From an uncultured virus (IMG/VR IMGVR_UViG_3300050030_000093) (taxonomy: Duplodnaviria > Heunggongvirae > Uroviricota > Caudoviricetes): a DNA stretch of 64,000 bases. The stretch lies in the IMG/VR virus record IMGVR_UViG_3300050030_000093; one strand, 5' to 3'. Numbering within the stretch: position 1 is the stretch's first letter; the number at the start of each line of letters is the position of its first letter. The position numbers and the translations under genes are program-made. Below are positions 1 to 64,000 of the stretch, one piece after another. The notes below the pieces were generated by a model, which saw only the letters and a program-made list of their open reading frames with translations, ran no database searches and was not told where the DNA came from.

Positions 1-696
1 GCAGAGAAAGTCGAATCCTTTTTATTTTCTGTAGAATTCAATTTTATAATTTTTTATAATTCGGACATTGCAGGGGTACATGTACGGGTACACTTCGTAC
101 AATACTTCATGGCTAATTGCGTACAATCCCTCATGGCTGTGCTTGTACAATCCCCAAGAAATTGTCCGTACAATCAAAGGGACGAGTCCCCGGAAGTTTT
201 CGGACATTTAAGGGGTACATGTACGGGTACAAACAGACCATACGTACAATGGACTAAGGACCATTTGTACAATGCCTGTGCAAGGACCAAGCGCAAGGAC
301 CATTTCCTGGCTGTCTATTTAGAATGATTCTAAGTTAGGAGTATAAGGCAAGGTCCGGTCTACCCGGTCCGTGCTTGCACTTACTGTCGTGGTTTGTTGT
401 CCGTCCTTCGGACATTGCCTGACAAATAGTTATACGTAAAGGACCAAGAAAAGGTTTCAAACAAACCCAGATATTTTTAATTATTTTTCTATGTCCCAAG
501 AAAGATTATTATTCTATGGCATTTGCCAATGGCTATGTTTCATGGCTTGTTATAAAAAAAAACCCAGGGAGTCACAACTTCCCTGGGCAATATAACCAAA
601 CACATACAGTCGGGGAACAAAGAATTGAGCGAATGCTCTGAAGTTTAGAATCCCCGAAGGAAAAATTATTATACTTTAGCTTTACTTATAGCTTTC

Positions 697-1803
697 TTAC
701 TTATTTTTGGTCGTTTTACTTAACTTTACTTTAGTCTCTTTAGTTAAAGGGTTTTTCATATCAAATTCAAATGCTGAGTACTTACGGTTAGTCATAGTGG
801 ACATTAGTTCAGCAGCTTCTTTGGGGTCCAGTGCTCTGAGCAGTGCTGTCATTACTGAGCACTTGGACATTAAGGTATGCACTTCATATCCACCAACACA
901 TACAAATCTCTTTTTAATATCTGACCAACAGAATCCTCCGGGATAATTATAGTGGTAGTTATTTGAAGTTGATATGAACATCTTCATAAATCTGTCGAGT
1001 ATTTCTTCACGGCTATAGAAGTCCCGGAAGTCCTTGGCAACTGAATTCAAGTTGGTAAGGTCCAAGCCATATACGAAGGGTATGAAGTACGTGAATGCTT
1101 CCCTGAGTCCCATATTCCAACAGGCAGTGTAGATTTTCTCTGCGAATTCCAATTGTTTATTGTCAATTGGTATTAGTGGTATTATTAGATAACCATATCC
1201 TTGTTTGTCCCTGTACAGACCATCGTAGTCTGCATCTTCATAGACTCTCTTCTTCAAAAAGACCGGATAATCGTCCTTGCACTTCCCGTATATTACCCAG
1301 AAAGGATTTGGACTGAAGGACTTGCAAAGTAACAAACCCCCTTGCAAATCATTCTTGGTTTGCTGGTCCTTGGGCAATTTCTTGGGTTCTGGGGGCACTA
1401 TATTCAATAATTGAATAATGTTTTTGTCTTCGGCTGTCGTCTCATATCTTTCTGGGAGTTCATCTGCACCCTTCAGATATTCAATGTCATCTTTATATTC
1501 CCGGATGAATTCCAGGTATTTCTGTGCCTCTTCAATGGATGTTCTACTGTAGGCAACGTCAAAGTCCAATAGACCTATAGTAGTATAGCTTTCGAACATA
1601 CTTTGGAGTTCTTCCATCGTAAGGTCTCTGTCCACGGGTTTAAGATGTCGTTGTGCAGCTTTGGGATTTTCGTTGATATCCTTCAGCCAATCTATATTAT
1701 GCTTCTCTACAGTGAAATCATTCTTGATACTCATTTCTTCGAGTATGGCATTGAGTTTATCTTCAGTGCCCGGTTTTGCTTTTATGTATACTATTTGTGA
1801 CAT
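697..1803 (-). CDS. hypothetical protein (368 aa)
   Basis: Long ORF preceded by ECF-type promoter at 1830-1858. Confidence 0.8.
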   Translation of the reverse strand: MSQIVYIKAKPGTEDKLNAILEEMSIKNDFTVEKHNIDWLKDINENPKAAQRHLKPVDRDLTMEELQSMFESYTTIGLLDFDVAYSRTSIEEAQKYLEFIREYKDDIEYLKGADELPERYETTAEDKNIIQLLNIVPPEPKKLPKDQQTKNDLQGGLLLCKSFSPNPFWVIYGKCKDDYPVFLKKRVYEDADYDGLYRDKQGYGYLIIPLIPIDNKQLEFAEKIYTACWNMGLREAFTYFIPFVYGLDLTNLNSVAKDFRDFYSREEILDRFMKMFISTSNNYHYNYPGGFCWSDIKKRFVCVGGYEVHTLMSKCSVMTALLRALDPKEAAELMSTMTNRKYSAFEFDMKNPLTKETKVKLSKTTKNK

Positions 1804-2073
1804 AGTTTTGTGTGTATTGATTATGGATGTTATACGACAGGGACCGTGCGAATGTTTCTATGGACCGCAGTTATTTTGTCGTGGTCCGTTTATTTAGAAT
1901 CAGTCTAACATACTGATATAAGGGTCGTTGGAGTCTACTTGGTCTCACCGCAGTGTTACAACTACCTTTCTTATATATAGTTATACGAAGACCAAGGTTA
2001 AAATGTTACAATAAAACAAGAAATAATTATAGGTTTATTTCTATTTTGCATTATTTTTACTGCAGAACAGAAA

Positions 2074-2265
2074 CAAAAAGAGAAACCCCCGGACTGCTGC
2101 TGACGAATCTGCTGCTTATGCCGGGGGTTTCCCCACTGAAGTAGACCTGCAAGAATGACAAGCAGTCGGTTAGTCTATCACCGCCCTCAGTGACCAGTAC
2201 CGCCAGACAGAAGGGGAGAGCAGAGATTCGGCATGGGTGCATACGTTCGCTCCTTGTCTCTTTTG
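2074..2265 (-). ncRNA. candidate structured ncRNA ending in a terminator-like hairpin
   Basis: GC-rich non-coding tract; GAAACCCCCGG/CCGGGGGTTTC stem followed by U-tract; nested CACTGA/TCAGTG and TAGAC/GTCTA pairs. Confidence 0.45.
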
Positions 2266-2336
2266 AAACTCACGGTTTGAATTCTGCTACGTGGCGACTC
2301 GTCTTGCAAGTCCCAACTTAACGGTTGGATTTTTCG

Positions 2337-2488
2337 TGGTGCATAAGGGAATCGAACCCCTGTAAGGTCAACAAACTACTAAGAGAATTCAAATTGCCGA
2401 AGCGGTTAGACTTCAATTAGCAGTCCTGATAGAATCTCCGAAGAGATATAATCGTCTGACTGCATTTCCAGCATATGCGTACTACACC
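2337..2488 (-). ncRNA. tRNA-like RNA with ~85-nt insertion replacing the anticodon loop
   Basis: GGTGTA/TGCACC-A acceptor, GCAT/ATGC D-stem, GTCAG/TTGAC stem, AGGGG-TTCGATT-CCCTT T-arm. Confidence 0.6.
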
Positions 2489-2567
2489 GTTGTTAAAGAA
2501 CTCTTTGTTGTTGTACAATCTGTTGTTCTGTTCGTACAATTGTTATACGTGGTAAAGATAATAAATG

Positions 2568-2966
2568 TTACAACAAAACCAATGTTTTTTCAATTAATTT
2601 TGTTTTTCTTTTACGATTTGTTTTTGGCTTATAAATGAATTTACTATCCTTATAGTTATTATCATCATTATTCAATATAAAGCCATGTTTAAGATAGAAC
2701 TCGTACAATCGTTTTAACTCTGAGCCATAAATGTTTGTAGCGTACAATCTGATTTCTAATTGTTCTTTATCTGCCAGGTTTATTATATCGGACAATACTG
2801 TTGAACCCCATCCAAGGCATTGTTGTTGTTTTTTGATTTTAATTAGGTCCAAGTATATGAATGGCTGTTCTTCATCTGTATTATAAGTAAGTTTCAGACT
2901 CTGGAGTACATTCTTATATTTGATTTTAAGATTTCCAGTGAATTGTTTCAGTATTAGCTTGTCCAT
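2568..2966 (-). CDS. GNAT-family acetyltransferase-like protein
   Basis: QQxxGWGS acetyl-CoA motif and LYEFYLKHGF C-terminal motif. Confidence 0.6.
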   Translation of the reverse strand: MDKLILKQFTGNLKIKYKNVLQSLKLTYNTDEEQPFIYLDLIKIKKQQQCLGWGSTVLSDIINLADKEQLEIRLYATNIYGSELKRLYEFYLKHGFILNNDDNNYKDSKFIYKPKTNRKRKTKLIEKTLVLL

Positions 2967-3054
2967 AAAAAATCCCTCTCACATAAATACTTATGGAGAA
3001 GGATTAGTTGAAACAAGGGTTTGTTTCCCGGCTATTGCTTGTTAGGCAATTTCT

Positions 3055-3933
3055 TTATTTCCTTGGGTCGCCTTTGAACATCTTTGTTGCTTCTTCAACA
3101 TCGCCTGTCCAGATAGTTAGTAGTTGCCATTCATTGAATAAGTTCTTTCCCGGAAGGTCAGCAAGCATTTCTCTTGCCTGTGTTAAGTTGTAAAGGCAGA
3201 AGCTGGCTTGCATTAAAGGATGTATGTCGCCTTTCTCATCATTGCTGACAACCTGAAAGCCTTCAACCCGGTATTTCTTGCTTTTAAAGATTGCTTCATA
3301 GGCGGGGTGAAAATCCTGACAATCATTGCACCAAACATCACTAACAATTTTACCTTTTTCATTTTCATGCGTGAATGTTCTGTTCATATCCAGATTATCT
3401 GAGTTACAACCAGCACAAAGCATCTTTGTAATTGTTTTGTCGCCTATTTTCAGTGTAGTACCTTTGTTGTCTTTGATGCCTGTAGCAATTTCAATTTCTT
3501 CGTCTTCGCTGAAAACCAGGTCTTCTGCAAGTTCGAAGTCATCAACTGCTGAATCCTGAAGACTGTCAATAAGGTTCAGTATTCCTTCGAGACCTTCTTT
3601 TTCTCTGGGGTTGATTTCATCCTTATTGATGACTGTCAATAGGATTGCTTTTTGCTGTTGCAAGAGTTTCCAGTCAACATTTTTCATGAATTCTGGGAGT
3701 TCTTCTTTAACAATTGCATTTTCGATTGTTTCAATCATTTTAGCAACTGTCATATATTCAAGTGGTTGCCATACTGTTACAAAGTCAGCGGCTTGGCTGT
3801 CATCATTGCCTTTCTCTGATTCTTCACAGAGTCTCTTATAGGCATCATAGTAATCACCATCTTCCTGTTCGGAGAGGAAATTACCTGCTGCAACATTAAT
3901 TGCTTTACGATTTGATTCTTTAAATTTTCCCAT
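3055..3933 (-). CDS. hypothetical protein with CxxC..CxxC zinc ribbon
   Basis: 292-aa ORF behind ECF-type promoter. Confidence 0.75.
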   Translation of the reverse strand: MGKFKESNRKAINVAAGNFLSEQEDGDYYDAYKRLCEESEKGNDDSQAADFVTVWQPLEYMTVAKMIETIENAIVKEELPEFMKNVDWKLLQQQKAILLTVINKDEINPREKEGLEGILNLIDSLQDSAVDDFELAEDLVFSEDEEIEIATGIKDNKGTTLKIGDKTITKMLCAGCNSDNLDMNRTFTHENEKGKIVSDVWCNDCQDFHPAYEAIFKSKKYRVEGFQVVSNDEKGDIHPLMQASFCLYNLTQAREMLADLPGKNLFNEWQLLTIWTGDVEEATKMFKGDPRK

Positions 3934-4001
3934 TTTAGTGTGTGTATTGGTTTCAAATGATTATACGTACATTGGTAAGAAATGTTTCAATTTTTAAGTA
4001 G

Positions 4002-4592
4002 TTATTTTTTATATTCCCATTTATAACCACCATGTGTGCTCCTGTTACCTAAACAACAACTTGAAATATGTTTATAGTTAATTCCGGTTATTTTTTGTGC
4101 TTCACGAGCATTAGTAAATTCATTTATTTTATTCCATGCTTTATCATATTGAATAACTGGTTTACTTCTTGGATTATCGGCACCAAATTTACCGGTCCAG
4201 GGTGATTGTCTTAAGCCAGTATCAACTGCATGTTTATTGTTCTCACTATAAGTTGCCCATTCTAAATTAGAAATTTCAATATTTGTTTTAACACCATCTT
4301 TGTGATTAACAGTTGGTTTATTTTCAGGATTAGGTATAAATGCTTCTGCAATTAATCTATGAACAGTAACAGTTTCTTTTATTTTATTGACCTGAAAATC
4401 AGTGGTATAATAACCATTATTTATGTGCGTTTTTAGTTTCTTAGATTTTTTAAAACTTCTTTTTATTATTATTGTACCTGACTTTGTTTTATATTCATAC
4501 TCAACTACTCTTTCAAGTGATAGTACATTGCCTAAGTTAGATATTTCGTAATAACTTTCATGGTTTAAAACCGGTTTCCAAATTTCATTCAT
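4002..4592 (-). CDS. NUMOD4-HNH homing endonuclease with C-terminal NUMOD1 domain
   Basis: EIWKPV..YEISNLG; VHRLIAEAF..VNHKDGVKTN..NLEW; F.NAREA..I..CC. Confidence 0.9.
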   Translation of the reverse strand: MNEIWKPVLNHESYYEISNLGNVLSLERVVEYEYKTKSGTIIIKRSFKKSKKLKTHINNGYYTTDFQVNKIKETVTVHRLIAEAFIPNPENKPTVNHKDGVKTNIEISNLEWATYSENNKHAVDTGLRQSPWTGKFGADNPRSKPVIQYDKAWNKINEFTNAREAQKITGINYKHISSCCLGNRSTHGGYKWEYKK

Positions 4593-4670
4593 ATTAATTT
4601 TTACTATAAATACAGGTAATTTATTAAAACGGTTTGGCTTATATCTCCAAACCGTTTTAATCTTGTTTAG

Positions 4671-5507
4671 TTAAACTGCCATTGCCAATTCATTGATTTC
4701 CTTTTGTACATTACTACAACGAATATCATTTGGTTGAACTACGAAACAACTTGCAAGTATTTTCTTTTCGTTTGCCCTATTTGCAATACGTTTCCATTTC
4801 AGACCTACAATGATACCTTTTGCATCGTCAATTCTAAAATCTGTTAAATCCCCGTTAATTACCTGATACCCAAGAAATTGAGCAGGTAATTCACTTTCTT
4901 TTCGTACATTGAAAACTGTTGCAATGTTGAAACCCATTGAAAGTAACTCTTTACATAACATAGTATTTCTGCCTGTGTAAGAATAGGTTAAGTGATAGTT
5001 CAAAGGCTTGTTAGCGAATTTTGAAGCATTTTTGGTATAGTCATAAAACAGTATATCAGGAAATATTTGAAATATGTTTTTTCCATTTACAAATACTGCA
5101 GACCAATTGATATCTGATGTAGCATTCAAACGAACCGAAAAGAAATAATTGTCTCTTTTAGCTTTTGCCTGTGCCTGTAAAATTTCAGCTATAAGCCAAG
5201 CCATAAAAAATGCAGTTTCTTCAAAAAAGAGTTTTGTTTTCTTAATACGGCAATCATGAATTTTAGTAATACCGGAAAATTCCTCAATTCCTGCACGTCC
5301 CGAAGTATTGAGACAACCTAAACGGCATTCAGGTGTTGAGTGTGAGCAAACGTTAAAGCCACTTAATTTGGCAGGTGCTAAATACATGCCATATGTATAC
5401 TGATGACTGTATTGTTTACTGTGGCTGATTTTTGCACTTGTGGCAATACCACCCAAATAGGATAACCCTGTTTGTTTTCGTGCCTCTGCAATAGTTGTAA
5501 ATTTCAT
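4671..5507 (-). CDS. Gp88-like Cys-cluster phage protein
   Basis: LAPA..NVC......C...CL..SGR, VRLNATSDI, FYDYTK, YHLTYS, GD..D.R..D..G.IVGL motifs recalled for this family. Confidence 0.65.
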   Translation of the reverse strand: MKFTTIAEARKQTGLSYLGGIATSAKISHSKQYSHQYTYGMYLAPAKLSGFNVCSHSTPECRLGCLNTSGRAGIEEFSGITKIHDCRIKKTKLFFEETAFFMAWLIAEILQAQAKAKRDNYFFSVRLNATSDINWSAVFVNGKNIFQIFPDILFYDYTKNASKFANKPLNYHLTYSYTGRNTMLCKELLSMGFNIATVFNVRKESELPAQFLGYQVINGDLTDFRIDDAKGIIVGLKWKRIANRANEKKILASCFVVQPNDIRCSNVQKEINELAMAV

Positions 5508-5571
5508 GTCTGTGTGTTTTGGTTACAATTGTTATACGTAAAAATTAATTGAATGTTACAGTGATTTCATG

Positions 5572-8500
5572 TTATTTTCCTTCATACCAAATATTATCTT
5601 TTATTATTTTCTTCTTACATTTTAAGCAGGTTACATCTGATATATTTTTTGTGCTATATCCATAATGCTTAGTTAAACATACTGGTTCTCCAGCATCTTC
5701 ATGTGAAAAATGTTTGACAATATCTTTTGGCTTTCCTTTAATATTTCTGTCACCTGCTCCCATAGTTTATTATACGTATAGAGTTTAAAAATGTTTCAAA
5801 ATTAGTACTATGAGTACCATATTTAGACTGATTCTAAACTCAGACTATAAGGCAGGATTGGATTACTTCACCCCAGTTGTACCCAGACATATGTTATACG
5901 TAAAAACAAAGGAAAATGTTACAACTTCCTTGGATTATTTTTATTTATTTTATTCCTGTATTAATGTGCTTTAAATATAAATTCCTTTGGGAATTTCTTA
6001 GCGCATTCCGGTCCTATTGGAAATGCACCTTGTGAATTACTGACCTTATCCTGGTCAGGTTCATCTACTGCCACCCAATCAGTCGTAGCGTGAATATAGA
6101 GTTTCTCTGCTGTCGGTCTGCCACAACATACGCAACTATTGCTGAACAACCCGAATTTTTCTTCGTTGCGTTCCTTCATTGGTGATTCGTATATTGGAAA
6201 GGTCTTCATACTATGTTATACGTAAAAACCCCGAAATGGTTACACTTCGGGGCAAGTATTTAAGCAAGGCATCAATTAGTCTTGTGGTAAATCAACATCA
6301 TTTATGTAATTTGTAAGTGAATTTTCTTCCATTAACATAAGATTACCTTCACTTTCAAATGGGTCACGAATGATTGAATAAATTTCATCCTGATAGCACT
6401 GGTCAAGGAAACTACTGTCCATTGCAAACATACCACCGTTTTCTGATTTATAAACAGTCAGTTTAACTTTACCCTTTGTATCAGGGTCAATGACTGTAAT
6501 TTCCTTTACGAGTTTTGCTTTACGTATTTTCGGCTCATCAACTTCGGTATCGAGCAATACTTCATACTCTTCATTTTCGGGTACAGGTTCATTGGTTACA
6601 AGGTAGCCAAAGCGATTAACAAAGTGGTAGCCACTGACAAAATAAAACCGTCCTTCAACTTCTTCGATGGTCCAGACACTTGCTTTTCCACCGTCATTAA
6701 TAAGTTCTGTAATGTAGTCAAGTTCCTGTCCGTAGGTTTCAAACATACAACCATCATAGCTGCAGTCTTCGGGATTCTTGTAAAAATGATTCTTGATAGG
6801 ATTAAACCTTTCATAGAACTCATCTTCTGTGAGTTTAATAAATTTCTTTTCCATTGCTTTTTAATATTGGTTACAGTTGTTATACGAAAAAACCCCTGTA
6901 ATGTTACAGGGATTTCAGTATTTTATAAATGGGTTTGATAGCCACAATTCAGACATTCTATGTATGCCTTACCTCCTTCACGGACTGCAGCTCCTTCTTT
7001 GGGAAGCAACCACCAGGAATTCTCTCCGCATTCCGGACATTTAGCTTCTTCTGAACCCATACGTTCAGTCATAGTCACCATAGGATTTCCGTATTTCTTG
7101 ACGTTTTCCGGAAAGGCTTTTGCAAGTACGTCACCTTCGACTTCCTGCAATACTGCTTGGTAAAATTTTGGCTTACTCATTATACTTTCTGTATTAGTGG
7201 TTCAACTTTTCTCATTGTGTTCAGTCCCGAAGATTGCAAAGGTACTTTGAATCTCTGTTTGTCAATCATTGCCATAATCAATTGTACATACCAAGGGACA
7301 TCTTCAATTTTTTGCTCAATGAAGTCCTGTAACATTTTCAGTAGTTCATCTGTCTTAGCATTGCAATTGCGTGCGAATACGCAATACTTAAAGCCATTAC
7401 CTTCATCATTGGTCTTCCAATCGAAGAAGATTGCTGTAATACCATTAGGATTGCGTTTACTTCCGTATTTGTGAACGCTTACCAATTCTTTAAATTCTTT
7501 TCTTGTCATTTCTCTATGTGTTTTGGTTACAGTAGTTATACGAAAAATCCTTGTAAATGTTACAAATTATTTTGAAAACAATTTAGGATAATAGTTCTCA
7601 GGAATATCATTTGTTGTCAAGAATTCCGGGCAATCTTCTCTAATTTTTTTCATTGTTGCTTCTCTGTCCATGCCTTGTAAAATTCTTATTGAATAGCCGT
7701 TTTGTCCAACGTATGCTTTTGCAATTACTATTCTTCCTGCAAGTACTTCACAATGACCTGTCGGGTCTGTATGATATTTAATTTCTTTTTTCATGATTAT
7801 ACTTTTTTTTGTGCTTCAATTACCTGTGCATCACTTACGGGTTTCCAGTTGAGAATCTGTCCGGTTTTCATGTCAATATCAATATCAATATAGTCACCAC
7901 CACCGTCACCGATACCAATTCCTTCAGGTACATAGCCATTGGTTTCAGTTTCCTTACCATTTTTATCGGTATATTTAGTCCAACAGAGGTCCGAACATTT
8001 TGCTGAAATTTTAAGTATTCCCATGATTTCTTTTTATTAATTGGTTACAATTGTTATACGAAAAAACCCCGGAAATTGTTACACTTCACGGGGTCTTTTT
8101 TTGCATTTGTAACCAAACAAAAGCATAGATTATATTTTTATTTTGTCATCCTGCCTGTATATTCGTTCCAGGATTTTTTATTGTCTTTATCGTGTCTTCA
8201 TCGATAGTATATTTTAGTTTCGAATGTTATACGTACATTGCCGGGTGAAGGTTACACGTACATTCCAGTTTCTTCAAGAAATTGCTGTTGTTCAAGTGTT
8301 AATTCACCTAAGAATACTGTTTCAGTTTCTTCATTTTCAAATGTTTTGTCGTTGACAATGAATGAAGTAACAGTGGTTATCTCAAGTAATGCTCCAATTA
8401 AAGATTCAAAACCCATACCACCATCAAGACTACCATCGGATAACATATCCGTTGCTTTAATAAGTAGTTCTTCACGGGTATCTGCTTTGAGATTCTTTGC

Positions 8501-10437
8501 TTTATATGCACCTTCGCCACCCATATAAAGATTGCCAAGAACAAGTCCTATTGATTTGAATTTTTTTGTTTGCTCGAATTCTGTTTTAGCACCCCGGAGT
8601 TTAACAACAAGCTGTTCGATAGTACCATGAAAAATAGGTGTGTTTTCGAAGTCGATGTTTATAAGGGTTTTTTCCCTTCTCTGATATGATGCACCTGAAC
8701 CACTGAAACTGTCTGCATCAATTACCAGGTCAGACATTTTCTGTCCTCTGTCGGTGATACAAAGAGTTACACAACCTTTATTTTCAAATCTGGCTTTGCC
8801 ACCTTTGATACCTTGTGTTCTTACTGTGATTTCTGATTTATTTTTTAACATTGCTTTTGAGTTTTGGTTACAATTGTTATACGTACATTCAGTTATAAAT
8901 GTTTCAATAATTATTTCTTTTTATTGTGTTTACGCTGTTTTGCTCTTCTGTCTCTTCTTTTCTCTTTGCCGTCTTTTATGGGCAATAGTTCATAATACCT
9001 TGGCTCAAATGTAATTCTCATGGGTTCTGTGGTTTGCATAGCTTTATTGTGTTTTGGTTACAATTGTTATACGTACAATAGACTATGAATGTTTCAGTAT
9101 TTCCAGGATTTATTGCAATAAAAAACCCCGAAGATATATGAATATTTCGGGGTTTCGATAGCAACAAATGAATTATAAAAAAAAGAATTATGAAAAACAA
9201 TTATAAGTTTATGCCAAGTGCTTGTAAGTTCGTGTTCAATATTGTTTCACCTTTGCCAAGTCCTGCTTTTGTCTTGTCGTAGGTACGTTGCAGATTTATT
9301 TTGTCAATCTGTGCAAGTGTCTTGCCTGTCCAATAAACCGACCTGTATTGCTTGCCATTAGGTACACCAAAACATATTGCTTTTTCAAAGTGTTTCAGTA
9401 ATTTCTTCTGAAACTTCTCGGTTGACATTTTGTCAAGCAAGTTATTGATGTACAGGTCCATATCTATTGTGAACATTACAAGTTTTCCACCTTCATGTAT
9501 GCCACCAAGAGACTGTTTTGGCATGGTTTTAATGTAGGCTTCAAGCAATTTGATGTTTGCTTTGACTTGTTTTGCCTGTGGGTTTTTGTATATGAAATGT
9601 TCATAGTCTATTTCACCGCCATTGCCTTCATCTATGGCTTTCATGCACTTCACGCCATTAATCCATACATCTGCATCAAACCTGCCATTAGGACCCCATT
9701 CACGGCTATATCCGAAGTGTACTGATTTCAATTCAACATGTGGTTCTGTCATTTCTTTATCTGTATTGGTTACAATTGTTATACGTACATTCACCTATAA
9801 ATGTTACAATATTTGTCTGTATATTATTTCTCGAAAACATCTGCTTTGTCAATACCCGTTGTAAATATCTGCGGGTTTGCATCCGGAAGTTGCTGTAACA
9901 ATATCTCATTGATACTGTCAATTATTTCCTGTGTTGTTTCAAGATTGTCTTCATGTTTGAAACAATCAAACTGAATGACTAAATTATGTGCTGTAAGTGT
10001 TTTAGTTATTGACATTGCTTTATATGTATATTAGTTACAGTTGTTATACGTACATTCCCTGGAAAATGTTACACATCGAGTACTTCAAATTCGAATTTCT
10101 CAACAAATTTTATTGTTACCCAAACATCGAACAATGCCGTTACAGGTTTAGTCATATTCCTGTCAAATATTTCAATTTTGCCTCTGTACATGTAACCAAC
10201 AATTTTCGTGTCTGTTACCTTACCATTAGCATCTTTTACGTCACGATAAACATTGCCCTGTGGTTTGCCCTTATATGACAATTTCATTCCGTCCCGTTCA
10301 TCACAAACTTCCTTAATAAGTTCATGTATGGTTTGTTTATCGGGGTCAAATTCGACTGTCATATTCTTTATTGAAGAGTCACACCAGAATTTTCTTGTGC
10401 TGTCTGTATAGTCAACTTTTAATAATAATTCTTTCAT
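5572..10437 (-). other. Run of small hypothetical CDS: 5572-5763, 5961-6209, 6276-6854, 6923-7180, 7180-7509, 7567-7794, 7797-8024, 8252-8851, 9201-9755, 9824-10015, 10069-10437
   Basis: Tightly packed minus-strand ORFs, most directly behind an ECF-type promoter. Confidence 0.75.
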
Positions 10438-10509
10438 TTGTCTTTGTGTTTTGGTTACAGTAGTTATACGTAAAAAACCCTGTAATGTTACAGGGTTTTC
10501 GAGTTATTT

Positions 10510-10845
10510 TTAGACGTGCTGTCCTGCTTTGACTTTGTTCATTACTTCCTCAAGTGACATGCTCAGAGGCTCAAAAAATTTGTCTCTTTCAATATGCAAT
10601 CCAAGCGGTAAACGCAAAGTCATCAATTCATTCATTGATACTGTGCCACATTCTGCACAATCTATGTCACCAAGGTTGACAAATGCCCAATAAATATCTT
10701 CATCTTCCTTCTCATATATGTACCATGTTCCTGCACCAATAGGGTTGAAGAGTTTCAGTACAATACGAATATCCTTTGCAGACTTTCTGCCTGTCTTGCC
10801 TTGCTTCTTAAAAGCTGCGAGAATTTCCTGTGTTAAGATTTTCAT
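10510..10845 (-). CDS. DUF2958-like protein
   Basis: KLFNPIGAGTWYIYE..E.G.VS..EL..L.L..GL.IERD pattern. Confidence 0.7.
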   Translation of the reverse strand: MKILTQEILAAFKKQGKTGRKSAKDIRIVLKLFNPIGAGTWYIYEKEDEDIYWAFVNLGDIDCAECGTVSMNELMTLRLPLGLHIERDKFFEPLSMSLEEVMNKVKAGQHV

Positions 10846-10896
10846 TTGTCTCTATGTTTTGGTTACAGTTGTTATACGTACAATAGACTATAAATG

Positions 10897-11313
10897 TTAC
10901 AAAAATTCTTCTTTATTTTCACGTATTCTATGACAATTAGCACAAAGCAAAACACATTTATCTAATTCATGTACAATGCCTTCCCATTTTCTGCCCATAA
11001 GTCTTGCAATATTATTATCTTTTATATTTGGGTCTAAATGATGAAAGTCATATACATAAGGTGGAAATTCATTCTTACAGTCTGTACAATGACCACCAAG
11101 ATATTCAATTGCCCGAAGTTTATTTTTTCGACCTTTGCTTTTTTGCCAAGTACTTTTAATAATTTTTAGTCGTTCCCTATGTTTAATTCTATAACGTTTA
11201 TCGCTTTCTTTTACTCGTTCAGGATGTTTTTGTTCATACTTTTTTCTATATCCTATTCTTTTTAGCTTCCTTTCTTCATCAGATAGTTTAAGCCATTGTT
11301 TACTATATGCCAT
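10897..11313 (-). CDS. HNH endonuclease
   Basis: YLGGHCTDC..DFHHLDP..ELDKCVLLCANCHR; likely start MAYSKQ at 11313. Confidence 0.85.
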   Translation of the reverse strand: MAYSKQWLKLSDEERKLKRIGYRKKYEQKHPERVKESDKRYRIKHRERLKIIKSTWQKSKGRKNKLRAIEYLGGHCTDCKNEFPPYVYDFHHLDPNIKDNNIARLMGRKWEGIVHELDKCVLLCANCHRIRENKEEFL

Positions 11314-11379
11314 ATTAAATAAAATTTCCTCGTCTATAAATACTATTGACGAGGAAATAATCTGTACATTTAGCAAACT

Positions 11380-11655
11380 TTATTTTGCTTTCAGCATTTG
11401 GTTTAATTCAGCTTTTATTTCCTTTGCTTTCGGTCCTCTCCAACTTGAAGCATTACCTAAGAAGTAAGCAACTATTGAACTTGCGCTGTCCATTATATAC
11501 CTGTCACTAATTTTGTCAAGACTTTCCATTGCCTCAAGGTATGGTTTTGCTGCATAATTTAAGTCAGTGCCACTGATTGATTTTTTCCAGTTCTGTCTGA
11601 TTTCCCTTGCAATTTCGTACAAAGGTCTTGCGGGTGTTTTAGTTTTTGTCGTCAT
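11380..11655 (-). CDS. conserved phage hypothetical protein
   Basis: 91-aa ORF, AKPYLEAM..YFLGNASSWRG. Confidence 0.7.
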   Translation of the reverse strand: MTTKTKTPARPLYEIAREIRQNWKKSISGTDLNYAAKPYLEAMESLDKISDRYIMDSASSIVAYFLGNASSWRGPKAKEIKAELNQMLKAK

Positions 11656-11788
11656 GGTACATTGTGTTTTGGTTAATACTGTATTTTTGTCTGTCTGTAT
11701 TCTTATACGTAATTTCCAGGAATTTGTTGCATTGCAGGCAATATATTTTCAGATTATTTGTACATTGCCCACAATATTATTTTGTACA

Positions 11789-12358
11789 TTACATAGTTGC
11801 ATATTCACGTTTTAATTGACCCTGCAATACTTCTCTTGCTCTCATTATTGCAACCTTAACAGTGTTCAAAGGTATTGACAACATGTCTGCAATTTCACTA
11901 TATTCTTTCTGATACATAAAATATTGTATTGCTATTTCTTTATAGGTTGGTTTAACCTTGTTGAAAGCTGTCATTATACTGTCTGCCAATTCATTGTTTT
12001 CAACAACTGCATCAGTACCCCTGCCGTTATCTTTAAATTCTAAAATTTCGTCACCGTTTTCGTTGGTGTAATCTGAAATATGTACTAAGTTGTTTTTGTT
12101 TTTGCGAATTTCATCAATTAACGTATTTCTTGCAATGGTATGCACCCATGTTGAAATACTTGATTTACTCGAATTAAATTTGCCATGCTCCAAACCTGTA
12201 TATACCTTAACAAATGTTTGGCTTATAACTTCATTCCTTAATTCCTCATCACTTGTTTTCGTCCGTAGGTATAATTCAATACGTGGCTTTTGTTCCTTGT
12301 AAACCTTATTAAAATCAATTGCACTGATTTCTGTTTGTGCTTTGGTTACTTCATTCAT
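11789..12358 (-). CDS. ECF-family RNA polymerase sigma factor
   Basis: Region 2 (SQTFVKVY..STWVHTIARNTLIDEIRK) and region 4 (YSEIADMLSIPLNTVKVAIMRAR). Confidence 0.9.
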   Translation of the reverse strand: MNEVTKAQTEISAIDFNKVYKEQKPRIELYLRTKTSDEELRNEVISQTFVKVYTGLEHGKFNSSKSSISTWVHTIARNTLIDEIRKNKNNLVHISDYTNENGDEILEFKDNGRGTDAVVENNELADSIMTAFNKVKPTYKEIAIQYFMYQKEYSEIADMLSIPLNTVKVAIMRAREVLQGQLKREYATM

Positions 12359-12397
12359 AGCTTTAAATATTGGTTAAACACTAAAAGTTTCGATTGT

Positions 12398-12428
12398 CAA
12401 ATATAGTAGTTAAACTGCAAATAACAAA
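12398..12428 (-). promoter_or_regulatory. Bacteroidota sigmaA promoter for the ECF sigma gene
   Basis: TTTG-N19-TATATTTG on minus strand, matching the -33/-7 consensus. Confidence 0.75.
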
Positions 12429-12588
12429 AAATGTTACAGTAAAAGCAATAAATCTTTGCAATTTATATTCATTCTAAATAAGCAGTGTATCAAAACATTT
12501 TTATGTATATCGAAACATTTTGCAACATTGTACGTATAAGAATACAGACAGACAATAAATAAAGAGTATAAACCCAAAAATAGATAAA

Positions 12589-13110
12589 ATGAAAAATCAG
12601 AAAAACATCAGTAAGCAGGAACTAATTGAAATGCTAAGAACTTGGAACTTTGGCGCACAGCCAGTTAGTTTGCAGTATGTAACTGAACCGAAATTAACCC
12701 CCGAAGGAAAAGCCAAATTTGGCAATGTAGTGAAAATTGCAAACGTTGGCGGTATGGTTGGGTACGTTTACGAAAATAGCGTTAATAATCAACTGGAACG
12801 TGAAAATAAAGAAAAAGATTTTGTTAGTCAACCTTTGTGGAAGGGTGCAGGTAAACGAATCAGTACAGCGTTAAGTATGCACGTGGGCAAAGGAACGTTT
12901 TACCTTACCTACAAGGCACAGCAGACTTTCAGAGCGTTACACTTTGACAGTGCGCTGAACTTCATACCGTCCGCAATAATTAAACAGTATTTTCCTAAGT
13001 CAGACCCCGCAAAATATCAGGGAACTGAAACAGCTATCTATCACAGGGAAATAGCAATCGAAAACGTTAAACGTCTGAAATTCCGCAAAACTACTTACGT
13101 AGTCATCTAA
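12589..13110 (+). CDS. hypothetical phage protein (173 aa)
   Basis: Plus-strand ORF behind ECF-type promoter at 12512-12539. Confidence 0.8.
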   Translation: MKNQKNISKQELIEMLRTWNFGAQPVSLQYVTEPKLTPEGKAKFGNVVKIANVGGMVGYVYENSVNNQLERENKEKDFVSQPLWKGAGKRISTALSMHVGKGTFYLTYKAQQTFRALHFDSALNFIPSAIIKQYFPKSDPAKYQGTETAIYHREIAIENVKRLKFRKTTYVVI

Positions 13111-13125
13111 CTAACGACATAGTTA

Positions 13126-13154
13126 ACAGGGTGCAGGTCGCACCCTGTTTTTTT
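13126..13154 (+). terminator. intrinsic terminator
   Basis: AACAGGGTGC-AGGTC-GCACCCTGTT plus T-run. Confidence 0.8.
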
Positions 13155-13379
13155 ATCTGATACCCTGCTATTTAGAATGGTTCTAAACAACGCCCCTCCC
13201 CCGTATCCCCCCCGCCTTAACCCCCTCTCCCCCAGGGGATTACAGGGGTGCGGGTGCTACAGAACCATCACCGAGAACCAAATTTTTTTAGTAAATTTTT
13301 TTGGTTTAAAAACTAAAATTCTGAGTATCAGTAAATTGGGTCAATATTTAATGGTCTGAATTTTTTCTATATAAAATTT

Positions 13380-13788
13380 TTATTTTGCCAAAAGTTGGTC
13401 TACAAATATTTTGCTTAATTTCATATCAATTGACCATTCTAAAACGTTGTGAACCAAATCATCATATGTTAAACGTAATAGATGAATATTATTTTTTTCA
13501 CAATATTCATTTTTCATTTTATCATGTTTTTGAATTCTCTCAAAACCACCATTTTTACCGAACTTTTCAGTGTTTCTGTAATGCTGGTCGCCATCAAATT
13601 CAATAATCAAATTATACTCAGGCAAGTAAAAATCAAATGGCAAAGGCATTTTATCTCTACAATCTGCGAATCTTTTTTGCCATACAAAGTCCAAGTTTTT
13701 TCTTTTAAGATGTTCATCGATTTTCTTTTCACCCAAAGACATATTGGTTTTAGAATTAGTACCGAAGAAATCACAATATGAAATCCAA
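13380..13788 (-). pseudogene. 3' part of endonuclease gene (Vsr/DUF559-like domain) interrupted by IS607
   Basis: SLGEKKI..LPFDFYLPEYNLIIEFDGDQH..KNEYC..I.LLR; frame open up to the IS end. Confidence 0.75.
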
Positions 13789-13791
13789 CCG

Positions 13792-14967
13792 TTATATAAA
13801 ACTTACACAATGTTGAACATTGTTGTTTACTTCCTGATTCACAGCACCATCAAACTCAAAAGAGTTTAATTGTTTGGGCACTCCACAGGCTGATTCGGCA
13901 TAACTTGCCGACTTATTTTTTAAATTAATTGCAGCATTTAAATCTCTGTCAATTAATAATCCACAATTCTCACAAACATAGGTTCGTTCAGATAGTTTCA
14001 ATTCTTTTTTAACATTACCGCATCCACTACAAGTCTTTGAACTTGGATAAAATCTATCAACAACTGTCACTGTACTGCCGTACCATTGACATTTATATTC
14101 TAATTGTCTTCTGAACTCTGAAAATCCACCATCCAATATGGCTGATGCTAATTTGTGATTTTTACTCATACCATTTACATTCAAATCTTCAATACATATT
14201 TCAGTGTGGTTTTTACTTAAATATGTTGTCAATTTATGTAATGTATCTTTACGAATATTAGCAATTCTATAATGTAGTTTTGCTACTTTTAATACTGCTT
14301 TTTTACGATTTTGACTACCTTTCTGTTTTTTACTTAATCTTCTTTGTAATATTTTTAATTTCCGTTTGTTTCGTTTATATGGTTTAACTGCTTCAAATAC
14401 TTTACCATCTGACAATACTGCAAGTGTTTTAATACCTAAATCAACACCGACAATATCATTCATCTTATTAGTAATCTGTGGTTCAAATGGTATTTTAAAA
14501 GCAATAAACCATTGATTAGCAGTTTTACTTATAACAACATTTTTGACTTCACATTCTGGTAATATTTCAGAACATCTCAACCAACCAAACTTAGGCACTT
14601 TAATTTTATTACTATCTATTTTAATAGCACCTTCCAAGTAAAATCTATCATGTTGACCTTTCTTTTTGAATTTTGGATATTTACTTCCTTTGACTTTAAA
14701 TATTCTTTTATATGCTTCATCAAGATTTCTTAATCCTTGTTGTGGACTGCACTTGGATACTTCATACAACCAAGACTTAATAGTTTTTTCTTCTTTAACA
14801 AATTTCTTATGTAAATCAATTGCTGTTGGTCTGTGCTCCTTATTTTGTATTGCCAAATCACAGACAGATTTTCCCCAATTATAAGCATATCTTGCCACTC
14901 CTGCGTGTTTATTAGCAAGTGTAGTCTGCTTATTGTTTAGTTCTAATCTTACCTTAATTGACTTCAT
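13792..14967 (-). CDS. tnpB: TnpB RNA-guided endonuclease (IS607)
   Basis: VGVDLGIK, ICIEDLNV, SSKTCSGCG..CENCG..DRDLNAA. Confidence 0.95.
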   Translation of the reverse strand: MKSIKVRLELNNKQTTLANKHAGVARYAYNWGKSVCDLAIQNKEHRPTAIDLHKKFVKEEKTIKSWLYEVSKCSPQQGLRNLDEAYKRIFKVKGSKYPKFKKKGQHDRFYLEGAIKIDSNKIKVPKFGWLRCSEILPECEVKNVVISKTANQWFIAFKIPFEPQITNKMNDIVGVDLGIKTLAVLSDGKVFEAVKPYKRNKRKLKILQRRLSKKQKGSQNRKKAVLKVAKLHYRIANIRKDTLHKLTTYLSKNHTEICIEDLNVNGMSKNHKLASAILDGGFSEFRRQLEYKCQWYGSTVTVVDRFYPSSKTCSGCGNVKKELKLSERTYVCENCGLLIDRDLNAAINLKNKSASYAESACGVPKQLNSFEFDGAVNQEVNNNVQHCVSFI

Positions 14968-15569
14968 TTCAAATCTTTGGCTACCTGTTTTAATTGTTGT
15001 ATTATCTGTTTATTTTTATGGCTTCGACTTCCATATAATCTTGCACTGAAGACAGTTATAATTTCCAAAACATCGTTGGCTAAATCTTCTTCAAAGGTGC
15101 TATCTTCACTCCTATTAATTATACAAACTTCAACAGCAAAGATTTCGCAAAGCATAAAAATTAACTCACTTCCAAATCTTAGTAATCTGTCTTTATGTGT
15201 GATTACCAATCTATCAATTTGATTACTGCAAATTAATTTTATTAATCTTACAAGTCCTTTTTTCTTGTAGTTCATTCCAGAACCTAAATCAGAAATTAAT
15301 TCAAATTCAAATCCTTTACTCGCACAATAACTTTCCAATACCAATTCTTGTCGTTTTAAATCATCTTTCTGGTCATAACTTGATACTCTGGCATAAGCAA
15401 TTGTTAATAGTTTGTCTCCACGACTACCGATAAGTTCTGAAACTACATATCTTCTATGTTGACCTTCAGTCCTATGACTCATTATTTTACCGTTTTTCTC
15501 CCATAATCTTAATGTTTTGGGAGTAATTCCAAGTAATTCTGCTGCTTCTTTTATTCCAATCATATACAT
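14964..15569 (-). CDS. tnpA: IS607 serine transposase (MerR-like HTH plus resolvase)
   Basis: AAELLGI..TLRLWE; YARVSS; DLGSG; DRLLRFG; FSARLYG. Confidence 0.95.
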   Translation of the reverse strand: MYMIGIKEAAELLGITPKTLRLWEKNGKIMSHRTEGQHRRYVVSELIGSRGDKLLTIAYARVSSYDQKDDLKRQELVLESYCASKGFEFELISDLGSGMNYKKKGLVRLIKLICSNQIDRLVITHKDRLLRFGSELIFMLCEIFAVEVCIINRSEDSTFEEDLANDVLEIITVFSARLYGSRSHKNKQIIQQLKQVAKDLK

Positions 15570-15639
15570 AACACTACAAAAACTATACCAAAGTTTATAT
15601 TTGTATAATATTGTTCTATATTTTAGTTACTATTTATAA

Positions 15640-16181
15640 CCCTTAAATAATTTTCTGTATTTGCCCATTGACACGTCACCGTGAATATCACAGACATAAT
15701 AATCTTTACCGTCAACAATTTTATAATTTAACGACTGTTCTTTTTTATGTGGATAACAAGTAGGACATTTACCTGTGCCTCTTAAATGACTTTCTGCTCT
15801 AACCTTAAATTTACCATGTTTTTTACAGATAGCAGTAAATGGTGTTTCCAAATTAACATATCCTTCATACTCATATTCATTATTATGTGCAACTCTAAAT
15901 CTTTTCAGCATTTCATTCTTAATGCTCTCAAAATATTCTGTTCTACACATAGGGCAACTACCCACAATTGGATTTTTCTTAGGTCCACCATTTCTTTCAG
16001 TTCTTCTAAGTAAAACTTCTGCAATTATAGTAATATTATATTTATGCTTCACACAAGTTACTGTAACAGGATTTCCACTACCATTAAAAATGGTTTTCTC
16101 AAACGTATATATGTCACCGTGATTTTCTTTTACAATTTTAATAAAATCTTCTGTTGAATATTGATATCTTCCTTTTGGCAT
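15640..16181 (-). pseudogene. 5' part of endonuclease gene (C..HG zinc repeats) interrupted by IS607
   Basis: C..HG.F..HL.G..CP.C repeats like those in 48003-48707; truncated at the IS boundary. Confidence 0.75.
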
Positions 16182-16223
16182 ATGACAAAGATAATATATA
16201 TGTGGAAATATTGCAAGAATTTT

Positions 16224-17234
16224 TTATTTTTCGAATCTATTCTTGACAAATCCCTGCATAGGTTCACTCAGGACCTTAGTAGGTTTATAGGGTTTTTGGT
16301 AGATTTTCTCAGCGAAGTCCGTGAGAGCAGTAGCAATGCCCAATCTTTGGTACTCTGCCATAACCTTTATACTCTGTGACGTTTCATAGCCAGTAAAATA
16401 GTCTTTATTGTCATCATCGAATACCGCTATGCCTACAACTTTACCATCTAAGGTGCTGGCTTTAAACACATCTTGATTAATACTCTTTGAAATTATGTAT
16501 TGTTTTCCGTCTTTTGCTCGGAAGAGTTTCATATGACTACGGTTTGCTTCGTCACTAAACTTTCGTAGTTTGAGTTTTTGGAAGAGTTCTTCTGGTACAT
16601 CAGAGAATATAGTCTTGGATTTTTCTATATTACCTGTTTCTTTTATATTACCTGTTTCTTTGTCTGTTTCTTCCAAGAAGTTCTTGCCCTTCTGAAAGTC
16701 TTTGTAGAACTTCCCTATTTGTTGTATCATCTGTGGAGTAGTAATGTCTATTACACCTTCAAATTTCAAGTTTTTTTGGTTAAAGATATAAATACTCTCT
16801 ATGTCCTGTCTTTCTTTAAGTCTAATGCCAAGAAATCCCAAGTGTATGAACAGGTCTTCCGGCATGTCAAATTCATCCGTTGATACATATGAGAGTGCTG
16901 CCCAATCTAATTCCTGGTCAGGTCCTGAATCAGACCTCATATGTAGGATTGTTTGTACGTCTAAGTATTTACTCAGTAAATTTCTATGTTCGGCATTACG
17001 AATACTAAAAAGTTTGTCATTACTGAAAGGAATTGTGTATGTATATAGTTCTTTGCCGTCTGAATAGCCACTGGCATAGCCTAAGTTGTCTGTAATGAAG
17101 ATATAATCTCCAGTGTATGGTCTGTTGCCAAGTTGTCTGCCGTGGTAGTATAGCTTCTTATTAAAGCCAGTATTAGCATTGCTTGTTTCTGCAAACCTCT
17201 GAATCTCATCACCGATTATTTCCTTGATATTCAT
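16224..17234 (-). CDS. two-domain protein: ADP-ribosyltransferase-like N-terminus plus GNAT-like C-terminus
   Basis: YYHG..IFITDNLGYASGY; V.AEYQRLGIATAL. Confidence 0.5.
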   Translation of the reverse strand: MNIKEIIGDEIQRFAETSNANTGFNKKLYYHGRQLGNRPYTGDYIFITDNLGYASGYSDGKELYTYTIPFSNDKLFSIRNAEHRNLLSKYLDVQTILHMRSDSGPDQELDWAALSYVSTDEFDMPEDLFIHLGFLGIRLKERQDIESIYIFNQKNLKFEGVIDITTPQMIQQIGKFYKDFQKGKNFLEETDKETGNIKETGNIEKSKTIFSDVPEELFQKLKLRKFSDEANRSHMKLFRAKDGKQYIISKSINQDVFKASTLDGKVVGIAVFDDDNKDYFTGYETSQSIKVMAEYQRLGIATALTDFAEKIYQKPYKPTKVLSEPMQGFVKNRFEK

Positions 17235-17315
17235 ATATTTTATTACTAATTATTACTAATCATTCATAAATTAGTAATGTTACGCTTTCAAGCGTTACGC
17301 TTTATTGTATAATAC

Positions 17316-19949
17316 TTATTGTATAATGCTTTTACTGTCAAATACCACGTAGTTTCTTGAGTCTGGCTCCCAACGGTCCAACATAGTATTGCCAATATAA
17401 CCCAAACTTTCTAAGAATTTTGATGCCTGTTGTTCTCCACCAAGTACAAAACTTAACCAGTCATATGCTTGTTTACCATTGGTGTCGTAATTATCTACGT
17501 AAGTCTCTTGAAATTCATCCAAATCTTTTTGGTCAATGCCCTGTCTGTTTAAACCTTGCAATATTCTCTGTCCGTTTTCTAAGGGCAAATCCAAGTCAAA
17601 ATAATTTCCGCTACGTATTTCGTGTTGTTTTAACTGACCTTTTGGTAAATAATAACGTTTGCTTACCTCTGGGTTCTCCGAGAAGTATATTCCCCAACCG
17701 CCTAAAGATTTTCCATCACCAGTACCGACCCTATTCATGTCAAATCTGTCGAACTTTTCTGTTGAGCCATGCCAAACGTCTATGCCTTCCTGCAAGTTTT
17801 CACCCCAACCTTCAAATACCAATTCATTATTATTATCATTATTTATGGTTTGTTCATCCATAACTACGTCCTTGCAGAGAATATTATCATCGTTGTTATT
17901 TACGATGTCTTTCTTTTCATCGCCTGCTTCTGTAGGTTCTACGTTTGCTTCAGCAATCTTTCCTGTTTCATTACCATTATCTATCTTGCCAGTTTCATTA
18001 CTATTGTCAATTGTACCATTTTCATTATTTTCATTAACACTTTGTTCTTTCATATTCGAATATATTGGATAGTTTTTGGGTCTTGTATCATAAATATCGT
18101 TATCGTTGTTATTGTTGTTTGGTGCATCGTTATAGTTTTGCAAGTCTGAGTTATTCATATTATGTTCTTGGTCATAACGGATATTCAGTACTTCGTGCCA
18201 ATACTGAGGGATATAGTTGAATTGTGGATTTTTTGATTTAACTGCCTTTATTAGTTTATCTCTTGTTGGGTGATTTTCTGGTTCTTTATTAAAATCCATA
18301 TAACTGACACTAAATCCGAAATCATTAGACCTTCCTATTCTATGCCAGGTAATGCAATCTTCTCCGTCATATGCATTGCCAATAAATTCATTATATATGT
18401 CTTGTCCTTCAGCAACATTAGTTATGTCTGCATGATAAATGTCAGCATCGGCTTGTGCAACAAATAAATCTCCAATAGTATTACTTACGGCTTTTACATC
18501 ATCTTCAAAGCTATCAAGACTTCGGGGATTTAAGAATATATTTGTACCGTTTCTTGCCTTACTATAACTTGTTGCGGGTCTACCGTCAGTATTTCCTACC
18601 AATAGTCCTTTGGGGTCATCAGGTTTTTCTTGTTGTCCCATTGCTTGCGTAGCTTGGCGGTCTTGTTCTTTTGATTGGTCGGGAATATTGAATTGTTTTT
18701 CTCCGTACTTATCTGCTACACCTTCTTTTTGAAGACCTGATGCTGTACCCACAGGTGAAGAATCACTTTTATCATAAACATCATCATAATATTCATTATG
18801 AAAATTGTATTGTGGATTTTTTTGTTTTGTCTTCAATAAGATTTTTTCGCCTGATTCTCTTTGGTCTTCATCTTTTTGAACATAATCATTGCTTATATCT
18901 GATAATCCGAAGTCATTACTGTCTGCTATTCTTTGTAGTAATGCATATTTATTCAGATTTTCATATACACCGCCAAATCCAAATTGCCATACGCCTTCTC
19001 CCGGAAATAAAACATTTCCCATTTTGCCATGATTAAAGCTACTATCTTCTTGTGCAACGTATAAATCTCCTTTATAATCTGCAATTGCTCTGACGTTAGC
19101 ACCAAAATTTTCTAATGACCTGGGATTTTTATATATAGGTGTATTGTCAACTTTGGCATAGGGTTTCTCCACGTCTTTTTGTATTTCGCCTTTTGCTTGT
19201 ATATCTTGTTGTACATTAGGGTCGGGAATATTGAATTGTCGTTCTGCATATTTATCTGCTACACCTTCTTCTGCTAAATTACTTGCTTGATTAGGCTGGT
19301 TTACTTGGTTGGGTTGTTTAGGTTTTTGCGGAACTAAGTATCTGAATTGTGAATTTTTTCTTTTAAGTACATCCAAGTATTTTGCTTCAGTTTTTTTGTC
19401 AAATTGATTGTTGGTTGTATATGTTACGGACCATCCGAAAATATTCGAACTGCCTTGCCTATACCATTCCATATAACCAGTTCCTGAGTTTCCATATTTA
19501 CTTTTCATTATTACCCTTTTCAATTCATCGTGAGAGAATCTGCCATCACGTTCTGCAACAAACATATTGCCATTTATATCTGAGATTGCTCTGGCTTGTT
19601 TTTGAAAGCCTTCTAAATTACGGGGATTTGCAAATACTCTAACTTTTTGTGCGCCATTATTATTTTCTTCTTTAACATCGCCAACATATTCTCCCATAGT
19701 ATTGTTGGCTTGCATTGCTTTTGTTGCTTGATAGTCTTGTTCTGCACTGCTATCGGGTATATTGAATTGTCTTTCTGCATATTTATCAGCTATACCTTCT
19801 GAAGGTATAAGATTTTCAACAGTATTTTTATCTAAAGCCTTGCTTTCGGTGAGTGATTCTAACTCGCTGATTATAGATTCTTTAATGTCGTCTTTATTTA
19901 TGTTATAAAGTTCTCGAATGATTCCACCTATGATTTTATCTACAGCCAT
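17316..19949 (-). CDS. polyvalent protein: three internal repeats plus C-terminal ART-like domain
   Basis: EG(I/V)ADKY.E.QFNIPD..NPR.L..F repeated three times; VWHGS..FD.F...GTG.G....GWGIYFSEN. Confidence 0.65.
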   Translation of the reverse strand: MAVDKIIGGIIRELYNINKDDIKESIISELESLTESKALDKNTVENLIPSEGIADKYAERQFNIPDSSAEQDYQATKAMQANNTMGEYVGDVKEENNNGAQKVRVFANPRNLEGFQKQARAISDINGNMFVAERDGRFSHDELKRVIMKSKYGNSGTGYMEWYRQGSSNIFGWSVTYTTNNQFDKKTEAKYLDVLKRKNSQFRYLVPQKPKQPNQVNQPNQASNLAEEGVADKYAERQFNIPDPNVQQDIQAKGEIQKDVEKPYAKVDNTPIYKNPRSLENFGANVRAIADYKGDLYVAQEDSSFNHGKMGNVLFPGEGVWQFGFGGVYENLNKYALLQRIADSNDFGLSDISNDYVQKDEDQRESGEKILLKTKQKNPQYNFHNEYYDDVYDKSDSSPVGTASGLQKEGVADKYGEKQFNIPDQSKEQDRQATQAMGQQEKPDDPKGLLVGNTDGRPATSYSKARNGTNIFLNPRSLDSFEDDVKAVSNTIGDLFVAQADADIYHADITNVAEGQDIYNEFIGNAYDGEDCITWHRIGRSNDFGFSVSYMDFNKEPENHPTRDKLIKAVKSKNPQFNYIPQYWHEVLNIRYDQEHNMNNSDLQNYNDAPNNNNNDNDIYDTRPKNYPIYSNMKEQSVNENNENGTIDNSNETGKIDNGNETGKIAEANVEPTEAGDEKKDIVNNNDDNILCKDVVMDEQTINNDNNNELVFEGWGENLQEGIDVWHGSTEKFDRFDMNRVGTGDGKSLGGWGIYFSENPEVSKRYYLPKGQLKQHEIRSGNYFDLDLPLENGQRILQGLNRQGIDQKDLDEFQETYVDNYDTNGKQAYDWLSFVLGGEQQASKFLESLGYIGNTMLDRWEPDSRNYVVFDSKSIIQ

Positions 19950-19983
19950 TTAGCCAAATATTAGTTTAATATTAGTTGTTTTA

Positions 19984-20847
19984 TCAATAAATACTATCTA
20001 TAGGGGTTAAAGTTTGGCTTTTAAGTCTATGGTAGTAATACTTTGGTTTGAGTATTTCCTGGAAGTTTGGTGGTCTGTCGGAAAGTATGAGCATCAAGCC
20101 TCTTTTAACATTTCCATCCTTTAATATACAACTATCCAAATATTGGCTTAATGTCCTTGATGAATATACGTATTGATATTCATAATTTTTTTTTGGGTTT
20201 AAGAGGTCTGCTTTGGTTTGTGGAATACTGATGTTATTAAATATTGGGCATAAATGAAATTTTTGTATTATATATTCGCAGAAGCCTTCTTCTATGAACT
20301 TTTCTCCGTATTGTAATTCTTGATTGGGAAACATTGTAATGTTTTGTATATAGTACTGATTGACTTTCAAATGTTTAACCCTTGTCATTTCAAGTATTAC
20401 TTGAGTAAAATAATAATGGCTGATTTCGTGAAAGATTGTTGCTTTAAGGAAGTTATCGTTTTCGTTATACATATATTTCAAACTATCGTAGTATTCGAAT
20501 GCCCGGTATCTTTCATTATTGCTTACGACTATTTCACAACTTGAATTCAGGCTAATATCGTTATATGCCAAAGGAGCAGTTTTGTCTTTAGCAGTTTCAG
20601 TACTGAAATAAATGTCGTTATAGATTGAGTCTTTTATAAGGGTTTGGTATTCAGCAATAAAATGTTTTTGATTAATAGGGGAATTAATGTACATATTTAT
20701 TCCCAAGGTTGTAGGAATGCCATTGGAATACTGTAATTTGTATTTATGCCGTTGTTGTTGTGAATAATTAATATCGGTGTATTGTATATTAATTGCATAT
20801 AGGCAGATAATAAATATCCATAAGGTCCTTTGCATAGAATTTTTCAT
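19984..20847 (-). CDS. exported HExxH metallopeptidase-like protein
   Basis: Hydrophobic N-terminus; FHEISH and downstream EEGFCEY. Confidence 0.5.
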   Translation of the reverse strand: MKNSMQRTLWIFIICLYAINIQYTDINYSQQQRHKYKLQYSNGIPTTLGINMYINSPINQKHFIAEYQTLIKDSIYNDIYFSTETAKDKTAPLAYNDISLNSSCEIVVSNNERYRAFEYYDSLKYMYNENDNFLKATIFHEISHYYFTQVILEMTRVKHLKVNQYYIQNITMFPNQELQYGEKFIEEGFCEYIIQKFHLCPIFNNISIPQTKADLLNPKKNYEYQYVYSSRTLSQYLDSCILKDGNVKRGLMLILSDRPPNFQEILKPKYYYHRLKSQTLTPIDSIY

Positions 20848-20864
20848 AGGAGACCATTATATAG

Positions 20865-21152
20865 TTATTCTACCCTATCATCCCGCAGTAATTCTATTTG
20901 TCGTAATTCTTCGAATATTTTGTCAACGGTTGATTTTTTGTGAATCCATTCACAGTTTGAACAATCCCAGATAGGATTATTATTATTATTATTGAGATTT
21001 ATGATGTATCTGCTGATGTACCTGCCTCTTTTTAAATTTTCACAGGCATAGAAAGGACAATAACAGAATGTGCAATCTTCTAAATTTTTGTGGCATGGAT
21101 AGAATTTGCATGCTTTATTTAGTCTGTAATTATTATCATTTATTTCCGGCAT
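20865..21152 (-). CDS. cysteine-rich small-domain protein
   Basis: CKFYPCH..CTFCYCPFYAC..WDCSNC..IH. Confidence 0.7.
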   Translation of the reverse strand: MPEINDNNYRLNKACKFYPCHKNLEDCTFCYCPFYACENLKRGRYISRYIINLNNNNNNPIWDCSNCEWIHKKSTVDKIFEELRQIELLRDDRVE

Positions 21153-21188
21153 ATTATAATTTTTTATAAATCGAAAGGCAACGTAACA

Positions 21189-24100
21189 TCATTGTATTGC
21201 CAACAACAATTTGTGCTTATAATCTATTGACTCATATTCTACATAAGGATATGTATTACCAACGATGGTTTCTGCATAGTCGCAATCGGGATTTGAACAC
21301 TTATGTGGGTGCATTGGTGGGTTTGCCGAGCATATTATTCCCGTTGGTCTGAGATATCCTATACCACATTTGGGGCATTTGTAGTCTATTTGAAAGACTC
21401 GTACTTCTGTACGTTCAATTGTATTGTTTGTCATTTATTTCGGCTTTTAAACATTAAACAAATATAGTAATTATTTATGTGGTCAACGAATTCCCGTTCA
21501 CTTTCGCTTTGATTTTGAAGATAAGCATTTAATGATGCTTGTATCATTATGGATTTATCTTCATCATGTGCTTTATGGTCTTTCTCTGTACATTTTTCAT
21601 CAACAAAAAATTTACAGCCATTACAGCAAAGTTCATTCATGAATTTCTGAAAATTTTCTTCTGATGCAAGAGGATTTTCTTTCATGGCAGTTCAGCATTA
21701 CGTCTTGTTGGATATCCTGGTTTTTCACCACCGAATGTCACATCAATATCTATTGGAGATATGTGTCCACGACTTGTGAATTCATCGATTTCTTTTTCAG
21801 GTTTATTACGGCTTTCCCGTATTTTTTCTTCACAGATTTTTTCTCCATACCAATCATTGCGTAATCTCGTGGTTTTATCGAATACTCGCAGGCATTCTAT
21901 GAGATATTCTGCCAGTATGAAGTCTGGGGTATTGCTACCATTTTCTTTTGAATGCTTATTTATGACAAGCATAAGTTCTCTACGAAAAGTTTTATTTCTG
22001 CTCATTTAATTCTTTTAATTTTAAGTACGCCTGATAAAATGCCTGTTGTTTTTCTTTCATAACATCCTGCAGTCTTTTCAATTCCTGTGCATCTTCTAAG
22101 GTTTTGAATTCCAGAATTCTTGGCTGAGTTTGTTCTGTACTTGGAAATGTTGCAACATAAGTTTTCTCGAAGTCCCGTCTTTCTTCTTCGGTCATCGGTC
22201 TTGAAAATCTTTCAATGTATTCACTAACTGCTTGACGACTTTCAAGCATTGCTTTTCTTAATTCCTGTATATCTTCTGTCATTGGTTAAAATTCATTTAG
22301 TAGTTTCTGCATTTCTGCTTTTGTTAATGTATGTGATGTTGAAAGTAATTCGACATCAAAGCCATGATATACAAAAGTAAAATCGACATAGATATATATC
22401 GGATACTCTTTAGGTTGGAAGTCTTCATCATTCATGAAGTCCTCAATTTGTTCATCAAGTTCTTTTTTTGTCGGAGCACACTGGCGACCTGCTTCTTTCA
22501 GGTCTTTACGTAATAATTTACGTAATTCTTTTTCTGACTTAATTATTCCTTCAATCATAGCATTGTATTTAATTGAGTATTGTAGCTGTCATCAATTGAA
22601 ACAGATGATTTTTCACCTGTTTCAATATCGGTTTTTTTAATTTCTGTTATTTTCAATGTCTTATTATAATATAGACTTCCAGTGCTTTCATTTAAATGCT
22701 CTTTAGGAAAGCAATTACTTATACATTCTTCAACAGAATTAACCCATCCACCAAATATAACCCCACCACAATCTTCATTTAGATTATGTGTATTAATTTA
22801 AAAATAAAACCTATTGGGGTTTTTCAACTTTCTTTTTACTTCCTTAATTTTAATCCACATCCAAGAATAACTGTCTTTTCCGAATAAACCAGCACCGCCA
22901 AAACCAACTATTTTAATGTGCCCATTATCAACCTTTAGTACTTCTCCCAAGAATAAATCTCTTGGTGTAAATTCTACAGGTGTATTACCAATTACTTGAT
23001 ATGGGTTTAATTGCACCCACGCTTCTTTCTTTGTAGAAAGTTCTAATTTGCCGTTAATTGTTCTCATAGTTAAATTATTTCGCCATTACGATATACTACG
23101 AAATCCCGGCAACCTTCAAAGTAATTATCATCTTTATCGATGTATAGTCCAAAGTCTGGGTCTTTTTTTACAGTTGCCTTATAATCGCCACTGCAGAACG
23201 GTGGCATTTCGAATTCAATAACATCGCCTTCTTGAAAAACGATATCGAAGTCCTGTGCTACATTAATTAACGAATATTTTCCCATTGATATTTATTGTTT
23301 TTATATGCCTCTAATACTTTTTTAAACTTCTCCAAGTCATTGCAATTGCCAACAATGAAATTTATTTTCTGTTCTTTATAACCTACGAGAAACTCGTTTT
23401 CTTCTTGATATTTATTATAGTACAGACCCACACCGTCTATTTCACCGATTCTCTCTACATTATCTTTTTCAAGATTTGTTTTCAGTATTTCCGAAAAATC
23501 GTGTTCAACAATTCTCATCATCAGTTATTCCTTTATTTGTTGTTCGATTCTCTCAATTATATATCCCACATATTGATTGTTGAATAGAAAACCATCGATG
23601 TCTTCTTCTGGTTCATCAGGACTCATTTGCCTTTGCATTTTGATTCTCTCGTCTTTACTGAAGAGTTTTTCTTCCCGCTTTTCTGGGTCGTTGCAACTCA
23701 TGTCAGCACGTCTGTCTTCTGCATCATCGAGAATCATCAGAAGTAATTTAACCTCTGCTTCAGTTAAATTAATTTCAAGTGTTTTCATTGTCTTTAATTA
23801 GTTTCAATTTTATTTTTTCGACTATTTTAAAATCTGTCTCATCGTCCAAATCGATATCAGGAACGTCTTTTGTTGCCATTAACATTGCTGGACTCATTTT
23901 GTACATAATGTTTGTTGGACTAAAAGCATTATCATTGAAGTACTTGATTGCTTCATCAAGTTGGTCTACTTCAAATTCTTTTCTATAGCCATTACAATAA
24001 TCTCCTTCGACAATAAGTTTTGGTTTACAGCCACAACCGCCAGAGAATATGTAAATCTTTGTCTCACCAACCCATTGTTCCGGTTCATTTTTGTAGGGTA

Positions 24101-24660
24101 AAGAAATCCTACAACCTTCGAGAAGTAATTCTTTTATATTCATTAGTCTTCAGTTTTAATGTTTATTGGTATACAAGTACCTTCAAGTCTTGGCTGTGCA
24201 CAACTCATATGAGTACTTGGTGCATGGCAACTCTGAACTCCTTTAGTGTTTAATAGTTTGCCTTCATTATCAAAATCATATTCATATTCTCCGATGGTCA
24301 GTTGAATGACTTCATTTTCATCGGTTTCATCGTGCCAAACCATTCCTGCTGAAATGACACCTGCACTATTGCATGTTATTATTGTTGCATTTCTCATAGC
24401 CAAATTATTGCTTTATGTTTTTCTACAAAATGATTAAATTGCTTTACGTCTACAAGACATTTTGTTTTAACTATTTTAGTTTGATTGCCTGTAGTGAGAG
24501 TAAAGTCTGGTACACGAATTTTGAGGGTTACCACATAATGTTTTCCCATTGGTCCGTGGTCATCGTCACAATCTTTTACTCGTATATCTGTTATTTCTTC
24601 AACGAAAGTCGTATTTGCTTCTTGCTTGAGAAATCCAAGCATGTAATCTTTTGTTTCCAT
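21189..24660 (-). other. Run of small hypothetical CDS: 21189-21434, 21431-21685, 21682-22005, 21992-22282, 22286-22558, 22798-23067, 23070-23285, 23267-23521, 23525-23788, 23775-24143, 24143-24403, 24394-24660
   Basis: Abutting or overlapping minus-strand ORFs. Confidence 0.75.
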
Positions 24661-24831
24661 AATTATATGTCAAATGGTGTTGTAAGTATTTCGGGGTTAA
24701 TATCATTCATTGAATCAATTATTTTACAGACTTCATCTGCAGTTTCCTGGGATTCACGAATTTTTTTTCTGCCTTCATCGGACTTAAGCCAATCGGCAAG
24801 TCTTTGGAGTTCTTCGTCTGATATTGGTTTT

Positions 24832-25485
24832 TTATTCTCCATGAGTATCGTGAATTAATTGTTTAGCTTCATTGCTGTATAAGTCTGGTCTACGATTACG
24901 TAGTCTCTCAAACCAACCGTCAGTTTTAATTTTACAATAGTAAAGATTTTCTCCGGATTTCCTTCTTGGAACTACGCCTTTACAAACTACGCCTTCCTGC
25001 AAGGAGAATTCGTTCGTTTTAACCCTGTTTACGAACTCTCTGTTCAAGTTTCCGTCATAGACGAGTTTCGGTATGCCTACCTCTTCAAAGTCGTGTAGAA
25101 ACTGTCGTGGGGGTATTAAACCGAGTTTATATGCGCTAACATCAAACAACGTAATGTTAAATACGTCATTTCCGAAATCGTGTTGTCCAAATTCTGATTT
25201 AAATCCATGAAGTTCAGCAAAACAAACAAACGACAAGTATTCTCTGTATTTCTTACTCTTGAAAATTTCTGTGAGTTTTTTCTCATAGTCTTGCAGAAAT
25301 AAGTTTATGGCAAAGCCAAAGGGAGTTGAATTTCTGTCAATCATTGTATTACGTGTTCCGAATTTATAAAAACCACGTTTGTGATTGTATTCAAATCTCA
25401 AATTACTGCCATCGAGTTTTTCAAAAGCCAAGATAGGCAGTCCCCAATTCTCACCATAGTACAATATTTCTGGGTATTGCTTCAT
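24832..25485 (-). CDS. RNA ligase-like nucleotidyltransferase
   Basis: Motif I EKLDGSN, FAELHG, LFDV, EGVVCK, KIK. Confidence 0.75.
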   Translation of the reverse strand: MKQYPEILYYGENWGLPILAFEKLDGSNLRFEYNHKRGFYKFGTRNTMIDRNSTPFGFAINLFLQDYEKKLTEIFKSKKYREYLSFVCFAELHGFKSEFGQHDFGNDVFNITLFDVSAYKLGLIPPRQFLHDFEEVGIPKLVYDGNLNREFVNRVKTNEFSLQEGVVCKGVVPRRKSGENLYYCKIKTDGWFERLRNRRPDLYSNEAKQLIHDTHGE

Positions 25486-27748
25486 TTATTCTATTTTGTT
25501 TGGTTTTGTGACAAGTCTTGGAACTACCTGTACTTTACAGATTATAAGTCCTTCGGTATTTGCATTTTTGCCCTTCATAGGATTTTTTACATACGGACCT
25601 GCGAACCATCCGTCACCCCCGTCTATAAAATATACGAATTCCGGTATCGATTTTGTGTATCTGCTTCCTGCCATTGTTATATTCCTTTCTGTATAAATTT
25701 ATATGTTTCGTTGTCGAAATAATGCTGTCTTTGATATTTTTCTACCTGTTGTATTTCACCGAAGACCAACAATACTTTTTTTATTTGATATTCATTTGAA
25801 TAATCACTATTCCATATTGCTTCTGCAATAAGTAGGTTTTGGTCAATTACTTCAGGTGAGTTAAGTTCTTCATCACATCTGACAACAACCGCATCTAATT
25901 TTCTTTGAAGCATTTTGATTACCCATTGACGAGTCTCTCTGTTATTTATTGGTTTGGTGTTGCATAATATGTCGTTTACAGATTTATATGCAATTTCAAT
26001 TCTTTGGTGTTGAAGAATTTTTATTACTTCATCAATAGTTTTGCCGGGATATAATGTTGCCCTTGCACAGAGATTATTATATTCCCTTTCTCGTAAATTT
26101 TTACGTTCAAGTTCTTCTTGGTCAGGAATATTAAAATTAACATGTTTGTGACAACGATTGCAATACGTATAACCACTTTCTCTGTCTGGCTCTGGGCATT
26201 GGCAATATACTATTGCATCTACTCTTTTTCTTAAGTCATCAAAACTTTCTTTGCTGTAAACGTCATAATTATTAAACATGAACTCAATAACGTTCTTTAC
26301 ACCTTCTTGATACGCATCAAGAATTTCGGTCCAATGCTCATTTTCTGTTTCAACTTCGTCATCTTTAACGGCAATGCGGGGCACTATAGAAGTAGCGTAA
26401 TCCCGACTTGTTTCCCGAAACATCAAATATAAATCTTCTTTTATGTTCATTGTAATTGTTTGTTTAGTTCGTTCATCAAATCCTGTGTTTGTGGGTCAAT
26501 ACTATCGTAATGTAATTTAGTAATATACTTAGGTAGGTGATATATTTCTCCATCAAGATTTACTGGCTCAAGAAAGAAATTTGGCAGACGTTCTGCCAAA
26601 AGATAAAACAGATTATCTAAGGCAGTATATAAATCATATGATTGTGATTTACTTTCGTCTAATTCGATTATTTTCATAGTTTTTCCTTTAACGCATCAAT
26701 CCAGTAAGTAGGATACATGGGCAGTTCATACTCATGCATAAATCTTTCTGTAAGTGGAAATATGAGAAACATATATGGTATCCATAATAACCATTTAATT
26801 ATTATAAGTATATAACAGCAAAAAATTAAAAAACAAATTCCAATCATTTCTATCATACGATTTCAATTTTAAATTCATCAAAAGCACAAAGTTCATTCAT
26901 TACAACCTCATCGTCATCTTTATGTCCTTGCTTATACCAAAATTTATCGTAACCAAGAGGATTACAACTGCCAACAATATAAGTTCCCCGGAATATTCCG
27001 AATTCCTTTCCATTGTTGGTATAGATACTTTCAATTAGTTCAGCAATTGTACCTTCTTTAAACCAAGTATCAGGTTTTGCTTTGTAGACTGTCATGGCTT
27101 CAATACTAATTTTTTTTGACACAACTGATATACATTACGTTTTTGATACTCACGTTTTCTACAGACCTTACAATCACTATTAGGTTTTTCGTGAGCACAG
27201 ATTACTTCCTCATACAGTGGGTCGTAGGTTACGTATATGTATTTCTTTTTGGCTTCCATATTATTTGGGTCTGAAATATTCTCTGAGCATTTCTTGCGCT
27301 TCTTCAACACTGATATTGAACTTTCTTGCGATTGCTTCAATATTTTTATCCGGCACAATTACATGGTCTGCTAATCCAATGCGATTTTCACCACTAATTT
27401 TATTGGCTACTGCAATTAGTTGTGTAACTAATTTTTCTTTTTTTACTTCTGGACTTTCCATTATCCTACAACTCTTAGTAATATGTCATTAATTTCTTCA
27501 AGTCCTTTATTGTGGTCAAGAATTCTTGAAATCCTTGCATGAACATCACCGACAAATCCACCTGCACTTAATTCTTTTTCAGAATCACATTCAACGGGAC
27601 TTTTTTGTGGTTCTATCATAGTGTTTACTCTTATTTTTATGTCTGAGATTATTACATCTTGTCTGGCAAGTGCTGAATCAAGTGAATTCAAAAGTTTTTC
27701 AAATTCAGACGTTTGTTTATCTGTTTCGCCTTTGTTGCTTTCGTACAT
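25486..27748 (-). other. Hypothetical CDS: 25486-25674, 25677-26450, 26447-26677, 26674-26856, 26853-27095, 27092-27260, 27261-27461, 27461-27748
   Basis: Coupled minus-strand ORFs. Confidence 0.7.
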
Positions 27749-27768
27749 TTGTTTTGATTTTAAGTGAA

Positions 27769-28971
27769 CTACCCACCCACGCCAAAGGCGATGGGATGGG
27801 CTTCGGGTTTCACGGACTTGTGCTTCTTTACAGAAGTCTTATTTGAGTCTCCACCCGTGTTTTCGACAGTTCCTGCCGAGTTTAATATTTTCAATCCTTC
27901 TTTAAGAATGTTTTTTGCAGCGTTTAAATCACGGTCTAATACGTGTCCGTTTTTACAAGTCCATTCTCTTATTGAAAGATTTAATTCTTGATTTATCCAA
28001 CCACACTCACAACAGGTTTTACTTGATGGATACCATCGATTGATTTTAACAATCTGTTTGTCATTCCAATCTGCTTTATATTCCAACAATCTTACAAAAG
28101 TCCCCCAACTGGCATCTGATATGTGCTTTGCAAGTTTATGGTTTTTAACCATTCCCTTCACATTTAAATCTTCTAATGCGATTATATCATAATCAGTTAC
28201 CAATTTGTGAGATACCTTGTGTAAGTTATCCATTCGTGAGTTGGTTATCTTCTCGTGAATTAAGGCTGTTTTTCGTCTTTGTTTTTCAAACGAAGTACTA
28301 CCTTTTGTTTTACGAGAAAGATGTTTTTGTGCTTTCGCTAACTTTCTTTCATATCGCTTTGTATATTTGTTATTCTTGAATTTAACTCCATCAGATGTTA
28401 TTGCAAAGTCTTTTAATCCTAAGTCAATTCCACATACAGCACCAGTCTTTTCTTTTGGTTGATACTGTTCTTCGGAAAGAATAGACACAAAATATTTACC
28501 TGTTGGTGTTTTGCTTAAAGTGCATTTTCCTATTTCGCCTTTTACTTCACGATGAACATTAACTTTTATTCCTTCTTTAAACTTTGGTGCGTAAAATCTA
28601 CCATCTTCCAATTTGGCGAATTGTGGGACCGTAAACGTATTCTTCTTTTTTCTTGACTTAAATCTTGGAAATTTAGCGTTACCACGAAAGAAGTTCACAT
28701 AAGCAGTATCCAAACATCTTAAAGCAAATTGTAAAGATTGACTATTAACTTCTTTAAGCCAAATAGTTTCATCTTTTTTCTTTAATTCTGTTAGTGTTGC
28801 TGCCTGTGTGTAGTAATTATCAGACTTCTTGTCTACTTGGTATTGCTCTTTACGCTCATTTAGAAAATGATTATAGACAAATCGGATACATCCAAAATGC
28901 TTATCCAACAGCGTTTTCTGCTCTTGGTTTGGCATTAATTCAAATTGATATGTCCGAAATATTGTCTTCAT
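27769..28971 (-). CDS. tnpB: TnpB RNA-guided endonuclease (IS605)
   Basis: GIDLGLKD, ALEDLNV, PSSKTC..DRDLNAAKN; likely start MKTIFR at 28971. Confidence 0.95.
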   Translation of the reverse strand: MKTIFRTYQFELMPNQEQKTLLDKHFGCIRFVYNHFLNERKEQYQVDKKSDNYYTQAATLTELKKKDETIWLKEVNSQSLQFALRCLDTAYVNFFRGNAKFPRFKSRKKKNTFTVPQFAKLEDGRFYAPKFKEGIKVNVHREVKGEIGKCTLSKTPTGKYFVSILSEEQYQPKEKTGAVCGIDLGLKDFAITSDGVKFKNNKYTKRYERKLAKAQKHLSRKTKGSTSFEKQRRKTALIHEKITNSRMDNLHKVSHKLVTDYDIIALEDLNVKGMVKNHKLAKHISDASWGTFVRLLEYKADWNDKQIVKINRWYPSSKTCCECGWINQELNLSIREWTCKNGHVLDRDLNAAKNILKEGLKILNSAGTVENTGGDSNKTSVKKHKSVKPEAHPIAFGVGG

Positions 28972-29089
28972 TCTTACTATTAAATAGTTTTGATTTATGC
29001 AAAAATAATGCTTTTTTGTAAATCCGCTACATTTTTTTGTAAATATTTCCATTCATTTTGAGAAACATTCACAAAAAAATTTCGCTACT

Positions 29090-29500
29090 ATGTCTAAAAA
29101 ATCTAATTACATCAGCACAAATCGTTCAAAACACTACTTAATGTGTCATTTAATCTTTGTTTGTAAATATCGTAAACCAATGTTAATTGGTCAGTTAAAT
29201 GATGATATTAAGCAAATCTTTCAATCCATTGCTAATAGTTCTGATTTTGAAATTGAGGTTATGGAAACAGACCAAGACCACGTTCATTTCTTAATTCGTT
29301 ACATTCCACGTTTGTCTATTGCTCAAATAGTTCGTAGGCTTAAACAAGAATCTACTAGGCAAATATGGTTATTACACCCATCTACGCTTCGTAAGCAATA
29401 TTGGTATCAGAAGTTACTTTGGTCAGATGGTTATTTTGTTTGCTCTATTGGCGAAGCATCTCCTGATACTATTCGTGAGTATATTCTTTCACAAGGTTAA
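29090..29500 (+). CDS. tnpA: IS200-type HUH (Y1) transposase
   Basis: HLIFVCKYR, DHVH, WSDGYF, YI..Q. Confidence 0.95.
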   Translation: MSKKSNYISTNRSKHYLMCHLIFVCKYRKPMLIGQLNDDIKQIFQSIANSSDFEIEVMETDQDHVHFLIRYIPRLSIAQIVRRLKQESTRQIWLLHPSTLRKQYWYQKLLWSDGYFVCSIGEASPDTIREYILSQG

Positions 29501-29570
29501 CGTTTGTCGCTTACATCCCACCCACGTAAAAACGATGGATGGGTTTTACGCTCCGTTTTATAAAATTATA

Positions 29571-29858
29571 TTATACAAGTCTTTCAAGATTGTAACGAAT
29601 TGAATCATAAGCCTCTACAAGTTTTTGTAGTTTTTCAATTCTTATGTCTAATTCACCAATAAAATTACCGCCCTGTACTTGTTTTCTTGCATCAGTTGCT
29701 TCGGCTTTAAGTTGGTCAAAATCGCTCAAAGCAGTTATTTGATTAACAATTGTTCCAGCGATTTTATCGAGTGCTTCAAGTTTATAATCAAAAGTTGATA
29801 GTACTCTTTCAGTTTCTGTTGTTCCTTTTGGTGACTGTGCGTTTGCTGAGTCGTTCAT
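29571..29858 (-). CDS. coiled-coil hypothetical protein, paralog of 27461-27748
   Basis: Both 95 aa; shared E.E..L..(F/L)D..L and GG(N)F(I/V)G(E/D)...RI motifs. Confidence 0.7.
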   Translation of the reverse strand: MNDSANAQSPKGTTETERVLSTFDYKLEALDKIAGTIVNQITALSDFDQLKAEATDARKQVQGGNFIGELDIRIEKLQKLVEAYDSIRYNLERLV

Positions 29859-30045
29859 GTGTTTGTTTTTTAAATAAAATTATTTTACGACAAATATAAA
29901 CCATTAAAATTAGATAAGCAAGTAAATTAGTTGCCAATAAAAGCATTTATAAAAAATATTGTTATTTATGGCTATGGACAAGGTGTTGTTCGAAGAACAG
30001 TTTGATATATTGGTTGGGAAAAGAGCAGGTTATTCTTCCAAATTA

Positions 30046-30321
30046 TTAATTCATAAAATATTTGCCTTTAATTGCAACTCTAAGGTCTTTATTTGTATTA
30101 TTCTTAAATTCTTTTTGTACTGCTTCATCACCACCATAGCGAAACGCTTTTGTCAGTGTATCTAATGAACCTTCATAATATGGACCATCAGTACCTTCTT
30201 CGCCATTTAAATTTGCGATTATTTGTGCAAGTTGTGGTATTCCAAGAAGTTCTTGAGATTCATTGGATTCTTTCATCATACCAAGTACTTCTTCACTAAT
30301 TATTACCTTAATGCTTTTCAT
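30046..30321 (-). CDS. hypothetical protein with IIxEE N-terminal motif
   Basis: MKSIKVIISEEV; GTATTTAT upstream. Confidence 0.7.
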   Translation of the reverse strand: MKSIKVIISEEVLGMMKESNESQELLGIPQLAQIIANLNGEEGTDGPYYEGSLDTLTKAFRYGGDEAVQKEFKNNTNKDLRVAIKGKYFMN

Positions 30322-30368
30322 CCAGATATTTTAGCATAAATACTGTCAAAATTTCAAAAAAAGGGCGA

Positions 30369-30596
30369 TTACTCGCCCTTTGTAGTTTGTTTTTCTTCTG
30401 GAAAGATTGATAGTTCAGTTCGCAATGTTGCTGCTAAAAATATGTATATTAACAGCATAAAAATCGGGTGAAATAATCCCAAGAAGAACCATAATAGTCT
30501 TATTCCCAATGGATTGATTTCTGGGTCAATCCATTTTGCGATTCCACCGCAGACTCCTGCGATTACTCTCTTTTTAGTTTTCATTAATGTAGCCAT
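30369..30596 (-). CDS. pspC: PspC domain membrane protein
   Basis: VIAGVCGGIA..IRL plus transmembrane segment. Confidence 0.8.
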   Translation of the reverse strand: MATLMKTKKRVIAGVCGGIAKWIDPEINPLGIRLLWFFLGLFHPIFMLLIYIFLAATLRTELSIFPEEKQTTKGE

Positions 30597-30638
30597 TGTT
30601 TATTTATACTAAAGACTGATATAAATAAAAAGTGATGC

Positions 30639-30932
30639 TTAATAGCTGAGAATTAATTTTGAAAGCCATATACCAATTGCAGTTCCAGTTGCACTACCAA
30701 TTGTAAAACCTATCCATTGCATTATACTGTCTTTAGATTTTGCTATTCTTCTTACCACAAAATATGATAATCCTGCAACAACTACATCTGTTAAAACTGA
30801 CCACATATAACTTGCTTGGGCAATGGCTCGATAATTTATGGTAATGATTGCAAACGATAGCATTTGTGCAAAAAACAGGATGAAAGTATCCTTAATATCT
30901 TTACGTACTATTTCTGTCATAGGCATTGTCAT
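30639..30932 (-). CDS. small multi-TM membrane protein
   Basis: Three hydrophobic segments. Confidence 0.7.
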   Translation of the reverse strand: MTMPMTEIVRKDIKDTFILFFAQMLSFAIITINYRAIAQASYMWSVLTDVVVAGLSYFVVRRIAKSKDSIMQWIGFTIGSATGTAIGIWLSKLILSY

Positions 30933-31044
30933 TTTTACAAATACCTGTTATTCAATACATAAATACTTTTAAATTATAATTTATCATAAAATATTATGAA
31001 ATGTCGTTTGAATTTACTACATTTGTTAGGCAATAATTAAAACA

Positions 31045-31368
31045 ATGTTTGATGTAGATGATGATAGAATGTTTGTGGTTGAAACAGCAATTAAGCATAA
31101 ACTTGGAACTAAAGATGAGATAGAATTATATGAAGAACTCTGTCTTGCATTAGAATTAATGGAAGACGAAGATTTTAAGGTTGTGGGGTCGGGAATTGGT
31201 GGCGGTATTGATTTCAGTATAGTTACCGAATATCCCAAGCCTCTACCCGAAAAAGTCGGATTATTATTTTTTGGTGTACGTTCAGATTTCGATGTTAAGT
31301 GCATAGAAACCAGTACATATGCTGATAGGGATGAAAGACATTTTCAATTTAAATTAAAAAAAGTCTGA
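31045..31368 (+). CDS. hypothetical protein
   Basis: Plus-strand ORF preceded by TAcaTTTG sigmaA-like element. Confidence 0.65.
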   Translation: MFDVDDDRMFVVETAIKHKLGTKDEIELYEELCLALELMEDEDFKVVGSGIGGGIDFSIVTEYPKPLPEKVGLLFFGVRSDFDVKCIETSTYADRDERHFQFKLKKV

Positions 31369-31410
31369 TTTTTTGTAACATTTTAAAGTAGTTCTACGTA
31401 TAACGAAATT

Positions 31411-31512
31411 GAAACAGTCAGAGAAATGACAGTGACCGAGTAACCATGTGGGGCACACGTATAAATTGTAGCAGCCAAAGGTCGTGGTGTTAGACAGCCA
31501 TCTGATTGTTTC
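31411..31512 (+). ncRNA. candidate ~100-nt structured RNA
   Basis: 12-bp closing stem GAAACAGTCAGA/TCTGATTGTTTC beginning just after the ECF promoter. Confidence 0.5.
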
Positions 31513-31528
31513 TTGTTCTTTGAATTTA

Positions 31529-31708
31529 CGGGGATATGAACAAATTGGTAAAGTTGCCTGATGTTTTGTCAGGAGAAAGAAGCAAGGTGTACAACAAAGT
31601 CACAGAGGGGAAGCGGAAAAGATGCATGTGTGAGTACTACCGCATGTATGTTATTATGTGATAACCGATGTGATTAGCTTTTGGCAGGTTCGAGTCCTCC
31701 TATCCCCA
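31529..31708 (+). ncRNA. tRNA-like RNA with ~110-nt variable region
   Basis: GGGATA/TATCCC acceptor, D-loop TTGGTAA, CCTGA/TCAGG arm, GGTTCGAGTCC T-loop. Confidence 0.65.
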
Positions 31709-31713
31709 CAACT

Positions 31714-31837
31714 GTTTAGGTCTTGTCGAAAGGCAAGTGAGTGGTCTTATATAGAACGCTTAACTGACCCGGAGGCACGGGAATCTGGTCGAAATATAAA
31801 CGCTTAACTGACCGACTCTTCCCGTGCTTCCCTAAAC
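31714..31837 (+). ncRNA. candidate structured RNA with twin identical-loop hairpins
   Basis: GTTTAG/CTAAAC and GGAGGCACGGGAA/TTCCCGTGCTTCC stems; AACGCTTAACTGACC twice. Confidence 0.6.
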
Positions 31838-31861
31838 TTTTAAATTTTTAAAACTGAAAAT

Positions 31862-32566
31862 ATGTTCTATTGTAACGATTGTGCAGAAAAAAATGGCTAT
31901 CCTATAACAATGGGAAGGTCACAGGGTTGCTGTGAACTTTGTGGTAGACACGCAAATTGTAATGATATGCAGAGTTCAAAATTACCAACGCCAAATAATA
32001 AAAATTTGGAAATTGAAAAAATTGCTTGGCAAGTATTTTTAAACAGGACTGGTTTGAGTTTCAAGAGAGAACTTACTGCTGATGAAAAGAAACAAGTCAC
32101 GAATGTCGATAGTTATGAATACTATCGAGAACAAGCCGAAAAAATCTACGAGAAAAAGCAACGAGCACTTTTAAATAAGAAATATCCTGCCATTGAAATT
32201 CCTGCTGATGGAAAACGGGGAATGTCTGGTGGCGCATATTGTCTGTGTTTCGTGTATTCCAAATACAAAGGCAACTTTGTTCTCAAAGGATATATGCGTG
32301 AAGTTGAAGAATATCTTAAAAAGAACTACACCCATTATTTCTGCAATTTCAGTTTATGGCATTGTGGTCAGAATCGAGATATTTGGCATTTCTGGAAAAA
32401 AGATATTGCTATTTTTGACGTATCGGTTAAGGAGAGAAAAAAAGGCAAAAAAACCGAAGTCAGACCTTGGATGGATTCTGAACCCGATAAGGAAATACTT
32501 GAAGCTAAGACCTTTAAATTCAGAAGACTTCCCAAACGTTGGATACCTGAGTTTGATAAATTATAA
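31862..32566 (+). CDS. hypothetical protein with N-terminal Cys cluster
   Basis: 234-aa plus-strand ORF. Confidence 0.75.
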   Translation: MFYCNDCAEKNGYPITMGRSQGCCELCGRHANCNDMQSSKLPTPNNKNLEIEKIAWQVFLNRTGLSFKRELTADEKKQVTNVDSYEYYREQAEKIYEKKQRALLNKKYPAIEIPADGKRGMSGGAYCLCFVYSKYKGNFVLKGYMREVEEYLKKNYTHYFCNFSLWHCGQNRDIWHFWKKDIAIFDVSVKERKKGKKTEVRPWMDSEPDKEILEAKTFKFRRLPKRWIPEFDKL

Positions 32567-32571
32567 TTTAT

Positions 32572-32814
32572 ATGGCATATTTTGACCACGCACAAGCTGC
32601 GTATGACAACAAATGTGAAGAAAAGTACAATGAGTTTAAAGAAAAACTCCGGACTTCGAAAAATGAAGACGATGAAATGCTTTACAAACATATTCAGAAG
32701 CTGGAAATAAGGGCAGCAAAGAATAAAGGTAAGGTAAAAAAGTACGAAGAGTTCTTTCAAACGCTTGTAGAACTACTTCCAAGGCAACCATCCATACACG
32801 ATGTACTTACTTGA
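32572..32814 (+). CDS. hypothetical protein
   Basis: Coupled to upstream ORF. Confidence 0.7.
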   Translation: MAYFDHAQAAYDNKCEEKYNEFKEKLRTSKNEDDEMLYKHIQKLEIRAAKNKGKVKKYEEFFQTLVELLPRQPSIHDVLT

Positions 32815-32847
32815 TTACCAATTAAGAATTAGAAAAAATAAGAAAAA

Positions 32848-33801
32848 TTAGCGATTTTTGTCGTATAATTTGTCCAATATTTCGTCTTGAACAGTTTCCC
32901 AATTCTCGTTAAAGTAATTTTCGGCTTCAACATCGGTGAAAAAGTCTGGTTGAAATTCATACTCCGTACCTCTACCCGTATTATATGGTGATAAAACACC
33001 AGTAATTTCAAGAGGTACTCCATCAACAGTTTTATTATAGTTGACATCAAAGTTTTTTTGCTGTTTCTTGCCAGAACGTGGGTCTTGTTCTGTCGGAGTT
33101 ATCTCTATTTCTGCTACATTGCCTTCATAGGCAAATTCTTTAATTACGCTTTTAATTACGTCTTGTACTTTGTTGTTTTTCATCTTATCTTTATTTAATT
33201 CGTCCAGAATTCCATGAACATATCCTGGCGGTATGTTTGACATAACACCATTATAATTCGGGTCTAATGGACTTTCTAATTCATTAAGGTTATCGTCTTC
33301 GAGATATTTAAATGTATACGGCTGTTTGGCACTACCGTTATCGAAGATTTCATAGTAATAATTTGGAAATTCTTCATATGCTTCGGATTGTGAAAACATG
33401 TCTGAAAATCCGACTCTTTCAATTGCCACGAATTCCTGTGGATATTCTAAATCATAATTATACTGAGCTGCAAATGGTACGATATTATGCACAGATAATA
33501 AGTTTAGTATTGCTTTATGTAGTGCATAAAATGTTTTTGAGAGATATAGGTCACCATTTGCCATTAATATTCCTCTGGTATTACCCGCAAACCCTTCAAG
33601 ACTCTTAGGATTTTTATAAACCGGATATTGGTTGTCTGCTTTTCCAATTAATTCGGCATTGATAGGTGTGTTCTGTTTAAGGTCCACGCCTTGATTTTTT
33701 GAAAAAACCTTATCAGCAAGTGATGGCTTATTGTCATCCTGCCAATAGTCTTTAACAAAATCTTGTATTTCTTCCCTAATTAATTGTGCTATCGAAAGCA
33801 T
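32848..33801 (-). CDS. protein with one copy of the repeat domain of 17316-19949
   Basis: ADK..VYKNPKSLEGF...RGI....GDLY; IREE N-terminus. Confidence 0.75.
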   Translation of the reverse strand: MLSIAQLIREEIQDFVKDYWQDDNKPSLADKVFSKNQGVDLKQNTPINAELIGKADNQYPVYKNPKSLEGFAGNTRGILMANGDLYLSKTFYALHKAILNLLSVHNIVPFAAQYNYDLEYPQEFVAIERVGFSDMFSQSEAYEEFPNYYYEIFDNGSAKQPYTFKYLEDDNLNELESPLDPNYNGVMSNIPPGYVHGILDELNKDKMKNNKVQDVIKSVIKEFAYEGNVAEIEITPTEQDPRSGKKQQKNFDVNYNKTVDGVPLEITGVLSPYNTGRGTEYEFQPDFFTDVEAENYFNENWETVQDEILDKLYDKNR

Positions 33802-33831
33802 TTATTGTCTTTCTCAATAAATACAGTCAAT

Positions 33832-34233
33832 TTAGTCAAATGATAATGTGACTTTTTTTGATTTCTTTCCGCTACCATTACAGGTTGGGCAGGTTTTTGT
33901 TCCTGCAGTTGTTTCAAAACTCTGTACCTGTCCCGTACCAACACAAATAGGACAGATTTCTTCTACGTAAAAGTTTGGAAACTTTACTTTGAAATCCGGC
34001 ATATTGGCTTTTAACCAATCAAATGATAAATCATTGGCGACCATCGTAATGTCTTCAACAACAGTATAATCGCTATCCATACGTCTTTTAAGTTCCCATG
34101 AGTTAGTACCGCTTTGCCATTTTAGGTTGTATGCTTTATCTGTTGCTAAAAGTACCTTGACTTCATGCACAGTATCCGTACAGCCATATCTGAGCAGGTA
34201 TGTGTGTCCGGGTTTTAAATTTAATTCTTCCAT
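33832..34233 (-). CDS. protein with DnaJ-type CxxCxGxG zinc finger
   Basis: CPICVGTG..CPTCNGSG. Confidence 0.7.
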   Translation of the reverse strand: MEELNLKPGHTYLLRYGCTDTVHEVKVLLATDKAYNLKWQSGTNSWELKRRMDSDYTVVEDITMVANDLSFDWLKANMPDFKVKFPNFYVEEICPICVGTGQVQSFETTAGTKTCPTCNGSGKKSKKVTLSFD

Positions 34234-34735
34234 TTTATTGTTAATCTACAAATCCAATTATTTCTATGGTTTCGGGGTCACAGAGCATTTTGACTTCTTT
34301 ACCATCAATAAATACGTACACTACCACTTTGCCTTTGACTTTATTATCTCGGTGATAGGTTCTACCCTCTTTTCCCGTTTTTGTCTTGACGAGATATCCC
34401 GAATTTATGCTCATAATACACTTGGCTTTGATAGCGTGTCCTCTTGTCTTTTGCCTGCTACGACAACTACGTAAAACGTCATATTTTGTGGACCGCCAGC
34501 TAATGCTCCGACAGGATGTATTATTTCGTTATAGTAAATGATTTCCCAACCTTCAGTAATTAACTTATTGTAAAATTCCTGTACTGTAATTTCAGTATGG
34601 GTTTCACTGAATCTCTTGTATCTGACATATTTTTCCATGAGTAAAAATTTAGTAAGCAAATATAGTTAATGTCGGCTATAAATGCAAGTACTTTAGTATT
34701 TATAAGAAAATTATTTTATACTTAAATTCAAAGCT

Positions 34736-34900
34736 ATGGCTAAAGATAGAGACGTTAAAGCATTAGAGCATAAAATTGCTGAATTAGCACAGAAAATCAG
34801 TAATTTTGAAAAATACGATACTTCTAATAAGAAAACAAAAAGTCTAAAAATCTTAAAATTAAAATACGAAACCGAATTAGAGGAAATCCAAACACAATAA
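34736..34900 (+). CDS. small coiled-coil protein (54 aa; not in ORF track)
   Basis: MAKDRDVKALEHKIAELAQK...; GTATTTAT upstream on plus strand. Confidence 0.6.
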   Translation: MAKDRDVKALEHKIAELAQKISNFEKYDTSNKKTKSLKILKLKYETELEEIQTQ

Positions 34901-34963
34901 TCGGACGATAATCGGACGATAATATTTTAAATCGGTAGAAAAACGGAAGATTTCTACCGATTT

Positions 34964-35365
34964 TTATTTTATAAACTTGCAGACAAAACCATAATCTCTA
35001 TCAAATTCAGTTGAAGATACTCCAAGTTGCTGAATGTATTCAGCATAATTGTCCTTATAGTGCTGAATGAATTCATCAATTATGATAGGAATATCCGATT
35101 CTTTTTTGACTTTACCCTTAAAATATTTATTTTTAAGAACTACGATAGACCAGGCTTTCCAATCAACAGGTAAATTTGGATGTTTTTCTTGAATATGTCT
35201 AATGCTAATGTCGATGATGAGAGCCATGTACGGCTGATACTGGGGATTCAGTAATTCTAATACAGATGCATATTTTTGTATGTGCGCATTAATTTCATCA
35301 ACGTTTTTATTTGTTAAGTCTAACATATGCTTTATCAGTAATTTGGCAAATATCGGCTTTTCCAA
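34964..35365 (-). CDS. hypothetical protein
   Basis: 133-aa ORF followed by hairpin 34930-34963. Confidence 0.65.
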   Translation of the reverse strand: MEKPIFAKLLIKHMLDLTNKNVDEINAHIQKYASVLELLNPQYQPYMALIIDISIRHIQEKHPNLPVDWKAWSIVVLKNKYFKGKVKKESDIPIIIDEFIQHYKDNYAEYIQQLGVSSTEFDRDYGFVCKFIK

Positions 35366-36380
35366 TAAAATCGTTTAATGTCCGGGCATCACTATAACTC
35401 ATTGCATTTCGCAAGTAATGCTCGAAATTTTCAACCCAGCCATTTAGGTGATATTCTACCTTCCTGTATCTCGTAACGCCCTCAGAAGTCTTTAAACGGG
35501 TCTTTCCCATTGCTTTTTGCGCTTCCTTGGTACTCATGCCTCTGAAATACTTTTTTATTGGATAGCCTTTGTCGAATAAACGATTAGCAAGTTCCTTGCC
35601 AATTTTAATACCATGTACATAATTGTCAGCACAACTTTCTAATGCCTTATTAAAAATTGAACCAATCATCACATAATCAGCACCCAATGCAAATGCTTTA
35701 ATAATATCCGCATAATCTTTCATGCCACCATCTGCAACAATGGCAGGGGCAAATTTAAAATCATTGTCATCTTTATGGTCATATACATATAATAATTTTT
35801 CATGAAATACTTCCTGTATTAGTGATGCTAATGGATATCCAACGCCTGATTGTTTTGAAGTTATGCACCCATTGCCATTACCGATGCCTACACGAATATA
35901 ATCAACGCAATTATTTTCTGCATACCAACGATAAGTTTCTGGATTGGCAATATTACCTACCATTATCGTTACGTCTGGTCTGAATTTTTTTATTTCTTTA
36001 CAAATATCTACAATCAGTTTCATATGACCATTGGCAACATCAATAAGAATATTTGCATTTTTATGAAATCTTTGAACGCCAGTAATATGTGTTCGAATAT
36101 TATTTAATCCAAAGCTAACAAAAACGCCACCATCGTCAAGTTTTCCTGCCATAACTTCTTTTGCAAGAAATTGTAAATAAGGGACTGTTCTTGGTAGAAC
36201 AACATTAATTTTGTTTTCAAGAAAAATATTCTTATTCTCATAATTTACCACAGTGTCCATTGGTGCAGTAAATAATGGTAATTTACTTGGTAATATAATG
36301 TCTTTATATCTGCTTGATATGTCACCATGCACCTTGGGGACAATCAGTATATCATCAAAATCAAATTTTATGGTTGTCAT
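35307..36380 (-). CDS. guaC: GMP reductase / IMPDH-family protein
   Basis: FDDILIVP, APMDTV, IDVANGH, VGIGNGNGCIT, IVADGG, GADYVMIG, FRGMST, SEG. Confidence 0.8.
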   Translation of the reverse strand: MTTIKFDFDDILIVPKVHGDISSRYKDIILPSKLPLFTAPMDTVVNYENKNIFLENKINVVLPRTVPYLQFLAKEVMAGKLDDGGVFVSFGLNNIRTHITGVQRFHKNANILIDVANGHMKLIVDICKEIKKFRPDVTIMVGNIANPETYRWYAENNCVDYIRVGIGNGNGCITSKQSGVGYPLASLIQEVFHEKLLYVYDHKDDNDFKFAPAIVADGGMKDYADIIKAFALGADYVMIGSIFNKALESCADNYVHGIKIGKELANRLFDKGYPIKKYFRGMSTKEAQKAMGKTRLKTSEGVTRYRKVEYHLNGWVENFEHYLRNAMSYSDARTLNDFIGKADICQITDKAYVRLNK

Positions 36381-36395
36381 AATTTAAAATAAAAA

Positions 36396-36565
36396 GAAGT
36401 GTGTTTCTTTGGTAAAAACAAAAGAGATTTCAAAATGAGTCTTGAGACTTGAAGATTGAAATTTAACTACATGACTATCGGAAACTTGAACATTCATTGT
36501 CATTATCGTTGACCATAGTAGTTGCGAATATCTCAGTATGTCTTAGCTACTCGAAAGCACACTTC
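36396..36565 (-). ncRNA. candidate structured RNA with 7-nt periodic repeats
   Basis: Closing stem GAAGTGTG(C)TTTC/GAAACACACTTC; internal TCAA recurring every 7 nt. Confidence 0.5.
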
Positions 36566-36572
36566 AGTTTCT

Positions 36573-37070
36573 TTACTTCAGTTCTGTTACAGGCGATTCG
36601 TCTATTTCTTGTAGGTCTTCACTTGCATCACCCCAAGGAATATCAGTGGTATAATTAAAATTATCGATTTCGTCCTGAACAGCATCAACCTTTTTCTGAA
36701 ATCCTACAACTATTTCGTTGCGTTTGGCTTCATCTGTGTGAACCTTATAATCCTTTATGGTATCGCTGTAGCCAATAGACTGCAGACCTTCGACAACACT
36801 TACTTCGTTCCAGAAAACAATCATTGCTTTTGCTTCTGAGAGTCTGTAAATTTGCTCTTGAATCGGATGATTGGCTTCATTTATAATGAACTTAAGACCA
36901 ATTAATTCATTGACTTTTGCTTGGAGTTCGGCATATACCTTATCCACATCGAATTTATCGGCACTCGAAGAACCTGCCAGATAAGAATTCTTATTTTTAA
37001 TCTGGTCCTTTAGTTTAGCGATTTCACCAACTAATTTTTTTCTTGCTTTTAATGCTTTGTATAGCTTCAT
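36573..37070 (-). CDS. DIP1984/DUF6847-like coiled-coil protein
   Basis: MKL..AL..RK.L...I..LK..I...N start and ID..N..T end. Confidence 0.55.
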   Translation of the reverse strand: MKLYKALKARKKLVGEIAKLKDQIKNKNSYLAGSSSADKFDVDKVYAELQAKVNELIGLKFIINEANHPIQEQIYRLSEAKAMIVFWNEVSVVEGLQSIGYSDTIKDYKVHTDEAKRNEIVVGFQKKVDAVQDEIDNFNYTTDIPWGDASEDLQEIDESPVTELK

Positions 37071-37125
37071 ATTTATTTTTATTTAATGAACAATATTAGT
37101 TAAAATTATTGAAATGCGCAAGGAT

Positions 37126-38025
37126 TTATAAAATTTTTGTTTTAATACGGAAATCTACTGACCATCCAATTGGCATAAATTGGGGATGCATAGTATCGAT
37201 AAAATGATTTCTCCAGAGTTTAACAAATTCTTCGATTTTTTCCTCAGTATCGAGTTTCTGTGCAACATGATATCCGTGGTCGTAAAGAATACGATTTTCT
37301 GCTTTAAAGTCGTAAATTTCTTTTTCGTGCAAAACTTGTAGGTATAAATAAATCTTATAGAGTTGCATATAGTTATAATCGCAAATTGTTTCAAACGGAA
37401 TACCAGTATGCTCTGCAATAAAGTATAGCTTTTCCAATTTAACGGCTTCTGCTACTCTGCCATAACATTTAAATAGTGAATGAATTGCGTTCAGTAGAAT
37501 TGAATTATCTTTGCCTGCTTCACGTAATTTGCCAGTATATTCACTGTTAAGTTCACCAATAGTTTTAACACCATAAATTCTGGCGATTTCATCCTTATAA
37601 TTATTGGCTTTTTGCTCATATTGTGAGTGAAGTTCATGATTAATAAGAACTACATCATGATGATTTTTTGATTTATAGATTTCGGGGAAATATGTGCGAT
37701 AACAATACGGTACAATATGATGCCTCTGCAGACCTTCTTCAATACCGCTTACCACACACCTTGCTTCCCGAATACTACGACCAAATTCTTCGTTGTCCTC
37801 AAAGCCATTACCTTTTGGAATAAAGGTCAATCCAATCATCTTTTTACCGATGACCTTTGCCAAACCTCTTTCAGTATACCACTTGGCTTTCTTTTCGCCA
37901 CAGGTGAACATATGTCTTCCAGACGGATGATAAACCTTCCAGTTTTCGGAATTTAAATTCTTGCTTCCGACTTTCAGAATATTATTGCGTTCTTTACCTG
38001 CGCTAATTTCTTCCATGATATACAA
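37126..38025 (-). CDS. EXD2 C-terminal-like HNH-domain protein
   Basis: TC..KKA.WY...GL; CVVSG..RHHIVPYCYR..FP...K....HDVVL...H; HG..V; F...WR.HF...M.P.F.P..WSV. Confidence 0.65.
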   Translation of the reverse strand: MYIMEEISAGKERNNILKVGSKNLNSENWKVYHPSGRHMFTCGEKKAKWYTERGLAKVIGKKMIGLTFIPKGNGFEDNEEFGRSIREARCVVSGIEEGLQRHHIVPYCYRTYFPEIYKSKNHHDVVLINHELHSQYEQKANNYKDEIARIYGVKTIGELNSEYTGKLREAGKDNSILLNAIHSLFKCYGRVAEAVKLEKLYFIAEHTGIPFETICDYNYMQLYKIYLYLQVLHEKEIYDFKAENRILYDHGYHVAQKLDTEEKIEEFVKLWRNHFIDTMHPQFMPIGWSVDFRIKTKIL

Positions 38026-39007
38026 TCATAAATCTATTGAAAATTTCATCACTACTTGAGTCCATAATAAAATCTTCGTAATCATCACCCAAAGCATCTT
38101 TGAACTTACCAATAGCTTGACCCAATTCTTTTCCTTTAAGGTCGGGAAGCCATTCCATGACGATTTCGCCATTGAATTTATCTGCTAATGCTTTAGCCAA
38201 TTCATCCCTTACATCCAAATCATGCAGTTTATACAGTAATTCGGCTTCCGGAAAAGCTGCATCAATGTCGATAAGATACATATCCTTATCTTCTTCGAAA
38301 TCGTATTTGGTATTGATGCCATTGTCCTTGATGTAATTCAAGAACAAGTGATATGAACCTCTCTTACGGTTTCTTTTCTTGTCAAGACTCTTCAAATTTT
38401 CCATTTGAAACATTTCTGAATCAAAGTACTTACCATCAATACAGAATTTGAATATTTCTTCAAGAGTATCAAAACCCTTCAAGTATCTATCATAATCATA
38501 TCCACCGAAGTCAAAAATTTTTCTCGCATCATTGGTGAGTAGAATATTTTCTGAGTTTGTTCCATGAACATTCCTGTACTTATAGAACAAACCTTCCCAA
38601 CCATATGATAATCCAAACTTATGGTAAGTCTTACCCATGATATTTCCCAAAGGGTCGTATGAGAAATAAATTAATGCGGTTTCCCATTTACTTTCTGAAA
38701 TCGGAATGAAATCAACTTGGAATCCTTTATAGTCGAATGAATAAACTCCACCATTGGCATTGATAGCATTTGGCATAAAAGCATTCTTAATATAATCTTT
38801 CCAATTGATGTTGGTATTTGCCGGAACTTTGATAAGTAAGTCCAAGTCACCGTGGTCTGCCTTGGTACGATAACAAGTAACGACAGAAGTGAATAATGTT
38901 AAGTCATAGAATACTTTAATACTAAGTTCACTTCCAATTTGAATGAATTCTGCTGTGCTTTTTCTTTCGGTGAATACACCGTACTTATTTAATGCTTTAC
39001 CACCCAT
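38003..39007 (-). CDS. Pol-beta-superfamily nucleotidyltransferase-like protein
   Basis: MGGKAL start; K.DHGDLDLL and FQVDFI motifs. Confidence 0.6.
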   Translation of the reverse strand: MGGKALNKYGVFTERKSTAEFIQIGSELSIKVFYDLTLFTSVVTCYRTKADHGDLDLLIKVPANTNINWKDYIKNAFMPNAINANGGVYSFDYKGFQVDFIPISESKWETALIYFSYDPLGNIMGKTYHKFGLSYGWEGLFYKYRNVHGTNSENILLTNDARKIFDFGGYDYDRYLKGFDTLEEIFKFCIDGKYFDSEMFQMENLKSLDKKRNRKRGSYHLFLNYIKDNGINTKYDFEEDKDMYLIDIDAAFPEAELLYKLHDLDVRDELAKALADKFNGEIVMEWLPDLKGKELGQAIGKFKDALGDDYEDFIMDSSSDEIFNRFMIVYHGRN

Positions 39008-39069
39008 AATAAATTCGTTTTTATAATTATGCAATTATACGAAAATTACGGGAGAATGTTACAGAAAAC

Positions 39070-39387
39070 TTAGAATATTTTAAAAGTAATTTGAGTTTCT
39101 TCAATTTCTGGGTCTGATATTGTCCAATTATCTTCGTCTAATCCATCGAGAAATAATTCAATTGCTTCTTTGTCTTCTTCATATCCTTCTTGTAGAAGTT
39201 CTTCGGGACTTGTTGCTGATGCAAAATCAAATTCAGCATCATCATCGTTGGCTTCAATATCTTGTGTTGCACCGTCTCTGTCAAGGTCATACGACCATAC
39301 TATACAATTACCCTCTAAAATCAAATCTCCTGTTAAATTGCCAAGAATATCTTCTTGTAGTTTTTCGAATAATTCGTTGATATTCAT
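39070..39387 (-). CDS. acidic hypothetical protein
   Basis: D/E-rich ORF; likely start MNINE. Confidence 0.7.
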   Translation of the reverse strand: MNINELFEKLQEDILGNLTGDLILEGNCIVWSYDLDRDGATQDIEANDDDAEFDFASATSPEELLQEGYEEDKEAIELFLDGLDEDNWTISDPEIEETQITFKIF

Positions 39388-39465
39388 ACTTATAATAAAT
39401 TTACGTAAAATAATTTTTACCATAAATAGAAAATAGTTGTCGAAAAGTCGGATTTACGTGAAATT

Positions 39466-40308
39466 TTATTGAACTTCTGCGGGACTACCGCTTAATTGTG
39501 CAAGTGATTGCTTACCACCTTCTACAAACCAATCAGCGATATCAGAACGTTGATGAACAACATTTAACATTTGGTCGATAACAAGTAGTTTTTCTTCAGG
39601 ACTTGATGCTCTAAGTAATGTACTAAGTAGGTCTTCAAGAGGTTTCAGACCATAATCACTTATAAAGCCACCCATTTTACCTTCGGGGTCATTCATATAA
39701 TAATCGAAGAATTGACCTGTCATTGTTTCATAAAGTGTTTCTCTTAGTTGGTCTCTGCTTGGAAGTTCATCACCATATTTATCTTCGATAAAATTTTTAG
39801 CAAATGGATGAACAGTTGTATTACATGGCGAATTATCTTCAGGTTCTTGATATCCCTTTTTAGGATTGCTAAAGGGTATTTCAAGCTGATTTTTATCAAA
39901 AGGTTTATTGTAAACACAATTAAGTTGTTCATCTACCCAATATCCAATATTTTCATCGAATGCTTCTTGGTCGCCCCATTGCGTGTGACCTGCCAGGTTT
40001 GTGAAAATGCTGACTTTCATTGTATTGTTTTTTACAATATCTTCAATCATTTCCAAGCCTCTTGTATCTCTTACAGAACCATAGGTCATATAGTCTTCCC
40101 AAACTTTTTTTAGTCTTGGAAAGGGTATGACGGTCCAAGGAACATGTTTAGTAAATGTTGGATTGTTGTGGTATAGGAAATCATTGAATAGTTCTCCTTT
40201 TAATTCATCATATATTTCAAAATAAGAATAATCAATTTCTTCATCATTGTACGCTTCTTTGAGAAATCTTGTATATTCTTCTCGTATAATTGTCTGTAAG
40301 GACTTCAT
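39466..40308 (-). CDS. hypothetical protein with IIREE N-terminal motif
   Basis: MKSLQTIIREEY; TATTTAT upstream. Confidence 0.8.
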   Translation of the reverse strand: MKSLQTIIREEYTRFLKEAYNDEEIDYSYFEIYDELKGELFNDFLYHNNPTFTKHVPWTVIPFPRLKKVWEDYMTYGSVRDTRGLEMIEDIVKNNTMKVSIFTNLAGHTQWGDQEAFDENIGYWVDEQLNCVYNKPFDKNQLEIPFSNPKKGYQEPEDNSPCNTTVHPFAKNFIEDKYGDELPSRDQLRETLYETMTGQFFDYYMNDPEGKMGGFISDYGLKPLEDLLSTLLRASSPEEKLLVIDQMLNVVHQRSDIADWFVEGGKQSLAQLSGSPAEVQ

Positions 40309-40392
40309 GAAAACTGAATTTCATATAAATAGTCCGGATATTAACAAAAAAAGCCAGATTGCTCTGGCTTTTATATTGTCGTATTAAATTAT

Positions 40393-40809
40393 TTATTGTT
40401 TTGTCCAAATCATTGTTGGAGCACCGCCACTAACTTGTGGAGTCCATGTCATTTTTGATTTTCCGTTAGTAACAACATCAAATGTTTGCGTATCTGTTGG
40501 TGTAACTCCATCATTAGGGTCAAAATCTGGTTCGGTAAGTGTAAATGTATTCTTGTCATTGTCTACACTATATCCTGTAGCGGGACAAGTATAACTCTGC
40601 GTTCCTTGCAATAATGTTAATACATAAGTGTCATTAGTTTTTATAATAGCACTAAAACAAACTTTAGCACTACCTTTATCGCCTAATAAAAGGCTGTCGG
40701 ATTTCCACGTTCCGATAACAAAATCGGAAAGTGGGGTTTCTTTTTTACAACTAAATCCAATTCCAATTATCAGAATAGTTGCAATACATAAAATTAAAGT
40801 TTTTTTCAT
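40393..40809 (-). CDS. lipoprotein with lipocalin-like domain
   Basis: Signal peptide II FS-CKKE; IGTWK motif. Confidence 0.7.
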   Translation of the reverse strand: MKKTLILCIATILIIGIGFSCKKETPLSDFVIGTWKSDSLLLGDKGSAKVCFSAIIKTNDTYVLTLLQGTQSYTCPATGYSVDNDKNTFTLTEPDFDPNDGVTPTDTQTFDVVTNGKSKMTWTPQVSGGAPTMIWTKQ

Positions 40810-40825
40810 TTTATTTGTTTATAAA

Positions 40826-41698
40826 TTATTTTACATCATAACTTTCAGGAAGTCCCAATTTTTCTTTGAGTTTTTTGTCATATGCTTGGGCATCTTTGTT
40901 AGCACCATCAACAGTATAATAATGGTCGGGACGAGATTTATCAGCACCCATAACCAAACCATATGATATTATTCCTGTGACTATACAAGTTGCAAGCACT
41001 CCGACTTCAAATCCACCTGCTGTTGTTCCAACAGGATGTAAAAAGGGTTTTTTTACGAGCATATCAGCCAATACTGTTCCACCTATAACGAAACTTCCTA
41101 AGAATATACCTGCTCCCCAATTTGTCATTTTTGTTATTCTGAGATTATCAGCAGCATTTTGATTTAGAATGGCTTGGTTTCCTGCCAGTGCTGCTAATGA
41201 TACATCCCCAATTTCTTTAACACCACCTTTTATGATTTTAAAATCAGATACTTGGGTTGTGACAGTATTGGAATTGGAAAATCCGTAATAACCATAATAT
41301 CCGGGATACATGGCACTTCTACCTGTAGTCTGACTTAAAGAATTTGTTGAAAAAACAACGTCTACTTTAGAATTATTATATTCTTCACGTTCAGCAATTT
41401 TGCTATCCATTATTTTTTCTTGCACCTGACCAGTATTCTTTATGAGTACAGTAGTTGCAGTATTTTCTTTGATTTCAACAATTTCGCCATATACGCTTGT
41501 CGTTCCAACCAAAACTTTCAAATAGTGACTTCCAACAGGAAGTACTAAAGAAGTTATGTCTGTAGTTTGTTTAGTTTCATCGACATAAACATTTATTCCG
41601 GTTAGTTCAGAAAAGATTTTCAGTGTACCAGTTTTCGTTTGACCGATTAATGATACGCATAGAAACATTAGTAATAAAATACTTAGAATTTTTTTCAT
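40826..41698 (-). CDS. PEGA-like domain membrane protein
   Basis: Signal peptide; GTLKIFS....VYVD..LPVGSH; two C-terminal TM segments. Confidence 0.6.
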   Translation of the reverse strand: MKKILSILLLMFLCVSLIGQTKTGTLKIFSELTGINVYVDETKQTTDITSLVLPVGSHYLKVLVGTTSVYGEIVEIKENTATTVLIKNTGQVQEKIMDSKIAEREEYNNSKVDVVFSTNSLSQTTGRSAMYPGYYGYYGFSNSNTVTTQVSDFKIIKGGVKEIGDVSLAALAGNQAILNQNAADNLRITKMTNWGAGIFLGSFVIGGTVLADMLVKKPFLHPVGTTAGGFEVGVLATCIVTGIISYGLVMGADKSRPDHYYTVDGANKDAQAYDKKLKEKLGLPESYDVK

Positions 41699-41813
41699 AA
41701 TTTATTTATTGATTAATATTAGTTAATAATTGAATGGACAAACATAATTGAAATAAATGGCACTAACAAGAATTATGTGTTAAATTTTCAGATATTACAT
41801 GAAATGTAGTTAT

Positions 41814-42461
41814 TTATTCTAAATTTAATTTCATTCCAAGCATTACGTAGTTTGCGTAATGACCAATGAACCCACCATCAGCATCGTAGTTAAGTACTTC
41901 ATCGTAATTTGATGCCCTCCATTCTAATCCGAGATAAATTCGCTTTGTCAGTTTATACCAACCTTGGGGTTCAAAAATAAAATATTTGTTATTCCAAAAG
42001 TCGCAATAACCACTTACTTGTGTTTTATCTCTATCTTGTGAAAATGTGGTTGTAATCTGATACCCATTACGCATTTCTTTATCGCCAAGATAAAGAAAGT
42101 TTTGATGGCGGTATGTAACATCAAAGGATAAATTAAATGATTTTCCGATTGTAAATGCTTTAGACACTCCACCAAGATAAACAGGAAATATTCTGAATGT
42201 TTTGTTGAGTCCTGCGTTATATTGTAGAGTGGCAGAGAATGTTTTTGTAATGTTTACGTATCCCGATATTTCTGAGTAGGATTCAGTAATGCCATCATGG
42301 TCTACCTTGAAGTCAGTGAAGTAATAGACAGTTCCGTGTTTAAGTGGCTTGTAGAGTTCAAATGTAATAAAATTGATTTTGGCATCGGTTAGTACTTGAA
42401 AATTCTGTGCATTTGCTGCAAACGAGCAAAGCAATAACGCAAGGATTAATAATCTTTTCAT
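41814..42461 (-). CDS. DUF5020-like outer-membrane beta-barrel
   Basis: Signal peptide; AQN.Q..D, TFELYKP...G..YYF.DF, SGYCDFW, EPQGWY. Confidence 0.65.
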   Translation of the reverse strand: MKRLLILALLLCSFAANAQNFQVLTDAKINFITFELYKPLKHGTVYYFTDFKVDHDGITESYSEISGYVNITKTFSATLQYNAGLNKTFRIFPVYLGGVSKAFTIGKSFNLSFDVTYRHQNFLYLGDKEMRNGYQITTTFSQDRDKTQVSGYCDFWNNKYFIFEPQGWYKLTKRIYLGLEWRASNYDEVLNYDADGGFIGHYANYVMLGMKLNLE

Positions 42462-42652
42462 TTTTTGAGTTTTAGTTTCTTTTTTACTTTATCTATTGTG
42501 TTGGCGACACGTACATCGCCAATGACAACTACGATTAATAATACTATGAGAATTGTTAAGTAAATTTTGTCTGTCATTGGCATTAAAATAAATTACATTG
42601 CGATTATACGAATAATAATCGAATAATGTTACAAGAAAGCCAATATTTATTT

Positions 42653-43282
42653 TCAAATTTCGAAAATAATTGGTGGATTTACACACATATAATCGCCATT
42701 AAGATTTGATGCGTTAATGAATATGACGTTATCAATCACTTTTTTTCCATACCCTTCATGAATATGACCAAAGATATGAATTTTTGGTTTAATTCTTTCA
42801 ACAACTTCTTTATAGAGTGATGGTGAACCATGATGCTTCATATCCCAAGGTACTAAATCTCCAATCATATATGGTGGACTGTGTGTAATTAACACATCAG
42901 TATTATCTGGAATTGCTGCCCAATGTTTAGCAAGTGTTTCTTCCGGACGATTGAATGCCCAATTATTAAATGGTTTTGAAACAGGTGTCCCCCAGAAATG
43001 AATACCTTCAATTTCAACACCAGAATCTTCCAAGTATGTTACATTTTCTGGAACCTTTTCAATTGCTAAAAGATGATGAGTTTCAAAAAGCCAATCATGA
43101 TTTCCAGCGATAATTAGCTTATTAGCATAAGGTAATTTGGAATACCATTGCATAAAATTGACAATTTCATGACTTTGACCTATTGATGTGAAATCACCTG
43201 CATGAATAATAACATCAGCAACAGGTAATTGTCCCAGATGCTTATGTTTTCCATGTGTATCAGATATAATGCAAATTTTCAT
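42653..43282 (-). CDS. calcineurin-like metallophosphoesterase
   Basis: SDTH, AGD, GNHD, THSPP, FGHIHEG. Confidence 0.9.
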   Translation of the reverse strand: MKICIISDTHGKHKHLGQLPVADVIIHAGDFTSIGQSHEIVNFMQWYSKLPYANKLIIAGNHDWLFETHHLLAIEKVPENVTYLEDSGVEIEGIHFWGTPVSKPFNNWAFNRPEETLAKHWAAIPDNTDVLITHSPPYMIGDLVPWDMKHHGSPSLYKEVVERIKPKIHIFGHIHEGYGKKVIDNVIFINASNLNGDYMCVNPPIIFEI

Positions 43283-43287
43283 TTATT

Positions 43288-44193
43288 TTATCTTAGCAAT
43301 GGTAAGTCATTCAATGAATTAAGTCGAAGATGACCAACATCATGTTTTATGTTCCAAGGTGCTGTGTATAAGTATGTAGTAATACCACCATTGTTCATTT
43401 CTACAAAGTTTTCAAATGCATCATCAATAAATATTTCTACACCAGCATCTTTAGCAACTTGTACTTTGCTTGTGCGAACATCAATACTATATACTGGTTT
43501 TGCAGGAAAATGATATTTGTCAAGCCATGCTTCTGTTACTTCTTTTAAAACAGGTCTTGACGTTATATAGCAATGTACTTCAAATGGTAGGTCTTCTGGC
43601 TTGATAAGTGGTTCTACGTTCATATAGAACTCATTGAGAGTTCCTGCTTCACGCATTTCATTAAATCGTTTTCCGACCTGTCTATCCAAGTACCAGCAAC
43701 TTGGTTCTACAAGTACTTCGGGATATAATTTATTCCAAGCTGCGGTCCAATTGGCAAGAACTCCATCAATGTCCAAACCTATTTTTGGTATGTTTAAATA
43801 TCTTTTTGGTCTGTCGTCACCCTGTGGAAAAGTATAATAAAATGCATTGAGAAAATGTACGTTGCAAGCTGCGTGAGCAATGTGCAAACGACCACTTTCT
43901 TTATCATAATCTTCGCCTCTTTCAATGGCAGCAATGTGCCTTTTAAGTGAAGCTAAAACTGAGGTCCAGGAAAGTCCACGTTCCCAATTTCTGTCAAAAT
44001 ATTTTTCAGCACCATCGGTCAGCACTTGAACAAAGTCTGCAAATGCATGTGGTTCAACTAAATCATATCTTTGCTTGCCTTTATTAAAGCGAAGTCCTGC
44101 ACCTTTGCCTGTGACAGCAGTGAAGTCTTTTTCTTTTTTGTCTTGATTTTCCATAATTACTTCCTTTACTAATTCGTCTGTTTTTTTACTCAT
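43288..44193 (-). CDS. dATP/dGTP diphosphohydrolase (DUF5664-like) fused to HAD 5'-nucleotidase
   Basis: K.RYDL..GAEKY..RNW.RG..RH..D.ESG..HIAHA; DIDGVL..ITSR..FIDD; likely start MSKK at 44193. Confidence 0.8.
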   Translation of the reverse strand: MSKKTDELVKEVIMENQDKKEKDFTAVTGKGAGLRFNKGKQRYDLVEPHAFADFVQVLTDGAEKYFDRNWERGLSWTSVLASLKRHIAAIERGEDYDKESGRLHIAHAACNVHFLNAFYYTFPQGDDRPKRYLNIPKIGLDIDGVLANWTAAWNKLYPEVLVEPSCWYLDRQVGKRFNEMREAGTLNEFYMNVEPLIKPEDLPFEVHCYITSRPVLKEVTEAWLDKYHFPAKPVYSIDVRTSKVQVAKDAGVEIFIDDAFENFVEMNNGGITTYLYTAPWNIKHDVGHLRLNSLNDLPLLR

Positions 44194-44206
44194 GATTTTT
44201 CTGTTT

Positions 44207-44572
44207 TTATTTTTCAAATATTTTAACACCAAACATTTCTTCGAGTTCTTTAAACGGTGCTTCGTAGGTTTTGGTTTCTGTTTTAAAATCATCGGCAATT
44301 GAAAAAACTTCCAGTTCAGTTATATCGATTTGATAGTCTTCAATTGTTTTAATTTTTTCTTCCTTGGTTTTGGGTTTAATTGTCAGAACATACGTGAAGA
44401 ATGCACGAAGTTGTCCTGGAGGTAAATCCGGATGTGACACGATTCTCAGTGAACCATAGGATTTTTTGTCAGTAAGTCCACGTAATACCCATCGTGCATC
44501 TACACGTAGTTCGGTTACGTATCCCGTTAGTCTGTCCCAATACGTATCATTAAGGTCAATAACCCGTTCCAT
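44207..44572 (-). CDS. hypothetical protein
   Basis: Likely start MERVID. Confidence 0.65.
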   Translation of the reverse strand: MERVIDLNDTYWDRLTGYVTELRVDARWVLRGLTDKKSYGSLRIVSHPDLPPGQLRAFFTYVLTIKPKTKEEKIKTIEDYQIDITELEVFSIADDFKTETKTYEAPFKELEEMFGVKIFEK

Positions 44573-44719
44573 TAACCAAAAAATATGTGTTGTATAACAT
44601 ATATGCCACCACCAATAAGTATAGTAGCAAATAATAGGTTCATGAACCAATCAAATAGCCAGTTAATTACTTTTAAAAATTTTACCATTATATTTTTTCA
44701 TTATTTGGAAGTTTGCCTG

Positions 44720-45562
44720 TCAGTCGATTTCATTGACTTCATTTTGTCCTGTCAGAGGATTCCATATTTTATTTATGTCGATTTCATTGACTTCATTTTG
44801 TCTTGCGGGACAGCCATGAATTTCCATTGTACGTACACCAAGTGCAGTTACTTTACGAATTTCTTCAAGTGCAGCTTGAGTATCAAGATGATATACCTTG
44901 TCTTTCGCTTTTGCAATGTGAAATTCTATGTAGTTAATCCACTCAGCAACTGGTTTTTCTTCATCGGGTGTGCCATCGAGTGTTCTGCGTGCAACCCAAG
45001 TTTTGTCTTGATAGTCTCTTTCGCCATCAATACGTTTGTAAACTTCTTTTCTTTCCATTTTTAATCCATTTGTTAAATTATATCCACTTTTTATTGTATT
45101 TTTAATTGTTGCAATAAAATCATTAAGAAATTTGTTTGCAGGATAATCACCACTAATGTCAACATCCTTGACAAAAATTATCATATTTTCTACACTCTCA
45201 AAAAGATAAGGTACATCGCCCCTTTCCTTCAAAAAAATGGTTTGCACCTTATTAAGTTTCTTGAGTTTGTAACCATTTTTGATTGTATTTTCTAAGCCAA
45301 TAATGATTTGCTTAACTTCTTCATTCCAAGCATTGGTATAAAACGGATTACCTGATGATTGAATATAACCAAGATATGTCAGTAATTGGTCTAAGTTCGA
45401 CCAATAATGACTATCTGGAATAACCTGCATGTAATTTGCATTAGGCACATATGTAGTTGTTATTGCTGATGCACCGAAATAAATGTTCGTGCCACCAGAT
45501 GGATACAGTTTAGATAAATCTGTACCGTTTCCTTTTAAAGAATATCCTGTATTCTCTCCCAT
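44720..45562 (-). CDS. hypothetical protein with C-terminal MazG-like helix pattern
   Basis: ERDYQD..W...EEIRKVTALGV..ME.HG; QNEVNEID duplicated at C-terminus. Confidence 0.55.
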   Translation of the reverse strand: MGENTGYSLKGNGTDLSKLYPSGGTNIYFGASAITTTYVPNANYMQVIPDSHYWSNLDQLLTYLGYIQSSGNPFYTNAWNEEVKQIIIGLENTIKNGYKLKKLNKVQTIFLKERGDVPYLFESVENMIIFVKDVDISGDYPANKFLNDFIATIKNTIKSGYNLTNGLKMERKEVYKRIDGERDYQDKTWVARRTLDGTPDEEKPVAEWINYIEFHIAKAKDKVYHLDTQAALEEIRKVTALGVRTMEIHGCPARQNEVNEIDINKIWNPLTGQNEVNEID

Positions 45563-45564
45563 GA

Positions 45565-46215
45565 CTATCGACTTGCTTTACGGGATGCCCGTGCCATTCT
45601 GTTCTTACGTTGACGTTTCTTACGATAGTCTTTGTCGAACTGATTGGTAGTTATGTTTGTTTGTACTCCTTTGTCTTTCACCAAGCGTTTTCTGCCAATT
45701 GAACTGGTAACTGTGGTTACTCCGACAGTTTTTACCGCATTTTTTATTGGATGAAATTTTATGCGAGATTCTTTTAAATCACGGACTAAAATATCGTGTT
45801 TTTCGCCATCAGTTAATTGTCGTTTTTCTACAATATTAGTTTCAGGATTTAAAATCTTATATAATTTGACATCTTCGCCTTCTTTATTTTTTTCACTACC
45901 TGCTGGTTTAATATAAAGGGTTGGTGTTATTTTGACATAAGTTTTTATGTTTAAATCTTCAGAATCATTGTCAACAGCACCGTCAACAGCACCGTCAATT
46001 GCTCCGTCATTTTTTTCTTCAGCCACTATTTCGGCTTTAATTTCATCATTGATTTTTTGAAGTTCTTCTGGTGGGATAACTGATTGTACACTTGGTGTTA
46101 CTTCAATTATTTTATCCTCTACATCGACTTCTTTAATAAGTGGAAACTCGTCAATTCTTCCTTCTTCTTCAATTTTTGGAGTGAATATTACTCCATCCTG
46201 TTTCTCTTCTGACAT
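45565..46215 (-). CDS. hypothetical protein, acidic N-terminus and basic C-terminus
   Basis: 216-aa ORF. Confidence 0.75.
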   Translation of the reverse strand: MSEEKQDGVIFTPKIEEEGRIDEFPLIKEVDVEDKIIEVTPSVQSVIPPEELQKINDEIKAEIVAEEKNDGAIDGAVDGAVDNDSEDLNIKTYVKITPTLYIKPAGSEKNKEGEDVKLYKILNPETNIVEKRQLTDGEKHDILVRDLKESRIKFHPIKNAVKTVGVTTVTSSIGRKRLVKDKGVQTNITTNQFDKDYRKKRQRKNRMARASRKASR

Positions 46216-46307
46216 TCATTTGAGATTAATATAAAGTTATTTTGCGTAAAACTACACAATCCGTAGCAAATATGCAAGAAAAAAAGGGCAACTACGCCCT
46301 TTTTATT

Positions 46308-46643
46308 TTATTCGGTTGGTACTTCAACCTTCACTAACACCGTGTACTTCTCCAAAATTCTATCAATTGTTTTTTGATATTTTTGAAGTGGATGACCGTC
46401 TTCCGGATAATGATTTTCAATCTGAGAAAAACTCCTGCCTCTGGCAATACCATAAGCTGCGTACATTACTCGTAAATCTTCTCTGTTAGTCTGATGCTTA
46501 TAAGTTGCTTCACTTGCAGGCATCTTTCTTTCACCGATGATTTTATCGGTTTTTCTCTGATTTTTATAGAACTTCTGAAGTTCAACTTTGTCTTTAATAT
46601 CGGCTTTCATTTTTGCGATATCGGTTTTTGCTATTGTTTCCAT
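46308..46643 (-). CDS. hypothetical phage protein downstream of amber uORF
   Basis: 111-aa ORF, R..Y.AY...RGRS..QIE. Confidence 0.8.
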   Translation of the reverse strand: METIAKTDIAKMKADIKDKVELQKFYKNQRKTDKIIGERKMPASEATYKHQTNREDLRVMYAAYGIARGRSFSQIENHYPEDGHPLQKYQKTIDRILEKYTVLVKVEVPTE

Positions 46644-46761
46644 GATAATGTTTATTTAAGATTAATTTAATTTATTTTGTGTAAACAAATTTGTTTATAT
46701 TACATAGTTTGCGTTACGCATTTTATGAAATCTTGATATCACAATTTGTGATATCAAATTA

Positions 46762-46797
46762 TTATGGCGGTCTGATGTCTATCTATAAATGTTTCAT
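46762..46797 (-). promoter_or_regulatory. putative uORF MKHL(amber)IDIRPP
   Basis: ATG AAA CAT TTA TAG ATA GAC ATC AGA CCG CCA TAA TAA followed by a 12-bp inverted repeat. Confidence 0.5.
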
Positions 46798-47577
46798 TGA
46801 TTTAATATTTTTCCATTTTTTACCTGTATTAATTTCAGATATTGTACTTCGACTAATGTTAAATTTTTTTGCAATATCTTTTTGTAAAAAGTCACCTTTA
46901 CATAACAAACGTTGAATTTCCATTACTTCTTCGAGTTTCAATTTTTTGCACACATTTCCCGAAGTATACATATGTTTCGAATTTTCAGCATGTTCAATCC
47001 ACTCTAAATTAATATCACGATTATCGGTTTTTATTCCATTTATATGATTGACCTCAAGTGATGTGTTATCATTATATTTGAATGTTAATGCTACCAATCT
47101 ATGTACTCTATATGTTTTACGAATATGTTCATAATCAGTTAGACCAACGACCAAATATTCACGTGAAAAATTTTGTTTCATTATTTTATTGCCAGATAAA
47201 GATTTTCCATGTTTTTTTACTCTACCCAAATTAGAAACAGAATAAAGTCCTTCATATTTTGGAATGGGTTTCCATATCTCGTAATTTAAATTATTGATAT
47301 TTAAATTTTGATATATTTTACGAGCACCATTTTTATAGTCTTGCAAATTTTTTTCTTTAATTATATTATCAACACTAAAATTAATTTCTTCAATGGGGAT
47401 AAAGCCATCAAAAGAAGTATTTTTAATGTCACCATAATATTTAATGGTTTCAATATATGGAATACCAAAATTAAAACCAATGAAAACAAATTCACCTTTA
47501 TGCCATTGAGCAATATTAGTGTTTCTACAAGTACCGATGTAGAACGAATTTTCTTTTAAATTTAATTTATCTATCAT
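46783..47577 (-). CDS. NUMOD4-HNH homing endonuclease
   Basis: EIWKPI..YSVSNLGRVK; VHRLVA..VNHINGIKTDN...NLEW; C-terminal HTH. Confidence 0.9.
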   Translation of the reverse strand: MIDKLNLKENSFYIGTCRNTNIAQWHKGEFVFIGFNFGIPYIETIKYYGDIKNTSFDGFIPIEEINFSVDNIIKEKNLQDYKNGARKIYQNLNINNLNYEIWKPIPKYEGLYSVSNLGRVKKHGKSLSGNKIMKQNFSREYLVVGLTDYEHIRKTYRVHRLVALTFKYNDNTSLEVNHINGIKTDNRDINLEWIEHAENSKHMYTSGNVCKKLKLEEVMEIQRLLCKGDFLQKDIAKKFNISRSTISEINTGKKWKNIKSMKHL

Positions 47578-47646
47578 AATTACAAATTTAATATAAATAC
47601 TTGAATTGCGAAAATAAATACTTCATTTATAAATTTAATTGCGACT

Positions 47647-48006
47647 TTAATTTTTAATTGCGACTTTAACTTCTTCAAGTGCTAAGTCTAAATTCTGCGT
47701 AATTTTACGCATTTCGGGCGTACCATAATAGCAAATACTGGTCAACTGGTTGTCAATGTCGGGTTCTGTGAATGCAACAACATTAGCACCATTGTCCTGT
47801 AATTTGTAAAATAGTCTTTGAAGTCTTTCTTCGTTATCAATCGATAACGAAATGAGATAATTTGAATCTCTTTTCCACTCTTGAAATTCTGAGGGAAAAT
47901 GCTGAATGAATTCAGCAATTGCGTGCCCAGATTGAACTAATTGTTGTCCAGCACTCAAATCTTGTCGAACAACAGTAACTAATTTTATTATCTACTTATC
48001 TTTCAT
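47647..48006 (-). CDS. pth2: peptidyl-tRNA hydrolase, Pth2 type, with in-frame TAG at codon 5
   Basis: MKDK*IIKLVTVVRQDLSAGQQLVQSGHA..F.EPD....T; ATG overlaps the upstream TGA. Confidence 0.8.
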
Positions 48007-48707
48007 ATTAAAAAATTTAATTTGTTTTCAATATTTTCATTATACCTTATTCTTATTAATTGTATTAAATTTTCATCACAATATTTATTTTTTATATTAT
48101 CTCTTCTTTGAATATTATTAAATTCTTCAGTTCCACCAAAAGCATGATTTGGCTTAAAATGTTGAATGCCATCAAATTCAATCATAATATTTAAATTAGG
48201 TAAATAAAAATCAAATTTTAATTTACCAATATCTTTACAATTATTAAACATTTTATTTCGAATATATGTTATTCGATTTTTATTCAAAAAAGATTTTATT
48301 TTTAATTCACCCTTTGAATCGTTACAAATTGGACATCCAATACCTCTCATGTGGTGAGCAGGTGCTTGTTCAAAAACACCATGTATTGGGCATATTATAT
48401 CGACATGAGTTTTATTGTTAAAATAATTGACCAAGGAATAATCATATTTATTACTATGTGTTTTATTCGAAATAATAATAAATTCGGTTTGGGAAAGTTT
48501 CAATTTATTTGCTTTATATTCGATAGCACATTTCGGACATCCAGATTTTCTAAGGATATGATTTTTTGGAGTTTGTTCAAAAACATTATGTTTTGAACAA
48601 ATTATTCTAATTTTTGTTGAAACGTTCTTGTAATTGACTAATGAATAGTTGTATTTTTCGCCATGAATTTTTTTGGCTTCTTTAATGAAGGACTCAGTAT
48701 CGTACAT
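48003..48707 (-). CDS. endonuclease with C..HG zinc repeats and Vsr/DUF559-like domain
   Basis: IICPIHGVFEQ..H..G.GCP.C; SKGE..FDFYLP..IEFDGIQH. Confidence 0.8.
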   Translation of the reverse strand: MYDTESFIKEAKKIHGEKYNYSLVNYKNVSTKIRIICSKHNVFEQTPKNHILRKSGCPKCAIEYKANKLKLSQTEFIIISNKTHSNKYDYSLVNYFNNKTHVDIICPIHGVFEQAPAHHMRGIGCPICNDSKGELKIKSFLNKNRITYIRNKMFNNCKDIGKLKFDFYLPNLNIMIEFDGIQHFKPNHAFGGTEEFNNIQRRDNIKNKYCDENLIQLIRIRYNENIENKLNFLI

Positions 48708-48859
48708 AATGCTTTTATTTACTATAAATACTAAGTTAGTTACGAATTGATAACCTATTTTTTCATTTTTGTTAACCTACTTCATTGTTTTAAATTTAAT
48801 TGTTAATAATACTCTGCGGTATATAAATACTTAGAGAGTTCAAAATTACTACAATTATT

Positions 48860-49189
48860 TTAATTTCCTAATAAATTATCAATTTCTTTTTTGTCTTGTT
48901 TTTTTATTCTTGCCCTTGCCTGTGATGTTATGTAATCTCTTTCTGCCCGTACTTGTTTTCTTTTTGCCCTGACAGTCTTTGCATTATGCCAATGTGAACC
49001 ATCTGAACAATACATGTTATCGAATCCCTCTTGACTAATATCATTATCAGGTTGGTGCACTAATACTTCATTCCTGCCTGCAATTTTATTTGCATCATGA
49101 ATAAAAGGAGTTAATTTTCTCTGAGGCTTATGTCCATATAGACCAAAACCCCTTCTGTTGCTTTTCAAATCTTTTTTAGTTCTACTCAT
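48860..49189 (-). CDS. basic hypothetical protein
   Basis: MSRT start, R/K-rich. Confidence 0.65.
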   Translation of the reverse strand: MSRTKKDLKSNRRGFGLYGHKPQRKLTPFIHDANKIAGRNEVLVHQPDNDISQEGFDNMYCSDGSHWHNAKTVRAKRKQVRAERDYITSQARARIKKQDKKEIDNLLGN

Positions 49190-49339
49190 TAATTAACTTT
49201 TAGAATGTGTATCACTTTTATGTCCTCTATCTGCATATGCAGGACAAAATTTTGGATTGCATGATGATAATAACATCATTGTCAAAACAAATAAAATTAT
49301 AAAAATCAATTTAATTTTTTTCATATTCATAAATTTTTG

Positions 49340-49411
49340 AGGGCATAACGGGACTCGAACCCGTGGCAATTGGTTTTAGAGACCAATGTTCTACCTCTGA
49401 ACTATATGCCC
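49340..49411 (-). tRNA. amber suppressor tRNA (anticodon CUA)
   Basis: Full cloverleaf; anticodon arm TTGGT-CTCTAAA-ACCAA. Confidence 0.9.
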
Positions 49412-49616
49412 GTATTTAACAAAATATTTTTTTATTTGCCTTCAATTCTTCTAATTTTTCCTTATTTTCTCTTAAATATATTTCTTCATCTGTCAAATGA
49501 AATCCATCCTTACCTGATTTTCTGCGTTTCAAATACCTGCCATAACTGCCTTGTCGGACCAAACAGAGAATTTTTTCTCCCGTGTTTTCATCATATAAAT
49601 AGCCAAGTCCTTGCAT

Positions 49617-50463
49617 TTACTTTCTTGCATCAATTAATTTCTCCCAATATTGTGGTTTTAATTCATTTGCATCAAATGGCATATTATTCTCTGCATGAAA
49701 CCATTGCAGGTGTACATGACTGTAATAACATTCACCTTTATCGGTAGTTACTGTTTGTAATTCTAACGGTAATTCTTTTCTGACATCAACTTTAACAATT
49801 GCTTTCATATCATTTATGTATATAATCATTTCTTCAATGGCTGATTTCAAATCACCATAATGATGCAAGTGATATTTTTTTGCTATTTCAGTAAATTTTT
49901 CTTTTATACTAATCATCTTCAAGTTTGTATATTTTTTTCCTTATAATAGCATAGTTGGTAAAACATAAATACATTGTCTTGAATTCCTGTCCTTCCTTTG
50001 CTACTTGATATATGTACTTCTCTCCCTTTGTAATTACTCTTTGTAATTCATTTACATCAATTCCCCATTCTTCTCTCTCATCTTCAGTACTATTTTTTAA
50101 TATATATTCATACCCATCACAAAATCTATCAAACTCACTGACAGGGTATGTTCGCTTAAGTAGTTCAAAGTCCTGCATCTAATTGTGATTGAACAGAGTC
50201 TCAGCAAGAATAGAAGTAACACCACCGTTACCGTGAAGGTTACAGTCGAGTTTTAATGTACAAATATCATCAAGATATTTTCCAAGTTCTTCTTGGGTTT
50301 CAGCTTTGCTCCAGATTTTTCCTTCGTCTACTGTGACGTTGCCAAGATTAATTGACAGACCGTCTTCATCAGTTTTTCTGATTATCTGACCAATAAAGGT
50401 TCTATTCCAGTCTGCTTTGACCATGAATAGTTCGGTGATTTCTATTGTCGGTAACTTTTTCAT
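49617..50463 (-). other. Hypothetical CDS: 49617-49922, 49909-50178, 50179-50463
   Basis: Coupled ORFs behind ECF-type promoter at 50469-50498. Confidence 0.7.
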
Positions 50464-50530
50464 AATAGTTATACGTAAATACTAATAAAAATGTTACAGA
50501 AAAAGTCAAATTTTTTGACTTGCTGGTTTT

Positions 50531-50950
50531 CTATAATATGTGCCACACTTTGCTTAAATCTAAATAATTGTCAGCAAGATGTATTCCGGGTTGACTTAGT
50601 TTTGTCTCACTAACTCTTAAACTCATTGCCCTTTTACCCAATAATTCAAGTGTTGTGACATAATATATTTTATCGGTATTGGGACAATAAATTGCCCAAA
50701 TATCTGTCTTAGATAGGTCAACAGGTACTTTTTTACCGTTTACAACACTTGATGTTACGATTTGTAATACACCTGTTTTATTTACGGTAATATATTTAAT
50801 CTGTACCCTTTGAATTTTCATATTCTTATCTGCGATAATCAAATCGACATGTGTTCTATCTGAGAACGGCAAAAACACAAAAAATCCTTTTCTGACAACA
50901 TCTGCAATCACAGCAGCCAAACCGATATCTCCCTTTTCATTAGTATTCAT
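50531..50950 (-). CDS. PD-(D/E)XK homing-type endonuclease
   Basis: KGDIG....G..V.LP.....DLI.....RVQIKY. Confidence 0.75.
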   Translation of the reverse strand: MNTNEKGDIGLAAVIADVVRKGFFVFLPFSDRTHVDLIIADKNMKIQRVQIKYITVNKTGVLQIVTSSVVNGKKVPVDLSKTDIWAIYCPNTDKIYYVTTLELLGKRAMSLRVSETKLSQPGIHLADNYLDLSKVWHIL

Positions 50951-51015
50951 AACAATATTTTATTATAAATACTTTAATATTTAAGAAAGGGTTGACTCAA
51001 CTCATGATTTGTTTG

Positions 51016-51104
51016 CGGAGAGGATAGGATTCGAACCTACGGGGCAATTTTAGTCGCCCAACAACTTAGCAGGTTGCCCTTTTCGACCACTCAAGCACCT
51101 CTCC
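51016..51104 (-). tRNA. tRNA-Ser(GCT)
   Basis: Cloverleaf with long variable arm; loop CTGCTAA. Confidence 0.9.
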
Positions 51105-51265
51105 TTGCTATATTAAAGTCATTACTAATTTCAATTGATATTTTTCGCCTTCCTCTGTTTCTAACATTTGAACAGGAATTACGGCTTCTTCTGCAAATTC
51201 AATTCTGCCATCATACACTAATTCTTCTGCTAATTGAAGCAAATTTCCGATATCCAGTTTTGTTT

Positions 51266-52337
51266 TCATGATTTCAATTCTCCAAATTCTTTTTTTATTT
51301 CGGGATTTGCTTCAATAAACGCTTCTGAGCATTCACTGAGATACCAAGGATATAATTTTTCTTTGGCAACGCCTCTGGCTGCACTTCTGCAGTCTCTCCA
51401 ACGGTCACCTTTTATAAGGTCAAGAATTATGCCTTCCAATTGCTTGGCATTGGCTTCTGCATTTATTTCACCGAACATTCCCATATCTGTCGTCTTTAAT
51501 TGTATTATATTCAGTTTCTCTTGTCATTATTTGATTAAAGCAATTATCACATAAATATGTTGTTAAATTATGACTGTTTTCAAATGCTTGATGCTCTTCT
51601 GATTGAAGTTCTTTGTCCCAAATATTTTCTTCGCCTATTTTATGTGAAGCAAGATTTTGGCAACCAACTTTCATGCATTTTACTCCTTTACATGTTAACG
51701 GCAATTTGGGTTTAATTGTATTGCTCATTGCTTTTTATGTTTTAAAATTACTACACTACTAATTTTATATGCAAGAATTGCTTCTTGGTCATAATGCACT
51801 AAAGTAAAATCAACAATTTTATTGATTTGCTCTTTGGTACAGATAATTCTACAAGGAATCATTCTGTCAACATATAACTGACCGTGTGGACTTACCCACT
51901 GACCTTTGGCAGTCTTCATGACGGTTACTCCACCTGTAAGGTCTTTGACAAATGCATCCCATGCCTTATGATGCTCATAAGTGAACTCCTTGTCATTGTT
52001 GCCGGAAGCTGGAACCAATATTTTCCACAATTCAGTTTTCATATTGTTCTTCTTTTAAAACGTTTGGTAATGACTTCTTTCTTTTGGTTTCAACTAATCT
52101 GAAATAATCATCATAAAATACGTTATATCCAAGTTTCAAGCATAATGTTAAACCTTCTCCCTTATAATTTTTAATGTGAATCTCTCTGGAATCGCTGATA
52201 ACTGTATAAATACCATTGTATTGAAAGTAATCACTACCTCTCTTACATTCAAGTTTAATCAAGTCGCCCTTTTTAACTTTGTGAGGGTCACTTGCCTTTT
52301 TATACAACTTTTGTTGATATTTTATGATTCCTTTCAT
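51266..52337 (-). other. Hypothetical CDS: 51266-51484, 51468-51728, 51725-52042, 52032-52337
   Basis: Overlapping ORFs downstream of rplL. Confidence 0.7.
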
Positions 52338-52339
52338 AA

Positions 52340-52717
52340 TTATTTTATTTCAACTACTGCACCCACATTTTCCAGTTCGGTTTTAAGTATCAATGCATCG
52401 GTTTTTGATACTTTTCCTGTCAGAAGACCCGGACATTTATCGACCAGTTCTTTTGATTCTTTGAGTCCCAATCTCAAGCATTCATTAACTTTTTTGATGA
52501 CATGTAATTTTTGTCCACCAATTTCTTTCAGATAAACATCAAATTCAGTCTGTTCTTTTACTGCAACTTCGGGTGTTGGTACACCAATCGGAGTTACAAT
52601 GCTCTGACCCTTGATGCCATAATCATTTTCAAGAATATCAATGAGTTGTTTTGCTTCTAACACCGTCAATTTTGTCAATGTGTCAGCAATTGCGAATAAT
52701 TTTGGATTTGTTGCCAT
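52340..52717 (-). CDS. rplL: 50S ribosomal protein L7/L12
   Basis: LTVLEAKQL..L...YGI; EQTEFDV.L...G.QK..VIK.V.....GLKESKELVD..K..LE..GA.VEIK. Confidence 0.92.
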   Translation of the reverse strand: MATNPKLFAIADTLTKLTVLEAKQLIDILENDYGIKGQSIVTPIGVPTPEVAVKEQTEFDVYLKEIGGQKLHVIKKVNECLRLGLKESKELVDKCPGLLTGKVSKTDALILKTELENVGAVVEIK

Positions 52718-52784
52718 TATTTCTATTATTAATTATTATGCAATTATACGTAAAATTTCTGAAAATGTTACAGTAAAAGTAAAA

Positions 52785-53078
52785 AATAACATGAGCGTAG
52801 CCAGAATTCTGTTGTTAATCATCATTTATCTAAGCACCAACCCGACTATCACAGAGTTGCTTTCCCTCTAAGTCTGTATGGCTTGCACCCCACACTACAA
52901 GTAGTGCTTCTAATCTCTGCGGTAGTAACGATTTTAAACAGTTGGTACTCTGATGCTTCATTTCTCAACCTAATCTTCCGCATTTAGCAAAGGTGTTCTG
53001 AACTTCCTCTATCCGGACATTTATCTGGACAAAATGTCCTGATTAGTGTCCGGATAGCGATGAATCCTCGGTGTTATT
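52785..53078 (-). ncRNA. rnpB: RNase P RNA (compact)
   Basis: P1 AATAACA/TGTTATT; GAGGAAGTTCAG (CR-I), GGTGCAAG, AGATAAATG (CR-IV), AACAGAATTCTGGCTA (CR-V). Confidence 0.85.
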
Positions 53079-53173
53079 TTTTACTGTTGTCCGGATTATT
53101 GTCCGGATTTCGCCAGATTGTCGAGATTCTGGCGAGATTGTGATGGGGGTAGGTCTATGCCATGTTCATCACA

Positions 53174-53897
53174 TTATGATTTCTCTTGTTGTTTTAATAA
53201 ATCAGAAATTCCATTCCAAAATTTAACATCTGCTTCACTACCAAGTGTGGGTAATATAACATAGTCAATCATCCTAATTGCCGAATATCTTGTTATCCAA
53301 TTCGTATTACTTAAAGATTTTACAATTTTTTCTTGTACTTCCTCAAATGTAGGTATTGGAAATTTTATTATTTTTTCATCCAATGGTGCTTCACCCGATG
53401 TATTATCTTCACATCCTTTAGGGGATTCCAAAATAAATTCAGTATATCCCAAGTCTTTTGCTTCTTTGAGATAAAGTTTTGCTGTTTGGATATTTGTTAT
53501 GGCAATTGATAACAATCGTTTGGAGTTATCGTTGTCGGTCTGTTCTTTTGCTGCTCCAAGAATACTCATTTGTTTGTCGAGAGCATTTATTGATGTTTGA
53601 ATAGATTCTTTCATTGTTTTATTGTATTTTTACGAGTTCATTTACTGACCTTTGAATTTGTGCAATATGAAGGTCAATCACACGAGGTTTATTGTCTTCG
53701 TCAATGAATTTTATTTCGGCATCTTTTCCAACTTGATACTCATTTAACGTGAAATTCACAACCTCTGTTTTAAATGCCAGATGTTTATCGAGATATTCTT
53801 GCAATGTTGTTTGTGAAATCCACATAAATTCTGTTTCACATAAATTTTCAACAACTAATTTAATTAGTTTTCCTTTAAAAGATTTTTTGCTTTTCAT
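53174..53897 (-). other. Hypothetical CDS: 53174-53614, 53619-53897
   Basis: Adjacent ORFs. Confidence 0.7.
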
Positions 53898-53935
53898 GAT
53901 TTATAAATTTTGTTGTAAATATCGCACTAAATTCC

Positions 53936-54613
53936 TTAATATGCAAGAGATTTTCTTTTTTCTCTTCTCTTGGTTCTACCATTGCCTTTGTTCAGTGCAC
54001 CAAATGTTGGAGTCAATGAATGATGATTGGGACACAACAATTCCAAATTATTTAAGTTATGATTCTCAGAATTACCGTCCTTATGCTCCAGTTGAATTGG
54101 CACTAAACCCGTAGTCGGATTTACTTCATTCCAGCCACACTTCATACACTTGTTACCGTGCTTATGTATGAGGTACTTTTTATACATGGTAGCGGGAAAT
54201 AACACATTCCCATTTTCAATTTTCTTAAAATTTTCTTGTTGAAAATATTCGCCACTACATTTGGGGGAACAAAATTTTGTTTGACGTGAATTTAATGGCT
54301 GACCGCAATGTAAACAATTTTTCAGTTTGTTTATGTTGGCTCGTTTGGGGTATTTTCTATTGTTATATTCTGCACCGCATGACTGTGAACAAAATCTTCT
54401 GTTTTTACTTATTAACGATGTGAATACATTACTGCAGTTAAGACACGCTTTGGTTTCTTTGGTCTCAGCATAATTTTGGTGATACCCAAGTTTATTTAAT
54501 TTTATCTGAACACACCTAAAATTTCTACCTAATACATTGGCAATTTCTTGAAATCCCTTTCCTTCCTTATGAAGTGCAATTGCTTTTTCAACGTCCTCTT
54601 TATTCCATTTCAT
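53936..54613 (-). CDS. HNH endonuclease
   Basis: C..CGW..QLEHKDGN..N....NLELLCPNHH. Confidence 0.9.
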   Translation of the reverse strand: MKWNKEDVEKAIALHKEGKGFQEIANVLGRNFRCVQIKLNKLGYHQNYAETKETKACLNCSNVFTSLISKNRRFCSQSCGAEYNNRKYPKRANINKLKNCLHCGQPLNSRQTKFCSPKCSGEYFQQENFKKIENGNVLFPATMYKKYLIHKHGNKCMKCGWNEVNPTTGLVPIQLEHKDGNSENHNLNNLELLCPNHHSLTPTFGALNKGNGRTKRREKRKSLAY

Positions 54614-54671
54614 AATATTTACTTTAATATAAATACTATGAAATGCGAAAAAAGATTTTCGAACTTAGTAG

Positions 54672-54742
54672 AGCAGGTGAAGGGAATCGAACCCTCGTCC
54701 TCGGCTCGGCAAGCCAATGCACTACCCCTATGCTACACCTGC
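54672..54742 (-). tRNA. tRNA-Gly(GCC)
   Basis: Cloverleaf; loop TTGCCGA. Confidence 0.9.
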
Positions 54743-54752
54743 GATGTTATTG

Positions 54753-54826
54753 CACACCGAATGGGATTCGAACCACATATCGTACCCCTGAGACGGGGCA
54801 ATTCTTTCCAGTTAAACTACCGGTGC
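54753..54826 (-). tRNA. atypical or degenerate tRNA, probably Glu(CTC)
   Basis: Cloverleaf, but anticodon loop is 6 or 8 nt (GTCTCA) and T-stem is bulged. Confidence 0.55.
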
Positions 54827-54857
54827 ATGTTGCAGGGTCTTCCCCTGCAATTTTTCT

Positions 54858-55106
54858 TTAAGGCATAAGCCTAAAAGTACTCAACTTATTTTTAAGTCCA
54901 ACGTCTGCAGTCCAGTACCTGTAACCATCAGCCTTTTCATAGGCATCAAATTTTGTCATACCGCTAACGTAAAACTTTTGGATTTCACCATCCGTAGACG
55001 TGATTTCCACAAGCCAAAGTCTCATAATTTTCGGATGCTTTCTGTAGAATGCATCGTCTTTCACGAGTTCTGGCTGTTCCTGCTTTTTTGTTTGTCTAAA
55101 TAACAT
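54858..55106 (-). CDS. hypothetical protein
   Basis: 82-aa ORF. Confidence 0.55.
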   Translation of the reverse strand: MLFRQTKKQEQPELVKDDAFYRKHPKIMRLWLVEITSTDGEIQKFYVSGMTKFDAYEKADGYRYWTADVGLKNKLSTFRLMP

Positions 55107-55170
55107 ACCAATCGCATAATCAATAGCAGGATTGATTTACGATGTGTTGAGATACTTCATAATTATCATT

Positions 55171-55845
55171 TTAAATTATTTTATCCAATATATTTGTTTT
55201 ATGATATAAATTTATCCACCTTCTAATTGCAGTGTCACTAACATTATATTTTTTACCGATTGCACGATATGACATTGTTTTTAACATTCCGTTTAGTTCA
55301 TCCAATGATGGTCGCTCTTTAACTTTTCTTTGACTTAATCTTGGTGGACTTATTCTTATCTTTTTTACTTTAATTGGTTTCGGTGATAATGCGGATGCTC
55401 CTTTACAATGTGTTTCCAGTGTTGCATTACAATTTGGACATAAGAACCTCAAATTTTCCAGATGATTATCATTGTTAACACCATTTATATGGTCAAGAAT
55501 TAATGAAATTTTTTTACCATGCCAATTTTCATCTTGACCACAAAACTTACATTTATATTCAATTAAATTTTCAGCAATTATTCTGTCTTTTATCGTTTTT
55601 CTTCCAACATCATTTATACTAAAAATTTCTTCATTGCTTTTTCTCGAATAAATTCCTTGATTTGCTATCATTAACTCACTTCTGTTTAAAAAATGTGAAG
55701 TATCAATCTTCCATTCATTTAAACGTCTATGTAGTGTCTTATATGATGCACCTGATTCATTTCTTTCAAATTTATGTAAAACATCCCTATACGTATTACA
55801 TTCCGCTACAATTTGACGTAATTCATTTTCGTTATATTCAATCAT
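55171..55845 (-). CDS. HNH endonuclease with C-terminal HTH
   Basis: CKFCG..LDHINGVNNDN.LENLRFLCPNC; SYRAIGKKYNVSDTAIRRW. Confidence 0.9.
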   Translation of the reverse strand: MIEYNENELRQIVAECNTYRDVLHKFERNESGASYKTLHRRLNEWKIDTSHFLNRSELMIANQGIYSRKSNEEIFSINDVGRKTIKDRIIAENLIEYKCKFCGQDENWHGKKISLILDHINGVNNDNHLENLRFLCPNCNATLETHCKGASALSPKPIKVKKIRISPPRLSQRKVKERPSLDELNGMLKTMSYRAIGKKYNVSDTAIRRWINLYHKTNILDKII

Positions 55846-55887
55846 CGTTTCAAACCTTTAATATAAATACGTTTGAGTTTTGTTTTG

Positions 55888-55962
55888 TACACCCGGTGAG
55901 ATTCGAACTCACAACCTTTGGTTTCGTAGACCAATGCACTAATCCAATTATGCTACGGGTGC
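55888..55962 (-). tRNA. tRNA-Arg(ACG)
   Basis: Loop CTACGAA. Confidence 0.92.
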
Positions 55963-56105
55963 ATTTATTGTACCACAATAGTTCCGGTACATAATAAAAT
56001 AAAAAATATGATTTCACCAAAAAGAATCGTCAATCCAAATAGCAATGCTTGCCTTGTCGGACGACACGTAAAATAATCAATCAGTTTTTTCATTTCATTT
56101 TATTT

Positions 56106-56384
56106 TTAACACCAAACTATTTTGTTATTCACTATAAAATAATGTGCATGATATGGGTCTTGACCAGTGAAATTACCAATTGACGGAGAAAATGAAACCG
56201 TACCATCGGGATTTTCAATTAATGTCCAACCGTCTTTCCAATTGGGTTTAAAGTTCATAACTGTTTTTTCACCACAACCACACGCACAAAGATGTACTGC
56301 AACACAATATTTTTTTGTAATAAATACTTTTCCTTCTTCAATTTCAATTGGAATAGTATCAACAAATATAGGTATTAATTCCAT
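56106..56384 (-). CDS. DUF6527-like protein
   Basis: HLCACGCGE..W.L.....VSFSPSIGN....HAHYFI; start MELIP. Confidence 0.65.
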   Translation of the reverse strand: MELIPIFVDTIPIEIEEGKVFITKKYCVAVHLCACGCGEKTVMNFKPNWKDGWTLIENPDGTVSFSPSIGNFTGQDPYHAHYFIVNNKIVWC

Positions 56385-56438
56385 TGTTTTCACATTACTT
56401 TTTATTATACTATAAACCCTAATACTTAAGGTTTTTTG

Positions 56439-56513
56439 TACCCCTGGAGGGACTCGAACCCCCATAAGACCTTGTTTCGAAGACAAGCGCATTATCCGTT
56501 ATGCTACAAAGGC
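56439..56513 (-). tRNA. tRNA-Arg(TCG)
   Basis: Loop CTTCGAA. Confidence 0.9.
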
Positions 56514-56936
56514 ATTATTCTATATTTTATGTGCAGTACGTCACCGTCTTCTGTTAAATACTTAGACATTCCGTCTCTGCGACCTTCACCGTAAACAATT
56601 ATTATACAACAGCCACTTTCATCTATAAATGCATATCCGGTTTGTGAAACAAAAGTCTTTCCATCAGTATATTCAAGTTTATTCTTGAGTTTCTCTATCG
56701 TGAATTTCATTAGTTCGTTTTTTATAACGTGATACAGCTTTTTTCAATGCTTCATTGGGTTCAGAAGGATTTAATAATTCATTAAAGAAAATGTCATAAT
56801 CTTGATTTGTTGGTATGTATATTACTTCGTCACAACACAAGACAAAATCTTTTTCCAATTGCACTGAACTGTCAGGTGCATAAATTACTTTTCCACATTT
56901 AGGACAAATCGCTGTTGCCATATCAATTGTTTTTAG

Positions 56937-57026
56937 TGCACAGAGGTGGGACTCGAACCCACATATCACATTAGTGATACCAGTTTAGGAAACTGGGACG
57001 GTCATCCAATTACGTTTTACTTGTGC
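56937..57026 (-). tRNA. atypical tRNA-Arg(CCT) with long variable arm
   Basis: CCAGT-TTCCTAA-ACTGG; V-arm TATCAC-TAAT-GTGATA; 5' end overlaps HNH stop codon. Confidence 0.7.
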
Positions 57027-57634
57027 TTTTTTCTTCCAAAATATTCGGACCTTCCATTAGTTGCATTTTTATTTCTACTTCCAAAATTTTTTGTTAATGA
57101 ATGACAGTTTGGACATAAAAGTTCAATATTTTCTTCTTTATTATTTAATGAATTTCCATCAACATGATGATGTTGAAGTGGAATTTTATTACTGTGTTCA
57201 TTTTTTTCTCCCCAGCCACACTTTTGACATTTATTATTAAATTTTTCAAAGAAATATTTTTTTATGTGATTTGACATTGAAAATTTCCCGATGATTCCGC
57301 TTTCTTTACCATTTTTCCATCTTTCAATATATTGTCGATATTCATATTCGCAATGACATTTATTGGAGCAAAATTCACTATCTCTTTCAGGATACATGAT
57401 AATTTCAACACAACAATTTTTACATATACCCCTTTTATATTCAATAAATGCTTTCCCCTTATTAAATGTTTCATTGGGATTAATATCACGTCTTCTCGGT
57501 AATGAAATTCCAAATCTTAGTGCTGCTTTTTTTATTGCACCACCAGTAACACCAAATATTTTTCCAATTTCTGAATAACTTTTATTTTCGTAAATTATTA
57601 ACTTTTCAAGTTCTTTTTCATTATAAGTATTCAT
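57017..57634 (-). CDS. HNH endonuclease
   Basis: CQKCGW..HHVDGN..NN...NIELLCPNCH. Confidence 0.9.
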   Translation of the reverse strand: MNTYNEKELEKLIIYENKSYSEIGKIFGVTGGAIKKAALRFGISLPRRRDINPNETFNKGKAFIEYKRGICKNCCVEIIMYPERDSEFCSNKCHCEYEYRQYIERWKNGKESGIIGKFSMSNHIKKYFFEKFNNKCQKCGWGEKNEHSNKIPLQHHHVDGNSLNNKEENIELLCPNCHSLTKNFGSRNKNATNGRSEYFGRKKHK

Positions 57635-57700
57635 GGTATTTTTATCATAAATACTTCATTATTTATAAAAATCGTATAGACATAAAAAATAATGTATTTA

Positions 57701-57725
57701 ATTCTATCCATTAAACTATAAGAGC
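57701..57725 (-). pseudogene. orphan tRNA 5' fragment (acceptor strand and D-arm)
   Basis: GCTCTTA-TA-GTTT-AATGGATA-GAAT, closely like the 5' end of the neighbouring tRNA-Arg(TCT). Confidence 0.6.
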
Positions 57726-57842
57726 ATAAGTGCAGTTGCAATAACTGCTAATATTAACAACACCAAAGCGAATTTCAATTCATCTTTTCGTTGTTGTTTT
57801 GCCATTTCAGAAAAATAAGGAAACATATTTTAATTTTATTTG

Positions 57843-57914
57843 TACCCCCACGGGGAATCGAACCCCAATTTGTTGCTTAGAAGGCATCCGTTCTATCCGT
57901 TGAACTATGGAGGC
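57843..57914 (-). tRNA. tRNA-Arg(TCT)
   Basis: Loop CTTCTAA. Confidence 0.88.
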
Positions 57915-58152
57915 AGGTTTATTTCTTTTTAAATTGGTCAACAATGTTTTCAATTACTGGCTTGTTTTTATCTATACGAAGAAAACTGTACCAAATAAAT
58001 ATCGAACAAAGGAAAACAATTATTGTGACAATTGCAACTTTTATGAAGTACGGAGTTAAATCAACATACTCTTTAAATCTTGATTGTAATTTCTTCAAGA
58101 AACGTTCTTCGTGATTTTCACTGGGCAAACTTTCCATAACTATTTGAATTTG

Positions 58153-58237
58153 AGCCGATAGAGGGATTCGAACCCCCGGTGAGTTATTAGCATCTAGTTT
58201 ACAAAACTAGCCTAATCGACCACTATAGGATATCGGC
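58153..58237 (-). tRNA. tRNA-Thr(TGT) with enlarged variable region
   Basis: GCCGATA/TATCGGC acceptor; CTAGT-TTTGTAA-ACTAG. Confidence 0.8.
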
Positions 58238-58475
58238 ATTATTATATGTATATTATTCTTCCACTTCTCATTAAAGTTATTTTTTTCCAAAAATCGAGAT
58301 ATTCATTTGATGTATTTTCAAATTTATTGGGAATAACAAGTATTTCAAAACCTGCACCCCTTAAATTAATTTCATTTTTAATATCTTCTTCTGAAAGGAT
58401 AATCATGGAATATTCTTTATCCCATTTGTTCCATTCAAATATATGAAATCTTTCCATTATTATATCAAAATTTTG

Positions 58476-58548
58476 AGCCAAAAGCAGGAATCGAACCTGC
58501 AACATTCTGAATACGAATCAGATACTCTACCAATTGAGTTATTTCGGC
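58476..58548 (-). tRNA. tRNA-Thr(CGT)
   Basis: Loop TTCGTAT. Confidence 0.88.
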
Positions 58549-58556
58549 ATTTATTT

Positions 58557-58844
58557 TCATAACCAAATTATTTTATTATTTGTAATAAAATAATGTGCAT
58601 GATACGGGTTTTGACCGGACCAATTACCAATTGATGGAGTAAATGATATTGTACCATCAATATTTTCAATTAAATTCCATCCATCTTTCCAATTAGGTTT
58701 TAAATCCATTACTGTTTCTTCCCCACATCCGCAAGCACATAAGTGAATTGCAATGCCAAATTCTTTTGAAATATAACATTTGCCTTCTTCTAGTGGCTTT
58801 TCAATCTTATCAACATAAACAGGTGTTAAATAATCAATTTTCAT
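58557..58844 (-). CDS. DUF6527-like protein, paralog of 56106-56384
   Basis: Near-identical motifs to 56106-56384. Confidence 0.7.
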   Translation of the reverse strand: MKIDYLTPVYVDKIEKPLEEGKCYISKEFGIAIHLCACGCGEETVMDLKPNWKDGWNLIENIDGTISFTPSIGNWSGQNPYHAHYFITNNKIIWL

Positions 58845-59116
58845 TTTATTAATCGACCTTCAAATCGATTATCTTCAATAGTATTATATTCAGTTTCTCT
58901 TTTCATAACAAATTTAAAATGTTCTTCACATAAATAAGTTGTTGCATTATGTGATTCATCAAACTGTTGATGTTTTAAATACTCGTCATTTCCAATACCT
59001 TCATCTCTACACCAAATATTTTCTTCACCAACTTTATGAGAAGCAAGTTCTCTGCAACCAACTATCATGCATTTTACTCCTTTACATGACATAGGTAAAA
59101 ATGGTTTTTTTTTCAT
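58841..59116 (-). CDS. hypothetical protein, paralog of 51468-51728
   Basis: CKGVKCM.VGC..LASHK.GEENIW..SHN.TTYLC..RETEYNTI in both. Confidence 0.75.
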   Translation of the reverse strand: MKKKPFLPMSCKGVKCMIVGCRELASHKVGEENIWCRDEGIGNDEYLKHQQFDESHNATTYLCEEHFKFVMKRETEYNTIEDNRFEGRLIK

Positions 59117-59215
59117 AGTTATTGATATTTAATATGTTATCATCACTTTTGAATGGTAGCATTGTTCGTGCTATTGTGCAAAATCAATGCTATCGTTCAT
59201 ATTACCAATTTGTTG

Positions 59216-59288
59216 CGCCCCAGGTAAGGATTGAACTTACGACCTTTGGTTTAACAGACCACCGCTACTACCACTGAGCTACTGAGGC
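59216..59288 (-). tRNA. tRNA-Asn(GTT)
   Basis: Loop CTGTTAA. Confidence 0.88.
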
Positions 59289-59289
59289 A

Positions 59290-59622
59290 TTAAATTATAT
59301 TTCCTTCAATTTCTTTATGACAATTTGAACATACTAATATACATTTATCTAATTCTTCTTTTACTTTTTCCCAACTTCTTGTATAACCTTTTGCACCAAT
59401 ACCAAATTCTTTATCCCCATTAGTATGGTGAAATTCAAGTGCTCCAACATATTTATTATATCCACACTTTACACATTTTCCACCTTTGTATGCAACTGCT
59501 TTTTCTTTTAATACATGTCTTCTTTTTTGAACAGCATCAACAGCACATTTTTTACATCTTGAACGTCCATCAATACGAATGACATATTCTGTCAAACCAT
59601 GTTTCTTACAAATTTTTTCCAT
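59290..59622 (-). CDS. HNH endonuclease
   Basis: YKGGKCVKCGY..LEFHH..ELDKCILVCSNCH. Confidence 0.88.
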   Translation of the reverse strand: MEKICKKHGLTEYVIRIDGRSRCKKCAVDAVQKRRHVLKEKAVAYKGGKCVKCGYNKYVGALEFHHTNGDKEFGIGAKGYTRSWEKVKEELDKCILVCSNCHKEIEGNII

Positions 59623-59776
59623 ATATTTATTTTTAACATAAATACATGGATTAACAAAATCGGTTAATCACTCAAAGAACTTTTAAAAAGTTTGAAACAC
59701 AGCCGATTTTCTTCTGAATTTCGGTTTAACTACTCCTTTATAACAGTTTCGTACTATGAGCACTGTGTTTCATACG

Positions 59777-59850
59777 TAGCGAAGGTGGGACTTGAACCCA
59801 CAACCTTGACTTTATAAGAGTCCTGCTCTAACCATTGAGACTACATCGCT
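59777..59850 (-). tRNA. tRNA-Ile(TAT), slightly irregular
   Basis: Anticodon loop CTTATAA(A); imperfect anticodon stem. Confidence 0.75.
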
Positions 59851-60115
59851 ATATTACCATTCAATTGTTGCATTACTTACACTTTTTATATCAATTTCGT
59901 ATTCACCTTTAACGTGTCTGAGATTCATTAATGCTGCCCGAACTTCAATAAAAGTTGCATCTTTCGGACAATGAACTAACATCATTCCACTATTATGGTC
60001 TGCTGTTCCCTGACAGTAAGTTGTGTAATCATACTCCAATAAAACATATTTCATTTTCATAATAAAAATTTTCAATAAATATATGAAAAATTTTGCTTTT
60101 GCAAGTATTATTTTG

Positions 60116-60187
60116 TGCGAAATGTCGGATTCGAACCGCTTCCTCTGTTTGGTGGACAGACGCTTTACCAATTAAGCTACACTTCGC
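60116..60187 (-). tRNA. non-canonical tRNA with 8-bp acceptor stem and ACC (Gly) anticodon
   Basis: GCGAAGTG/CATTTCGC; TCTGT-CCACCAA-ACAGA; short T-stem. Confidence 0.65.
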
Positions 60188-60321
60188 ATGGACGGGGCAC
60201 TGCGATAAAACAGTGTATCTTCCCCGATTTAAAAAAGTGTCCCATGTGCATCAAAGGGATTCCGGAGAACAGTCAGGATAGATTAACTGACCTTGCACAC
60301 CCACAGCAGGATGGGACTTTG

Positions 60322-60394
60322 AGCAGAAAACGGGACTCGAACCCGCAACTTTCAGCTTGGAAGGCTGACGCTCTACCAATTGAGTTACTTCTGC
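60322..60394 (-). tRNA. tRNA-Gly(TCC)
   Basis: Loop CTTCCAA. Confidence 0.92.
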
Positions 60395-60482
60395 GTTTTT
60401 GCCAGATTTTTACATGCTCTCACATGGGGTCATTTTCAATCTGGCGACCCATAGGGTGAACACCCTGTTTAGAATGTAGTTG

Positions 60483-60555
60483 TGGAGATTACTGGACTCG
60501 AACCCGTTTCTCATGCTCTTCAGGCACACGCATAGACCATCTCTGCTAAATCTCC
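60483..60555 (-). tRNA. tRNA-Phe(GAA)
   Basis: Loop CTGAAGA. Confidence 0.82.
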
Positions 60556-60658
60556 ATATTTACAGGATTCCTTGTGAGGAAGTTACCCGAATTGCGCCAC
60601 CTGCAACCCGACCTATAAAATTTTGTACTTCCACTTTGTATAGTACGAACTTTTTGCG

Positions 60659-60730
60659 TGGAATGGGAGGGATTTGAACCCCCGACTTTCTGCTCTTCAG
60701 ACAGACACTCTACCACTGAGTTACCAATCC
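60659..60730 (-). tRNA. tRNA-Phe(GAA), second copy
   Basis: Loop CTGAAGA. Confidence 0.85.
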
Positions 60731-60962
60731 GTTTAGTTCTGGTGTAAGCCTTATACTTACGTTTCCCGACAGCATTGCAACTATCTTTAATATGTCTCGG
60801 AGTCTATAATGTACTATTCACATTGCCAAATGCGAGTACAGAACTTCCTACTGAACATTAGGGCAGCTTCTTATGCAACCCAGAACTTTTACACCTAAAT
60901 GACTCCATGAAAATCATTTTGATGCATGAATTAACTGATTTATTCCATTTCAATTAATTTTG

Positions 60963-61049
60963 CGGAGAATGTAGGATTCGAACCTACGGAGCAGGTTTCC
61001 CCGCCCACAGTTTAGCAGACTGTTACAATAACCACTCTGTCAATTCTCC
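60963..61049 (-). tRNA. tRNA-Ser(GCT), second copy
   Basis: Loop CTGCTAA; long V-arm. Confidence 0.9.
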
Positions 61050-61119
61050 AAATATACCCTTTTAACCCTTAGATAATTATAAGCCAAATGTTGATGGGTA
61101 CTTAACACCAAATGCTTTG

Positions 61120-61203
61120 CGGAGAAAGAGGGATTCGAACCCCCGAAGGTTGCCCTTGTCAGTTTTCAGGACTGATGGTTTATAGCCACTCACCCATTTC
61201 TCC
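61120..61203 (-). tRNA. tRNA-Ser(TGA)
   Basis: Loop CCTGAAA (C33); long V-arm. Confidence 0.85.
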
Positions 61204-61266
61204 ATTTGAATTTCTATGATATCCCACCAAAAAAGGGTGCTATGAAATTCTAACTGTCTGTCTGTG

Positions 61267-61340
61267 TTGTCTCGAAGGGACTTGGACCCCCGACCCCTTC
61301 CTTATCAGAGAAGTGCTCTTACCAACTGAGCTACGAGACA
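61267..61340 (-). tRNA. tRNA-Ile(GAT)
   Basis: Loop CTGATAA. Confidence 0.85.
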
Positions 61341-61468
61341 GTGTTAATGTATGTTTTATCATGCATTAACCCCCTTTTTTGGACTTAATGATGGTTATTT
61401 CATACATTATAACGTTAAATACATTTTACATTTTGGTGGGTTTTTGTAAAGCATATTTTACATTATTG

Positions 61469-61544
61469 CGTTTCGGGTAAGAGTCGAACTTACATCTCGC
61501 TGTTTAACGGACAGCCGTTTTAACCATTATTGCACTACCGAAAC
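61469..61544 (-). tRNA. tRNA-Asn(GTT), atypical, overlapping 3' end of endonuclease gene
   Basis: GCTGT-CCGTTAA-ACAGC; weak D-stem. Confidence 0.7.
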
Positions 61545-62321
61545 ATATTTTTCATTCCACTTTTTAATTTTCAATAGAAGTTTGTCTAATGTAATTAAAC
61601 TTTGACATTTCTTTTTATTATTATCAATATGTTGAACTAATTTACAATTTGCAGGATGTTTTAATATATTGAAATCAACATTATTTTTAAATCCATCATA
61701 TACTGAATAGATGTGGTCTTTACTAACACCATTTAAATTATTACCTTTATTACTTGGACTATACCATCCCAATTTTTTTACAAGAGATAAATTAAATTCA
61801 TCGGGATAATCATTAACGTTAATATTAAACTCACATAGTGGGCGATAAAACTTATAATACATAAAACCACAATCGCTACAGATTATTTTATGTTTTAAGA
61901 TTGGTTTATCATTACCACAAAATCTACATTTTCTAATTGAAATTAATGGTCTGTTTTCTCTTAATTTTTTATTTCTCACAATTTTATTTTCTTTCATTTT
62001 AGTGGGAAATTTACTTTTAATTGTATGTCTAATTTTATTTTTTGTTTCTTCACTATGTTTTCTTCTTTTATTATTATATTGTGCTGAACAACTTTGATTA
62101 CAAAACTTTTTTTCATTACTTAATGTTTTATTAATGGATTTACCACAATTTTTACATAAAATAATTTCATGGTGTTGTTTTAAAACTTTAAGTCCCAATC
62201 TAAATGCTCTATTGGTAAGTGTTCTATATGATACATTAAATTCTTTAGCTATTTCATTATAGTCTTTATTTAAGTTTATTAAACTTTTTAATTTATTATC
62301 TAATTCATTATTCCATTTCAT
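61527..62321 (-). CDS. putative homing endonuclease (NUMOD3 plus HNH-like)
   Basis: KHSEETKNKI; SKDHIYSV..G......HPANC.L..H.DN..K. Confidence 0.7.
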   Translation of the reverse strand: MKWNNELDNKLKSLINLNKDYNEIAKEFNVSYRTLTNRAFRLGLKVLKQHHEIILCKNCGKSINKTLSNEKKFCNQSCSAQYNNKRRKHSEETKNKIRHTIKSKFPTKMKENKIVRNKKLRENRPLISIRKCRFCGNDKPILKHKIICSDCGFMYYKFYRPLCEFNINVNDYPDEFNLSLVKKLGWYSPSNKGNNLNGVSKDHIYSVYDGFKNNVDFNILKHPANCKLVQHIDNNKKKCQSLITLDKLLLKIKKWNEKYVSVVQ

Positions 62322-62379
62322 TTTTTTATTTTTATATAAATACTTTAAAAACGAGTAAAAAATAGGACTTGAACCTTCG

Positions 62380-62450
62380 AGCCACCCAAGCGAATCGAAC
62401 GCTTCTAATCTGTTTTGCAGACAGATACCTGACCAATCGGACAGGGTGGC
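62380..62450 (-). tRNA. tRNA-Cys(GCA)
   Basis: Loop CTGCAAA; U73. Confidence 0.88.
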
Positions 62451-62548
62451 AAAATTTCCAACATGTCAAAGACCTTCTTACGGAGTTATATAAGGTGCAA
62501 ACCTTATATGTTGTGATTATAAGCCGTAAGACTTATATTTTAAAGAAT

Positions 62549-62580
62549 AAAAAAACCCGAATCTTGCGAATCGGGTTCTT
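62549..62580 (-). terminator. intrinsic terminator (attenuator) upstream of tRNA array
   Basis: AACCCGATTC-GCAA-GATTCGGGTT plus U-tract. Confidence 0.85.
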
Positions 62581-62603
62581 GGTTTATTAAAAACTTTTCA
62601 GTT

Positions 62604-62735
62604 TTATCTCATAAGAAAACCAGAACCCCCATCATCTCCATTATTTCTGCCTGTAAAGTCTGAACAGAATATAGAAATTCCGTTGCGACTTGAGGTCGAT
62701 GTTATAATGGCTGATATGTGCCTGTACGTTTTCAT
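62604..62735 (-). CDS. 43-aa leader peptide MKTYRHISAIITSTSSRNGISIFCSDFTGRNNGDDGGSGFLMR (not in ORF track)
   Basis: Open frame between sigmaA promoter and terminator; 3' codons are complementary to the terminator 5' arm. Confidence 0.7.
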   Translation of the reverse strand: MKTYRHISAIITSTSSRNGISIFCSDFTGRNNGDDGGSGFLMR

Positions 62736-62775
62736 TGTTTATTTATTATAAGTTCGTTTTCTATTAAATACTTGG

Positions 62776-62806
62776 CAAAGTTAAATAAAGTTTCAATACC
62801 ACCAAA
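62776..62806 (-). promoter_or_regulatory. Bacteroidota sigmaA promoter for leader peptide and tRNA array
   Basis: TTTG-N19-TAACTTTG. Confidence 0.75.
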
Positions 62807-62880
62807 CATTTTTTCAATTATTTTCATAAAAAAACCTCAGAAAATTTTCTGAGGTTCTTAAATATTTGAGTATCTGAATT

Positions 62881-64000
62881 TTAGATTTTAACTTCTTTTT
62901 CTGATAAATCGAAAGTAAAGTTAAGAAGTTGTTTGTCAAGGGTTAATTCGAGAGAGTTTTCATCGAATGTTTTGAATTCCTTGAACCATTTTTTGCTCAA
63001 TATCAAAGCGAATTTAATCTGAGCAATTTCTTGCAATGCTTTCCTTCTTACTTTATTCAGTTCGTTGGATTTAGTAATCAGATAGGTTTTCAGCATTTCT
63101 TTCTGTTGTGCTTCTGAAAGAGTTTTGTACAATTCAGACTCTGTTACAGCAAGATATTTTTTAATTGCATCTACCATGACGTACTCGCTGAGTTTCAGAC
63201 TTGCACCGCTTTTTATTTTGGCAACAACGTCTTCAACTTTTGGCAAGCTGCTAAGACTCTTTATTTTAGTTTCAAGATTCACTGACATGTAGAAGTCTGT
63301 TGATTCTTCGGCATCAGTTAAAGGAGCAAAGCCGTTATAGTCGGTAATACCGATTGTTTTCAGCCAATCTGCAGCTTCCTGTCCGAGCAATTCAACAAAT
63401 GATTTACTTTCTTTCGGGAATAATGACTTCCTGTAATAATCGTAAACCTTCTTGTCTGCCTGGGTTTTCAGAAGTTCCCATTCCTGTACAGCCAAATCTT
63501 TTGCAGAAAGTGAACGAACCATACCTCTGTTTATAATAGGCAGAGAATTAAGGTCGACAACAATTATAGCTGAAAAATCTGCACCTGCACTTATTACTGC
63601 AAATGGTACGGAATTCGTTGTCAATAAATCAACAAGTTTGCTTGAATAACTTACTGGAAGTTTTTCAACGTTAACAATACCGTCCTTTATAAGAGTAAAG
63701 GTATTGTACTTGTAAGTAGCAACTTCATTGATTTTGAACTTGTTTTCAGGAAGTATTGCTTTTCCTTCAATACGAATACGAATACTGAGATTTGCACGTT
63801 TTTCATTCCATACCAAATCAGTCATTGAATAACCTCTGTCTGGATTGGTGTTGGTGAATTTAACCTCAACGTTCTTCTGCTTCAATTCTTCTGTGATTTT
63901 GTTGAGTTCTTCCACGTTTTTAGCCTCAGATAATCTCTTCTTGTCGGCTTCGCTAAGATTTTCGCCCCTTGCAACACGTTTCCTACCAATCCTGTTGTAA
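62881..64000 (-). CDS. hypothetical protein, 5' part beyond window
   Basis: Frame appears to stay open to the window edge; hairpin terminator 62830-62857 downstream. Confidence 0.75.
   Translation of the reverse strand, partial: YNRIGRKRVARGENLSEADKKRLSEAKNVEELNKITEELKQKNVEVKFTNTNPDRGYSMTDLVWNEKRANLSIRIRIEGKAILPENKFKINEVATYKYNTFTLIKDGIVNVEKLPVSYSSKLVDLLTTNSVPFAVISAGADFSAIIVVDLNSLPIINRGMVRSLSAKDLAVQEWELLKTQADKKVYDYYRKSLFPKESKSFVELLGQEAADWLKTIGITDYNGFAPLTDAEESTDFYMSVNLETKIKSLSSLPKVEDVVAKIKSGASLKLSEYVMVDAIKKYLAVTESELYKTLSEAQQKEMLKTYLITKSNELNKVRRKALQEIAQIKFALILSKKWFKEFKTFDENSLELTLDKQLLNFTFDLSEKEVKI

Follow-up and report, generated by a model that had tools for sequence, protein, structure and literature searches.

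Full-length expression of a Pth2-fold gene in an uncultured phage very probably depends on readthrough of an in-frame stop codon by a matched suppressor tRNA that the phage itself encodes. The gene lies in a 64,000-nt stretch of DNA (IMG/VR record IMGVR_UViG_3300050030_000093; here called the window), and an early TAG precedes its conserved domain. We base this reading, made by sequence comparison, on the conservation of the stop (the gate), its match to the anticodon of the tRNA, the presence of gates in partner families, and the absence of a gate from two phages that lack the tRNA. The combination of a dedicated suppressor tRNA and a matched start-proximal stop is real and widespread, and apparently it has not been described before.

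The gated gene and its suppressor tRNA

Read on the minus strand of the window from position 48006, the 5′ end of the gene is ATG AAA GAT AAG TAG ATA ATA AAA TTA GTT ACT GTT GTT CGA CAA GAT TTG. A short M-K-D-K leader (positions 47995 to 48006) begins with an ATG at 48006-48004 that overlaps the TGA of the upstream gene as ATGA. The TAG at 47992 to 47994 follows and is itself followed by ATA, giving a purine at +4 and T at +5. Past the gate, 114 codons are open to a TAA at 47649-47647; they encode the Pth2-fold domain (47647 to 47991, minus strand), which opens K-L-V-T-V-V-R-Q-D-L. The first-pass annotation had placed this motif upstream of the predicted open reading frame and had proposed the coupled start and the amber codon at these positions, all of which hold. 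The code 11 ORF call begins past the first strand of the fold, at TTG 47958; a protein started there would lose this strand, with an invariant R and D.

The same codons were found at the gate in two other IMG/VR contigs, and a contig from a 2020 metagenome run (X19), which is not marked as a potential source, spans 47968-48275 with 0 differences to the window. Together with conservation of the domain across relatives, this agreement bears out the earlier argument that the amber codon is neither a sequencing error nor a sign of decay. The metagenome runs containing the window sequence come from peat. In RNA runs X23 and X24, coverage was restricted to the inserted gene described below and to 5/30 and 3/30 bins, respectively, with the Pth gene uncovered.

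A complete amber suppressor tRNA had been reported 1.3 kb upstream of Pth on the same strand, and both ARAGORN and Rfam place it at 49339 to 49411 (minus strand). Its anticodon loop is CU-CUA-AA, and its RF00005 score of 74.9 bits is the highest Rfam tRNA score in the window. It forms an ordinary class I cloverleaf whose D and T loops are canonical. ARAGORN and some GenBank records call suppressor tRNAs of this kind "Pyl"; in Rfam, the window tRNA reached the gathering threshold with RF00005 alone and had no match to the pyrrolysine tRNA family. ARAGORN called 19 tRNAs in the window, whose DNA is AT-rich and of phage type.

TAG is still an ordinary stop in this genome, as the first-pass annotation had noted, and terminates 8 of the 97 non-nested minus-strand ORFs of at least 70 amino acids. 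We looked for the features of a TAG-recoded (code 15) genome and found the tRNA-CUA, but neither many TAG-split genes nor disuse of TAG as a stop; no long coding-strand gene in the window was split by TAG. By contrast, the code 15 phage Lak-B7 showed coverage of 0.60 to 0.88.

The domain past the gate was assigned to the Pth2 fold by PF01981 (PTH2), a structure model, and alignment. PF01981 matches from residue 2 past the gate with 32.1 bits (cut-off, 23). An AlphaFold model (pLDDT 94) places the first strand at residues 3 to 9 after the stop and superimposes on Pyrococcus Pth2 (1wn2) with Z 14.5 and an rmsd of 1.9 Å over 104 residues; the next unrelated match had a Z of 4.3. Residues invariant in the family (R, D, Q, H, E-P-D, Q, and T) are kept down to 34% identity. 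The equivalog cut-offs were missed, with 25.7 of 82 bits for TIGR00283 and 22.5 of 126 bits for NF003314. The window's subfamily lacks the canonical catalytic Lys/Asp/Thr set, which we take to be numbered Lys18/Asp86/Thr90: in an HMM alignment to solved Pth2 (2zv3), the lysine corresponds to Y or Q, the aspartate to the E of E-P-D, and the threonine to D or N. A second gated phage Pth2 subfamily (L243, Phosso, and Atu_ph07) retains the lysine. In yeast Pth2, a D174N substitution is described as impairing activity (bioRxiv 10.1101/2024.11.20.624519). The window product is thus best described as a Pth2-fold protein; since the canonical lysine and threonine are replaced, peptidyl-tRNA hydrolase activity is putative, and we treat it as an assumption.

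The 5′ end of Pth has been rebuilt. A 234-codon zinc-finger gene at 48003 to 48707 (minus strand), with Pfam matches to DUF723/DUF4379 only, sits between the old and present 5′ ends; from motif resemblance, we presume that it is probably a mobile endonuclease. Homologs of it lie immediately 5′ of Pth in L038 (68%) and L063 (51%), and L038, which has the same upstream insertion, also has the MKDK-amber 5′ end. The first-pass annotation had pointed to an amber-bearing relic starting at 48766, and this relic is present: ATG AAA AAA TAG GTT at 48752 to 48766 (minus strand), then frameshifted, with a start as in L034/L035. A further and more ancestral-looking relic, ATG AAG TAG GTT at 48774 to 48785 (minus strand), had been overlooked. 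It lies in frame, 26 codons before the ATG of the inserted gene; the code 15 frame 48785-48003 is open with TAG at codon 3, and the upstream context is that of uninserted relatives (e.g., L189, L192, and L217). Other insertions with relic 5′ ends were found in L012 and L063. That rebuilt 5′ ends retained the stop fits with selection for the gate. Downstream, an ungated gene with an A-Y-x-x-x-R-G motif (46308 to 46643, minus strand) is conserved near Pth, having homologs within 5 kb of it in 49 of 119 loci, and is a possible member of the same module; searches of Pfam, PHROG, and Atlas gave no informative match for it.

The gate and its tRNA across relatives

We collected relatives from IMG/VR, JGI metagenomes (best 80 of 256), GTDB (2 loci), and named GenBank phages. 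Removing 5 partial sequences and 1 cut at its 5′ end from 189 profile matches left 183, which formed 120 clusters at 95% identity. A stop lay between the start codon and the domain in 111 of the 120 clusters (107 TAG and 4 TAA; JGI share, best 80 of 256), counts that are not phylogenetically independent and that over-represent the window's clade. Clustering at 70% identity gave 57 clusters, 47 of them still gated. The first-pass annotation had suggested looking for a conserved early TAG with tRNA-CUA in homologs; that pattern was found, with a stop rather than a sense codon at the gate in these 111 clusters. The gate was codon 2 to 5 in 107/111 cases and stood 2 to 16 codons ahead of the domain. 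Both GTDB loci were gated, one of them on a 362,763-nt contig that is also in IMG/VR. Gated copies were present in cultured phages of Tenacibaculum, Erwinia, Yersinia, Salmonella, Acinetobacter, Ralstonia, Stenotrophomonas, and Sinorhizobium, spanning hosts from the Bacteroidota and Proteobacteria.

Nine of the 120 clusters were scored otherwise: XacN1, CM1, L081, L082, RaK2, Hallingskeid, Lak-B7, and two distant paralogs. XacN1 and CM1 encode HD-Pth fusions with the stop at the new start (ATG AAG TAG). The sole TAG of L081 and L082 is inside the domain; other genes at these loci are unsplit, and these could be partly recoded genomes. RaK2 and Hallingskeid have an ungated Pth that has lost E-P-D, and a genome-wide pattern search found no tRNA-CUA in either. 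In Lak-B7, an ATG-AAT-ATC-TAA lies upstream in frame and a tRNA-UUA is present, yet an ATG follows this stop, and the phage was scored ungated. Among the gated loci, L015, L053, L062, and L084 have a second TAG deep within the domain; such deep stops occur at domain positions 32, 44, and 58. Initiation downstream of the TAG had been named as an alternative to readthrough, and an alternative start between stop and domain was found in 1 of 110 gated copies. Mycobacterium phage Bxz1 reads ATG TAG GTG, with the GTG better spaced from the Shine-Dalgarno sequence, and in XacN1 an ATG lies five codons past the TAG; because of these start codons, both phages may bypass the gate.

Genes flanking Pth in related loci obey code 11. 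TAA accounted for 72% of their stops and TAG for 117 of 1,293. It is therefore not by chance that TAG, the rarest natural stop, makes up 107 of 111 gates. The nucleotides after the gate also differed from those after natural TAG stops: a purine occupied +4 at 110/111 gates versus 56/117 natural stops, and R-T followed the stop in 103/111 versus 27/117. R-T was also found at 31 of 37 gates whose domain was at least 4 codons away. The 3′ context of the gate thus looks selected. A purine after a stop favors suppressors over RF1. Backup stops were not enriched after natural TAG in the flanks (median distance to the second stop, 13 codons versus 9), and so we saw no sign of genome-wide adaptation to strong suppression. 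AAG preceded the gate in 41/111 cases, compared with 42 of 1,330 second codons, and we considered a sensor of lysine starvation. We dropped it because starvation would stall the leader itself and because one clade dominates the count.

The strongest evidence that the tRNA would decode the gate is covariation of stop and anticodon. For 92 of the 107 TAG-gated clusters, a tRNA-CUA was found in the fetched locus. Nine of the remaining 15 have no more than 620 nt of upstream sequence, one has the tRNA 13 kb off, three have an atypical tRNA-like gene with a CUA loop elsewhere, and in two none was found. Three of the four TAA-gated clusters (L079, L212, and L228) have a tRNA-UUA and no tRNA-CUA, while the fourth (L227) has no upstream DNA; L079 is additionally frameshifted. 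In a tree of 78 rows and 105 columns with many unresolved forks, L079 fell outside a well-supported clade of L212 and L228 that sits amid TAG-gated relatives, indicating at least two switches between TAG and TAA; we took only branch placement from this tree, its label statistics being weak and leaving ungrouped rows uncounted. In Agrobacterium phage Atu_ph07, the gate is TGA, preceded by a Shine-Dalgarno-like GAAAGG, and the tRNA is a short-arm tRNA-UCA; the pattern matches included no tRNA-CUA. Its relative Phosso combines a TAG gate with two tRNA-CUA genes. The pairing of TGA with UCA is a single case. The earlier proposal that full-length Pth requires amber readthrough by the phage tRNA is supported by these comparisons.

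Across related loci, tRNA and Pth shared a strand in 108 of 108 cases, at a median spacing of 707 nt, and 85 of 107 distinct suppressor tRNAs had the loop CU-CUA-AA. Their acceptor ends were unconstrained, with A (49), U (31), G (25), or C (2) as the discriminator base, and the features of these 107 tRNAs pointed to no particular amino acid for insertion at the gate. The residue itself seems unimportant, since the gate changes position and the tRNAs share a loop but no acceptor identity. A TAG-ATG in-frame junction just 5′ of the tRNA was conserved in 18 of 30 loci.

Two further families carry gates; neither is present in the window. An HD-domain protein (weak PF01966; phrog_14850) adjoins or is fused to Pth in 18 loci. 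Of 12 unfused or overlapping copies that we read, all 7 stand-alone genes had an early TAG of their own, compared with 0 of 5 that overlap the end of the Pth gene. In the other, family X, a TAG preceded the domain in all 54 distinct sequences, 45 of which had a tRNA-CUA, and neither Pth nor HD lay within 5 kb (all for the best 80 of 254 loci). Short X genes also occur 3′ of gated Pth, and three of these have their own ATG ATG TAG. Searches with family X gave no PHROG, no usable Atlas match, and no Foldseek PDB match at E 0.001.

We also searched in reverse from the tRNA-CUA, obtaining at least 117 matches, 80 with flanks, of which 66 were confirmed by ARAGORN and 44 appeared to use code 11 by a crude coverage rule. 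Among the matches listed, these 44 loci comprised 12 with a gated Pth (4 contigs shared with the forward set), 9 with family X, 8 with an ungated Pth2-like gene belonging to a sister clade, and 15 with no member of either gated family within 8 kb. No PF01981 match was found in phage Summit, which has a suppressor tRNA.

Readings of the gate

Comparison shows the stop to be selected, matched to a tRNA, and placed before the first strand of the fold. How it might work is a separate question, and we give slightly better than even chances to a suppressor-gated switch that would sense the balance between suppressor and release factor and turn on tRNA clean-up proteins. In such a switch, the phage would retain the standard code and place one stop just past the start of a few genes, those for the Pth2-fold protein and, in relatives, also the HD-domain protein and family X, while encoding a tRNA whose anticodon pairs with that stop. 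Where the release factor wins at the gate, translation would terminate and free a peptide of 2 to 5 residues; where the charged suppressor wins, the ribosome would read through, and any amino acid would suffice. Output would then follow how much charged suppressor there is relative to active release factor, climbing when termination is weak or overloaded in infection or as the suppressor accumulates. An ochre suppressor in genomes with so many TAA stops would have to be weak or conditional, which would keep output low and free to rise. The products would be enzymes that clean up tRNA 3′ ends, releasing tRNA from peptidyl-tRNA and from damaged ends, both of which may result from disturbed termination. 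HD proteins of jumbo phages are of a kind assigned to tRNA repair. The PTH2 proteins of these phages are of a kind assigned to ribosome rescue (PMC7824862). More broadly, and with a little less than an even chance, the suppressor tRNA could be the sensor of a small regulon (stop at codon 2 to 5, matched as TAG, TAA, or TGA) in standard-code phages of several host phyla, measuring termination capacity and inducing tRNA repair and ribosome rescue, possibly against host defenses that act on tRNA ends or release factors; such a cassette could also seed genome-wide recoding.

Two other readings keep readthrough and dispense with this sensing. The gated proteins might act on the suppressor tRNA itself, by deacylation or 3′ processing, in a negative feedback that keeps readthrough low while the suppressor does its real work elsewhere, for example, in extending or fusing host or phage proteins. 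Adjacency of tRNA and Pth persists where the gene is ungated (the 8 loci among the matches listed, and Lak-B7 with its tRNA-UUA), the active-site residues depart from those of canonical Pth2, as would be needed for a different substrate, and the TAG-ATG junction 5′ of the tRNA is a possible further target. We nevertheless think feedback unlikely, for the gate is common to three unrelated cargo families, neither Pth nor HD lies within 5 kb of the family X loci examined, and the suppressor acceptor ends share no feature that an enzyme could single out. Alternatively, the cargo could be harmful if made early or in excess, and the stop might simply delay it until the phage tRNA has matured, with no sensing of stress. 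This is the logic of an engineered leak dampener (PMC7969014) and of the late-gene model for recoded phages (bioRxiv 10.1101/2021.08.26.457843); the double gates of four loci would lower output further, and the invariably shared strand of tRNA and gene also fits. Co-transcribed neighbors so close together would yield little delay, however, and ungated versions occur in viable phages (RaK2 and the sister clade), so we rate control of timing or leakage as rather unlikely too.

Readings that dispense with readthrough, or tie it to a particular residue, fare worse. Termination on the mini-ORF followed by a restart at an adjacent ATT, GTT, GTA, or ATA would account for the R-T-N codons after 103 of 111 gates, for ATT in 45 of 111, and for ATT after 46 of 52 family X gates (best 80 of 254 loci). 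ATT is a rare start codon, and GTT and GTA, which follow 53 of the 111 gates, are very poor starts. Restarting also leaves unexplained the use of the rarest stop, its change with the anticodon, and the stops at domain positions 32, 44, and 58, and we consider it very improbable. A special, pyrrolysine-like residue that the protein needs would make sense of the Pyl label, but the gate shifts freely along a variable leader, some versions use TAA or TGA, and the tRNA is of ordinary class I and matches RF00005 only; this seems highly improbable. A pseudogene, a sequencing error, or a remnant of genome-wide recoding might be suspected from the frameshift in L079 and from L081 and L082. We regard such explanations as refuted by conservation and covariation: the sequence is identical in independent contigs, the invariant residues of the domain are kept to 34% identity, and the flanks use code 11.

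Relation to known systems

The readthrough reading gives a target to many suppressor tRNAs of standard-code phages, for which none was previously known. The Summit genome paper, having looked, reports the purpose of its suppressor tRNA as unknown (PMC9022506). Gated genes also expose a systematic annotation miss: the records of pT24, fHe-Yen9-04, RsoM2USA, Kaldavass, Arash, ME3, Atu_ph07, Phosso, and RHph_I1_18 either omit Pth or give it in truncated form, and the tRNA-CUA of Arash is annotated as tRNA-Phe. Searching for a start-proximal stop together with a suppressor tRNA offers a route to further members, as family X illustrates. The gate was undescribed in the openly accessible literature searched. 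Iyer et al. describe jumbo-phage PTH2 as a likely ribosome-rescue enzyme, and the available text of their paper mentions neither the stop nor the word "suppressor" (PMC7824862). Borges et al. interpret suppressors in phages with the standard code as a stage preceding recoding, and the word "hydrolase" is absent from the available text of that preprint (bioRxiv 10.1101/2021.08.26.457843).

Several known systems resemble the arrangement in part. The genes for RF2 (prfB) and for a Mimivirus-Megavirus class I release factor likewise have an early internal stop, so that synthesis requires termination to be outcompeted and output reports termination capacity; there, a release factor is the product, and the stop is passed by frameshifting or by near-cognate readthrough (PMC3521657; PMC13245932). 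Here, the phage encodes a dedicated, cognate suppressor tRNA, and the gated genes specify Pth2-fold, HD, and family X proteins rather than a class I release factor. In the engineered leak dampener, a nonsense codon and a suppressor tRNA form a synthetic AND gate (PMC7969014), whereas the present pair is a natural and widespread one serving as a gate. A phage suppressor has also been proposed to control genes with in-frame stops in code 15 and code 4 phages, where many late and lysis genes are recoded with one residue (Borges et al., bioRxiv 10.1101/2021.08.26.457843). In contrast, the phages described here keep code 11, place one stop at the start of a gene, and use all three stops. The window protein has the same fold as archaeal and eukaryotic Pth2 (PF01981, TIGR00283; PDB 1wn2 and 2zv3; Z 14.5) but differs in its sub-equivalog score, its replaced lysine, and the change of D-A-G to E-P-D. 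Pyrrolysine and selenocysteine decoding also assign a dedicated tRNA to a stop within chosen genes; here, there is no fixed position, no conserved tRNA identity, and no sign that the residue matters. Because its product is not a release factor, its genome is not recoded, and no special residue is implied, the arrangement belongs to none of release factor autoregulation, recoded phages, and special-residue decoding.

Another amber-gated family and further candidates

Family X, another family of genes carrying an in-frame TAG gate shortly after the start codon, usually lies directly behind a tRNA-CUA gene. It is represented at 6596-7144 (−) in related locus L279, with further members in L348-L427. 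All 54 distinct family X sequences, from the best 80 of 254 loci, carried the amber gate. The protein is about 185 aa long (80 aa in a short form) and has the motif V-F-H-F-N-K-K-H-L...P-M-W. Its structure model was confident (pLDDT 83), and a Foldseek search of the PDB with this model (E 0.001) gave no match. Rhizobium phage RHph_I1_18 also has a family X gene, which is unannotated. Two single genes with no assigned function, L240:9564-10286 (−) and L295:2317-2706 (+), have ATG..TAG-RT starts in tRNA-CUA loci and are candidates for more gated families.

In three loci (L015, L053, and L062), we found a second amber codon within Pth, at domain position 32. These loci often have two different tRNA-CUA genes, one with the loop CU-CUA-AA and one with G37.

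Genes and tRNAs around the gated genes

Directly upstream of the window's tRNA-CUA, two genes (50463-50179 and 50178-49909, both −) meet at an in-frame TAG-ATG junction. In 20 of 30 loci the upstream gene had TAG as its stop codon, with ATG immediately next in 18, and readthrough fusion of the pair is possible. The phage also encodes ribosomal protein L7/L12, with the gene (52340-52717, −; PF00542, PF16320) placed between the window's gated gene and its tRNA cluster; of 119 loci, 11 had L7/L12 close to Pth.

Three phage records of 630 to 640 kb (L132, L136, and L141, about 1460-1545) contain tRNA-like genes with a CUA loop that ARAGORN missed or miscalled; these genes have either unusual D arms or a loop of 8 nt. 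The annotated tRNA-Phe of Salmonella phage Arash (OQ632216.1, L089:6307-6381) has the anticodon CUA. Window tRNAs include the unusual anticodons ACC (Gly) and TAT (Ile), and a weak tRNA-like Rfam match (31.8 bits) without an ARAGORN call lies at 54753-54826 (−).

Ungated and opal relatives

Open Pth2-like genes of a sister group adjoin tRNA-CUA in L246, L262, L270, L271, L275, L278, L285, L287, L292, and L306. Most are fused to, or lie behind, a gene with an H-x-A-Y...R-G motif that resembles the window gene at 46308-46643 (−), a likeness that is weak by profile. In the code-15 phage Lak-B7, tRNA-UUA (L018:7341-7413) lies two genes upstream of an open Pth2-like gene. Agrobacterium phage Atu_ph07 (MF403008.1) has a TGA-gated Pth2 (L428:1432-1881) and a short-arm tRNA-UCA (L431:1470-1544), labeled SeC by ARAGORN, that is probably an opal suppressor.

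Follow-up and report, generated by a model that had tools for sequence, protein, structure and literature searches.

Among the enterobacterial multivalent attenuators, the thr leader senses Thr and Ile, and the ilvGMEDA leader senses Ile, Leu and Val; in both systems a promoter, a short ORF with several regulatory amino acids, mutually exclusive antiterminator and terminator structures and an intrinsic terminator are combined, and the ribosome position decides the outcome. The E. coli pheST operon (Phe-tRNA synthetase) also has a leader-peptide attenuator, i.e., this type of regulation acts on a gene of the translation apparatus. The T-box likewise reads tRNA status, uses an antiterminator against a terminator and precedes translation-related genes. 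Bacteroid-trp is a Trp leader. It is present (RF01692) as a table row in PMC2864571.

Passages of PMC10264068, PMC11464382 and PMC11555353 discuss the tRNA genes of phages as codon compensation and, lately, as an escape from tRNA-cleaving defences; the control of their expression has hardly been addressed so far. Among the papers readable without a subscription, we found none that describes leader peptides in front of tRNA genes, and the available text of the Lak megaphage paper (PMC6784885) has 0 occurrences of “leader peptide”. The idea of a leader peptide for E. coli tRNA-Phe was checked upstream of pheV (K-12), where there is no leader ORF.

The locus considered here belongs to an uncultured virus; the window is the whole analysed stretch of 64,000 nucleotides. 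Computation on the locus and its relatives shows the promoter, a conserved open frame, the terminator, an alternative pairing that co-varies, tRNA genes next to the unit and a leader content that matches the tRNA cluster. We consider it likely that the unit is a ribosome-mediated (leader-peptide) transcription attenuator, which gates the phage tRNA operon and reads the tRNA supply through translation and stalling that we infer, as we do the polarity. It shares with the thr and ilvGMEDA leaders all the parts listed above. However, it regulates tRNAs, whereas the enterobacterial operons encode biosynthetic enzymes, so that what is sensed and what is produced would both be tRNA; the phage leader samples up to eight amino acids, no 1:2 hairpin was found in it, and the element is viral with a Bacteroidota-type promoter. 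In contrast, pheST has a synthetase as its target, concerns one amino acid and is a cellular element. The T-box binds tRNA directly and without an ORF, whereas the frame of the phage leader is conserved. The Rfam search over 62300-62950 gave nothing above threshold except tRNA; the 31 matches in this interval with E of 10 or less do not include a T-box, and His_leader scored 17.9 bits (the threshold is 49) on the neighbouring terminator.

Parts of the leader unit and the tRNA array

The features are collected in Table 1. The order originally noted (a promoter, a 43-codon ORF, a terminator and a competing pairing) was reproduced in full. The near-identical fragment G001 and related phage contigs served as comparison material.

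Table 1. Coordinates of the leader unit and of the tRNA genes that follow it in the window
Feature	Position	Strand	Remarks
Upstream intrinsic terminator	62828..62856	minus	hairpin AACCTCAG...CTGAGGTT and T-run, -13.2 kcal/mol
Promoter	62776..62806	minus	TTTG at 62806-62803, 19 nt, TAACTTTG at 62783-62776
Leader ORF	62735-62604	minus	43 codons and TAA; starts 40 nt past the TAACTTTG box
Antiterminator strand A (GGGTTCTGGTTT)	62617..62628	minus	leader codons 36-40
Strand B (AAACCAAGAACCC)	62573..62585	minus	pairs with A; includes the first 5 nt of the terminator 5' arm
Intrinsic terminator (attenuator) with U7 tail	62549..62580	minus	folding and conservation
Conserved box GGTCTTTGACATGTTGGAA	62456..62474	minus	directly 5' of the first tRNA
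tRNA-Cys(GCA), first gene of the array	62379..62450	minus	
tRNA array, 19 tRNAs	49339..62450	minus	ARAGORN

The gene upstream of the unit (at least 372 aa, stop at 62881) ends at the upstream terminator, which has an equivalent in the relatives and insulates the leader unit against transcription from upstream. The promoter follows the consensus of the Bacteroidota type; the motif TTTG-N17-23-TAnnTTTG has just 4 occurrences on the minus strand of the 64 kb and lies 22-78 nt 5' of the ATG in 19/20 leaders of the window and five relatives. Two of its matches, at 58469 and 58349, are inside the array; they were not accepted as promoters, as both lie within an ORF and have no leader or terminator. 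A 31-codon ORF at 62827-62732, whose stop overlaps the leader ATG, was rejected as spurious because the conserved promoter falls within its span.

ARAGORN assigns the array to Cys, Asn (two), Ile (two), Ser (three), Phe (two), Gly (three), Thr (two), Arg (three) and a CUA suppressor. Thus, the tRNAs at 62450-49339 serve exactly the eight amino acids of the leader (Thr, Arg, Ile, Ser, Asn, Gly, Phe and Cys) plus the suppressor, as originally predicted; the “degenerate Glu” tRNA that had been counted in the array was not found by this program. Small ORFs are interspersed among the tRNAs and include bL12, PTH2 and HNH-type endonucleases. By the hairpin-plus-T5 rule, there is no terminator between 62577 and 46301.

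In the window, 98 nt separate the terminator from tRNA-Cys. A sigma-70-like match in this space (62544-62516) is possible as an array promoter for the window; we did not adopt it, because the corresponding gap does not exist in the relatives and the interval lacks the host-type motif. The distance from the T-run to the first tRNA is 2-43 nt in 15/20 leaders of the window and five relatives, which leaves no room for a separate tRNA promoter. The conserved box at 62474-62456, which is possibly boxA-like, recurs between the terminator and the first tRNA at the type-2 and type-5 leaders of the five complete relatives (G002-G006). The motif TC[AT]TTGACAT has a single occurrence on the minus strand of the window.

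Leader frame and isotype-sorted clusters in the relatives

The residues C, F, G, I, N, R, S and T make up 33 of the 43 positions of the leader ORF (33 of 42 without Met1), i.e., the count given in the original prediction is correct. Against the long ORFs of the window the composition has a binomial p = 1.8e-6; among short ATG ORFs of the window, 3/200 are equally rich in these eight residues. By itself, without comparison to the relatives, the composition in the window is suggestive and, considering the short ORFs, weak evidence. The originally proposed match of codons to anticodons (ACG, ACA, etc.) has no power as evidence, since hardly any codon of the eight amino acids lacks a tRNA in the array; for ACC, the window encodes no strict reader.

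A pattern scan of related phage contigs gave 24 stretches, which correspond to 22 distinct homologous leaders of 30-49 codons; part of the peptide core is preset by the search pattern itself. The frame is open in 22/22 homologues, the ATG is invariant in their alignment, and each of the 76 gap runs within alignment columns 1-125 has a length divisible by 3. Single-base codon differences are 576 synonymous vs 776 non-synonymous, and an excess of variation at the third position is absent (the entropy by codon position is 0.92 / 1.14 / 1.09). The core SRNGxGIFCS..GRN is kept in order as well as in composition; in the N- and C-terminal parts the order and length vary and the composition is kept. 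The 22 distinct homologues also retain the terminator and the competing pairing. Four leader peptides have no match in Pfam and NCBIfam.

A Thr- or Cys-first tRNA array follows the leader in all 21 homologues with enough downstream DNA, and in 18/21 the first tRNA is found 62-207 nt past the leader stop. In G002-G006 the tRNA genes are sorted by isotype into clusters: Pro/His/Gln; Asp/Glu/Val/Leu/Ala/Trp (and Leu/Met); Lys/Tyr; and Thr/Cys/Asn/Ile/Ser/Phe/Gly/Arg. The cluster heads carry a promoter, a short ORF and a terminator, and the sister leaders are rich in the amino acids of their own clusters, namely, Pro/His/Gln, Asp/Glu/Val/Leu/Ala/Trp and Lys/Tyr (the last in 4/5 relatives). The cognate cluster has the lowest binomial p in 19/19 leaders of the five relatives (5.5e-2 to 1.7e-8), and no off-diagonal combination of leader and cluster has p below 0.055. 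Hence the content of the leader co-varies with the content of the array in the relatives, which was the check proposed originally. Together with the 22 homologues and the short gaps between T-run and tRNA, these 19 cognate matches support the attenuator reading.

No separate leader belongs to the Leu/Met cluster, and a lone tRNA-Tyr in G005 stands behind a hairpin without a leader ORF. In Lak-C1, one of the two leaders is not enriched. A BLAST comparison with named phages gave only matches of about 70% with Lak phages, which fall within an HNH-like ORF, outside the leader.

Terminator and alternative pairing

The terminator (62577-62549) has the stem AACCCGA / UCGGGUU, which encloses a second stem of 2 bp and a GCAA loop; U7 comes after the hairpin. 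This terminator is included in the minimum-energy structure of 62540-62640 (-24.4 kcal/mol). A simple terminator scanner found 0 terminators at the leader because of its loop rule. Strands A (62628-62617) and B (62585-62573) pair over 12 bp and leave one A bulged; their duplex energy is -16.9 kcal/mol vs -9.9 +/- 2.1 in dinucleotide shuffles, and 1/200 shuffles reaches this value. In the nascent RNA of the window without the 3' arm, the A:B pairing is the minimum-energy fold. The duplex energy and the nascent fold thus bear out the 12-bp, one-bulge antiterminator that had been described as overlapping the 5' arm of the terminator.

The pairing statistics cover 34 distinct leaders. Two copies at L029 were excluded from them because the T5 rule detected no terminator there, and five loci duplicating G002-G006 were also removed. 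(At L029, one copy is a truncated duplicate next to an inserted gene, and in the other the hairpin is present but the T-run is interrupted.) All 34 leaders have an open frame, and in 34/34 the equivalent of strand A is inside the ORF or at its end. The A:B duplex is present in all of them with -9.7 to -20.3 kcal/mol; relative to shuffles the median z is -3.0, and 17/34 leaders are matched by no more than 2 of 200 shuffles. The pairing is weak in several cases, where shuffles equal it 47/200 times (G002 type 4), 45/200 times (L027) and 28/200 times (G003 type 4).

In some rows of the MAFFT alignment the B strand is off by one column; therefore, permutations of cognate and non-cognate duplexes replaced column-wise pair counts. 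None of the 10,000 permutations does as well as the cognate combination, and the result holds within type 5 alone (n=20). Examples of the co-varying A:B helices are GATACGGGTTCT:AGAACCCGTATC, CGAGTCTTT:AAAGACTCG and TGGTTGGGTT:AACCCGGCCA. The arm pairs with the ORF end in the nascent minimum-energy fold of 26/34 leaders, and A:B is not chosen in 8/34; in the full-length minimum-energy fold the terminator is formed in 31/34. RNAalifold retains the terminator with changes on both sides at 4 pairs.

Neither RNAalifold nor the single-sequence fold established a conserved protector or pause hairpin (an analogue of 1:2), the element of classic attenuators that ties the polymerase to the ribosome and causes termination when translation is lacking. 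The former yields just small hairpins in the part of the leader preset by the search pattern, and in the latter strand A of the window pairs with the start region. The hairpin ATATTCTG...CAGAAATAT in the ORF core, which was spotted by eye, was dropped, as RNAalifold does not pick it. Considering that no protector hairpin was established, an untranslated leader would read through.

Proposed mechanism and rival explanations

We presume that transcription would start a few bases past TAACTTTG and that the 43-codon leader would be translated behind the moving RNA polymerase. A ribosome with a smooth run to the stop would mask A, leaving B free; the terminator would form, and no transcript would reach tRNA-Cys. 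When the ribosome is slowed or halted farther upstream, at codons for Ser, Thr, Ile, Asn, Arg, Gly, Phe or Cys, A would pair with the newly made B; the same pairing is expected if no ribosome is loaded. A:B would take the 5' arm of the terminator, and the polymerase would enter the array, which by the evidence in the window may extend transcription over about 16 kb. Across the window and five relatives (20 leaders), 22-39 nt separate the stop from the hairpin; therefore, a ribosome at the stop would leave the hairpin itself unmasked. In this scheme the leader ORF is translated, stalling leads to readthrough, and tRNA supply would be the signal: few usable tRNAs would switch the operon on, and enough tRNAs would switch it off. 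Since the array supplies exactly the amino acids of the leader, the loop would be a negative feedback on the tRNA supply; considering the isotype-sorted units of the relatives with their matched leaders, each class would be tuned separately.

It is rather probable, in our opinion, that parallel homeostats for codon classes operate in large phages of Bacteroidota, the published Lak-C1 among them: with sorted tRNA operons and leaders written in their own class, the phage would gauge the speed of decoding for each class and replenish exactly the tRNAs in short supply. The shortage could stem from a mismatch in codon usage, from the decay of host tRNAs or from a tRNA-cleaving defence. If true, this would account for the isotype sorting of tRNA clusters in megaphages and give the phages a self-tuning tRNA supply, and the element would be the first attenuator in which the sensed input and the gene product are the same molecule. 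Leader-peptide attenuation would then extend from the supply of amino acids to that of tRNAs, and to viruses of Bacteroidota. Being a small natural device that senses how fast defined classes of codons are decoded, the element may also be usable as a part.

The same switch could respond to another signal: the general translation status, amino-acid starvation, host shut-off or the timing of expression, with the operon on early in infection before ribosomes are loaded and off later. An attenuator is blind to the difference between a missing and an uncharged tRNA, the default of an untranslated leader (no protector hairpin was found) would be readthrough, and the presence of bL12 and PTH2 genes in the unit suggests a general translation module. 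A general sensor, however, would need neither four leader types written in the amino acids of their own clusters nor separate tRNA units sorted by isotype, and we hold such a signal to be unlikely. The attenuator reading supposes, further, that stalling turns the operon on. The opposite polarity, where efficient translation suppresses the nearby terminator, so that good decoding gives more tRNA and stalling gives termination, has a precedent: ribosomes can repress terminators near a stop codon (PMC4824070), and some distances here are just 22-26 nt. Most of them are 24-39 nt, though, near or beyond the range where the repression in PMC4824070 fades; the conserved covarying A:B pairing would be left without a role, and it is hard to see what regulatory use a positive feedback on tRNA supply would have. 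We find this polarity most improbable.

Two other explanations dispense with a sensing ribosome. The ORF could encode a small functional peptide followed by an ordinary terminator, with tRNA transcription that begins elsewhere or depends on leaky readthrough, and with a composition match that is incidental; the ordered core, the equally rich short ORFs of the window (3/200) and the sigma-70-like site before tRNA-Cys point in this direction. Yet part of the core is preset by the search pattern, the termini vary and keep their composition, strand A co-varies with the terminator arm, and the tRNAs begin 2-43 nt past the T-run in 15/20 leaders; three other leader types fit three other clusters, and no protein family matches, so that we believe this explanation to be very unlikely. 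A translation-independent RNA switch, set between terminator and antiterminator by a tRNA (T-box-like) or protein ligand of the leader RNA, with the frame as a by-product, would also use a terminator/antiterminator pair, as T-box and protein-dependent attenuators do, and would agree with codon positions that show no third-position excess. It is extremely improbable given the invariant start codon, the 34/34 open frames and the 76/76 gap runs in multiples of 3, the amino-acid-class match across unrelated leader sequences, and the Rfam result, where no T-box or other family appears at E up to 10. The leader-peptide attenuator thus remains our preferred reading of the locus.

The contigs from RNA libraries represent small shares of the stretch; they cover 62198-62431, none being on the leader ORF. 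One RNA-library contig, 92% alike, of depth 2 and possibly a DNA carry-over, spans the interval from the terminator to tRNA-Cys.

The leader unit of the window

The original prediction was that the short ORF at the head of the tRNA array encodes the leader peptide of an attenuator, which samples the codons served by the phage's own tRNAs. The observation is confirmed, and its interpretation as an attenuator is supported, at the sequence level, by the comparison of leaders and arrays in related phages. The layout is given in the table; the promoter consensus used for 62806-62776 is what we take to be the Bacteroidota type.

Features of the leader unit and of the tRNA array in the window
Feature	Position	Strand	Remarks
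End of a gene of 372+ aa	stop at 62881	minus	upstream of the leader unit
Terminator of this gene	62856-62828	minus	
Promoter, Bacteroidota type	TTTG 62806-62803 and TAACTTTG 62783-62776	minus	motif match
Leader stretch, 40 nt	promoter to leader ORF	minus	A/U-rich
Leader ORF	62735-62604	minus	43 codons, stop TAA
Spacer, 26 nt	leader ORF to terminator hairpin	minus	
Terminator hairpin	62577-62549	minus	GCAA loop, then seven U
98-nt stretch	terminator to tRNA-Cys	minus	ends in a conserved box
Conserved box GGTCTTTGACATGTTGGAA	62456-62474	minus	immediately 5' of the first tRNA
tRNA-Cys	62450-62379	minus	
ORFs with HNH, NUMOD4 or treble-clef domains	61527-62321, 57017-57634, 55171-55845, 53936-54613, 46762-47577	minus	homing-endonuclease-like, between tRNA genes
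bL12 homologue	52343-52717	minus	Pfam Ribosomal_L12, 4.7e-21
tRNA with CUA anticodon	49339-49411	minus	suppressor, last gene of the array
PTH2-type peptidyl-tRNA hydrolase	47650-48006	minus	1.7e-7, TAG read as Gln

ARAGORN finds 19 tRNAs between 62450 and 49339 (Cys, Asn x2, Ile x2, Ser x3, Phe x2, Gly x3, Thr x2, Arg x3 and the CUA suppressor), which agrees with the predicted set of eight amino acids plus a suppressor; a degenerate tRNA-Glu, also predicted, was not found by this program. The eight amino acids account for 33 of the 43 leader residues (p=1.8e-6 relative to residue frequencies in the long ORFs of the window). Three of 200 short ATG ORFs (30-60 codons) in this AT-rich window are equally rich, and the evidence from the window alone is only moderately beyond chance. 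The accompanying codon-by-anticodon list is uninformative, since almost all codons for the eight amino acids can be read by the array (a strict reader is lacking for ACC). Only comparison with relatives could decide the case.

Leaders and sorted tRNA clusters in related phages

The window is part of a large phage, whose sole matches to named phages (about 70%, to Prevotella Lak phages) lie in an HNH-like ORF; a near-identical 65-kb fragment, G001, is identical across the region. A search with the upstream gene gave 16 loci, and at L007, L008, L011 and L019 (70-73% protein identity) downstream of this gene lie the same promoter and a homologue of the short ORF, then a terminator and a tRNA array. 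A DNA pattern from the ORF core gave 24 stretches with 22 distinct leader versions, all of them open frames of 30-49 codons. The core residues S-R-N-G and I-F/S-C are fixed by the pattern itself; N-G between the halves, S after C, and G-R-N are free of it. The N-terminal third keeps its Ile/Thr/Ser/Asn-rich makeup in a variable order, which is the behaviour of a regulatory codon run. All 21 versions with enough downstream DNA precede an array beginning with Thr(GGT), Thr(UGU) or Cys(GCA), the first tRNA lying 62-207 nt past the stop in 18 of them and 315, 900 and 1238 nt in the other three.

In the MAFFT alignment of 20 versions the ATG is invariant, and each of the 76 gap runs within columns 1-125 has a length divisible by three (runs are counted per sequence and reflect a few indel events). 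Of the single-base codon differences, 576 are synonymous and 776 non-synonymous, and column entropy in this alignment exhibits no third-position excess (0.92 / 1.14 / 1.09). This entropy pattern differs from the classical coding signature; it fits selection on amino-acid class better than on a folded peptide. Past column 125 the tails diverge and MAFFT places a one-base gap; every frame is still open to a stop before the terminator. The IMG/VR contig L029 carries two leader copies 878 nt apart that flank an inserted gene, with the promoter and the first 30 codons duplicated; in its downstream full copy the hairpin is present and the T-run is broken.

Five complete relatives (G002-G006; 322-363 kb, 34-65 tRNA matches) allow the leader content to be compared with the cluster content. 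In G002 the tRNA genes form five clusters (249256-282981; loci L044-L046), which partition the 20 amino acids almost without overlap: Pro/His/Gln (one), Asp/Glu/Val/Leu/Ala/Trp (two), Leu/Met (three), Lys/Tyr (four) and Thr/Cys/Asn/Ile/Ser/Phe/Gly/Arg with the suppressor (five, the window's cluster). Leaders are typed below by the cluster they head. The other complete relatives sort their tRNA genes likewise, with exceptions in G005 (Phe in cluster 1; Pro and Met in cluster 5). Clusters one, two and four of G002 each begin with a promoter, a short ORF and a terminator, the peptides being MRNLVHIQPQHQPPQVERGYYV, MKKMLDILVVLSVAVLLWDDAAEEKLHEVG and MFAFGTYYYTKKSYKKQFIGIGNNMSTCER, respectively. 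A rule-based scan (hairpin plus T5, preceded by an ATG ORF of 15-70 codons whose end lies at most 120 nt upstream) found homologous leaders in G003, G004, G005 and G006.

The cognate transcription unit has the lowest binomial p for all 19 leaders (5.5e-2 to 1.7e-8), and no off-diagonal p is below 0.055; the expectation that leader content tracks array content in related phages is thus borne out. The match is least clear for the Lys/Tyr type, where the G002 leader has p=0.055 with its own unit and 0.057 with the type-5 unit. No separate leader heads the Leu/Met cluster, which is probably transcribed as part of unit two. In G005 a lone tRNA-Tyr lies behind a hairpin with no leader ORF. Counting the window, the promoter motif precedes the ATG by 22-78 nt in 19 of 20 leaders. 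The distance from the T-run to the first tRNA is 2-43 nt in 15 of 20 (otherwise 98 nt in the window, 140, 313 and 321 nt); since these gaps are short, the tRNAs are hardly reachable except through the terminator.

The layout recurs in the published Lak-C1 genome (MK250029.1; an unannotated record), where each of the two large tRNA clusters is immediately preceded by a short ORF with a strong terminator. In the leader at 85804-85961 (plus), 16 of 41 residues belong to {H,P,R,C,M} (p=6.7e-5), and the tRNAs behind it are His, Pro, Arg, Arg, Cys and Met; this leader also carries the 3'-arm sequence of the terminator in frame. The one at 466520-466365 (minus), before a mixed array of 18 tRNAs, is not enriched (p=0.48).

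The probable switch and the proposed attenuation logic

The proposed antiterminator, 62628-62617 in the leader ORF paired with 62585-62573 at the terminator 5' arm, proved real: 12 bp with one bulged A, -16.9 kcal/mol, a value reached by 1 of 200 dinucleotide shuffles of the upstream region (-9.9 +/- 2.1 kcal/mol). Folding agrees with the prediction as well. The finished RNA prefers the terminator (-24.4 vs -19.5 kcal/mol for the antiterminator state), the helix forms in nascent RNA ending before the 3' arm, and blocking 62630-62610 restores the terminator.

In every leader version found by pattern a T-run follows a hairpin of the AACCCG...CGGGTT type, and RNAalifold retains this terminator with both-side changes in 4 pairs. 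Pairing was considered for 34 distinct leaders (the window, 14 other type-5 loci and 19 leaders of the five complete relatives). In all 34 the strongest duplex of the ORF region with the terminator 5' arm (-9.7 to -20.3 kcal/mol) draws its upstream strand from within the ORF or from its end. Each leader was compared with 200 dinucleotide shuffles, which gives a median z of -3.0; no shuffle equals the duplex in 8 leaders and no more than two do in 17, the poorest cases being G002 type 4 (47/200), L027 (45/200) and G003 type 4 (28/200). The strands co-vary, differences in the terminator arm being matched by differences in the in-frame strand (CGAGTCTTT:AAAGACTCG, TGGTTGGGTT:AACCCGGCCA, GATCGGGTC:GACCCGATC, GATACGGGTTCT:AGAACCCGTATC). 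Pairing with a leader's own arm averages -14.4 kcal/mol vs -11.1 with other arms (0 of 10,000 permutations as good), and the advantage is also found within type 5 alone (n=20). In minimum-energy folds the arm is paired with the ORF end in 26 of 34 nascent RNAs, and the terminator is formed in 31 of 34 full-length ones.

Promoter, frame, terminator, covarying helix, tRNA adjacency and the match of leader to cluster are computational observations, from which we infer classical attenuation logic. A ribosome at the leader end would cover the in-frame strand, and the terminator would form; a ribosome delayed at cognate codons (3-33 in the window, the last about 12 nt before the strand) would leave it free to take the terminator 5' arm, and the polymerase would read on. 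Because the readthrough product would be the very tRNAs sampled by the leader, the outcome would be negative feedback on tRNA supply, separate for each isotype class. An untranslated leader, unlike that of trp, should read through, since no conserved protector or pause hairpin was found by RNAalifold on the alignment or in the window fold. The stop-to-hairpin spacing of 22-39 nt (20 leaders) fits this logic, by comparison with E. coli, where, according to PMC4824070, a ribosome represses a terminator only close to the stop and full strength returns beyond about 30 bp. Codon mismatch, decay of host tRNAs or a tRNA-cleaving defence may be the trigger (PMC10264068, PMC11464382 and PMC11555353).

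Among known systems, the multivalent leader-peptide attenuators of the thr and ilv operons come closest; T-box leaders are alike by logic. The phage leaders differ from both in their target, tRNA genes, so that signal and product would be identical, and in their viral, Bacteroidota setting. Rfam has no family at the leader region besides tRNA, and Pfam and NCBIfam have none for the leader peptides. Full-text searches of the literature that is free of subscription yielded no published leader peptide before tRNA genes. No leader ORF is present upstream of the E. coli tRNA-Phe gene pheV.

The putative unit behind the leader

The expression data are sparse and consist of Logan contigs only, from runs labelled peat metatranscriptomes, and cover parts of the stretch without ends or strand. 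One contig (run X2, depth 1123) spans 62265-62431, i.e., the 3' two-thirds of tRNA-Cys and a 114-nt trailer; it extends into the start of the next ORF and may represent an abundant fragment that is either unprocessed or stable. A second contig, with no difference from the window, spans 62198-62429, and a third (92% alike, depth 2) runs from the terminator to tRNA-Cys (62370-62577); none lies on the leader ORF. DNA carry-over is possible, and the contigs are evidence only of the presence of the tRNA-Cys region in RNA libraries.

Between terminator and tRNA-Cys (62451-62548, minus) the window has two small hairpins and no tRNA; many relatives have tRNA-Thr(GGT) there. In G002-G006 the box GGTCTTTGACATGTTGGAA follows type-2 and type-5 leader terminators or precedes tRNA-Cys. 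It presumably resembles boxA and may serve in antitermination of the boxA kind or as a signal for processing.

The transcription unit may extend for about 16 kb, because the rule (hairpin plus T5) gives no further terminator in the window until 46301. The bL12 homologue and the hydrolase within this putative unit are phage-borne translation factors among the tRNAs. The first homing-endonuclease-like ORF (61527-62321) overlaps tRNA-Asn by 17 nt, and 47 nt at its start are found again elsewhere in G001. The leader ORF has no TAG; several ORFs within 46311-50950 are open only with TAG as sense, which, together with the suppressor tRNA, is consistent with TAG recoding.
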